From the NCBI GenBank assembly GCA_964016885.1, contig OZ024745.1:94302001-94366000 (forward strand): 64,000 bases of DNA, given 5' to 3'. The DNA is from Eledone cirrhosa. Lineage: Eukaryota. Under the pieces are notes generated by a model, which saw only the letters and a program-made list of their open reading frames with translations, made no database searches and had not been told where the DNA came from. The position numbers and the translations under genes were made by a program. Below are positions 1-64,000 of the stretch, piece after piece (position 1 is the stretch's first letter; each line of letters starts with the position of its first letter).

Positions 1-1
1 T

Positions 2-874
2 TACCACTGCTTAAGAAGGGGTCACCTGAGGGCTTCCTGTCCTCAATTAACGAGTAAAAAAAAAAAGGCTCTTCTGCCAACCCCGAACACATCAACACAA
101 CCACCACTACCACCACCACCACCACCACCACCACAACAACCACAACACGGAAAAATAACAACACAAAACACTGTTCCACCCAACCCCTCCCCACCTAAAA
201 CAAATACAAAAGCAACCACAACAAAACCCCAAAATATACCCCTCCCCAACAATACGGAAGAGGACTCTGTATCAACGTCACGTAGTGACGACGAGGGAGA
301 ACCCTTTCAACAGGTGAAAAGGAAAAAAAAAAGGCACCACATTAACAAAAATGCCACAAACACACAACCACCAGCACAAACAGAACAAACATCACAAATA
401 AAAACCCCCACCCCTCCCCAAAACATAACACGTACTACAAAACGCAAACAAGCACAAGAACAACAAACAAAAACAAACACAACACAACAAAAACTCTATA
501 CATACATTAACAAGAACAATAAAACGTTGATGAAAGCGATAGAAAATAACCCTTCGGTGGAAACCGAAGGGATCACTTTCACCTACGATGCGAACAAACC
601 GCACCTAATGATGATTAGGGTCCCAACGGAAACCTATGTAACTTTGAAAAAGAACCATCCAATGCATGTGGGGACCAACTGCACCAAACCACATAACAGC
701 GTCCTATTGAGATATTTCCCCACCTCCACACCAGACACCCACACCCCACCAAACACCCGAATCCCACCACACACTAATGTCCTCGCCCCACCACAAACAA
801 CCACCCCACTAAACAACCCTTCCAACAACCCCATGGAAATTGTGCAGCCTGGTCCCCAGGAGACGAAGAGGTAA
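2..874 (+). CDS. LINE ORF1 C-terminal part (gag-like zinc knuckle plus P/T/Q-rich region)
   Basis: Frame open from position 2: YHCLRRGHLRASCPQL...MEIVQPGPQETKR*; matches CYLCGTRGHLRAVCPQL...MEIVQPDTRDAER* of copy 2. Confidence 0.8.
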   Translation, partial: YHCLRRGHLRASCPQLTSKKKKALLPTPNTSTQPPLPPPPPPPPQQPQHGKITTQNTVPPNPSPPKTNTKATTTKPQNIPLPNNTEEDSVSTSRSDDEGEPFQQVKRKKKRHHINKNATNTQPPAQTEQTSQIKTPTPPQNITRTTKRKQAQEQQTKTNTTQQKLYTYINKNNKTLMKAIENNPSVETEGITFTYDANKPHLMMIRVPTETYVTLKKNHPMHVGTNCTKPHNSVLLRYFPTSTPDTHTPPNTRIPPHTNVLAPPQTTTPLNNPSNNPMEIVQPGPQETKR

Positions 875-916
875 GTAATTTCCTTTCCTCTTCCTTTTTA
901 ACTCTTCAGCACCAAC

Positions 917-3787
917 ATGGCCAATATAAGAGTTGGATGTGTGAATGCACGCGGCTTGGGGATGTCCTGGAAACAGGGCAAACTCTTAAATGACCTCAGG
1001 TCGCACAGAGTGGATGTAATGGTTATTTGCGAGTCCAGGATCAGCAGCGAGCGCCAACTGGCCCCCATCTTCGACGACTTTGAGATCTACGCATCTCTCT
1101 GTCAGCCGAGGGGTGGGGGTGGGGTTGTCGTACTGCTGCAAAAACATCTGGGTCTCGCAACACAGATGGTACATTTGGACCCGGAGGGTCCACTGGTGGT
1201 TTTAGACGTCGGCAGTGGTGAAGGTGGAGCTTTCAGGCTGGTGGCAGCGTATGCCCCATCTGGGACACCGCGACCGGACTTCTTCCGACGCCTGGAGAAT
1301 TTCCTGGGAACGTCTCGCTCCTTGCTTTTAGTGGGGGACTGGAATGGTATCCTGGATGCACGTTGGGACTATGTAGAGTCATGTCCCGATAGAGGGGTGG
1401 TAACAGCCGCAAACGATTAATCGGCCGATTTGATCTGGCCGATAGATATCGACTAGATTTTCCGACTGTGCCACGGTGGACGTGGAGTAATCGCAGCGGA
1501 ACATCTAGGTCGTACATAGATAGGTTCCTAGTTAGAAATAAGGATAGGGACATATTCAGCTGTCCACGAATGTTCATGGTTGACTATTCGGATCACAAGT
1601 TGGTGACCGGAGTGGTCAACCTTGATAGAACTCATAGACAGGGACCCGGTTACTGGAAGCTAAACTTGTCTTTACCGACAAACAAAGCTTACAGTAAGCG
1701 GATTAGCGCACTAGTTAAGCAGCGTTTGACGGGGGCAATTGTCAACAACAGGTGGTGGGGCTCTCTCAAGAGAGAAATTAGAATAGAATCGATAGGTTTT
1801 AGTTAGGAATTAGCATCAGATAGGAATAGAACGGAAAGGGAATTAACAAATAGAGTAGAAGAGGCGATTAGGAGTGGAAACGTGGCCGGCGTGCTAGCGT
1901 CAAGAACGGCCCTAGACCAGTTCTTTGATGCGAAGCACGAGGGCTGCGTTGTCAGGAGTAAAATACGTGCTCTGGGTAATGAGGGAGCCAAAGCTGTTAG
2001 CTGGGCCCGAGTGACAGGCAAAAGGTGGAAACAAGTCCACGATTCGGTCTTTGAAGGACCAGGATGGACGCGTGATCCTTGAACCTGAGCGGATGAGCGC
2101 GGCCTTTCAACGGCGCTTTGCACGACTGTTCGGGAGGGGTGGCGGGCCGGGTGGGGCCATGGATTTCGGTCCATACCTCGACAGTCTGGCGCGGCTCTCG
2201 GACGGGGAGGCGAAGTCCTGCGAAAGGCCGATTTCAGCCGCTGAAATAGGAGAAGCGCTGAGCCAATGCGGCAAACGCAAATCTCCGGGTCTCGATGCTC
2301 TACCATACGAACTTTATGTAGCGATGCCAGGCTTGTTCTCCGGTCTCCTCGAGGCGGTCTACTGCAACTGGCAACAGAACGGGAGAATTCCCAGTTCTGT
2401 GACCAAGGGCGTAGTCATGCTGGTGAGGAAGGACGAGAACAAGGGGGATGACATAGATAACTTCAGGCCCATAACTCTGCTAAACACAGAGTTAAAGATT
2501 TTGGCCAAGGTGTTAGCGAAGAGGTTGGCGCTTGTCGTCGGGAACCTGGTGGGAGAAGCGCAAACATGCGCAATCCCGTCCAGGTCCATACACGACAACC
2601 TCCACCTCATGCGATACATCATAGAAAGGGTAGGTAACGAACCCGGCTTTGGTGGGGCCCTGATCAACTTGGATCAATCTAAGGCGTTCGATAGGGTTGA
2701 CCATCGGTACCTGGATGCGGTGCTCGCGGCGGCAGGCTTCGGACCCGTTTTCAGGGGCTGGATTGCTGCAATGCACAGCAGCAACACCTGCTCGAGGGTC
2801 AAGGTGAACGGCTACCTCTCGGAGCCGTTCCAAATCACGCGATCCATTCGACAGGGATGCCCTCTCTCCTCCCTCCTGTATATGCTGGCTCTCGAGCCAC
2901 TACTGCGGAAGCTGGAGCTGTTGCAGGGCATCCTGTTGGAACCGGGATTGCGGAAGGCGGTGTCGGCCTACGCCGATGACGTGACAGTAATGGTGTCGTG
3001 CGCCTCGGAAATCGGGCAGATCGGCACCTTACTGGAGGAATATGAAAGGTTCACAGGAGCCAAGCTGAACCGGGAAAGTCCGTCGGTTTGCAACTCGGGA
3101 CATGGAGGGGCAAAACGATGCCCTCCGACGGCATCGTCGGACGCTGGACGGAGGGACCGGTGAAGGTGCTCGGGGTCTGGTTCGGACCGGACCTCCAGGT
3201 GGAGAAAAACTGGGACAAGGTAATGGGCAAGGTGTTTGCACTCGCCCAGAAGTGGGCCGGGTGCAAACTATCCCTGAAAGGTCGAGCGGAGGTGGCGAAC
3301 GCTTATATAGCGTCCGTCATCTACTACCGCTTGACCGTCGTGCTTGCCCAGAGAAAACACTCGCCAAAATGGAGCGCGCGCTCTTCCGATTTCTTTGGAA
3401 GAAGCGGGCTCCTTTGGTGAGAAGATCCATCTGCTGTCAACACCCTTCGAACGGAGGGCTGGGGATGCTGTGGCTGACGATGCGTAGACACGCATTAAGG
3501 CTACGGCACCTCCAGGTATTCCTCTCCCCTTTCAAAAACGAAGGAGAGGCGGTTTTCCTCTGTGTGATAGCCATGGCGAAAGAAGTTGTATGGTGGACAA
3601 GGTTGAAAGGGCTGAGGTCAGACACCTATCTCTCCGGCCAACAACTGGTCTTTTTTTCAAGTACCACTTTAGAAGAAGGATCAGAATGGAGAGAGAGGTG
3701 CTCTACCCCAGCAAGTTTTATGAAAGATGGGTGAAAGTAGCGAGAATGGCCCGAGTGAATGGGCCTTCTCTCTATATCAGCCTGTAG
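917..3787 (+). pseudogene. LINE ORF2 (APE endonuclease + reverse transcriptase), frameshifted, with internal deletion
   Basis: CVNARGL, GDWN, SDH, DQSKAFD, RQGCPLS, YADD motifs split over several frames; about 560 bp missing at ~3527 relative to copy 2. Confidence 0.93.
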
Positions 3788-4356
3788 GTGAGAGAGGAGA
3801 AGAATGAGAAGAGGAAGGAAGCACCCGCTCTTTGTGCTCCTGAAGAGGAGGGTTGCACATTTTTTCGGGGGTGTGTGCGACCCATGTCAACGCCCCTCCC
3901 TATTGAGGACATCGATTGTTAAATTTAATTTGTTATATGTTTTTTTTCACGTCTTTTTAAATGTATGTAAACTCCCCCCTTTGTATTTGTCACAATCTTT
4001 GATGCCCTGGTGGCAAATAAATAGAAATATATATATCAATTATCACCAAACTCACCCCTCTCTATATCTACTGCACGGAACTCTCTTCGAATACCCCTCA
4101 CTATATCAATTAACGCCAATCTTTCCCCCTCTCTATATCTACTACACGGAACTCTTTTCCAATCCCCCTCCCTATATGAATTTACATCAATCTCTCCCCC
4201 TCTCTATATCCAATATACAACATACTCTCCCAACCTTCCTCTCTATAACTGTATCTATCTGTCCCATCTATCTCTACATAACATGTACATAAACTGTAGC
4301 GCATATAGAAATAGATGTGTTTTGGTAGTTTGGGGAGAAAAATATAATTATATATA

Positions 4357-4535
4357 AGTATGTACACGTACATACATATATGTATACAGACGTACAGTAG
4401 TATGTATATATATATACATACATGCACACATATATATATATGTACGTATGGATTCACCGAACATTTATTATAATGCTCGGTGTGTTTGTAAACAAACATC
4501 CCGTATTAAGCCGTAGTGTCCAGCAACCATCGTAC
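4357..4535 (-). repeat. Fragment of retrozyme-like family R1
   Basis: Matches 10970-11160 and 54790-54960 (…cagacgtacagtagtatg…ccgaacatttattataatgctcgg…). Confidence 0.75.
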
Positions 4536-5308
4536 ATATATATAATTATATATGTACTTTATTTCTCGACCCCGGAAGAATACAAGGAGAAGTTGACCGC
4601 AGTAGGATTGGAGTTTAGAATGGACGGAGCCGGGATAAATACCATTAAATATACAAACATCCTTTTTTTCCAACACATATAATTATTTTTACTTCTAATT
4701 AGTTTTTATTTGCTATTACATTCTATGAAACATTTAGTTTGGATCTCTTTCGTTTTATATTAACATTTCTTCCTTATATTACTTTCTTATTTTGTGAGAC
4801 CTTTTGAATCAACATCTGTGTAGTATTGGAACTATTTGTATTACTGGTATGGCCACTACATATATAAGGTTTTCGACACCATCTAAGATTCTAAAGGAAG
4901 AAACTAAATATTAGAAGGCCCGACTGTCATATATCACCATCACAATACTATTAAATAGAATTTGTGATAAATCATTCAGTTTGTTCTCTGTTGGATGTTT
5001 CGTCTAATTTCCCTGATAAATGACTTTTGTCAATAACTAGTTTAATTTTTCTATTTCTGTTTTTGCCTTCAATACAATATTTTTGCTTTCCAAATAATGA
5101 TTGCTATGTGTTATTTATTTTTTCACATTAAAAGATTTTAAAGGAAATACTTTAATTTCATTCCTGATTTCAACTAAAGTTCTATGATTTCCAGTTACAT
5201 TACACAAACCATCCCACCCCACCCCACTAGAAAATTAAAACAAACACCAACAACTATGCTCACTATTTTTATGCTAAATATAATTGCTAATGGGAAGATG
5301 AAAACCGA

Positions 5309-5492
5309 AATAATTGTTTCTACTTTAAGCACAAGGCCAGCAATTACCCAATGCATTACTGGTACTTTATTTTATCGACCCCGTAAGGATGAAAGGCAAA
5401 GTCAACCTCGGCTGGATTTGAACTCAGATCGTAAATGGACGTAACTATGCTGGAAAGCATGGCGTCCGACCCTCTACCGATACTGCCAATCC
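5309..5492 (-). mobile_element. tRNA-derived SINE with 12-bp TSD
   Basis: A-box-like TGGCAGTATCGG and B box GAGTTCAAATCC on minus strand; TSD aaccgaaataat at 5303-5314 and 5493-5504. Confidence 0.9.
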
Positions 5493-5800
5493 AACCGAAA
5501 TAATGTTATTCGTTTCATGCTCCATTCGTTCATTAGAGAATTCAATTACCTGAAAAGAGGTACCAAATTTGCCTTAAACAATATTCCAATCTTTAAAATG
5601 GATAATATATAGCCATGGAGATACACTGCTTGATAATAGACTTGATGTTTATAGCTCAGTTCAATTTTCATAAGTCTACCCGATCAGGGTTCTTCTTTCC
5701 TTCCTTGGGACTTCAACTCATGCCGAAATCGTTGGGGCACCGTAGTGACATACGACGTGTCTTGGGCATTTAAAATCAAACGGAGCTTATAACTCATATA

Positions 5801-5852
<52 letters not shown>

Positions 5853-5856
<4 letters not shown>

Positions 5857-6033
5857 AACAAGTAGGACCCCGACGGCTGAGCTCAAGCCGATTCAGAGTC
5901 CAGAATTAGCCGTCGAAACGGCTTGAGCTCAGCCGTCGGGGTCCTACTTGTTCCTATTACCCACTCTACTACCCTAAGTATTGAGTAATTTGGTGCGTTA
6001 TGGTCGATCTGGTTCCTTACCACATTTCCTTCG

Positions 6034-6101
<68 letters not shown>

Positions 6102-6493
6102 GAAAAGAGTCAGGCCCCCGATGGCTGAGCTCCGGCCGTTTCGACAGCTAGATCCGAACATTCGGATCTAGCTGTCGAAATGGCGGGAGCTCAGCCGTCG
6201 GGGGCCTGACTCTTTTCCTATTACTCACTCTACTAGTATTGAGTACTCTGGTGCATTATGGTCCACCTGGTATCTTAACACGTTATATATATATATATAA
6301 CGAAGGAAGTGTGGTAAGGAACCAGCTGGACCATAACGCACCAGGGTACTCAATACTTAGGGTAGTAGAGTGGGTAATAGGAAAATGTTTAACCCCGACG
6401 GCAGAACTCAAGCCGTTTCGACGGCCATTTCTGGACTAGTCCAGAAATGGCCGTCGAAACGGCTTGAGCTCTGCCGTTGGGGTTAAACATTTT

Positions 6494-6497
<4 letters not shown>
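5853..6497. mobile_element. Three mini fold-back insertions of PLE family-B 3' ends (5853-6035, 6100-6284, 6299-6497) in (TA)n
   Basis: Inverted arms carrying GAAAcggct-tgagctc-agccgTC (HHR stem III plus GUC site); homologous to PLE ends at 37033 and 50401. Confidence 0.85.
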
Positions 6498-6563
<66 letters not shown>

Positions 6564-6569
6564 ATACTC

Positions 6570-6725
6570 AATCCCAGTACTGGACTGGTACTTTATTTAT
6601 CGACCATGAAAGGATGACAGGGAAAGTTAACCTACCTCAGCGGGATTTTGAAATCAGAGCAGAATCCGAACAAAGACCAGACGGCATGCTTTCCGACAAT
6701 CAAATGACTCAACCAGCTTGCCACC
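6570..6725 (-). mobile_element. Diverged tRNA-SINE copy
   Basis: ctggtactttatttatcgacc…aggatga…gggattttgaa, similar to the SINE consensus. Confidence 0.65.
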
Positions 6726-7028
6726 TAATTAAACAACAACAGCAACAACAACAATTTAACTTTTCTACGCCTAGTCCACCAATATGTAAAGTGATGCTAT
6801 GTAGTAAGTATAACTATACTTGTAGATAAATGACATAAACACTGTATAACAGATTTCCTTTTATCAAAGCAAAAATCAAATTTTGTGTGAATGTACTAAA
6901 TGAATCTCTTTTTTATCTCAATTTCTCACTGGAAGTTGTATGTGTATGTGTCTACTTAATATTCAGAAATTCGACCCCCACCTCTCCCTCTATCGGCCGC
7001 AGGTCAGTCGTCGGTTCCTGAATCTTTT

Positions 7029-7086
<58 letters not shown>

Positions 7087-7159
7087 CACGCACACACACA
7101 TATATATATATATATATAAATATACACACACACATATATATATATACATACACGCACAC

Positions 7160-7277
<118 letters not shown>

Positions 7278-7610
7278 TTATTAGGATAGTCAGTGTTGGT
7301 TGATCCAATCAATCGACCAATAATGTAATCAAGCAGAAGCACTCGTCGTCATGGAAGCTACAAGGTATCATGTGTATGGTGTCAGACGGAGAATGAATTT
7401 TAAGAAAAGGAAAAGAGGCGGTATCACACAATCAACATCATTTTATCACGTTACATCAGATTTCCGTTATGCACATTTCGAAGGTACGGAAAAGTCTTTA
7501 TTTAACAATTATTCAATACATTTTCGTCTGACAGGAAGTTCGAATCTAAATAAAAATAAAATTTTTTTTGTTGATTTGCCTGCCATCGAAGAGGTGTTTA
7601 CATCTCGCGT

Positions 7611-7678
<68 letters not shown>

Positions 7679-7772
7679 GTGGAACACTGGAAGGTAATAT
7701 CCGTAGTGGTAGAGCACTCAGTCCAAGGGACGAGTTAGGTAGAAGTGGTTACACAACAGTTAGTTCACCATA

Positions 7773-7812
7773 CCGAGAACAATTGTTTCACCTTCGCTGG
7801 TCTTCAGCTCGG
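7773..7812 (-). ncRNA. Type I hammerhead ribozyme (family A)
   Basis: ccgag-CTGAAGA-ccagcgaaggt-GAAA-caattg-TT-ctcgg. Confidence 0.75.
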
Positions 7813-7995
7813 GATGTGTATAGTTATAGGAACAGGAAGGACAACCGTACGAACGCGTATGCGCAGAAACTCGGCCACTTCACACAGGCAATACTAGACT
7901 GCGTGCGGGAGGTGTAAGGGAGATAACTGCGAAAGTCCGGAAAGTTTTTAGGTTGAAAATAAAATTAAAAAATTATAAATTAAAATTACAAAGAA

Positions 7996-9336
7996 TCAGT
8001 CCGGAGCCTTGTAGTTATGCAATAGATGTTTGGTGACGTGTGGATAACGTGTGAAAAATTCACTTCTCGTGTTTAGGCAATCACTATTGCGTAATCTTTT
8101 TAGGATAGTTATTCGTTCGTCAATACATAAGCCACACGTCGGATTTCCCCTTGCGTATGGCTTGGACTTAGTGATGGCTTTCCATTGAATGGAGTAGCCT
8201 ATACTTGAGTCCTTGAGGGACCATACGTGGCTCGCGAGTTTCGTGGATGAACGTCTGTCCGAGTATCTGAAGGTAGACTGGTGGTTCAGGAAACGCTCCT
8301 TGAATCGGCCCTCCGCCATGACCACAGAGTATTTGACCTCCTGTGGTTCGTTTGGTCGGTTGGAAGTGACCACAGCTTCATAGATTACAGCTGGTGTGTT
8401 GCATTGTTGTTGAAGGGGGCAAGCTTCGGGCTTACGGCAAGAGCACCCTGGTGGGATGTTGCTCCTAGTGCTGCTGGTGATGTGGGCCTTCATGTTCTTA
8501 GCACAGGAGTATCCTAGTTTAACTTTGTGTCGGTTAAAGATGGAGCGGTATTTATGACCTATGGGGAAGTGTCTATCTAAGAGGACTAGAAATTTTTTTC
8601 CTACATTGGTTTTAACGTTGAGTGAGAAGGGAGGAGAGAACCAGATAGTTTGTCTATTGATGCGCTTACTTTTCTTAATGGTGTTGTTGCTAGTGGGAGA
8701 GTAGGTGATAGGTTGTGAGAAGCCGCTGTTAGCCAACGCTGTGTTATAGTAGGGTGCCGCCCTGTCAAAGATAGCCTTAATAGAGGAGAGGTTTGAGATT
8801 CTAGTACTGATATTCTTAACGAAGTTTCTAAAAACAGTGGGAGGGTGGCATGAGTCCTTGTGAATGTAATTAAGTTTCTCGTTTAGCTTATGGAAGGGTC
8901 TGTGGGTGTGTGTGCGAAGGTCTAAATTAATGTCTAAGAAATCTACGCTAGAGAGGTTGGTGGCTACTGTTATCCTAAGTCTTAACTCATTAAAGGTAGA
9001 AGTTAAGTCTTTTTTAAACCGGTCGAGGTCGTGACCACTTTTATGGCTCGATAAAGTCAGTCCATCGTCACGGTATATTCCCGTGTGGAAATCCGGGAAT
9101 CTAACGCGTAATATGTCTAAGATAAAAAGGCCAACCAAGTCACATACGTCAGCACTGTCAAACGATCCCATGGAGACGTCGAACAGGTCTGAAGATGTAG
9201 ACTTCTTTGCCCAGGTTACTCCGTCGTTGAAGAGGAGCGTTTTACGGCAGTGAGCGATGATTTCCCTGTCTAAACGATCGACGGTGGTATAAGTGGTAGC
9301 GAAGTCCAACGCTTTCTTTAACAGTAAGGCAATACT
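7996..9336 (-). pseudogene. 5'-truncated PLE ORF: RT + CxC linker + GIY-YIG endonuclease
   Basis: MGSFDSADVCDLVG, GIYRDDGL, FLDI, CSCRKPEACPL, VIYEA…FKERFLNH, CGLCIDE. Confidence 0.92.
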
Positions 9337-9429
9337 TAGAAACATAGTTAAGACCATTAGGACTAAGTCCAACCTGCCCCAGTGGGAGAACATCGACTCC
9401 GTAATTAAGTGGTTTAGCCCTCTTTAGCC

Positions 9430-10017
9430 CTCTTAGATAGACACTTCCCCATAGGTCATAAATACCGCTCCATCTTTAACCGACACAAAGTTAAACTAGG
9501 ATACTCCTGCGCTAAGAACATGAAGGCCCACACCACCAGCAGCACTAGGAGTAACACCCCACCAGGGTGCTCTTTCCGTAAGCCTGAAGCTTGCCCCCTT
9601 CAACAGCAATGCAACACACCAGTTGTAATCTATGAAGCTGTGGTCACTTCCAACCAACCAAACGAATCACAGGAGGTCAAATCCTATGTGGGCATTGCGG
9701 AGGGCCGATTCAAGGAGCGTTTCCTGAACCACCAGTCTACCTTCAGATACCCGGACAGACGTTCATCCACGAAACTCGCGAGCCACGTATGGTTCCTCAA
9801 GGACTCAAGTATAGGCTACTCCATTCAATGGAAAGCCATCACTAAGTCCAAGCCATACGCAAGGGGATATCCGACGTGTGGCTTATGTATTGACGAACGA
9901 ATAACTATCCTAAAGAGATTACGCAATAGTGATTGCCTAAACACGAGAAGTGAATTTTTCACACGTTGTCCACACGTCACTAAACATCTATTGCATAACT
10001 ACAAGGCTCCGGACTGA
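9430..10017 (+). pseudogene. Inverted duplicate of PLE thumb/GIY-YIG region
   Basis: VIYEAVV…SYVGIAEGRFKERFLNH…CGLCIDE…RCPH, nearly identical to the minus arm. Confidence 0.9.
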
Positions 10018-10199
10018 TTCTTTGTAATTTTATTTTTAATTTTTTAATTTTATTTTCAACCTAAAAACTCTCCGGACTTTCGCAGTTATCTCCCTTACAC
10101 CTCCCGCACGCAGTCTAGTTTTGCCTGTGTGAAGTGGCCGAGTTTCTGCGCATGCGCGTGTGTACGGTTATCCTTCATGTTCTTATAACCATACATATC

Positions 10200-10239
10200 C
10201 CGAGCTGAAGATCCGCGAAGGTGAAACAATTGTTCTCGG
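10200..10239 (+). ncRNA. Type I hammerhead ribozyme (family A)
   Basis: ccgag-CTGAAGA-tccgcgaaggt-GAAA-caattg-TT-ctcgg; palindromic stem/loop III. Confidence 0.75.
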
Positions 10240-10267
10240 TATGGTGAACTAACTGTTGTGTAACCTT

Positions 10268-10323
<56 letters not shown>

Positions 10324-10756
10324 TGCAAACTCTGCTAAGAGTATTGCAATCGCTTGCAACCGATTCTGAACAAGCAATGCCTGTGCTTTGAAGGTTTTTT
10401 TAAGTGGGGAAAGGCCTTGCACTCGATTAACCCCACTCCCTGACCATTGAAAACACTACCCAAAAAGGAGAAATTCTCAACATCATTGGATGCTTCCGAA
10501 GCCGTAGGCTTTTTTTCCAGAGATTCCCTCTCTTAGAAAGGTGTTGTGACAACAACTGGGGGCCTTTCACTCCCATGTGGCAACAAAAGTACTATAATTT
10601 CATCCCGCAGGGTGTCCAGATATCACCCTACTTACCAAGCAAGCTTGGTAGGGTTGCCACTTTAGTCACCGACGACTCGACCATGAGACAGGTTGTACTG
10701 GGTTACATGTTAACACTTGAGAGCGACCTGACAAAAATATATATATATAAATATAT

Positions 10757-10850
<94 letters not shown>

Positions 10851-10969
10851 TACATACACATATATACATACATATACATATATATATACACACACACACA
10901 CATATATATATATATACATAATATACATATACCCCCCCACACACGTATATATATATATATATATATATA

Positions 10970-11415
10970 TGCAAGTATGTATGTATGTATACGTACATAC
11001 ATATATGTATACAGACGTACAGTAGTATGTATATATATACATACATGCACACACATATATATATGCACGTATCGGTTTACCGAACATTTATTATAATGTA
11101 AACAAACAAACAGCCCGAATTACGCCGTACAGTGTTTAGGCAACCACGTCACCTTTTTGTTCAACATTGACACAGGAACGATGTACTAGTTTCAAGCTTA
11201 TTAGCTATCGTCAGTATCGTATAAAAACAAACAAACCGAGCATTATAATAAATGTTCGGTAAACCGATACGTGCATATATATATGCGTGCATGTATGTAT
11301 ATATATACATACTACTGTACGTCTGTATAGATATATGTATGTACGTATACATACATACATACTTGCATTTAAGTAAGTGCCGTACTAAGAGTGAGAAATG
11401 AAATTTCGTTTCATT
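10970..11415. mobile_element. Fold-back copy of retrozyme-like family R1, HHR at 11178-11220 (-)
   Basis: Minus strand acgata-CTGACGA-tagctaataagctt-GAAA-ctag-TA-catcgt; arms ~10970-11220 and ~11222-11415 are inverted. Confidence 0.78.
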
Positions 11416-11422
11416 CTATTCC

Positions 11423-11455
<33 letters not shown>

Positions 11456-11566
11456 TCATTACCATTTATGTAAATTCGGTTGTTTATACTTTCGTATTGA
11501 TATCGTATAATCTCTCCATGGCAATTGCCTCTTTTTCCTTCACCCTGCAGAGAAGGAGATAGACAG

Positions 11567-11600
<34 letters not shown>

Positions 11601-11868
11601 ATATGTTTCTTTTATTTGCCACCAGGGCATCAAAAGTGGGACAAGTATAATGGGGGGAGTTTACAAAACAAGGCATCCTCAATAAGGAGGAGGCAATAAC
11701 AATATATAAAAATAAAATAAAATATAACAAAAAATAAAATTAATAACAAAGTCCTCAATAGAGAGGAGGCGCCTTGGGGGGTCGCACACACCCCCGAAAA
11801 AAAGTCTGCAACCCTTTTCCTCGGGAGCACAGAGAAGGGGTGCTCCCTTGGTCTTTCATCTTCCTCAC

Positions 11869-14800
11869 CTATAGTCTGATGTAGAGTGAAGGCCCATTCA
11901 CACGGGCCATTCTCGCCACTTTCACCCATCTTTTATACAAACGGCTGGGGTGCAGCACCTCTCTCTCCATCCTGATCCTTCTTCCGAAATGATATCGGAA
12001 GAAACGGACCAGTTGTTGGCCAGAGAGAAAAATGTCTGACCTCAGTCCTTTCAGACGCGTCCACCATACAACCTCTTTCGCCATGGCTATTACGCACAGA
12101 AACACCGCCTCTTCTTCGTTTTTGAAGAGGGGAGGCGGCTTGATCGTTACAATAGACTCGGTGGTCAACCGGATCGGTCCCACCCTTGACAGCAGTTGTT
12201 CGACATAGCCCCACAGACCGGCAATGCCCGAGCAGTGTACCAATGCGTGTGTAACGGTTTCCTCGTCGCACACGCATCTGGGACAGATCTTTTTCGAGGG
12301 GTCCCTACCCGGGCGCCCGTGTCTGTAGAGCCTTTCTCGAACGGGTAGAGCCCTTCTGTAGCATTGCCAGGCCAGGGACCTCTGGAAGTTATCCATGGGT
12401 CCCGGGCTGAATGTCCTACCGAACAGGTTGGCCAGTTCGTCTTCCTCCATGCCTAGGGCTTCTCCGAGGGCGTCGTGGCACCTGCTAACCACCAGCCCTC
12501 TATAGAATGACGAGGTGGATTCTCCACTGACAGCCGGGTCCGCCTGCCAGAGAGCCGTGAGCGCCTGGGCACACTCGGTGTGCCAGGCGCCCAGTTTTCT
12601 CGGTCTTTGCTTGACCCAGGATTGCAGCTCGGTGAGTGAGACGAGTCTGGGAAAGGCTCGCCTCACAAACGGGGCCCACACCGGTTGACCGGAGAGGAAT
12701 ACCTGAAGGTGCCGTAGCCTTAATGCGTGTTTACATATCATTAGCCACGGCATCCCCAGCCCTCCTTTCGAAGGGTGTTGACAGCAGATGGATTTCCTCA
12801 CCATAGGAGCCCGCTTCTTCCAAAGGAATTGGAAGAGTGCGTGCTCCATTTTGGCGAGCGTTTCCCTTGGGCAAGGCACAACGGTCAGGCGGTAGTAGAT
12901 GACGGACGCTATATAAGTGTTCGCCACCTCCGACCGACCTTTCAGGGACAGTTTGCACTCGGCCCACTTCTGGGTCAGTGCAAACACCCTGTTCGTTACC
13001 TCACCCCAGTTCTTCTCCACCTGGAGGTCTGGTCCGAACCAGACCCCGAGCAACTTCACCGGGCCCTCCGTCCAGCGCCCGACAACGCCATCGGAGGGCA
13101 TCGATCTGCCCCTCAACGTGCCGAGTTGCAGACCAATCGACTTGTCCCGGTTCAGCTTAGCCCCTGTAAACCTTTCGTACTCCTCCAGTAAGGTGCCGAT
13201 CGCCCCGATTTCCGAGGCCGTCGACACCATTACTGTTACGTCATCGGCGTAGGCTGACATCGCTTTCCGCAATCCCGGTTCCAACGGGATGCCCTGCAAC
13301 AACTCCAACTTCCGCAACAGTGGCTCTAGAGTCATTACATACAGAAGGGAGGAGAGAGGGCACCCCTTTCGGATGGACCGCGCGATTTCGAACGGCTCCG
13401 AGGGGTAGCCGTTCACCTTGACCCTAGAGCAGATGCGGCTGCTGTGCATGGCATTGATCCAGCCCCTGAAAACGGGTCCGAAGCCTGCCGCCGCTAGCAC
13501 CGCATCCAGGTAACCATGGTCGACCCTATCGAATGCCTTAGATTGATCCAAGTTGATCAGGGCCCCACCAAAGCCGGGTTCGTTCCCAACCCTCTCTATG
13601 ATGTATCGCATGAGGTGGAGGTTGTCGTGGATGGACCTGGACGGGATAGCACATGTCTGCGCATCTCCCACCAGGTTACCCACGACAAGCGTCAACCTCT
13701 TTGCTAGCGCCTTGGCCAAAATCTGTAACTCTGTATTTAGAAGAGTTATGGGCCTGAAATTATTTATATCGTCCCCCTTGTTCTCGTCCTTCCTCACTAG
13801 CGTGACTACGCCCTTGGTCACAGCACAGGGAATTCTCCCGTTCTGTTGCCAGTTGCAGTAGACTGCCTCGAGGAGATAGGGGAAGAAGTCCGGCATAGCT
13901 AGATATAGTTCGTATGGAAGACCATCGAGACCCGGGGATTTGCGTTTGCCGCATTGGCTCAGCACGTCCTCTATCTCAGCGGTTGAAATCGGCTCCTCGC
14001 AGGACTTCGCCTCACTGTCCGAGAGACGCGGCAGGCCGTCGAGGTATGGACCGAAGTCCACATCCCCAACCGGCTCCCTGCCCCTTCCGAACAATCCGGC
14101 AAAGTGCTTTTGAAAAGCCTCGCACATCTGCTTAGGTTCAAGGATCACCCGTCCATCATGGTCTCGCAAAGACGGGATAGTGGATCCGCTCCTTTTGGCT
14201 TCTGTCACGCGGGCCCAGCTAACAGCTTTGGTCCCCTCGTTTCCCAGAGCACGTATTTTGCTTCGGACGATGCAGCCTTCGTGTTTCGCGTCGAAGAACT
14301 GGCCCAGGGCCGTTCTCGACGCTAGCACTCTGGCCACGTCGCCGCTTCTAATTGCCTGTTCTACACTATCTACCAACTCCCTTTCCTTCCTATTTCTATT
14401 TGAGGCTAACTCCTTACTAAATTCTATAGAGACTACTCTAATCTCTCTTTTGAGAGATCCCCACCACCTACTGTTGACGATGGCGCCCGTCAACCGCTCC
14501 TTAACTAAAGTGCTAATCCGGTCCCTGTAAGCCTTACTTGCCGGTAAGGACAAGTTAAGCTTCCAGTAACCGGGTCCCTGTCTATGAGTTCTGTCAAGGT
14601 TGATCATGCAGGTCACTAACTTGTGGTCTGAATAGCCAACCATGCGCATTTTTGGACAACTTAAAAAGTCCTTATCCTTAATTCTAACTAAGAACCTATC
14701 TAGGTACGACCTAGATGATCCGCTACGATTTGCCCAAGTCCAGGTTGGCACAGTCGGAAAATCTAGTCGATATCTATCGGCCAGGTCAAATCGACCGATT

Positions 14801-15303
14801 AACCCATTGAGGCTATTACACCCCTCTCTATCGGGACAGGCCCCTACGTAGTCCCAGCGTGCATCTAGGATACCATTCCAGTCCCCCACTAATAGCAAGG
14901 AGCGGGACGTCCCTAGAAAAGTCTCCAGACGATGGAAGAAGTCCGGCCGCATTGACCCGAAAGGGCCGTAGGCGGCTACCGACCTAAACGCTCCGCCTTT
15001 ACCACTGCCAAGGTCCAGAACCACTAGTCGACCCTCCGGGTCCAAATGTACCATCTGTGTTGCGAGACCCAGATGTTTTTGCAGCAGTACGACAACCCCA
15101 CCCCCACCTCCGGGCTGACAGAGAGATGCGTGCATCTCAAAGTCATCAAAGGTGGGGGCCAGCTGTCGCACGTTGCTGATCCGGGCCTCGCAAATAACCA
15201 TCACATCTATACGTTGTGACCTAAGGTCATTTAGAAGCATTGCTTGCTTCCAAGTTGAGCCCAGGCCACGCGCATTTAAACACCCTACTCTTAGCATGGC
15301 CAT
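11869..15303 (-). CDS. LINE ORF2, 1144 aa: APE endonuclease, RT, C-terminal Cys/His zinc motif
   Basis: Uninterrupted from ATG at 15303; CLNARGL, GDWN, SDH, DQSKAFD, YADD, CPRC…ETVTHALVHC; RKGCPLS in place of the usual RQGCPLS. Confidence 0.95.
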   Translation of the reverse strand: MAMLRVGCLNARGLGSTWKQAMLLNDLRSQRIDVMVICEARISNVRQLAPTFDDFEMHASLCQPGGGGGVVVLLQKHLGLATQMVHLDPEGRLVVLDLGSGKGGAFRSVAAYGPFGSMRPDFFHRLETFLGTSRSLLLVGDWNGILDARWDYVGACPDREGCNSLNGLIGRFDLADRYRLDFPTVPTWTWANRSGSSRSYLDRFLVRIKDKDFLSCPKMRMVGYSDHKLVTCMINLDRTHRQGPGYWKLNLSLPASKAYRDRISTLVKERLTGAIVNSRWWGSLKREIRVVSIEFSKELASNRNRKERELVDSVEQAIRSGDVARVLASRTALGQFFDAKHEGCIVRSKIRALGNEGTKAVSWARVTEAKRSGSTIPSLRDHDGRVILEPKQMCEAFQKHFAGLFGRGREPVGDVDFGPYLDGLPRLSDSEAKSCEEPISTAEIEDVLSQCGKRKSPGLDGLPYELYLAMPDFFPYLLEAVYCNWQQNGRIPCAVTKGVVTLVRKDENKGDDINNFRPITLLNTELQILAKALAKRLTLVVGNLVGDAQTCAIPSRSIHDNLHLMRYIIERVGNEPGFGGALINLDQSKAFDRVDHGYLDAVLAAAGFGPVFRGWINAMHSSRICSRVKVNGYPSEPFEIARSIRKGCPLSSLLYVMTLEPLLRKLELLQGIPLEPGLRKAMSAYADDVTVMVSTASEIGAIGTLLEEYERFTGAKLNRDKSIGLQLGTLRGRSMPSDGVVGRWTEGPVKLLGVWFGPDLQVEKNWGEVTNRVFALTQKWAECKLSLKGRSEVANTYIASVIYYRLTVVPCPRETLAKMEHALFQFLWKKRAPMVRKSICCQHPSKGGLGMPWLMICKHALRLRHLQVFLSGQPVWAPFVRRAFPRLVSLTELQSWVKQRPRKLGAWHTECAQALTALWQADPAVSGESTSSFYRGLVVSRCHDALGEALGMEEDELANLFGRTFSPGPMDNFQRSLAWQCYRRALPVRERLYRHGRPGRDPSKKICPRCVCDEETVTHALVHCSGIAGLWGYVEQLLSRVGPIRLTTESIVTIKPPPLFKNEEEAVFLCVIAMAKEVVWWTRLKGLRSDIFLSGQQLVRFFRYHFGRRIRMEREVLHPSRLYKRWVKVARMARVNGPSLYIRL

Positions 15304-15327
15304 GTTGGTGGTGAAGAGAAAAGGCAC

Positions 15328-17110
15328 TTACCTCTCTGCGTCCCGGGTATCGGGCTGCACAATTTCCATTAGGGTGGGGGATGGGTTGTTGGGTGGGGTG
15401 GTGGTTTGTGGAGGTGTAGGGGCATCAGTGTGTTGTGTGGTTGGGGAGTTTTGAGTTGTGTGGGTGTTTGGGGAGGCGGTGGGGTAGTTTTTTAGGAGGA
15501 CGCGGTTAATGGGCCCGACGCAGGGGGGACCCACGTCCTCTTTAAAGTTGTTTTTTAAAGTTTTATAGGTGTCCTTAATCATTTTGAGGTGGGGGAAATC
15601 CCCTGCCTGGGTGAAGTTAGGCCCTTGGGTTTTTATTAGATTGTTGTTGTACACAATGTTTAACAGTTTTTTGTTTCTTGTGTTTACGTATGTGTATGCA
15701 TGTTTTTGTTTTTGTGTGGTGTTTTTTGTTTGCTGCTGTTGTGAGCTCTTTTGTGTTGGTGTCAGTGTTATGTTTTGGGGAGGGGTTGTTTTCATTTGTT
15801 TGTCTGAGGTGTGTTTTCTTTTTTTTCTTTTGATTGTGTGGAAGTGCTCCTCCTCGTCTGACGACGAACTAGGGTCATCTTACGCGTTGGAGGGGAGGGG
15901 TATATTTTCGGGTTGTGTTTGCGGTGCGGGTGTTTTAGAAATTGTTTTTGTTTTTTGAGTGGGGGGGATGGGTTGGACATTGTTTTGTTTTGGTTTGAGC
16001 TGTGGTGGTTGTTTTTGTAGTGGTAGTTGTGGTGATTGTGTTGGTTGTGCAGTTGTTGGTGGTGTAGGCAGGATTGGGGTTTTCTTATTAAGTTGGGGAC
16101 AGACAGCCCTCAGGTGACCTCTGGTTCCGCAGAGGTAACACGAGGGCCGCCTACCCTCAACGGTAATGTTGATGCAAGTTTGATCATCCAGTATGACGCG
16201 TTCAGGGATCTGGGCGATCCTTTCGGGCCTCATTTAAACTACAAGTTCGAGGCTCGTTCCACTGAACGCGTCACCCGATGCCTTTTCCATGGACACCAGC
16301 GTGTCATCATCCAGGTCCAGGAAACCTGTCAAAACCCACCATATGTCCATAATCCGCAGGATGGTGTGGATTTTTATTTTTTGTGTTCTTCTACCCATGT
16401 ACGTAGGGTAGAAGGTGTATGCGGTGGATGAGATTGGTTTGATGGACAGTTTCACTGCTGTGTCCCTGTCCTTCATGAGAATGGATAGACTCCCGTAGAG
16501 TCTATCCTTCTGAATGAAGGTGATGTCCTTCATGACGTCTTTTAAAACCAGCTCTATCTCACTCTGTGATGGTTGAGCTGGTTTTTTGCTTTTATTCGAG
16601 ATTGTCCTAAACATGAAAGTGTTTAGGAGTCTCTGGCTTTTTAGTTCCGGGGGGGGGGGAATGGATCGTGAATGAACCATTTTCCCCGTACACTATATAT
16701 TTTTTGTCATCTGCCAGTAGCTCCTTCGCTTTAGTTATATCTACTGGCAGATAGTCGAGGGTTTTCCTTGCCGTCTCGGCGAAGGAGAAATTTTTTTTGT
16801 TTGTGTTGCTGTTGTAGTTGGTGGTGTTGTTGTTATCATTGTTGTTGTTGTCACAGTTATTGGTCTTGTTGTTGTTGTTATTGGTGTTGTTTTCGTCCGT
16901 CGCATTGTTGTTGTTGTTGCTGTTGCTGGTGCCGCTGGTTCTTTGGGTTGTTGCCATGGCAACGTCAAGTTGTCGGTCAACAGGTGGAGAAAATCCTTCC
17001 TCTGGCTGACCTTTCTTTTTGACCTCTGCTACTGTGACAGTGGCAGGGGGAAGCTGTAAGCTTATCTTCCCCTTTCCTCCTTCGAATTTTGGTGAAGATG
17101 CTTCAGCCAT
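15328..17110 (-). pseudogene. LINE ORF1 (poly-Asn N-terminus, CCHC knuckle), frameshifted
   Basis: Track fragments 16607-17119, 16234-16680, 15880-16233 (CYLCGTRGHLRAVC) and 15328-15795. Confidence 0.85.
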
Positions 17111-17193
17111 TTTTATCAAAGTAGGATTTTTCGAAATTTTTCGAAAGATTAAATTTTTACAACACTATTTCGCCTAAAGGCGTAGAATATTTT

Positions 17194-17233
17194 GAGAGAC
17201 TGACCAGATCAAAGTTTGACCTGGCAGTCTCTC
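17194..17233. promoter_or_regulatory. Stem-loop in LINE 5' UTR
   Basis: gagagactgaccag…ctggcagtctctc inverted repeat; function unknown. Confidence 0.4.
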
Positions 17234-17599
17234 TACAAAAATGGTACAAAAATGAAAGTTTACAGTTCACAATTTCCAGATAAATTTAAACGAAACTTAC
17301 CGAGCGAGCTCAGCACATGTGTCTATCCCAGATAGATAGATAGAGAGAGAGATATGATGTGTAAAATAAAACTAAGAGACAAGATTAGCGTACTACGAAA
17401 GTGAGAAATAGCAATTTCCCAGCGTTCCACTGTCTTGGTTCTTTAACTCAAACACTCTCTCTCTCTCCCGATTATCTTCTCACTATTCCTTTCTATCACT
17501 CCCTTTCTTGTATACACACACACACACACACACACTCGTGCGCACATATACAATACATGTTATGCATTTCAAATACAGATTTCCATGTCATTTTATTTT

Positions 17600-17803
17600 G
17601 CTAGCTCAGGAGGAAAAGGTTGCTTACAGGTTATATCCGTAGTAGTAGCGCATTCAGTCTTAGACCGAGCTGAGGATCCGAATAAGGTGAAACATTTGTT
17701 CTCGGTATGGTGAATTAACTGTTGTGGAATATTTCTATCAAACTGGTCCCATGGACTGAGTTCTCTACTACTACAGATAGAACCCACCAGTGTTCTACTA
17801 TTA
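17600..17803 (+). mobile_element. Solo PLE family-A-like 3' end with HHR at 17664-17706
   Basis: accgag-CTGAGGA-tccgaataaggt-GAAA-catttg-TT-ctcggt, followed by a tail homologous to the reverse complement of 7676-7770. Confidence 0.75.
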
Positions 17804-17812
17804 CACACACAC

Positions 17813-17899
<87 letters not shown>

Positions 17900-17901
<2 letters not shown>

Positions 17902-18647
17902 TGATATAAATATTTCCAACAGGTACTAAGTACCTACGGAAATATACATGGTGTCTATAATAATTGTTGTTAAATGGTACTAATTTGAGATACCAGAACT
18001 ATAAAAATGAGCGGAACAAGTAAACATTAAACAATCTTTTAAATAAATTAAAATACGATTTAAATATTAACCTGTTCTAATACTGTTACCGACGGTTTCG
18101 CTTATCAAAAGATTGGAAATTCAGAGAATTTCCAATGGAAAAAATCAGCTCTTCAGACAGCTATTTCCATTCTATAGGGCATAAAGCCTCACATTTTGTA
18201 AATATATCGCTTCCTGCCTGATGTATGAGGTCAGGCCGTTAAAGTGACCCACACATAAACAGGCCGCAAGTAAAAGCGGGAATATTATAGACTCGTTGTT
18301 TCTTATGCTACTAAAAAAATAGCAGCACGATACAACATTTTGTTCTCTACATAGAAGGAGAATACATATAAAATGATATAAATATTCCAACAAATACTAA
18401 GTACCTACGGAAATATCCTCATACATGAGACAGGGAGCGATATATTTACAAACTGTGAGGCTTTCTGCCCTATAGAATGGAAATAGCTGTCTGAGGAGCT
18501 GATTCTTTCCATTGGAAATTCTCTGAATTTCCAATCTTTTGATAAGCGAAATCGACGGTAACAGCATTAGAACAGGTGAATATTTAAATTTAAATCGTAT
18601 TTTAATTTATTTGAAAGATTATTTAATGTTTACTTGTTCCGCTCATT

Positions 18648-18650
<3 letters not shown>
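17900..18650. mobile_element. ORF-less HHR fold-back element (family R2); HHRs at 18083-18161 (-) and 18486-18565 (+)
   Basis: gctgt-CTGARGA-gctgat…ataagc-GAAA-ccgtcgg-TA-acag; arms 18001-18230 and 18417-18650 inverted; ~45-nt direct repeat at 17900 and 18372. Confidence 0.82.
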
Positions 18651-18740
<90 letters not shown>

Positions 18741-18769
18741 ATAATAATAAATTTAAAGACTAAAATCCA

Positions 18770-19351
18770 AATAGGGCTCGATAAGGATACATATATATCA
18801 AATATATAAGAACCGTAGAGCAAATATTTATTAACATAACATATTAAAGTTTAAGCAAAGAATCGCTGCTTTCACCCTCAACGGGATCTTCTGAAACTAA
18901 AAAAATCAATCTGTGAACGCAGAAGCAAATATTTCGAAAAACGTTGCAGTCGAAGGAAGACAGGAAGACGATACTTTGGTTCGTGGAAACGTTCCCTGGC
19001 AAAGAACGAAAAAAAACGAAGATAATACGTCATTATTTGGCGCGTTGAAGACAAAACCAAGTTTATGGTATAACTGAAGTCGTAGAATAAAATTCTATTT
19101 AGGAAACCGAATGATTCTTAGCTTCAGAGTTAAGAATAAATAAATTACAGAGGTAATTGAAATTAAATATATATACATGCACGCAAACATATACGTACAT
19201 ACACATGCATACTCGAAAACACCCGCCATGGGTATACAAATACAAGCTCGTACACAAAAAAAATCACGCACGCACATACAGAACCCACAAAACACTGTAC
19301 CCGCAAACATACGAACGTATACACCAAAACACATAAAAATATATATTAAAA

Positions 19352-19392
<41 letters not shown>

Positions 19393-19750
19393 TGTATACA
19401 TATAATTATATAAACGTATATATATATATATATACACACATAAATACGTATACAACGTGCGCACACCACATACCTACATGTAAATACACATATCTGAGCA
19501 GACGTACGTTAACCAAACACAAAGTACACATATACACACACACCCTAGGTACGTACGAACTCGCATACTCACACATACGCAAAACTCACGTATACACATA
19601 ACCATATGCGCATGTACCAGTATATATAATATAAAATATACGCCTTTGGTTGCAACGTTTTTCGAAATATTGACTTCTGCGTTCAGAGATTGATTTTCTT
19701 AGTTTCAGAAGATCCCGTTAAGGTTGAAAGCAGCGATTCTTTGCTTAACT
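18770..19750. mobile_element. Fold-back element with variant HHRs at 18848-18898 (-) and 19701-19750 (+)
   Basis: ~110-bp inverted arms; agttt-CAGAAGA-tccc…gggt-GAAA-gca…tgc-TT-aaact. Confidence 0.65.
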
Positions 19751-19985
19751 GAGGTTAGCTGGACATGCTCACCGACATCCAGAGTTGACATTGCACTCAG
19801 TGCTCCTTTGGGAGCCCCTACATGGACACACTAGAAGAGGAAGACCAAGGTTAACGTATGTTGATGCCCTAAGGACAGACACTGGTCTGTTGGAGACGCA
19901 GGACATGGCAGCGATAATGAGGGACAGAGACCGCTGGAGAGAACTCGTCCATGGATGGATCTCGGGAATTTTACCCGCCTTAGAT
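19750..19985 (+). mobile_element. RTE-clade LINE 3' fragment
   Basis: LAGHAHRH…VLLWEP…RRGRPRLTYVD…MRDRDRWR, typical RTE C-terminus; second copy at 48083-48272. Confidence 0.85.
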
Positions 19986-20535
19986 AGATATATATATATA
20001 AAATTTCAAGTTATCAATAATGTAGTGATAATATATCGTCACGTTCGAGATGAACAGCGTACATGTAGGTTTGCTCAACGAGTATAAATTATATTCCGGA
20101 GAAAATGTAGAAAAGATGAATATAAAATGAAAGTGCTTTTATAAAGGAATTTATTAGGTATTGACATATGCTTCTGTAACAGACGGAATACCTATGTATC
20201 GCTGCTTGCGATACTACACCATTATTAATACTACTACACCAAACGACCAGCCCTGTCCATTGTTCAATTGGTCAAATATAGATTAAAATAGGCACTCCCA
20301 AAAATTCTTATTTTAGATAAATTAAAGCCATATACTCATTGTATTCTCATTAAAAACTTTGTCTATATACTTGTTTACCAGCAAATTGATTTGCCATCTG
20401 TCATATACTATCCCTTCTCTCTTAGTCATTCCGTATGGTCAATCTTGATGTAATAATATGGAGAGTAATCAACGTAAAGCAGGCTCAACCGTCTTCGTTT
20501 GTGTAGTTGGTGGTGCGAGTACCGGAGTTAATTAT

Positions 20536-21300
20536 TATAATAAAAATAACAGGAGGCTGGACTTGTGTAAATCCTTGAAAGGTTTATCTATACTATGATC
20601 ATTTCAATGACCGGGTTCCGTATGAATCCGGTGATATCATCAGGTATTCGAAATATACTAAATGAATGTAACAGATAAAATCCATGGGGCTGAAAATCAT
20701 AGAACCCGAGGACGACCGACCATCTAGCATCTTCCACTTTAGCCGGTCGCCCTCAAGTGCTGGCTATTCGGGTCTATTTAAGGCTATCTGGTGAGGGGGC
20801 GAAAGCTTATATTGTGCTACTTAACCTCCCGGTCAAAGAGAAAAAAGACAGAAAGAAAGAAGAAAAGTCAGTATATATACCTCTGTTATAATATATACCT
20901 CTGTTAAGATATAGGTTCTTTAGAATAATATTTTTCGCGGCAATTCCTAGCCTGATTGTAGCATGACATTAACGTTGACTTTTCTCTCTTTCTTTCTGTC
21001 TTTTTTTCTCTTTGACCGGGAGGTTAGTAGCACATTATAGCTTTCGCCCCCTCACCAGATAGCCTTAAATAGACCGAATAGCCAGCACTTGAGGGCGACC
21101 GGCTAAAGTGGAAGATGCTAGATGGTCGGTCGTCCTCGGGTCTATGATTTTCAAGCCCCCATGGATTTTATCTGTTACATTCATTTAGTATATTTCGAAT
21201 ACCTGATGATATCACCGGATTCATACGGAACCCGGTCATTGAAATGATCATAGTATAATAAACCTTCAAGGATTTACACAAGTCCAGCCTCCTGTTATTT

Positions 21301-21307
<7 letters not shown>
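20536..21307. mobile_element. ~335-bp inverted-arm element with HHRs at 20590-20648 (-) and 21198-21256 (+)
   Basis: atac-CTGATGA-…accgg…ccggt…-GAAA-tgatca-TA-gtat; arms ~20536-20870 and ~20976-21307. Confidence 0.82.
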
Positions 21308-21347
<40 letters not shown>

Positions 21348-21356
21348 GAAAAAAAA

Positions 21357-21401
<45 letters not shown>

Positions 21402-21405
<4 letters not shown>

Positions 21406-21808
21406 GAAGTTCAAAAGATGGTTAAAAGATTAACATTGTATTTTATTATGCGCATTTCAAAACAAATATCATCATGGGATGATATTTGCGTTCTCATCAG
21501 ATACAATAGGGAGACATGATATGAAGCTTAAAAAACACTTGCGAGCAGTGAGGTGTTAAATCTACATCTCACTGTTAAACACCTCACTGCTCGCAAGTGA
21601 TTTTTAAGCTTCATATCATGTCTCCCTATTTTATCTGATGAGAACGCAAATATCATCCCATGATGATATTTGTTTTTGAAATGCGCATATGGAACTCTTT
21701 TAACCATCTTTTGATCTTCTATTATTTATACTCCAGTCCTATAAACTGTTGAGTACTACTTATCCGATATTTGCATTGCTTATTGTGCTACAATAAAAAT
21801 CACCTCCT

Positions 21809-21811
<3 letters not shown>
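21402..21811. mobile_element. Fold-back of PLE family-D 3' end; HHRs at 21440-21507 (-) and 21628-21690 (+, stem I damaged)
   Basis: CTGATGAgaacgcaaatatcatc…gatgatatttgtttt-GAAA-tgcgca-TA; homologous to 54270-54476. Confidence 0.82.
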
Positions 21812-21839
<28 letters not shown>

Positions 21840-21845
<6 letters not shown>

Positions 21846-22022
21846 TAAAGCTGAGCGTCGTTTGTATTATGTATGTATCCTACACACCTCCCTATAGTTT
21901 GTTAGCTTTACTCTCTCCATCGCTCTTCCCTCTCTCTATAATAGATCATTCCCCCTCTCTATAATTTAACTGCTTTACTCTCTCTGTCGCTCTTCACTCT
22001 CAAATATTATATAGCTGAGCGT

Positions 22023-22096
<74 letters not shown>

Positions 22097-22375
22097 ACCC
22101 TCTCTATAATTTAACTGCTTTACTCTCTGTCTCTCTTCACTCTCTATATGACAACACTCTTTTACTTTCCGTAGCGATGAGCATCGTATGTAAATTCGGC
22201 TCTCTATAATAGATCATTCCCCCTCTCTATAATTTAACTGCTTTACTCTCTCTGTTGCTCTTCACTCTCTAATATTATAAAGCTGAGCGTCGTCTCTCTC
22301 TCTCTCTCCCTCTTTCATCCTCTCTATAATTTAACTGCTTTACTCTGTTTCTCTTCACTCTCTATATAACAGCAG
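21840..22375 (+). repeat. Degenerate tandem repeat (ctctataatttaactgctttactctc units) with (TC)n
   Basis: Unit recurs at ~21957, 22102, 22225 and 22322. Confidence 0.6.
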
Positions 22376-22409
22376 GTAATACATACATCAAAAGGCAACC
22401 CTGACAAAT

Positions 22410-22770
22410 ATAATAATTGTTTCTACTTTAGACACAAGGCCAGCAATTACCCAGTACATTACTGGTACTTTATTTTATCGACTCCGTAAGGATGAAAGGC
22501 AAAGTTCACCTCGGCGGGATTTGAACTCAGACTGTAAAGGGACGTAACTATGCTGGAAAGCATGGCGTCCGACCCTCTACCGATACTGCCAATTCACAAT
22601 ATAATAATTGTTTCTACTTGAGGCACAAGGCCGGCAATTACCCAGTGTATTACTGGTACTTTATTTTATCGAACCCGTAAGGATGAAGGCAAAGTTGACC
22701 TCGGCGGGATTTGAACTCAGAATGGAAAGGGCCGTAAATAATAACATGTGAATACATGCTGTACTCAAAA
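22410..22770 (-). mobile_element. Two tandem tRNA-SINE copies (22410-22595, 22600-22770)
   Basis: Both match the SINE consensus. Confidence 0.88.
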
Positions 22771-22862
22771 TATAAACACACACACGGACAGACACACACA
22801 CACACATACACACACACACACACTCACATACACACACACTCACACGCACACTCACACACATC

Positions 22863-22949
<87 letters not shown>

Positions 22950-22950
22950 G

Positions 22951-23031
<81 letters not shown>

Positions 23032-23073
23032 ATACTTGGGGAGGGTCATATTGTTGTAATAATATTGCCAGAA

Positions 23074-23140
<67 letters not shown>

Positions 23141-23309
23141 AAAACAATGTTGTATCTGATCGAGACGAAGCGAGAGTGTATTTGAATTTGCTCACGGCTG
23201 TATTTGACAGAATTTAGTTGTTTTAACGACTGTTCTAGCAATGAGTTTTCTCATTATTTTATGTATATATATATATATATATAAAACCAACCCTTAAGGT
23301 TATATATAT

Positions 23310-24763
23310 ATATAAAACTAACCCTTAAGGAACATATGTTCAAATTCAATGGAAAAACATGTACCCAAGAGGAGGGAGCAGCCATTGGCGTTAGCATTGC
23401 AGGTGACATAGCTAAACTATTTATGGTATTGTGGGACAACAAACTTAAAGAAGTATTAGAAGACAATAACGTCTTAACCCTGATAATGTACTCCCGTTAC
23501 GTTGATTATATAAACATCGTAGTAAAAAAAAAACCCACTAGAGAACAGTCGGGAATTAGAGAAAAACACCATGGAAAGCATCCAGCAAATAGCTAACTCC
23601 ATCCACCAGAGTATCAAAGTTACTATAGACTACCCAAGCAAACACCCCAACCATCGATTACCTGTACTAGACACAGATCTCTGGTTAGAAACCATTAATA
23701 ATAAAAAAACAAATCCTCCATTCCCATTATGCCAAACCCATGACTTCCAAATACCTGATCCACCGAAATTCAGCTGTTTCGGATCACACCAAAATCAACA
23801 TACTGATTGCGGATTTAGTAAGGGTGATGAGGAACGTGTCCCGCATGTGCAACTCCAAAGAACTAGAGAGACACATACAACACTTCATCCACCGTATGCA
23901 ATTCTCCTGTTACAACCAGAGAGATAAAATCAGAGTATATAGAGGAGCCAAAATCAAATGGGGAGAAAATAGTAAATAATGATACAAATGGGACCTGCCT
24001 CTTGTATAGGAGCAAATTTTGGAATAGAATAGAAAGAACTAGAAATAAGATTAATAAAATAAACTCATGGTATGATAGCAATAAATACCAGAGTGTAATG
24101 TTCATCAATACAACCCCTAGAGGTGAACTAGCTTACAAATTTAGAAGGGCTCTAGATAAACTTAAACTAAATATTAAGATAGTGGAAAGACCAGGTACCT
24201 TCATAAAACACTTAGTAATACACACCCTTTTCAAAGACCTCCCTGTATAGATAGGAAATGCATAATCTGTAAACTAAGCATCCATATTAACTGTAAAACT
24301 AGAAACATAGTATATAGCATAAGATGTACTGAGGGACATTGTAAAGATAAGAATATAATGTACATAGGTGAGACAGCTCGTAGCATAGGAGAACGATTAA
24401 ATGAACACTGGCGAGAACTCCAAGATAGAAAAGACTCAACAGTACTCCACCAACATGCTAAAATAGAACATAAGGGCAAATTAGAGAACATAGAAATAAA
24501 AATAGAATCTACACACAGAAAAGACGCAATGTTTAGACAAATCACAAAGGCAATAAACATAAATGAACTCCAACCAAAATTAAATAGAAAACATGAATGG
24601 AATAGCAACATCACAACTCACAATTAAGGACAAAATGAAAACACACACATAGAACAAACAACTAACTAGTAACATATAAATAAACAAATAAATAAACACA
24701 CACAGACACCCGGATGTAACACATGCACAAACTAAGCACACAACACACACAAAAACAAGATGG
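23310..24763 (+). pseudogene. Divergent-clade PLE remnant (RT + GIY-YIG), frameshifted, runs into the gap
   Basis: FKFNG…QEEGAAIG…YSRYVD, LPVLD, NIVYSIRC…MYIGETARSIGERLNEH…LNRKHEW. Confidence 0.88.
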
Positions 24764-24963
24764 NNNNNNNNNNNNNNNNNNNNNNNNNNNNNNNNNNNNN
24801 NNNNNNNNNNNNNNNNNNNNNNNNNNNNNNNNNNNNNNNNNNNNNNNNNNNNNNNNNNNNNNNNNNNNNNNNNNNNNNNNNNNNNNNNNNNNNNNNNNNN
24901 NNNNNNNNNNNNNNNNNNNNNNNNNNNNNNNNNNNNNNNNNNNNNNNNNNNNNNNNNNNNNNN
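24764..24963. other. Assembly gap (200 N)
   Basis: Run of n. Confidence 1.
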
Positions 24964-25137
24964 GTATAATATATGTCACGCCACTGTACATCAATATATA
25001 TATATGTATCTGTATGTCTCTTGCGTTGGAAAGGAGGTCAATTATGTGTACAAACATTGAAAAAATGCTCCGAAGATACCAAGCCTAGGTTTGGATGAAA
25101 CAATTGTAAGTGTATAAATGCTTTGAACATAACTTTG

Positions 25138-25890
<753 letters not shown>

Positions 25891-26259
25891 ATTTCACGCT
25901 TCTTGTTGATAAACTATTATGTTTATGTATGGATATATATCGCAATCATGGGTTGGAGCAGCTTGAGGTATGATTTGTTGTAAATGGCTGTTTAAACTTT
26001 TCATCAAAGTATTCCTAAAATTTAGTTATTTTATGAATAAATCATCAGAAAATAATATAACATTTTGATCGTTTCTTTGGTACTTAAAAGGAAATCCATC
26101 AACTGCTAGAGGAATTCATTGTTTATTTAAATATCCTATTTCTTCATTTGATTGTCTTTTAACATTGAATACTGAAATATTGATTAGAAATCAGTACGTC
26201 GGGAAATTCCATGAAATTGTTCTTTTGAAAAATAAACATACTCATCAGAGCTGTTCTAC

Positions 26260-26805
26260 TAGAGAACGGATCGCAGGTGGTGGATAGAATATGGCCACAA
26301 GATATGGTGGTTAGTTACGATAGAAGTAGGCCCCTGCCAAAACCAATAAGCAACTAGGGGAAATAGAGCAATTGGTGACATTGTTGGCTCTCAGAAAAAC
26401 TCTCACAACCTATGTAGTTAGGACGAGGCATGTAAAGGCTTGACTCTAAAAAAGCTTACTCTTCGCGAGTCTCAGAAAATCACCAAATTGATAACTGGCC
26501 TGAATAAGAGCATGAAAAACCTGCAGTGTGTTGAGAGTGAATGAAAGCAATAACACCTTTTGCGCAGGTTAACAAGGGACGAGTTCGGGTCTTAGGTAAA
26601 GAAAGACTGGCGATGGGACAGCGAATTGTCCTGGGAGCCCTAGGATGGCCAATAAAAGGTTGCGTATCCCCTAACTCCAAATTTGGTTATGAAGGGAGCA
26701 AACGTTAACAAATGCTACCTGGAATGTCACAACCCTTACAGCTAAGGAGCAGCACCTAGTAGAGAAGGTAGGATATTACCGGCTAGATATAGCCGACGTT
26801 TTTTT
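26260..26805 (+). mobile_element. Decayed RTE-like LINE 5' region with APE N-terminus
   Basis: ~26715-26800 translates ATWNVTTLTAKEQHLVEKVGYYRLDIA (WNV motif of APE endonucleases). Confidence 0.6.
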
Positions 26806-26889
26806 CAACAAAGGATGCTGAGGATGAGGATATTTACATATATAATGCACACACACACACACACACCACACACACACACATATATAAAG

Positions 26890-27000
26890 AAGTGCATGAC
26901 TTAGCGGTTAGGGTGTTCAGCTCATGATCTTCGTGAGTTCGAGTCCTGGCGGTGGGTTGTGCCCTTCAGCAAGGACACTTTATTTCACGCTGCTCTGCAA
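26890..27000 (+). mobile_element. Second tRNA-derived SINE family, partial
   Basis: TGACTTAGCGG (A-box-like), GAGTTCGAGTCC (B box), then gtgcccttcagcaaggacactttatttcac. Confidence 0.6.
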
Positions 27001-27196
27001 GCAAAAATGAGATTCAACTGGTCAGTCAGTTTCCTGTATACGAGTGATAAATGGCCGGCTTTTGCCAAATTCAAATAAAAAAGTAAATTTCGCTCTACAT
27101 GGCTGAATACAATTAAATGCAATCTGAGTTTTTTCGAATATTAATAATAACATTCGATTCGTTTGAAATTATGCAAACAAGCCTCAATTTTATAGC

Positions 27197-27261
<65 letters not shown>

Positions 27262-28557
27262 AGACAGTTCATTTTAGATTTGTTTTTTATGTTGTTATAT
27301 TAAACGAAGCTACGAATAATAAGTGAAAGAATTGAATATATCGTTTGTGAAACAGACAGATTAAGTGGGTTTAATTTGAATCGAAGCAAATTTGAATATA
27401 AACATCGTCCTCTACAAAACGATACAGCATGAGCGGGATGAGGATATCGACAAAGGTGTCAAATGAAATAAAGAGTGAGAGAAAAATGTTCTGCTGCTAT
27501 GAATTCAGGAATAAACAATCTTTTCGAATTTGATTGCATGATGTAATTTATTCAAGGTGAAGTAATTATTGGCTTGAATGAGAAAAGAATTGAAAACATT
27601 TGTGAGAACGTGCGGTAATTGTAATTGGAAAGATTATATCAACGATAGTTTCAAGTGCTAAATAATAGCACGAATGGCTTTCTGGTAGACGGTCACTTTT
27701 GAATCAATACTAGTATTTGAATTAAGTGATTATAAGATACCAATCTGCATGCTTACATATTTAAATAATCGCAATGAATACTGAATAGTTTATAACGTTG
27801 AGAGAATTTTAACTGAAGAATTTTACGGTTTTAATTTGAATAATGTAAAAACAGCAAAAAATATTTAGAGAATATATGTGTATACTGTCGTCTTCAACTG
27901 GTTGCTTGCTTGTCAATGACACCACCCTCTTACAGCCATTTTGTTTTTCATAGATGGGATCTAGTGGATTTAAATATCCTCAGCAATTTACTGGCCTCTT
28001 ATTATTTTATAAAAAAATATAAGCAAGTCGATTTCGACTGGATTTGAATGTAGTAGGTAGAGGAATGTTGATAAATGTTGTCTTTATCTCTATCAACGGC
28101 GAAGACAACAAGAACAACAACAACAACATAACACCACCACCCCAATAACAACACTCTCTCTTATAAATAATGATAGCAGCTATATCTATCGGTCTGTTAT
28201 AAACAACGCTGAGATTGTACATAGATCGTTCTATATTGTTTTTGTTCGTTGCCGCAAGATGTCAGCATTTGTAAATTACTTGACTGGTTAACAATGCACT
28301 TCTACATTATAATTGTTGTAGTTTCAGTAAATGTCCCCAGATCAAGTCACTTGTCAAACAACCAGCCAAATTACATTTTAAAGAAATAGCCATCTGAGCC
28401 ACTTTTTTTCCTATAAAAGAGAAATTATTTTCGAACTCCAACTAGATGCGAGACAAACCACATCGCAATTATACTCTTGAAAAATCATAAGAACTGAAAC
28501 CGGTAAAATAAATAAATATTCTTAAAGACTCCAGTTGCATTTTCAATTTCTTTTCCT

Positions 28558-28590
<33 letters not shown>

Positions 28591-28593
28591 CAA

Positions 28594-30097
28594 CTATACA
28601 CCATGGGCCCAACACCACCACATTGGCAAGGGGGGACGCGTACGCATAACCATGGGAGGAAACGCAATACGAGTAGAAGTCTCAGAGGTGATACTCAACA
28701 CCCCGGGCCCGACGCCCCCAACCGCAAGACACGAAGAGAGAGGGACTGATGGAGGACCATCCCATTGTAGAGCTCTCAACGTGGGCAACAACCACCCCAC
28801 GGATAAGAGCCGGGAAGTTAGCAAAAACACATAGCGCCAAAGCTGCAATGCAGGAACTTCTAGCAACCCAACAACTCCCCAACAGCCCACGGCACGCTCA
28901 ACCCACCCACATAGGGGTAGACGCAGAAAAATCACGTGGTACAACCTACCCTACTCAGCAGCCCTAAAGAACAGCTTGGCCCGCTCATTCTTTAGAGCAC
29001 TAGATAAATGCTTCCGCAAGATCTTCAACAGACACACTGTGAAGCTCTCGTATTCTACCACACGAAATATGGCCCAGCACATAGCTAGCATCAATAAGTG
29101 TAGACTTAAAAACCACACACAACCAGAAGCTGGCAATATAAGCACCCAGCAGAACCATGTGGAAGGAAAGAGGGTGGACCCAGTGCCCACCCTGGAAACC
29201 CAAACAGACCTAGGGATCCCCACCGGGCCCGGGGGGAGGACCACCATATAATACGCAACGGGAACCCCACACTAGGCACGCGGAGGTCGACCACCTCCTG
29301 CAACTGCAGAAACCCCGAATTATACCCCCTTAGTAATGAATGCCTTAGGAAGAACTTAATATACGGATGTAGAGTAAAAAAAACCCAACTCTGAACACCT
29401 TTACATAGGAGCCACATCAACGCGCTTTAAAGACCGATGGTATAACCATCGCCATTCCTTTAATAGGGAGGACAAAAGGAAAAGTACGGCTGTTTCCGAA
29501 CTGATCTGGAAGCTCAAGCTGGACAGTACCCCGTACTCTCTGGTCTGGTCCAAAATCAGGAAAGTACCACCTGATAAAGGGGAATCTGGCATCTGCAAAC
29601 TATGTCTGAGCGAGACCCTCGAGATACTCAGCGGTGGAAGCAGCCTGATAAACCTCAGGACTGACTTCTTCGGGACCTTTCTCAAGCTATATGGACAGTA
29701 ACAACACATTGGGATGGGAACTTCCCTCAAGCTATAGGGACTTCTCCGGGACGTGTAGACACCTCAAGGCCGGGACCTTCCTCAAGCTACATGGACAATA
29801 ACAACACATTAGGATGGGACCCCCCCTCCCCTCAAGCTATAGGGACTTATCCGGGACATGTAGATACCTCAGGGCCGGGACCTTCCTCAAGCTATATGGA
29901 CAATAACAATACATTGGGGTGGGAACTTCCCTCTAGCTATAAAAAGAGCAGCCCCACCACACCGAGCGCACGGTAAACCACCCCCTGCACAATCACCACC
30001 CCTATCCCTGCCTCGATCGACTCCTGTGACAACACGTACTTATGCATATGTCCATACATAAAATCTGTTATATAAAATTGTACATGCACAGATACTT

Positions 30098-30149
<52 letters not shown>

Positions 30150-30151
30150 AT

Positions 30152-30188
<37 letters not shown>

Positions 30189-31209
30189 CATGTGTGTGTG
30201 TGCGTGTGTGTGTGTGTGTGTGTGTGCATAGGGGATGCACCAGGGCCTGTGCTTGTGCGTGTGTGCTTGGAACGATGTGAGTTGATACACACACATATGT
30301 ACTCTATGCCGAAATAGGAACTGTAGTCCTCTGAATCCCCGGTTTTAACACTCGGGTTCTGGTGTTTTACACTCCACCCTTGTCTCATTTGCTCTTAAAA
30401 CGCACCACACCATGATAGTGTAAAGATTATGATCCTTTGCACTTCCCGATCCTGACACACAGCCTTTCTACTTCAGTCAATATTTTCCAAATCTTTCAAA
30501 CTTTGAGATTGGTTATAACACACACGCATTTTATTTTATTCTTTTATTGTTTTATTATCTTATTCTTTTTATTATTTTATTATTTTTTTTATTTATTTTA
30601 AACACTTTTTTATCCTTTTATTTTCTTCATTTTATTGCCTCTAATTCTTTTATTTCTCCATTTTACATTATCTTATTTCTTTTATCTGTTTGCCCCCCAC
30701 CGACCACCACGGCAAATGGAGGCGGGGGGGGGGATGATGGATGCCAACCCAGACACACACATTCTTCTAAACATAGCAGCAGCAGAACTAAAGGTGACAT
30801 GCCTACTGATGCCCTGACCCCCTAACACCAATACAAAAGAGGAGCTCAGCTGTACTTAACAAAAACAACCACAACAGATTACCTTGCCTCAGAAAAATTT
30901 CTATAGACTTTTGACTGAGAAATGTTCTCAGAACTGACCAATGGGAGGAGAGAGTTCCTTTGATGCCGAAATTCGTTTGTTCGAATTCATATGATTCCAG
31001 TTCCTCAGAGAAATAACAACCCAACCAGGAACTGGGCATATCGGAGTATTGACGGAGTTAAACACCTCAACAACATATGTACCTGTCTCTACCAAACCAA
31101 TTCGGACTGCCTGAAGAGGTCACAGCCAAGGATGGCTGTCACCGAAATATATATAGCAGTACACCTTTAATAAACGAAGCCAAATTTTAAATATTTGACT
31201 TAATTATTT

Positions 31210-31210
<1 letters not shown>
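28594..31210 (+). mobile_element. 5'-truncated PLE (thumb + GIY-YIG, long 3' UTR with ~90-bp repeats)
   Basis: RRKITWYNLPYS…IFNRHTVKLSYS, SCNCRNP, YIGATSTRFKDRWYNH, CKLCLSE. Confidence 0.88.
31106..31160 (+). ncRNA. Type I hammerhead ribozyme
   Basis: actgc-CTGAAGA-ggtcacagcc…ggctgtcacc-GAAA-tatata-TA-gcagt; AATAAA 8 nt downstream. Confidence 0.85.
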
Positions 31211-31251
<41 letters not shown>

Positions 31252-31543
31252 GTATATATATATATGTATATATATGTATATATGTATATATATGTATATA
31301 TATATATATATGTATATATATGTATATATGTATATATATGTATATATATATATGTATATATATGTATATATATATATATGTATATATATATATGTATATA
31401 TATATGTATATATGTATATATATGTATATATATATATATGTATATATATGTATATATATATATATATGTATATATATGTATATATATGTATATATATATA
31501 TATATGTATATATATGTATATATATGTATATATATATATATGT

Positions 31544-31601
<58 letters not shown>

Positions 31602-31636
31602 ATATGTATATATATATATGTATATATGTATATATG

Positions 31637-31743
<107 letters not shown>

Positions 31744-31886
31744 GTATATATATATATATGTATATATATATATGTATATATATATATATGTATATATATA
31801 TATGTATATATATATATATGTATATATATGTATATATATATATATGTATATATATATATGTATATATATATATATGTATATATATG

Positions 31887-31933
<47 letters not shown>

Positions 31934-31996
31934 GTATATATATGTATATATATGTATATATATATCTATATATATGTATATATATGTATATATATG

Positions 31997-32129
<133 letters not shown>

Positions 32130-32138
32130 GTATATATG

Positions 32139-32169
<31 letters not shown>

Positions 32170-32228
32170 GTATATATATATATGTATATATATATATGTA
32201 TATATATATATATGTATATATATATATG

Positions 32229-32259
<31 letters not shown>

Positions 32260-32346
32260 GTATATATATATATGTATATATATATATGTATATATATATA
32301 TATGTATATATATATATGTATATATATATATGTATATATATATATG

Positions 32347-32377
<31 letters not shown>

Positions 32378-32390
32378 GTATATATATATG

Positions 32391-32421
<31 letters not shown>

Positions 32422-32446
32422 GTATATATATATATGTATGTATATA

Positions 32447-32478
<32 letters not shown>

Positions 32479-32479
32479 C

Positions 32480-32518
<39 letters not shown>

Positions 32519-32529
32519 CATATATATAC

Positions 32530-32578
<49 letters not shown>

Positions 32579-33023
32579 TATACATATATATATATATACA
32601 TATATATATAATAACAACACTCTCTCTTATAAATAATGATAGCAGCTATATCTATCGGTCTGTTATAAACAACGCTGAGATTGTACATAGATCGTTCTAT
32701 ATTGTTTTTGTTCGTTGCCGCAAGATGTCAGCATTTGTAAATTACTTGACTGGTTAACAATGCACTTCTACATTATAATTGTTGTAGTTTCAGTAAATGT
32801 CCCCAGATCAAGTCACTTGTCAAACAACCAGCCAAATTACATTTTAAAGAAATAGCCATCTGAGCCACTTTTTTTCCTATAAAAGAGAAATTATTTTCGA
32901 ACTCCAACTAGATGCGAGACAAACCACATCGCAATTATACTCTTGAAAAATCATAAGAACTGAAACCGGTAAAATAAATAAATATTCTTAAAGACTCCAG
33001 TTGCATTTTCAATTTCTTTTCCT

Positions 33024-33070
<47 letters not shown>

Positions 33071-33071
33071 A

Positions 33072-34569
33072 CTATACACCATGGGCCCAACACCACCACA
33101 TTGGCAAGGGGGACGCGTACGCATAACCATGGGAGGAAACGCAATACGAGTAGAAGTCTCAGAGGTGATACTCAACACCCCGGGCCCGACGCCCCCAACC
33201 GCAAGACACGAAGAGGGACTGATGGAGGACCATCCCATTGTAGAGCTCTCAACGTGGGCAACAACCACCCCACGGATAAGAGCCGGGAAGTTAGCAAAAC
33301 ACATAGCGCCCAAAGCTGCAATGCGGGAACTTCTAGCAACCCAACAACTCCCCAACAGCCCACGGCACGCTCAACCCACCCACATAGGGGTAGACGCAGA
33401 AAAATCACGTGGTACAACCTACCCTACTCAGCAGCCCTAAAGAACAGCTTGGCCCGCTCATTCTTTAGAGCACTAGATAAATGCTTCCGCAAGATCTTCA
33501 ACAGACACACTGTGAAGCTCTCGTATTCTACCACACGAAATATGGCCCAGCACATAGCTAGCATCAATAAGTGTAGATTTAAAAACCACACACAACCAGA
33601 AGCTGGCAATATAAGCACCCAGCAGAACCATGTGGAAGGAAAGAAGGGTGGACCCAGTGCCCACCCTGGAAACCCAAACAGACCTAGGGATCCCCACCGG
33701 GCCCGGGGGAGGACCACCATATAATACGCAACGGGAACCCCACACTAGGCACGCGGAGGTCGACCACCTCCTGCAACTGCAGAAACCCCGAATTATACCC
33801 CCTTAGTAATGAATGCCTTAGGAAGAACTTAATATACGGATGTAGAGTAAAAAAACCCAACTCTGAACACCTTTACATAGGAGCCACATCAACGCGCTTT
33901 AAAGACCGATGGTATAACCATCGCCATTCCTTTAATAGGGAGGACAAAAGGAAAAGTACGGCTGTTTCCGAACTGATCTGGAAGCTCAAGCTGGACAGTA
34001 CCCCGTACTCTCTGGTCTGGTCCAAAATCAGGAAAGTACCACCTGATAAAGGGGAATCTGGCATCTGCAAACTATGTCTGAGCGAGACCCTCGAGATACT
34101 CAGCGGTGGAAGCAGCCTGATAAACCTCAGGACTGACTTCTTCGGGACCTTTCTCAAGCTATATGGACAGTAACAACACATTGGGATGGGAACTTCCCTC
34201 AAGCTATAGGGACTTCTCCGGGACGTGTAGACACCTCAAGGCCGGGACCTTCCTCAAGCTACATGGACAATAACAACACATTAGGATGGGACCCCCCCTC
34301 CCCTCAAGCTATAGGGACTTATCCGGGACATGTAGATACCTCAGGGCCGGGACCTTCCTCAAGCTATATGGACAATAACAATACATTGGGGTGGGAACTT
34401 CCCTCTAGCTATAAAAAGAGCAGCCCCACCACACCGAGCGCACGGTAAACCACCCCCTGCACAATCACCACCCCTATCCCTGCCTCGATCGACTCCTGTG
34501 ACAACACGTACTTATGCATATGTCCATACATAAAATCTGTTATATAAGATTGTACATGCACAGATACTT

Positions 34570-34623
<54 letters not shown>

Positions 34624-35635
34624 TGTGCGTGTGCGTGTGTGTGTGTGTGCATAGGGGATGCACCAGGGCCTGTGCTTGTGCGTGTGTGCTTGGAACGATG
34701 TGAGTTGATACACACACATATGTACTCTATGCCGAAATAGGAACTGTAGTCCTCTGAATCCCCGGTTTTTAACACTCGGGTTCTGGTGTTTTACACTCCA
34801 CCCTTGTCTCATTTGCTCTTAAAACGCACCACACCATGATAGTGTAAAGATTATGATCCTTTGCACTTCCCGATCCTGACACACAGCCTTTCTACTTCAG
34901 TCAATATTTTCCAAATCTTTCAAACTTTGAGATTGGTTATAACACACACGCATTTTATTTTATTCTTTTATTGTTTTATTATCTTATTCTTTTTATTATT
35001 TTATTATTTTTTTTATTTATTTTAAACACTTTTTTATCCTTTTATTTTCTTCATTTTATTGCCTCTAATTCTTTTATTTCTCCATTTTACATTATCTTAT
35101 TTCTTTTATCTGTTTGCCCCCCACCGACCACCACGGCAAATGGAGGCGGGGGGGGGGATTATGGATGCCAACCCAGACACACACATTCTTCTAAACATAG
35201 CAGCAGCAGAACTAAAGGTGACATGCCTACTGATGCCCTGACCCCCTAACACCAATACAAAAGAGGAGCTCAGCTGTACTTAACAAAAACAACCACAACA
35301 GATTACCTTGCCTCAGAAAAATTTCTATAGACTTTTGACTGAGAAATGTTCTCACAACTGACCAATGGGAGGAGAGAGTTCCTTTGATGCCGAAATTCGT
35401 TTGTTCGAATTCATATGATTCCAGTTCCTCAGAGAAATAACAACCCAACCAGGAACTGGGCATATCGGAGTATTGACGGAGTTAAACACCTCAACAACAT
35501 ATGTACCTGTCTCTACCAAACCAATTCGGACTGCCTGAAGAGGTCACAGCCAAGGATGGCTGTCACCGAAATATATATAGCAGTACACCTTTAATAAACG
35601 AAGCCAAATTTTAAATATTTGACTTAATTATTTTA
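33072..35635 (+). mobile_element. Duplicate of the PLE at 28594-31210, HHR at 35530-35584
   Basis: Sequence near-identical to the first copy. Confidence 0.88.
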
Positions 35636-35638
35636 TTT

Positions 35639-35671
<33 letters not shown>

Positions 35672-35784
35672 GTATATATATATATGTATATATATGTATA
35701 TATGTATATATATGTATATATATATATATATGTATATATATGTATATATGTATATATATGTATATATATATATGTATATATATG

Positions 35785-35815
<31 letters not shown>

Positions 35816-35965
35816 GTATATATATATGTATATATGTATATATATGTATATATATATATATGTATATATATGTATATATATATATATATGTATATATATG
35901 TATATATATGTATATATATATATATATGTATATATATGTATATATATGTATATATATATATATGT

Positions 35966-36025
<60 letters not shown>

Positions 36026-36060
36026 ATATGTATATATATATATGTATATATGTATATATG

Positions 36061-36229
<169 letters not shown>

Positions 36230-36270
36230 GTATATATATATATGTATATATATATATATGTATATATATG

Positions 36271-36301
<31 letters not shown>

Positions 36302-36340
36302 GTATATATATATATGTATATATATATATGTATATATATG

Positions 36341-36371
<31 letters not shown>

Positions 36372-36392
36372 GTATATATATGTATATATATG

Positions 36393-36423
<31 letters not shown>

Positions 36424-36441
36424 TTATAAAATATATATATG

Positions 36442-36552
<111 letters not shown>

Positions 36553-36553
36553 G

Positions 36554-36586
<33 letters not shown>

Positions 36587-36595
36587 GTATATATG

Positions 36596-36626
<31 letters not shown>

Positions 36627-36697
36627 GTATATATATATATGTATATATATATGTATATATATATTTGTATATATATATATATGTATATATATATATG

Positions 36698-36728
<31 letters not shown>

Positions 36729-36771
36729 GTATATATATATATGTATATATATATATGTATATATATATATG

Positions 36772-36818
<47 letters not shown>

Positions 36819-36819
36819 G

Positions 36820-36882
<63 letters not shown>

Positions 36883-36883
36883 G

Positions 36884-36914
<31 letters not shown>

Positions 36915-36947
36915 GTATATATATATATGTATGTATATATATATATG

Positions 36948-37010
<63 letters not shown>

Positions 37011-37032
37011 GTATATATATATATGTATATAT

Positions 37033-38699
37033 AGGAACCAGTAAGACCCCGACAGCTGAGCTCAAGCCGTTTCGACGGCTAATTCTGGACTAAATGAAAA
37101 TTTATCCTGGTATTTAAATAGCCGATCTTCTCAAGGGGTAATTCCATATATGGTCAAAGTGATTGTCAAAAATCAGTAGTAATTCTGTGGTTGCAAATTA
37201 GTAGGGGAGATGGTGGCTAAACCTGCCAGTAGGAGAAAGAGGGGAGGGGGTGGAGTAGACCCAATCAAGCGTTGGTAGTGCCAGCTACAGCTGGGCATGA
37301 GGTCAAAGAAGATACAGGGGAGGGGGAGGGGGAGGAAGTCGGAACGGTAGGTAGAACAATGGGGGGTAGAAAAATATATATAGGAAAGAAAAAATACTGA
37401 GAGTGAAGAAAAGCAAATAAATGTAAAGAAAAAAGTAAAGTAAATTAAATTCTACGACCTAGGTCTCAGGCTATTGTTAGGCTAGAATAAAATAAAGAAA
37501 GAAAGAAAGAAGTAAAGAAATAAATAAATAAAGAAATAACGAAATAAGTAAAAGAACTAGGTGGGACGGATAGGCAAGGACCCTTTTAAGAGGTATAAGT
37601 ACGTAAATGATACGGTCACGGGTCAACAAAAGGGGCCAAAATACTAAAGAGACTACCACGAAATAAACAATAAAGGTTTCCATCCCGGGCCAGCAACGAC
37701 CCAGTGCAGCAAAGTGAACTAGTACGAGATAATAATTCTGAGTCCCGAGAAAAATATATACTAATGCTAACTCTAAAAGATCTAAAACAAGCTACATGAA
37801 AGTTCGTACGAAATAAAGGTAGAATACGGAGAAATAAATTCAGAATCCACCCCGCCCAGAAGAAAAGCGAGGCAAGAAATACTGAAACGAAAAAATAAGG
37901 CATAAGTGCCACTAAGAAATATAGAGGGCACAGAGAATAGTGGGAGCGGTCGGAAAAAGGGGGCAAGTATCCGGGGTCTAAGCCAACTGCTATAAAGGGC
38001 GGAGTCCGCCAAATCTATCATAGACTAGGGGAGGGGGTGGTGGGGGTACTAAGGCTACATGGGGCCAAAGGGCAGCCTCGGGTGGGCGAGAAAAGACGCC
38101 GACAAAGGAGAAGAGCTGGGGTAGAAGGACTAAGGAGAGAGGGGGGGGAGGAAATAAAGGAAGCGATAAAAGAATACAAAGAAGATCTTACGTCTTCCTT
38201 GGCAAGCAGGGGTTACCCATTGCAAAATCGGCAAGTGGGGTGTTATAGCCCTAGTCTACCCCCCCCGGGTCATTATGGGGTTTGAGGGCGAGGTAAGTCT
38301 TACGCAATCTATGTTTACATGCAGTGACCAGTTCATCTTTCTTGTTTAGGAGTTGGTCCGTCGAAAACAGCATTTGTAAAGTTTCCTCCGAGCATAAATT
38401 GCACGGACGGCGTCCTCCCGTGTAAGAATTGGCTCTGGACAGTAATCTCCAAGTGAGATCATAGGTGATGTTGTTGTCCTTGAGGTCCCATATGTGGCCC
38501 GAAAGTGTAGTGGCGTGACGCCGGGCCGGGTTTCGGAAGGTATGTCTATGTTGGTATAGCCGGGTCTTGAAGTCACATGCGGTAAGTCCTATATAGGCTT
38601 TGTTGGAGGTATCCGTCCTCACGTTGCACTGGTAGATCACATTACGAAGCCTATATAGGACTTGCCGCATGTGACTTCAAGACCCGGCTATACCAACAT
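37033..38699 (-). mobile_element. 5'-truncated PLE family B (GIY-YIG 38251-38648, long 3' UTR) with short 5' inversion
   Basis: NVIYQC…[17 protein letters not shown]…CNLCSEE…CKH; 38649-38699 is the reverse complement of 38548-38596. Confidence 0.9.
37046..37139 (-). ncRNA. Hammerhead ribozyme, U3-A8 core variant
   Basis: acccc-TTGAGAA-gatcggcta…tagccgtc-GAAA-cggct-tgagctc-agctg-TC-ggggt. Confidence 0.75.
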
Positions 38700-38734
38700 G
38701 TGTATATATATGTATATATATATATGTATATGTA

Positions 38735-38791
<57 letters not shown>

Positions 38792-38900
38792 GTATATATA
38801 TATATGTATATATATATATATGTATATATATATGTATATATATATATGTATATATATATATGTATATATATATGTATATATATATATGTATATGTATATA

Positions 38901-38993
<93 letters not shown>

Positions 38994-39792
38994 GTTTACA
39001 TATACATAAACTTGACAGAGCCATATATATATATATATGTTTTTGGCAACCATTCACGGTGTGGCTCAATGACGAACTAATTAATTAAATAATCAACAAT
39101 CAGAGCAATATATAAGAAAGTAAGTCCATAGAATAATTTGATAAATATATACAGTATTTCTTCTCTCAATCAGCATAATCAACCACACAAAAAATCAATT
39201 AAACGAGGCTATAAGTTTAAAATGAACCTACGAAGAAGCAATAGATAAATAAATGATAGCTATTTTATCCGCGATCCACAGCCACAGTAGATTTACCTAG
39301 TATTTCTAATAGCCCGTAGAAATTGACTAGACATATAGTTAACCATACACAATTAGGTACAAAATAAAAGTTAGAAGAAAAATGTATATAAACATATCAA
39401 AATCATGTTTCTACCTCCGGCGTTTTCATTCGCTTTTTGGAAATATCCGATCATGGATAAATCAACGAGTTTCGAAATCATCAGGAAACAAACTCAATTG
39501 GACAAAGATTTTTCTTAAATGATCCTCGCCAGAAATGAATCCAAAAAGCGAATGAAACCTTCGAGGGTAGAAACAGATCGAACCTTGAGTTGGTCAGTGT
39601 CGAAACGCGCGTCACCAATCAATAAACGTAATGAAGGAGTAACCAATCGTCCTTGTTATCTTATTTAACTATAGTACACTCTGTATAGCTCTACACCTAG
39701 AAACTGAAGTGAACCTAAACATCGAGTGCTCACCCGGGTGAACCTACAGTAACTCCAAGTTACACTCCCTGTATATAAATATATATATATAT

Positions 39793-39975
39793 ATAGAAAC
39801 AGACATATACTACAAGCCCACAGACTCCAAGCAATATCTTCCTTTCAACTCTTGCCACCCTAGACACGTTAAAATTAATATTCCCTACAACTTAGCCAAG
39901 AGAATCTGTACTATAGTCTCCAATAAAAACACCTGCTTCTTACGGCTACAAGAACTAAAGGACACACTCATAGGC
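39793..39975 (+). pseudogene. PLE RT thumb fragment (Neptune/Poseidon-like); duplicate at 41742-41924
   Basis: IETDIYYKPTDSKQYLPFNSCHPRHVKINIPYNLAKRICTIVS. Confidence 0.85.
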
Positions 39976-40362
39976 ATATATATATGAATAGGTATAGTTT
40001 AGATATAATTAGTTATAATTTTATATTCCGATTTCTTTTCCACCTGTCATATATATAACAAGATAAACTTAACGTTCTTCCTGTAATATTGTCGCATAGA
40101 ATTTTTCGCATCTTATTTCCGTTGAGCTTTTTACAGAACAACGAAACCTAGATGTTTTTGTTTCCAATTACTTTTACTTGTTTACCCCCCCCCCCCATAT
40201 ATATATATATATATATACTAGTTGTTGCGTTTCACACATTTTTTTGTAAGAAAATGATGATTGATTTTAAATCAGTGACATCATTTATGGGGAAAAACTC
40301 TGCATTTCAATATTACTCAATGTAAAATTTAATGTATGAAACAATGGAAAACATTATTTTTT

Positions 40363-40547
40363 GATTGGCAGTATTGGTAGAGGGTCGGACGCCATGCTTT
40401 GACGTATAGAGTTACGGCCCTTGCCATTCTGAGTTCAAATCCCGCCAGGGTTAACTTTGCTTTTCATCCTTACGGGGTCGATAAAATAAAGTACCAGTAA
40501 TGCACTGGCTAATTGCTGGCCTTGTGTCTAAAGTAGAAACAATTATT
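40363..40547 (+). mobile_element. tRNA-SINE; further plus-strand copies at 42327-42512, 43447-43604, 46145-46298 and 46320-46495
   Basis: B box GAGTTCAAATCC, core ttcatccttacggggtcgataaaataaagtaccag, tail agtagaaacaattat. Confidence 0.9.
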
Positions 40548-40839
40548 TTTTGTAAAAATAATAATTTTTTGTAATATATGAAATCAAAATTACATTATTA
40601 AATCTTATTCTAATTTTATTTCTTGTAAATAATTTTTTCAAAATATCAATTCAAAACTTTTGTTAATAGGCATGAGATCTTGTCATTTACCTATGGCTTA
40701 AATTTCATATAAACCGAAGGGAAACAATTTTCAGCGGGGTCTTGAGCCCCCGGGGAACCCTAATAGTGGGTTTAACCCCATTAGGGTTTAACCCCCATTA
40801 GGGTGAAATGATATTTTTTATATTTTTTATCCATAACAT

Positions 40840-40907
40840 CTCTGTCTGATGACCCGTCCAGACGTATATTAATATTGTCTGGGATCCAGAAACCTTTGGC
40901 AATGGAG
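40840..40907 (+). ncRNA. Degenerate hammerhead (duplicate at 42806-42873)
   Basis: ctctgt-CTGATGA-…ccagac…gtctgg…-GAAA-cctttgg-CA-atggag; U16.1 changed to C, so probably inactive. Confidence 0.5.
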
Positions 40908-41001
40908 TAGTTATATTTTGTCTTATTCACTTTCTAATTAAATAGTTCTATTCTATACATAGAGCACGCTTTTTTCCTTTGCTTTTCCTTCGGAATTACC
41001 T

Positions 41002-41062
<61 letters not shown>

Positions 41063-42142
41063 CTGTGTGTGTATATGTATGTATAGGTATGGAAAGCCCA
41101 AAATTAGTGCTTCAAACAATAATACCGGACAAAGTACTGTAGTTGATATAATGAACTAAAAATTGACTGCGGTGTCCCAGCATGGTCACAGTGGAATGAC
41201 TGAAATAAGTAAAAGAATATAATGTTTTATTTGTTGAAGCAAATCAATAAAAATGACATTAATTCAATCAGTGTCTCATTAAAAAACAAAAGAAAACAAC
41301 TCAACTAAAACACAAAATAAAAGTTAGAAGAAAAATGTACATAAACATATCAAAATCATGTGTCTACCTCCGGGGTTTTCATTCGGTTTTTGGAAATATC
41401 CGATCATGGATAAATCAACGAGCTTCGAAATCATCAAGAAACAAACTCAATTGGACAAAGATTTTTCTTAAATGATCCCCGCCAGAAACGAATCCAAAAA
41501 GCGAATGAAACCTTCGGGGGTAGAAACAGATCGAACCTTGAACTGGTCAGTGACGAAACGCGCGTCACCAACCAATAAACGTAATGAAGGAGTAACCAAT
41601 CGTCCTTGTTATCTTATTTAACTATAATACACTGTATAGCTCTATACCTAGAAACTGAAGTGAACCTAAACATCGAGTGCTCACCCGGGTGAACCTACAG
41701 TATCTCCAAGTTACACTCCCTGTATATAAATATATATATATATAGAAACAGACATATACTACAAGCCCACAGACTCCAAGCAATATCTTCCTTTCAACTC
41801 TTGCCACCCTAGACACGTTAACATTAATATTCCCTACAACTTAGCCAAGAGAATCTGTACTATAGTCTCCAATAAAAACACCTGCTACTTACGGCTACAA
41901 GACCTAAAGGACACACTCATAGGCATATATATATGAATAGGTATAGTTTAGATATAATTAGTTATAATTTTATATTCTGATTTCTTTTCCACCTGTCATA
42001 TATATAACAAGATAAACTTAACGTTCTTCCTGTAATATTGTCGCATAGAATTTTTCGTATCTTATTTCCATTGAGCTTTTTACAGAACAACGAAACCTAG
42101 ATGTTTTTTGTTTCCATTTACTTTTACTTGTTTACACCCCCC

Positions 42143-42182
<40 letters not shown>

Positions 42183-42994
42183 TAGTTGTTGCGTTTCACA
42201 CATTTTTTTGTAAGAAAATGATGATTGATTTTAAATCAGTGACATAATTTATGGGGAAAAACTCTGCATTTCAATATTACTCAATGTAAAATGTAATGCA
42301 TGAAACAATGGAAAACATTATTTTTTGATTGGCAGTATTGGTAGAGGGTCGGACGCCATGCTTTGACGTATAGAGTTACGGCTCTTGCCATTCTGAGTTC
42401 AAATCCCGCCAAGGTTAACTTTGCCTTTCATCCTTACGGGGTCGATAAAATAAAGTACCAGTAATGCACTGAGTAATTGCTGGCCTTGTGCCTAACGTAG
42501 AAACAATTATTTTTTGTAGAAATAATAATTTTTTGTAATATATCAAATCAAAATTACATCATTAAATCTTATTCTTATTTTATTTCTTGTAAATAATTTT
42601 TTTCAAAATATCAATTCAAAACTTTTGTGAAGAGGCACCATATCTTGTCATTTACCCATGGCTTAAATTTCATATAAACCGAAGGGAAACAATTTTCAGC
42701 GGTCCCTTGAGCCCCCGGGGAACCCTAATAGTGGGTTTAACCCCCATTAGGGTTTAACCCCCATTAGGGTGAAATGATATGTTTTATATTTTTTATCCAT
42801 AGCATCTCTGTCTGATGACCGATCCAGACGTATATTAATATTGTCTGGGATCCAGAAACCTTTGGCAATGGAGTAGTTATATTTTGTGTTGTTCACTCTC
42901 TAATTAAATAGTTCTATTCTATACATAGAGCACTCTTTTTTCCTTTGCTTTTCCTTCGTAATTACCTCACACACACACACACATATATAAATAA

Positions 42995-43064
<70 letters not shown>

Positions 43065-43764
43065 ATATGTATGTATAGGTATGGAAAGCACAAAATTGGT
43101 GCTTCAAACAATAATACCGGACAAAGTACTGTAGTTGATATAATGAAGTAAAAATTGACTGCGGTGTCCCAGCATGGTCACAGTGGAATGACTGAAATTA
43201 GTAAAAGAATATAATGTTTTATTTGTTGAAACAAATCAATAAAAATGACATTAATTCAATCAGTGTCTCATTAAAAAACAAAAGAAAACAACTCAACTAA
43301 AACCCCAAATAGAGGACATATGTTATAACACACATCTTAGTTTGTAAATGTTTATGACAAAACGATGTTGGACCGCCGCCGTTAACAACGAATTTATAAC
43401 TGAAAGTAGTGATAAATCATTTATTAGTCAACATTATGGACATAAACGGACGCCATGCTTTCCAGCAGAGTTATGTCCCTTTACGGTCTGAGTTCAAATC
43501 CCGCCGAGTTTAACTTTGCCTTTCATCCTTACGGGGTCGATAAAATAAAGTACCAGTAATGTACTGGGTGATTGCTGGCCTTGTGCCAAAAGTAGAAACA
43601 ATTATGGACATTAATGGAAAAAATGTTTTAAATGTATTTTATTACCAACGTTGACTGTTGCTAGATATTTTTCCTTGTAAATCTTAAATGTCGATAAATT
43701 CCTCTGCCTAAATTTTTGGAATATGTTCCAGGTGTTCATTTTGTATGTAGTATTTTAATATAGA

Positions 43765-45045
43765 TGATGGAGGTACTCTTAGTAACATTGGTGATGGAAG
43801 GTACTCTTAGTAACATTTTATCATTAGTGGTGGAAGGTACTATAAGTAACATTTTATAATTGGTGGTGGAAGGTACTATAAGTAACATTTTATCATTGGT
43901 AGTGGAAGGTACTCTTAGTAACATTTTATCATTGGTGGTGGAAGGTACTCTTAGTAACATTTTATCATTGGTGGTGGAAGGTACTCTTAGTAACATTTTA
44001 TCATTGGTGGTGGAAGGTACTCCTAGTAACATTTTATCATTGGTGGTGGAAGGTACTATAAGTAACATTTTATCATTGGTGGTGGAAGGTACTATAAGTA
44101 ACATTTTATCATTGGTAGTGGAAGGTACTCTTAGTAACATTTTATCATTGGTAGTGGAAGGTACTCTTAGTAACATTTTATCATTGGTGGTGGAAGGTAC
44201 TCTTAGTAACATTTTATCATTGGTGGTGGAAGGTACTCTTAGTAACATTTTATCATTGGTGGTGGAAGGTACTCTTAGTAACATTTTATCATTGGTGGTG
44301 GAAGGTACTCTTAGTAACATTTTATCATTGGTGGTGGAAGGTACTCTTAGTAACATTTTATCATTGGTGGTGGAAGGTACTCTTAGTAACATTTTATCAT
44401 TGGTGGTGGAAGGTACTCTTAGTAACATTTTATCATTGGTGGTGGAAGGTACTCCTAGTAACATTTTATCATTGGTGGTGGAAGGTACTCTTAGTAACAT
44501 TTTATCATTGGTGGTGGAAGGTACTCTTAGTAACATTTTATCATTGGTGGTGGAAGGTACTCTTAGTAACATTTTATCATTGGTGGTGGAAGGTACTCTT
44601 AGTAACATTTTATCATTGGTGGTGGAAGGTACTCTTAGTAACATTTTATCATTGGTGGTGGAAGGTACTCCTAGTAACATTTTATCATTGGTGGTGGAAG
44701 GTACTCTTAGTAACATTTTATCATTGGTGGTGGAAGGTACTCTTAGTAACATTTTATCATTGGTGGTGGAAGGTACTCTTAGTAACATTTTATCATTAGT
44801 GGTGGAAGGTACTCTTAGTAACATATTATCATTGGTGGTGGAAGGTACTCTTAGTACCATTTTATCATTGGTGGTGGAAGGTACTCCTAGTAACATTTTA
44901 TCATTGGTGGTGGAAGGTACTCTTAGTAACATTTTATCATTGGTGGTGGAAGGTACTCCTAGTAACATTGGTGGTGGAAGGTACTCCTAGTAACATTGGT
45001 GGTGGAAGGTACTCCTAGTAACATTGGTGGTGGAAGGTACTTATA
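43765..45045. repeat. 36-bp minisatellite, roughly 33-35 copies, ending in 27-bp variants
   Basis: Unit tggtggtggaaggtactcttagtaacattttatcat. Confidence 0.97.
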
Positions 45046-47133
45046 GTGAAATTTAAAATTTGGTGATGGAAGTAACTTAAAACTTCAACAAATATGCTAA
45101 ACCTAGAACATGATAGTGAATTCAATACATGTCCAAAAGAATAGTTGTTCTATAGTCACACACACACACACATACACATACACACTTACATAGACACAGA
45201 CAGACACAGACAAAGACACACACATATATATATATACATGAACACATATATATATATACATACATTTATACATACACACATTCACACATACACATACATG
45301 CATACATACTAGATACAAAGATATCCATACATGCATACATACATACACACACACACACATACTTGCATACATATACACATACACATACTTGCATACATAC
45401 ACACATACACATACATGCATACATACACACATACACGTACATGCATACATACACACATACACGTACATGCATACATACCCACATACACATGCTTGCATAC
45501 ATACACACATACACATACATGCATACATACATAATTACATACACAGATACATATATACATACACATACATACATACATAGATACATATATACATACACGC
45601 ATACACACATACACACATACATACCTTATATGATAAAATTATTACGGAAAGCGACGGAGTTATATTTAAAGTTACCTTTATTCAATATTTCACACAGGTG
45701 TTTCAAAGTATCATAGATCTTTCAATGTATCCTTGGAGATTCCTTTTATACAATCTCCTTTTATTCAATGATATTTCCATTGGATTTTAGTTGATATGTT
45801 TAGACGTAAACAATAAATAAATTCGATTTACTTACAAGCAGTGGGCATCAATTTTTTAAGTACTTATCTTTAAAGGAGGTTCCTTTAAATGAAACGCTAT
45901 TGTCATATACTTGTTTATTTACTTATCTGCTTATTTCTGAGTTTTTTTTGAGCGGGTTAGGTTTGTTATGTATGAAGTTAGTAATTAGTTAGATCAATCA
46001 AAGTTTAGAATCTACCAAAGAATCCGTGGAAGATGAGGAGATAGAGAAATGGGAAGAATTTTCAAATCTATAGAATTAACACCCATTTACATTTTTATGT
46101 ATAGTAAATGTTTATTTCCTAAGATTTGATATCTAACTAAATGTTAGTATCGGTAGAGGGTCTGACGCCCTTTATGGTCTGAGTTCAAATCCCGCCGAGG
46201 TTAACTTTGCCTTTCATCCTTACGGTGTCGGTAAAATAAAGTACCAGTAATGTACTGGAATAATTACTCGCCTTGTGCCAAAAGTAGAAACAATTATTTT
46301 CTAGGATACCCTGCTTCGTGACATAGAGTTACAGCCCTTTATGTTCTGAGTTCAAATCCCGCCGAGGTTAAACTTTGTCTTTCATCCTTACGGGGCCAAT
46401 AAAATAAAGTATCAGTAATGCACTGGGGTCGATTTAATCGACTTTCCCCTTCCCTGAAAATTGTTGGCCTTGTGCCTAAAGTAGAAACAATTATTTCCCA
46501 AGAGATAATTGAAGTTGTTTTCGTTATCCCACCTTTTTTTCCAGGTTATCCATTAGAGGCTTTAAGTAAATGTTGAGACTTTTTCCTCTTTGTCTAAAGT
46601 ACCAGTCCAGTACTGGCGTCAGTTCTTCCTCTACAGAAAAAAATCGGCTGTGTTGAGACCTGGAGAAGGTTGGACCCCGCCAGGTTTAAAAGTGCCCTAG
46701 ACACGCCGTATGATAGTGCCTCTACGACTCCACAAGGAGTTTTGGGATCTTTATCCTTTATCCTAAAGACTAACTTAAGTGTCGCCGGACATTTTACAGG
46801 TGTTATTGTTTACATTAGGATATCTACGGATCAAAACAATGGTTTGAACTGCTTTTTATTGTCTTTTAGACGATAAACCTGTGTTTTAGAAGACCAGCCA
46901 TCTCTCCCTCTTCGACGGGGATATCTCTCTCCCACTATAAGATGTGTGAGAGATGTCTTCTCTTGTGAAAATGGGTATAGCTTTCATTATGTAAAATCTC
47001 CCATTTTGCCCCATTTCTCCTCGATTTGGCGCACTTTTTTCATGGTACTCCCTGTTTGGGTTTTTAGAGGTTGTCAGGTCTGGTTTTAGAATTTAGATAT
47101 GTTTTCGAATAGTATTTGTTAGATGTAATTTAT

Positions 47134-47302
47134 TGTTTCTACTTTTGGCACAAGGCCAGCAATTACCCAGTGCATTACTGGTACTTTATTTTATCGACCC
47201 CGTAAGGATGAAAGCAAAGTCAACCTCGCCTTTCATCCTTACGGGGTCGATAAAATAAAGTACTAGTAATGCACTGGGTAATTCCTGGCCTTGTGCCAAA
47301 AG
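47134..47302. mobile_element. Palindromic SINE (two 3' halves, tails outward) with 19-bp TSD
   Basis: TSD tttgttagatgtaatttat at 47115-47133 and 47303-47321. Confidence 0.85.
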
Positions 47303-47493
47303 TTTGTTAGATGTAATTTATGATTTCAGATTAGATACATGTTGTAAATCTCATTGTTTTTTTAGGAGTATATTGCGTTTTTCTTTTTAGATGTGGTGTT
47401 AGGTTACATCTATTTTTGAGAAGCACACATATTCTAATAAGAAACACATACACATATATATATGTATGTCAAGATATCTTATATATATATATA

Positions 47494-48013
47494 CAGTAAT
47501 TTCCCGTTTATCGCGGGGGATACGTTCCAGAACCAACTGCGATAAATGAAAATCCGCGTTATAGAGAGGCCATAAAGACAACTGTTGTTTTCATAGTTTA
47601 AGCCTTAAAATACATCTCCTACACGCTTTAAGTACATATAAACTCATTAAAACACACTTTTGTATTTAAACACCAAAAACAGTCAGTAGCGATCGTATAG
47701 AAAATACTACCAACGATCGTACCCCTAGTTACCAATGACGACCATTACCAGCCATGTTAGCCACTTGGTAATATACTGCACATCTCCCGCCAATCTATGA
47801 AGGGTTTTAGTTCACTTTGAAACGCATTTAATAAGTTTAAAATTTAAACACTCTTTATTGAGAGGTACGTACCGCGATAAGAAAATAGATACGTTCTAAC
47901 GAAAAATCCGCGATGTAGCAAGGATTACCGCGATAGGAAATTGATACGTTCCCCCATAAAATCTGCGATGTAGTGGGACCGCAAAAAATGAACCGCGATA
48001 TAGCGGTGGATTA

Positions 48014-48016
<3 letters not shown>
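47494..48016. mobile_element. pogo/Tigger-type MITE
   Basis: TIRs CAGTAATttcccgtttATCGCGG / CCGCGATatagcggtggATTACTG, TA on both flanks. Confidence 0.85.
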
Positions 48017-48082
<66 letters not shown>

Positions 48083-48085
<3 letters not shown>

Positions 48086-48269
48086 CACTCAGTGCTCCTT
48101 TGGGAGCCCCTACATGGACACACTAGAAGAGGAAGACCAAGGTTAACATATGTTGATGCCCTAAGGACAGACACTGGTCTGTTGGAGATGCAGGATATGG
48201 CAGCGATAATGAGGGACAGAGACCGCTGGAGAGAACTCGTCCATGGATCTCGGGAATCTTACCCGCCTT

Positions 48270-48272
<3 letters not shown>
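48083..48272 (+). mobile_element. RTE-clade LINE 3' fragment in (TA)n
   Basis: Near-identical to 19790-19985. Confidence 0.85.
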
Positions 48273-48310
<38 letters not shown>

Positions 48311-48313
<3 letters not shown>

Positions 48314-48400
48314 TAAAATAACAGATTAAAGTTTAAGCAAAGGATTCTTTGCTTAAACTTTAATCTGTTATTTAAAAAAATATTTGCTCTACGGTTATAT
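48311..48400. mobile_element. Micro fold-back of the U4A-HHR family 3' end
   Basis: taacagattaaagtttaagcaaag / ctttgcttaaactttaatctgtta. Confidence 0.7.
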
Positions 48401-48405
48401 ATGTG

Positions 48406-48464
<59 letters not shown>

Positions 48465-48638
48465 CAAGTAAAAGTAAATCGAAACAAAAACATGTAGGTT
48501 TCGTTGTTCTGTAAAAAGCTCAATGGAAATAAGATGCGAACAAATTCTATCCGACAATATTACAGAAAGAACGTTAAGTTTATCTTGTTATATATATGAC
48601 AGGTGGAAAAGGAATAAGAATATAAAAATTATAACTAA

Positions 48639-48936
48639 TCTATATATCTAAAACAGAGAATGTCTGTTTGTCTGTCTTACTCCCTAAAATTCGAGAACCA
48701 CCCAACCGATTGTTTTCCAAACTTTACGCATGTAATACTTATGGTCCTGTGAGTGTTTTGAGCGAAAGATATTTCAAATTTTCAATGCCCTAGGGACCGC
48801 ATTAGGCGATTTAGCGATCTCTCTCTATAATTCTTAGTCTTACTTTTTAGATAGATACATAGATATAACGTTGCGCCTTTATAATATATGTCTGTATGTC
48901 TGGCTGTCTACATTACGGCATTATGACGTCGCTATA

Positions 48937-48976
<40 letters not shown>

Positions 48977-49259
48977 TATATAGTGTGTAACGTTTTTCGA
49001 AATATTTACTTCTGCGTTCACAGATTGATTTTTTTAGTTACAGAAGATCCCGTTAAGGGTGAAAGCAGCGATTCTTTGCTTAAACTTTAATCTGTTACTT
49101 TAATATATATATATATATAATTATATATTCGTGTACAGATATTTTTGCATACACAATAACAAAATATAAACAAACGTATTTATTTCACGAGGCTCGATAT
49201 ATATCAAATATATAAGAACCCTAGAGCAAATCCCGAGCAACGCCGGACCATTCTGGTAG
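48639..49259 (+). mobile_element. Probable non-autonomous Helitron with nested HHR fragment (49036-49086)
   Basis: A|TCtatatatctaaaa 5' end; subterminal cccgagcaacgccgg and ctggTAG|T 3' end (imperfect CTAG). Confidence 0.5.
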
Positions 49260-49307
49260 TTATACCTAAATTATACCTATACAAGTGTTTCGATTTATAT
49301 ATATATA

Positions 49308-49387
<80 letters not shown>

Positions 49388-49465
49388 CTGTTAGAGCATC
49401 GAGTGCTCAAACGGCCTACCGCTTACGGACGCTTCAATCATCCTACACCAATTATATATATATAT

Positions 49466-50384
49466 AACTTAAAATGCAGTGGGAATACGAAGAAAGCAAG
49501 AACAGTGGGGGGGGGGGAGGGTTTCCTCATCAGTTGTCTACTGGGGGTCTAGGATATTTCTACGCTTTAAAGACAAGATACCACTTCACCCCAGGGCGTC
49601 AATAACTGGATAAGTTATTGAGAAAACGAAGGAAGGAAGAAAAGAAAAGGAGGAGAAAAGAGAAACAGTAACAAAACAGCGAAAAAACACACAAACCGAG
49701 CAACGTTCGAGCAACTATAGGTGGGATATCCAAGACCACTCGATAATAGAACTTACGTTAGAGACCGAGTAATCGTGAGAAATGGCACACGTCCTATCGC
49801 CGCAGTTGTGAGTGAGAAGAGAACTGCTAACGGTCAGACGAGGGGGTGAAAGTGAGAGGGAGAAAGGGAGAGGAAGAAAGTGGGGTAAGAGTAGATAGGG
49901 AGAAAGGGAGGGCAATAAAGAAAGGTGAGAGTAGAAAGTGGCGAAATAGGAAGGTAGAAGGGGAGAGAAGAATGGTCACTGCGAAAAACATGATGAAATA
50001 TATGGAGATTAGAAATGGCTGTGTAGTTGCTATTTAAGGTAACTTAAAATGCAGTGGGATTACGAAGAAAGTAAGAACAGAGGGGGGGGGGGGGGGTAGG
50101 GGTTCCTCACCAGTTGTCTACTGGGGTCTAGGATATACCACTTCACCCCAGGGCGTCAATAACTGGATAAGCTATTGGGAAAAGGAAGGAAGGAGGGAAG
50201 GAAAGCAAAGGGGAAGAAAAGAGAAACAGTAACAAAACAGCGAAAAAAAAACACAAACCGAGCAACGTGCGAGCAACTATAGGTGGGGTATCCAAGACCA
50301 CTCGATAATAGAACTTACGTTAGAGACCGAGTAATCGAGAGAAAAGACACACGTCCTATCGCCGCAGTTGTAAGTGAGAAGAGA
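49466..50384. repeat. Partial tandem (period ~575 bp) of an unidentified non-coding element between (TA)n tracts
   Basis: 49466-49823 repeated at 50041-50384. Confidence 0.85.
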
Positions 50385-50400
50385 ATATATATATATATAT

Positions 50401-51287
50401 GAGAAAGTATGACCCCGACGGCAGAGCTCAAGCCGTTTCGACGGCTATTTCTGGACTAAAGTAAGAGTTTTTAGTCTGGTAAATAAATAGCCGAACTTTC
50501 CAAGGGGTACTTTCTTATATGGGAAGATTGTAGTTATCAAGGGGATTGGTCAAAATTTGTAGCAGACACAGAAAAGTCTATCATGGCAGTGGATGCGGGG
50601 TGGGGGTGGCTGAGCTTGCCTGTAGAACGATAGGGGAGTGGGTAGAGCCGGTCAAGCGTTGAAGGTGAAATCTATACGGCAAATTCTAAGGAATGTGTAT
50701 GAAAGTAGGCCAGAGGAGGTAGGCGAAAAAAGGTTTCTTGAGAAAATGGAGGAGGGACGTTATAGAATTGGTAAATCAAATGAGATTAGGAGACAATGAA
50801 AAAATATAATAAAAAGAACATAATAAAAAATGAGAGAAAGATATATCATAATGTAAGATTGGAAAGTGAGAAGTGAAATAAAACAAAAACTAAGGAGTCT
50901 AACAGAGCTGCTATATTTAGTTGGTGTTGCTTTTTAGGCCAATGCTATAGAATGAGTTGCTAGATGAGAATCATTGAAATTTTAGAATTGGGTATTAAAA
51001 ATTAATACATCTCTGGGGTCTAATACAGCTGCCATGAATAGTTAGGATAGCGTAATCGGCCAATGCTATCTATAAGTTACAGGGGTGGGAGTACTGAGGC
51101 TAAAGAGGCCCGATGGGCTGCCTCGGGATAGGCGAAAGGGAAAAAAAACAAAGAAACGAACGAGGAAGAAAATCGGTGGTGGAAAGAAGTGATAGGAGGA
51201 GACAAAGGGAAGAAGAAAACATAGAGGAAAAGAAAAGAGGTACATCTACCTATATAAGTTGGGGTTTTCGCTATCTTATTCGGCAAT
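50401..51287 (-). mobile_element. PLE family-B-like 3' UTR with variant HHR at 50403-50514
   Basis: gaaagta-cccc-TTGGAAA-gttcggcta…tagccgtc-GAAA-cggcttgagctctgccg-TC-gggg-tca-tactttc; patchy homology to 37033-38235. Confidence 0.8.
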
Positions 51288-54593
<3,306 letters not shown>

Positions 54594-54661
54594 TTGATGG
54601 TAGCTATGATGCTTCCATAGGCGGTATGCCGGTTGAGCACTCTATGTTCTTACAGAGCAGA

Positions 54662-54729
<68 letters not shown>

Positions 54730-54736
54730 TATATAT

Positions 54737-55772
54737 AAATGGAAAAAATGAAATTTCATTTCTCACTCTTAGTACGGCTGTTACTTAAATGTAAGTATGT
54801 ATACGTACATAATATATGTATACAGACGTACAGCAGTATGTATATACATACATGCACACATATATATATGTACGTATGGGTTTACCGAACATTTATTATA
54901 ATGCTCGGTTTGTTTGTAAACAAACAGCCCGAATTAAGCCGTACAGTCTTCGGCAACCACCGTTACCATTTTGTTTAACACTGACAAAGGAACGATGAAC
55001 TAGTTTCATTTTTTTCCATTTATCGTTTTCGGTACGTCCGGCCGACTAACTCACTCGATATGCAAATTAGGAAAGTATATACTTTTAAAAGGAAGGTATA
55101 CAGTGCTGATGATAGCTAATAAGCTAGAAACTAGTTCATCGTTTCTTTGTCAGTGTTGAACAAAATGGCAACGATGGTTGCCGAACACTACGGCTTAATT
55201 CGGGCTGTTTGTTTACAAACAAACCGAGCATTATAATAAATGTTCGGTAAACCCATACGTACATATATATATCTATGTGCATGTATGTATGTATATACAT
55301 ACTACTGTACGTCTGTATACATATATGTATGTACGTATACATACTTACATTTAAGTATCAGCCGTAGTAAGAGTGATAAATGAAATTTCATTTTTTCCAT
55401 TTATCGTTTTCGGTACGCCCGGCCGACTAACTCATTCGATATGCAAATTAGGCTGCTCAGCCGTTAATATGCATAAGGAAAGTATATACTTTCAAACGTT
55501 GAATCATCTGAAAGGAAGGTATACGGTGCTGATGACAGCTAATAAACTAGAAACTAGTTCATCCTTCCTTTGTCAGTGTTGAACAAAATGGCAACGATGG
55601 TTGCCGAACACACTGTACGGCTTAATTCGGGCTGTTTGTTTATAAACAAACCGAGCATTATAATAAATGTTCGGTAAACCCATACGTACATATATATATA
55701 TGTGTGCATGTATGTATGTATATACATACTGATGTACGTCTGTATACATATATGTATGTACGTATACATACA
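54737..55772. mobile_element. Retrozyme-like family R1: inverted arm plus tandem ~1.9-mer; HHRs at 55100-55142 and 55523-55565 (+)
   Basis: CTGATGA-tagctaataagcta-GAAA-ctag-TT-catc repeated with a 423-nt period; no credible ORF; (TA)n flanks. Confidence 0.83.
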
Positions 55773-55802
55773 TTTATATATATATATATAAACAAGCTAC
55801 AG

Positions 55803-55896
<94 letters not shown>

Positions 55897-56775
55897 CTGT
55901 AGCTTGTTTAGCCTGTGTCTAAATCCAACACTAAACAATTTATTTATATTCTTAATAGAGATAGGGTGGTCATGACGGGAAAGTCAAGTAGTGTAGATGC
56001 TAGAATGTACAATAATGATGACGACTTAAATAAAATTCTCTTCTTTAACGGTCGAATGTAATCGCGCTTTCCTTGATATCCCTCTAATGAATCTCATTAT
56101 GTAAATTTACATGATGACTATATGGTAATGTTATTTACGCAGCAAAGAGAGCAGACTTATGAAAGTCAAAACATTATCCTAAAGTGTAACCAGACGAAAG
56201 TTAATTAGGTAATCTTGATGACATTTAACAGAATATTAAAAGGATAAATTGTAGTGAGGAAAGGTTAAAGGTTCGTTGAGATAGAATAAAGTTTATGTAT
56301 TAGTGTTCACAAGTTATTTTCCCGAAGTATAAATAAATTCTCGAGTAATTGAGAACATAAATATAATTAGCAGTGGAAATACGTGGGATATATGTAGGAT
56401 ATTCCAATAACACTTACATGTCTACTATATACATATACCTTTATTGACATACACACATACATATATGTATACCCACGTATAAGTATGCATACGTACTTAT
56501 GTAAGTATATGTGTGTATGAATAAGTTTATGCAGCAGCATCAGGTGTCATTAGGTGCTGGGTTCATGTCACTTACTATAGCTTCGAGTTGATCCAAAGAT
56601 TGTGAATAAAATTGGGTAGAATGAAACTGTGTGGATAGATTTTACCTGTCCAAAGTCCAGCCATGATTCTACTTGAGGATGACTTTAAATGTACGTATGA
56701 CCGCGGCACATTTAGCCATTTTACACGCTAATTCAATGAACAGATAATTCAAATGACTGGGCAAATAAATAAATA

Positions 56776-56948
56776 CAGTGAAATTCCGTGCTAACGAAAT
56801 TCACGAAATATAAAAAAATTCGTTGTAACGAAAAATACTTTATAACGAGATCGACCTAACACATCGAGCGTATGGCCGAGGATTGAAAAAATTTTGTTAT
56901 ACTGAAAAATTCGTTATAATGGTATTCATTATAACGGAATTGTAGCTG
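56776..56948. mobile_element. Small pogo/Tigger-like MITE
   Basis: TA-CAGtgaaattccgt … acggaattgtagCTG-TA, internal ttataacg repeats. Confidence 0.65.
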
Positions 56949-57019
56949 TAGTCTCTGCGAAACTAACGGAAATCCAGTTACTTACATGTAGTAAAAATTA
57001 TGCATATGTGTACCTTTAT

Positions 57020-57520
57020 ATGTACAAATGCTGTCGTGAAGTCATAGTGGACGAGTTTGGACTTCATTTTCTAGGTCGGTTCTCTTGACATGTCACCAAC
57101 AACGTTATCAGAAGGAATCTTGACGTGGCCGGTTTCCCGTTACAAATGGAGTCTGTCGGCTTTAACCGTGAGGACGGTAAGCACCCATATAAGAAAGCGC
57201 CTTTCCTATTTGAGGAGGGTAATTGCTGCGACACGTTCTCTGCTTTCACCTTATCACCACGGTCATAAACCTGGGCATTGCTGTCTATAATGTAGAGGAG
57301 CGGAAGGTAACCAAATACTGACATTTTATGTGCCAGTTGCCGGTAAGACTTGATGTATACTCGGTTTCCGGACTGGCGTTTCCTGCGCACAGTCGGAAAG
57401 AGTGCATCCCACTTAAGGAAAGTGTTCTGTGAAGTAGACTGGCTGATGTAGTGGGTATCGCTGGTTGTTCTCCGTAAAAAATGAATTTGCTATCTTGTCC
57501 GCGGAGTACAGCTAAGAGTG
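57020..57520 (+). pseudogene. CRE-like non-LTR fragment (restriction-like endonuclease region)
   Basis: GRFS*HVTNNVIRRNLDVAGFPLQMESVGFNREDGKHP…CDTFSA…EERKVTKY…PVA resembles the recalled RH..LN..I.RAL..AG.P..LEP.GL.R.DGKRPD…DT motif. Confidence 0.65.
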
Positions 57521-57629
57521 TAGATTTTGCCTCTTCTCTTCCCCTTCCTTCTATTACATTATTTAATTTTTCTTTCTCCCCACATGTTTTTTTTCCTTTC
57601 TTACTTTTTATTATTTTAATTATATACAA

Positions 57630-58280
57630 GAGTGGTGGATTGACAGAATCGGTAGAGCGTCGGACAATATAATTTGTAGCATAGATTTACGTCCCTTTAC
57701 GTTCTGAGTTCAAATCCCGCTGATGTTAGCTTTGCCTTTTATCCTTACGGGGTCGATAAAATAAAGCACCAGTCACGCACTGGGGTCGATTTAATGGACT
57801 GTCCCCCCCCCCCCCAAAAAAAAAAAATTGCTGGCCATGTGCCTAAATCAGAAACCATTATTTTAGTCACTGGATTGGCAGTATCGGTAGAGGGTCGGAC
57901 GCCATGCTTTCCAGCATAGTTACGTCCCTTTACGATCTGAGTTCAAATCCCGCAGAGGTTGACTTTGCCTTTCATCCTTACGGGGTCGATAAAATAAAGT
58001 ACCAGTAATGAACTGGGTAATTGCTGGCCTTGTGCCTAAAAGTAGAAACAATTATTTTAGTCACATATAAGAGCGGTGGATTGGCCGAACTGTTAGTGCT
58101 TTGTATTATTTTTTCTGGCTCAATACGTTCCGAGTTCAAATCCCACAAAAGTAAACTTTGCCTTTCACCTTTTCTGGGTCGATAAAATATAGTACCAGTA
58201 AAGCACTGAGGTTGATTTATTTGACTTACTCCTTCCCACAAATTACTGGTATTATGCTAAGAATTAGAAAGAATTAGTTT
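57630..58280 (+). mobile_element. Cluster of three tRNA-SINEs (57630-57862, 57872-58056, 58070-58280)
   Basis: B boxes and shared core sequence. Confidence 0.88.
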
Positions 58281-58871
58281 AATCGCATATAGTGTCTATA
58301 AATTTGAATGCATGCAAGTGTAAACATATTTGGATGATTAAAGTCTGAATGTGTGTCTATGTGGAATTTCTATTTGATATATGCATATTTTATATTTAAC
58401 CCTATGTTAATTTATATTCATATATATTCAGTAGTACATATGTTTTCGTTTATTATGTGCTCTTCTCACTTCTCTCTATCTATTTATCATTCACGCTCGT
58501 GTTTGTAGGTATGTAATGTTTGAGTTAGTGTGTTTGTGAATGTTAAAAATGGACGTAAGACAGGGATAATTATAATGAGTTAATTCGATCAACTTGGTAT
58601 AAATATAATCAGTGTTTTATCGGCAATAATTAGTTCCTACGTCATCATGGAGAAATAAAATCAATTACAAGTCTTTATCGTATTAATTTATCTCAGCTGG
58701 AATAGTCACGAACTAAGTAAATATAACTTCAGTAGACTTTAAGATAATTTAGCCCCAAATTAATGATAACCTTTGACTAGACAAAAGGCCAATTATTTAT
58801 TTTCTTGAGTAAGATCTGATTTTGACACCTAGGAAAAGTGGAAAGTGTGCTATTTTATTGTTTATGTCATT

Positions 58872-59738
58872 ATAGCACCACCAAAAATAATGGTTTCTTA
58901 TATTAAAATAATTGTTTCTACTTTAGGCACAAGGCCAGCAATTACCCAGTGCATTACTGGTACTCTATTTTATCGACCCCGTAAGGATGAAAGGCAAAGT
59001 CAACTTCGGCGGGATTTGAACTCAGATCGTAAAGGGACGTAACTATGCAGGAAAGCATGGCGTCCGACCCTCTACCGATACTACCAATCCACTCCATTCA
59101 AATAATGGTTTCTTATATAGCACCACCAAATATAATGGTTTCTTATATAGCACCACCAAAATAAGGGTGTCTTATATTAAAATAATGGTTTCTTATATAG
59201 CACCACCAAAAATAATGGTTTTTTATATTAAAATAATGGTTTCTGATATAGCACCACCTAAAATAATGGTTTCTTATATAGCACCACCAAAAATAATGGT
59301 TTCTTATATTAAAATAATGGTTTCTGATATAGCACCACCTAAAATAATGGTTTCTTATATAGCACCACCAAAAATAATGGTTTCTTATGTTGCACCACCA
59401 AAAATAATGGTTTCTTATATAGCATCACCAAAAATAATAGTTTCTTATATAGTACCACCAAAAATAATGGTTTCTTATATAGCACCACCAAAAATAATGG
59501 TTTCGTATATAGCACCACCAAAAATAATGGTGTCTTATCTAGGCACAAGGCCAGCAATTTTGGGGGAAGGGAAAGTCGATTAAATCAACCATAGTGCTTG
59601 ATTGGCACTTTATTTATCGACCCCATAAGGATGAAAGGCAAAGTTAACCTGGGCGGTATTTGAACTCAGATCAGAAAGGGCAGTAACTCTATGCTGAAAA
59701 GCATGGAGTCAGACCCTCTACCGATACTGCCAATCCAT
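58872..59738 (-). mobile_element. Two SINEs (58907-59092, 59540-59738) flanking a 30/21-bp minisatellite (59100-59540)
   Basis: Unit aaaataatggtttcttatatagcaccacca. Confidence 0.88.
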
Positions 59739-59900
59739 CACCCTCCAAAAATTATAATTTAGTAGTAGTAAAAATAACAACTAGTTAAATAACAAGTAGT
59801 TAATGGTACATGATTGAAACGTATATTCTCACGCGTGTTTTCCCTTTCCATCCTCTTCTCACTCTTTATCTTTCTATTTCATCTTTTATTTCTAATTCTA

Positions 59901-59936
59901 TCTTCTGATGAAGGACTAGTGTCCGAAACGTTAAGA
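59901..59936 (+). ncRNA. Minimal type I hammerhead
   Basis: tctt-CTGATGA-a-ggac-tagt-gtcc-GAAA-cg-TT-aaga. Confidence 0.7.
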
Positions 59937-60023
59937 CTATTTTACTGCTATTTCAAGCGTTAAACATATTTTTTTTCAATGCACTGTGTCGTTTGCTTTG
60001 TTATTTCTGTTTACTTTTTACTC

Positions 60024-61585
<1,562 letters not shown>

Positions 61586-61589
61586 AAAG

Positions 61590-62052
61590 AATCAATAATA
61601 ACAGGTAGACATCATAAAAGGTAATTTATTCCGAGTGTTTACAAATGTTTCAACAGTAGTTATACAGCCAAGTCATGCAATGTGCAAATTGGTAATTATT
61701 TGTTTGCAGAAACTCAATTTTCAAATGCTGCTTCTACCGTTTCCTCAGAGTAGAATGGTTTAAAATGTAAATACCCTTGTATTTCTTAAAGGAAGTTATT
61801 GGGGAAGATAGAAAAGAAAAGGAAGAGAGAAAGAAGGGGGGGGGGAGAGAGAAAGAGATATGTAGGGGTTGGAGAAATGGGAGAGAGTGGTTTGAAGAAT
61901 ACAGATAGCTTAATCAAAATGTTGTGGTAGGGGTTTTATTATACTGTTTACTCTCAAAGTGCAACCTTAGGCGGTGTGTTGATATAGTCAAGTTTGGAAT
62001 TCTTTATTGCCACAGAGCAGGTTCATAAATGTGGAGAGGAGGGAGATAGACC

Positions 62053-62094
<42 letters not shown>

Positions 62095-63611
62095 GGGAGA
62101 GAGAGAAAGAAAGAGAGATATAGAGGAGACAGACGAAACCTACGTGAAGGGGATACATCGAGTTCATATTTGTAGTCTGCAAATCGCACTCAAGTATCCA
62201 TTTATAATGATAAGCAGGGTATTGTCTTGTAGTGGGGTGGTGGGGGATATAGTTAGGAAGTAGTTATTGAGAGAAATTAGTTAGCGAGAAAGCGATGTTG
62301 TAGTCTCGGGTTCGAATGTTAAGTTATTTTATAGTGAGAGAATTTAGCCTTCAGTTTGTGGTTGCAGTATAACGATCGTTCGATTCTGTCATTTAGCAAT
62401 TTGTTTTTGGATTTTAAGATATAAAAGAGTTCAAGGTTGCATAATCTGCAGTACTTCAATCCACTCCGATATGCACTAGCGCTGGATAATTTATTCCATT
62501 TCAAGGTGAACTGCCGGTTGCTTTCTCGGAGTTGCCAGTCTTATTGGCGAACGTAGTCACAAGACGGTGTTTAGGATGTTTAATCGAAAATCGATGACGA
62601 TACCAGCGAGATTTAAAGGAGGTAGTGGTAGACCCGATGTAATACCATTTCTGGTCGTTCGATTCGACAGTGCATTGATAAACAATGTTGGACTCTAGGC
62701 ATTTATTCTTCAATGGGCATCTTTCGGGTAGGTGGTAGTTGCAGTTTTTGTTGTGGGTAGCAGGTATACCATGGATAGGTTGGGATAACAGTTCAGGTGG
62801 GTTGTGTAATAGCCGTCTCCCATTTGGTGGTTGGGAGGCCGATATTATGTTATGCTCATCTGTTACTAAAATATTTTGTTTTGTAGTGTTGTTTAATAAT
62901 TGCTTTAAGTTAATTTTTTTATGTATGCTTCAAGGTTTGGTGCAGTGGAGTATGATAGCTTAACAGTCTTAGAGTTTAGAATCTTACTGTATTTATGGGA
63001 ACTAGGGAAATGCTTGTTAATTAACTTAAAGAATGAAAGAGATAGTTTTGTACTAATCGAAGCATTAAAAATGGGATTATACCAGATATACTTTCTACAA
63101 CGTAATTTATTTGAGCTTGGTGATGATTTTCTATTATTAGTATGTCTGGTGGTACTGCGTGTGTGCGCTTGTATTTCTGTACCCCGGTTACATATTCTTT
63201 GATTTCGCGTGTAGCTATGTGTGTTATGGAGATTCTTATCAATGTATTCTATTTTATCCCGGTGGTCTGCATTCCTTAATGAGTTATTATAGTATTCAGC
63301 ATGTTCACTGAAAATCTCAGAGTTAGACGATAGTTAACGAGATACTGAGAGAAATACCGATTTGATCATGGAAAGTGGGTGATTCGAGTTAAAATTAATA
63401 TAGGTAAGGTTCTCATTTATCTTGTGGAAGGGTCGTATCAGTCCAGTATTCAAATTAAGAGTTACGTCTAGAAAATTTACCACTTTAAGATTGTATTCGT
63501 ACGTTATTTTTAGACCCAGTTCACTAAAAGATTTTCTAATGTTTTTCCGTAGTCTTTCAAGATTTTGGTTATTTAAGTTATTAACTAATAAAAGCGCGTC
63601 ATCTCTATATA

Positions 63612-63620
<9 letters not shown>
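61590..63620 (-). mobile_element. Decayed PLE (RT from YRDD to GIY-YIG) with degenerate long-stem-II HHR at ~61634-61752
   Basis: GVYRDDAL, FLDV, NIVYQC…YYIGSTTTSFKSRWYRH, CRLCNLE; CTGAGGA-aacggtag…ctactgtt-GAAA-catttg-TA with no clear stem I. Confidence 0.88.
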
Positions 63621-63686
<66 letters not shown>

Positions 63687-63689
<3 letters not shown>

Positions 63690-63832
63690 GTAGAACACTG
63701 GAAGGTAATATCCGTAGTGGTAGAGCACTCAGTCCATGGGACGAGTTAGGTAGAAGTGGTTACACAACAGTTAGTTCACCGTACCGAGAACAATTCTCGG
63801 TATGGTGAACTAACTGTTGTGTAACCACTTCT
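63687..63832. mobile_element. Micro fold-back of PLE family-A 3' end
   Basis: Matches 7676-7784; inverts at accgagaa-caa-ttctcggt. Confidence 0.85.
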
Positions 63833-63839
63833 CTCTCTC

Positions 63840-63898
<59 letters not shown>

Positions 63899-64000
63899 GA
63901 CTTGTAAAGAACTAGAATCGTTTCATTCGTATGATATCATTAGAAATTTATAGTGATTTCCCCCACCGAAAAAAACTCTTTTGAGACCTTAGTAATGCTT

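Follow-up and report, generated by a model that had tools for sequence, protein, structure and literature searches.

The window (the whole stretch of DNA that was analysed, 64,000 nucleotides) contains an array of short hammerhead ribozyme (HHR) units, here termed R1, flanked on both sides by (TA)n microsatellites. The array (54665–55879 including flanks) was delimited by self-BLAST, folding and inspection of the sequence, and has the following features.

54665–54735, no strand: (TA)n microsatellite, left target flank (sequence)
54736–55007, minus strand: arm A, inverted and 5'-truncated, monomer 414–423 followed by 1–267 (self-BLAST)
55004–55007, no strand: 4-nt microhomology at the head-to-head junction (sequence)
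55004–55136, plus strand: arm B, partial unit, monomer 250–423 (self-BLAST)
55088–55148, plus strand: HHR1, type I; stem I of 3 bp with a bulge and a distal helix, stem II of 5 bp
Predicted cut after 55136, plus strand: cleavage triplet GUU of HHR1, which passes the full descriptor
55137–55559, plus strand: unit C, the 423-nt monomer between the predicted cuts (sequence)
55254–55343, plus strand: long internal hairpin rich in TA/CA, directly before the short 3' end (folding)
55348–55403, plus strand: 'tail' of about 50 nt between the two 3'-end phases (sequence)
55441–55448, plus strand: octamer ATGCAAAT, also in arm B (sequence)
55511–55571, plus strand: HHR2, predicted cut after 55559; stem II with two mismatches
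55560–55776, plus strand: arm D, monomer 1–217, ending at the short 3' end (self-BLAST)
55777–55879, no strand: (TA)n, right target flank, broken by a short inverted copy of flanking DNA (self-BLAST)

Arm A, rightly described in the initial annotation as an inverted arm beginning at GAAA, overlaps the plus arm by 4 nt; its own end is the long 3' end and includes the tail. The unit contains a 16-nt palindrome (monomer 242–257), from whose centre the plus arm begins, and the right end of the array lies at 55776. Arm B lacks a 26-nt and a 16-nt block found in unit C and is 41 nt shorter than its counterpart there, so unit length varies. Unit C has a GC content of 36% and a minimum folding energy of −134 kcal/mol (z −8.24; 0/100 shuffles as stable). 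The longest ATG ORFs of the circularised monomer are 47 aa (plus strand) and 68 aa (minus strand), and comparison of the monomer with 120 proteins of Penelope-like elements (PLEs) gave no credible match (best E 0.036). The tail is bounded by the monomer's only two CATTTA motifs (212–217 and 262–267).

The octamer ATGCAAAT occurs at 55441–55448 and at about 55060, with a variant 28 nt downstream, and family depth is at its maximum over this block in both organisms A and B (see below). We take it to be a possible, putative snRNA-type promoter element; the snRNA-type promoter of newt satellite 2 offers a parallel, on which a literature search found nothing relevant. Flanking DNA is duplicated in short inverted form on the other side of (TA)n at 55789–55910, 38548–38699, 48306–48383 and 63752–63832, which suggests hairpin-type repair at these microsatellites. 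A different HHR family lies at 54222–54480, 260 bp to the left of the array, with (CA)n(TA)n(TG)n in between; relatives of this family at 21395–21813 form a fold-back with short and long ends.

Ribozymes of the unit

CUGAUGA cores were located by sequence inspection at 55106 and 55529, with predicted cuts after 55136 and 55559 and a spacing of 423 nt, in agreement with the two type I ribozymes and the non-coding monomer first annotated. Only one pairing register brings A15.1 opposite U16.1 while still allowing a stem I, and it was adopted. In this register helix III is the 6-nt palindrome ACUAGU (the A15.1–U16.1 pair plus a CUAG loop), which replaces the loop III palindrome AACUAGUU originally named; a register based on AACTAGTT was dropped as it mispairs position 15.2.

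Family variation was taken from 4 of 23 runs (X1, X4, X5 and X21), aligned on 55137–55600 at 85% likeness; X1 holds contigs of organism A, possibly from the assembly's own sample, X21 holds RAD reads of organism A, and X4 derives from organism B. H17 is U at the main locus and A in the copy at 11184, in 71% of X1 depth, in 91% of X21 depth (where allele shares are biased by RAD restriction ends) and in 2% of X4 depth. AACTAGTT is incidental because H17 is A in the 11184 copy and in most family reads.

In stem I of HHR1 a 6-nt bulge separates 3 bp from a distal helix, which is up to 9 bp long. The core pattern matched 23 times in the window against 1.72 expected, and the full type I descriptor was satisfied at five sites against a mean of 0.05 in 100 shuffles; HHR1 is the only one of three R1 ribozymes among them. 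HHR2 fails the strict stem II descriptor owing to its two mismatches, and the ribozyme copy at 11214 has a mismatch in stem I. One HHR2 mismatch is the A at 55546, a position that is G in about 99% of family depth (99.8% in X1, 95% in X4), so stem II of HHR2 is weakened by a rare allele. The G10.1–C11.1 pair that closes stem II in canonical type I ribozymes is absent from the unit; the corresponding pair is U-A in HHR1, C-A in HHR2 and U-U in copy E (listed below) and most X21 reads. The active dimer fold lies 10–25 kcal/mol above the predicted minimum, and together with the missing closing pair this indicates that cleavage may be weak. Minimum-energy folding of monomer or dimer did not recover the active ribozyme, a result that is not decisive. 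The ribozyme is predicted to work as a dimer paired through ACUAGU, in line with the earlier suggestion of dimeric action.

A search of 55040–55620 against Rfam returned no hammerhead in 38/38 matches to E 10; among the matches listed in a wider search, only low-complexity miRNA-like ones appeared, none at gathering score.

Dispersed copies, 3' ends and family data

Self-BLAST of the window yielded seven R1 arms at three loci (A–D, E with F, and G). The further copies reported initially were present, with bounds amended to 10969–11424 and 4355–4533.

10969–11223, minus strand: copy E, monomer 1–214 preceded by an HHR that has a GUA triplet and a mismatch in stem I (self-BLAST)
11227–11424, plus strand: copy F, monomer about 79–264, head-to-head with E (self-BLAST)
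4355–4533, minus strand: copy G, monomer 35–211, short end (self-BLAST)

In copy E the short end, and in copy F the long end, is joined to (TA)n. A 14-nt AT-only repeat on both sides of copy G is a possible target-site duplication; inside (TA)n, at loci A–D and E–F, such a duplication is not definable.

The 3' ends fall at monomer positions 217 (D), 211 (G), 214 (E), 264 (F) and 267 (A), that is, in two phases 50 nt apart, 211–217 (7 nt) and 264–267 (4 nt), at or beside the two CATTTA motifs. The 5' ends vary (about 414, 250, 385, 79 and 35). The tally comprises five ends at three loci in a 64-kb window; the chance that five uniform ends fall in two 10-nt windows is 0.0009, these windows being set post hoc and paired arms not being independent. 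Both two-armed loci (A–D and E–F) have one short and one long end each. All five 3' ends adjoin TA-rich sequence, which upholds the proposed insertion into (TA)n; they avoid the TA-richest stretch of the monomer (129–190), and homology to the target is therefore not a sufficient explanation. Cleavage sites are read through in the B–C–D array and in arms A and E alike. The initial description of the array as circularly permuted holds relative to the cleavage site and fails for the 3' ends, which are fixed. Two fixed 3'-end phases and an inverted copy make up the PLE signature of a 'tail' plus inverted copy.

Seven PLE coding remnants were detected in the window by tblastn, with an additional GIY-YIG fragment at 24178–24624, and there are at least six other repeated HHR-core families. 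A coding PLE remnant of a different family, with an inverted copy, served as comparator.

7676–10272, no strand assigned: coding PLE remnant with inverted copy, RT-like ORF at 7996–9423 (minus strand)

Its HHR cores lie at 7807 and 10205. Its two ends, each within (TA)n, are found 66 and 132 nt past the core and are spaced by about 65 nt; named matches of its ORF are cnidarian, at 38–41% identity. A coding PLE remnant with a minimal HHR and a tail of about 65 nt is recorded at 7676–10272, 17665–17800 and 63649–63880; it has a cysteine cluster ahead of the endonuclease region and is possibly Neptune/Nematis-like. HHR families at 21395–21813 and 17900–18650 have the same pattern of short and long ends as R1. 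Head-to-head fold-backs of two HHR families, with ends in TA-rich sequence, were noted at 20536–21309 and 17900–18653.

Further repeats were recorded in the window. A tandem pair of PLE remnants of about 4.4 kb, 96% alike, occupies 28144–37033; each HHR has the palindrome ATATATAT as its helix III, and 1.4 kb of degenerate (TA)n comes next. A second tandem pair at 39359–43311 (units of about 1.96 kb, 93.5% alike, HHR cores at 40846 and 42812) gave no PLE protein match by tblastn and is possibly a larger non-autonomous PLE. A GC-rich nested hairpin family between (TA)n runs, in which no HHR core was found, lies at 5817–6533, 36970–37150 and 50385–50520. An uninterrupted 1,152-aa Tx1-like LINE ORF (endonuclease, RT and zf-RVT) lies at 11869–15327, its best named match being from Argonauta hians (64% identity), and a frameshifted relative, about 80% alike, lies in the opposite orientation at 1–4032. 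On the match of this one transposon protein the host is likely an octopod, and a SINE resemblance points the same way. A SINE-like repeat of about 190 bp has more than ten copies (5308–5520, 22406–22740, 40336–40570, 57630–59740 and others), and there are minisatellites of 36 bp in 33 copies (43744–45072) and 30 bp in 16 copies (59100–59542).

A reading in which the array arose at the DNA level, as a minisatellite or fold-back artefact (unequal crossover, hairpin repair at (TA)n or misassembly) holding a dead ribozyme remnant, could draw on the frequency of fold-backs around (TA)n in the window and on the damaging mismatches in HHR2 and the 11214 ribozyme. The dispersed copies, with variable 5' and fixed 3' ends, instead fit insertion from an RNA template; with differences of about 3% plus indels, the arms are not assembly duplicates, and the stem II G at 55546 is about 99% kept in X1 and 95% in X4. 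This origin is considered highly improbable.

Family pieces numbered 13,060 in X1, 7,786 in X4 and 471 in X5, and 37,342 of 12.47 million reads in X21. Depth was found in 27–29 of 29 bins, two empty bins corresponding to a masked repeat; the short end is masked in these data (55311–55350). The abundance, taken with three loci per 64 kb, suggests a copy number of the order of 10^4–10^5, summed depth itself being no copy number. The long end at 55403 is bridged, with at least 31 letters on each side, by 3 of 24 listed pieces, and the junction of the tail with the next unit is seen in both organisms (X1 record 2; X4 records 9 and 10). Since 1,360 X21 reads with loose ends before 55391 likewise run on as unit sequence, the tail is commonly joined to a next ORF-less unit. 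ORF-less tandems are a trait of the family.

It could be argued that the unit is simply the pLTR of a coding PLE and that the array results from the chance joining of two or three copies truncated at the 5' end. The insertion anatomy equals that of coding PLEs in the window; the loose-end rows covered are 24 of 958, and after 55475 the sequence of 25 X4 contigs departs from the unit into a consensus that is not unit sequence (agreement 0.54). Yet the junction of tail and next unit recurs in organisms A and B, none of the 24 loose ends listed is ORF-like after the tail, and the unit bears no trace of PLE protein. We regard this explanation as quite unlikely; a rare coding parent may exist, and would then be a partner, with the family not refuted.

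Three other signals in the read data were treated separately. (AT)n stands directly before 55263 in 1,513 X21 reads and 77 X4 contigs, and represents an internal TA tract that has expanded, or else copies that are truncated at the 5' end and fused to target. Pile-ups in X21 at 55283 and 55446/55449 were rejected as RNA or insertion ends because they coincide with CATG and AATT, presumably the sites of the RAD enzymes. Joints near 55553–55588 that go back within the unit were discarded as evidence for tandems or circles since they result from a 41-nt terminal overlap of the reference. Exact-pattern scans of metagenome contigs and viral contigs returned 0 loci.

Template and mechanism of insertion

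Arms A, C and D differ from one another by 5–6 substitutions in about 170 nt, from G by 11–14 and from E by 17–18, and thus plausibly derive from one source lineage. Arms A and D have a TG insertion and G at 55304, and C has neither; the insertion is polymorphic in the family (874/6,655, or 13%, of X21 depth, itself subject to the RAD bias). Site 55169 groups C with D, against the pairing of A with D. Two block deletions separate B from C, as does site 55536, where 43% of X1 is T. These differences between units argue moderately for a mixed multimeric template over one monomer circle, the argument resting on two to three sites; a dimeric circle or gene conversion fits them too. That A and D are sisters is what read-through of a diverged donor tandem would predict, with both DNA ends primed on the last unit.

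The initial annotation had PLE RT rolling around a circRNA, taken here as one monomeric circle that makes the whole array with free permutation of its ends, and had named fixed ends as evidence to the contrary; 5/5 3' ends in windows of 7 and 4 nt are what was found, and adjacent units differ. A monomer circle would explain why the RT crossed every cleavage site in the arms and why A, C and D share family-rare alleles (T at 55166, for example, makes up about 6% of depth); a circle, too, could have fixed start sites, and circles are known in other retrozymes and were proposed as templates in the accessible text of two papers (PMC7229834, PMC4209133). However, it predicts identical units, whereas an indel found family-wide and one other site set C apart from A and D, and the two blocks and a 43%/57% polymorphism set B apart from C; random permutation was not seen among the five ends in the window, and ribozyme cleavage was dispensable for anole PLE insertion in vitro (PMC11167929, in the part available). 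Although the model could be saved by template switching, by a dimeric circle or by gene conversion at a later stage, rolling on one monomer circle seems unlikely, and circles are not required to account for R1 insertion at the main locus.

L1-style twin priming was suggested by the near-continuity of A (ending at 267) and B (starting at 250). It was rejected as a general rule since 267 is a fixed end, and is also disfavoured by the lack of such continuity at the 10969–11424 locus.

PLE insertions are described, in the accessible sections of Craig et al. (2021; PMC8557442) and Arkhipova et al. (2013; PMC3846280), as partial tandems with adjacent inverted copies and an optional 30–40-bp tail, at microsatellite or AT-rich targets and with pLTR-driven mobilisation in trans. 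In the portion available of Frangieh et al. (2024; PMC11167929), a PLE protein is reported to cut AT-rich DNA on both strands and to extend each of them; RT starts at two internal sites, and the distance between these corresponds to the tail. In vitro, RNA that has not been cleaved serves as the principal template, and ribozyme cleavage is dispensable.

The preferred reading, to which we give a probability of about 0.68, is that R1 is a non-LTR retrozyme copied in trans by the RT and endonuclease of a PLE, likely from uncleaved multimeric RNA. The retrozyme-type family of ORF-less type I tandems proposed at the outset is thereby supported, with the PLE machinery as its most likely inserter. 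A donor tandem would be transcribed through several units and PLE protein would bind the RNA near the tail. The endonuclease would cut (TA)n on both strands, and each DNA end would prime cDNA at one of two internal starts (monomer about 215 or about 265). One cDNA would span nearly two units (D, C and B) and the other about 280 nt (A), and the two would join at the 4-nt microhomology. Paired ribozymes, the predicted dimers, would release monomers of 380–425 nt, ligatable into circles as in coral, mussel and axolotl.

Relation to known elements

Cervera and de la Pena (2020; PMC7229834), in the text available, give a definition of non-LTR retrozymes, demonstrate circles for coral, mussel and axolotl elements, and consider PLEs a strong partner candidate; dimeric cleavage and templating by circles were proposed by the same authors (2014; PMC4209133, accessible part). 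Where a target-site duplication is present in non-LTR retrozymes, it is >4 bp. R1 resembles the metazoan elements described there (Acropora, Mytilus, axolotl Rtz_331/Rtz_353), which have tandem 150–450-bp units with one type I HHR each, GC under 50%, no ORF, strong self-pairing, unit-length indel variants and co-occurring PLEs: its unit lies in the same size range, consecutive units carry a type I HHR, the monomer is non-coding, below 50% GC and highly self-paired, and the family is multicopy with the tandem junction in other copies. As in HHR_Amex1, helix III is one pair with a palindromic tetraloop, and most X21 reads have a U-U pair at the helix II base, as HHR_Amex2 does. R1 differs in its likely octopod lineage, in that cleavage and circRNA are here predicted only, and in its PLE tail, inverted arms and (TA)n targeting, features not described in the accessible text of that paper.

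A PLE origin of retrozymes was argued by Li et al. (2026; bioRxiv 10.64898/2026.07.22.740005) from 35 genomes, with no mollusc in the part available, and cleavage was obtained in 1/9 dimers tested. Their conclusion on origin, namely ORF-less pLTR-like units dependent on PLEs, agrees with that drawn here for R1; their evidence consists of co-occurrence and pLTR homology, as given in the accessible text, whereas that for R1 is insertion anatomy, no homologous pLTR having been found in the 64-kb window. The main locus may not count as 'active' in their sense because HHR2 fails the strict stem II descriptor. Goubert et al. (PMC8969392), as far as available, repeat the possible dependence of retrozymes on PLEs, and the accessible part of the giant squid genome paper (PMC6962438) gives only a count of 235 Rfam hammerhead matches.

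R1 shares with EN+ PLEs (Penelope/Poseidon, Neptune, Nematis and Naiad; PMC8557442, PMC3846280 and PMC11167929, each in part) 5' truncation, a partial tandem with an adjacent inverted copy, an optional tail, AT-rich or microsatellite targets and an HHR in the repeat; at its main locus an inverted 5'-truncated copy stands beside the partial tandem, and the two fixed 3' ends account for 5/5 in the window. It differs from them in having no ORF between repeats (the RT and GIY-YIG ORF between pLTRs of an autonomous PLE was not found in R1), a tail of about 50 nt against 30–40, and an HHR with extended helix I in place of the minimal form. Chlamys elements such as MRC1 (PMC8557442, accessible sections) are likewise non-autonomous PLEs with multicopy head-to-tail insertions, but their clade is green-algal and is described as having no canonical hammerheads. 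Non-autonomous Chlamys elements resemble their autonomous partners at the 3' end, whereas R1 is without a known partner: comparison of the unit with the HHR ends of coding PLEs in the 64-kb window revealed no similarity and no partner PLE. R1 is likely a non-autonomous PLE derivative in a likely octopod.

In the literature covered on retrozymes and PLE hammerheads, cephalopods included (subscription journals mostly lying outside this coverage), the R1 family was not described; nor, irrespective of taxon, was any retrozyme with a PLE tail.

The enzyme that moves animal retrozymes has so far been argued from co-occurrence and homology, and a tandem of ORF-less hammerhead units bearing the PLE-specific inverted arm and tail gives a more direct fingerprint. 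The case also argues against taking a tandem array by itself as evidence that a circle was the template. For an assay of PLE mobilisation in trans, R1 supplies a minimal cis template of 423 nt in which the start sites are predicted. As the retrozyme class and its link to PLEs are already published, the present case extends that picture and does not overturn it. More tentatively, and with some doubt, octopods may share across species a retrozyme of 10^4–10^5 copies with an internal snRNA-type promoter and abundant circRNAs of 380–425 nt, in which the PLE tail and inverted arms would prove PLE mobilisation and name two RT start sites. If expressed, the family would constitute a large unannotated class of cephalopod non-coding RNA missed by Rfam.
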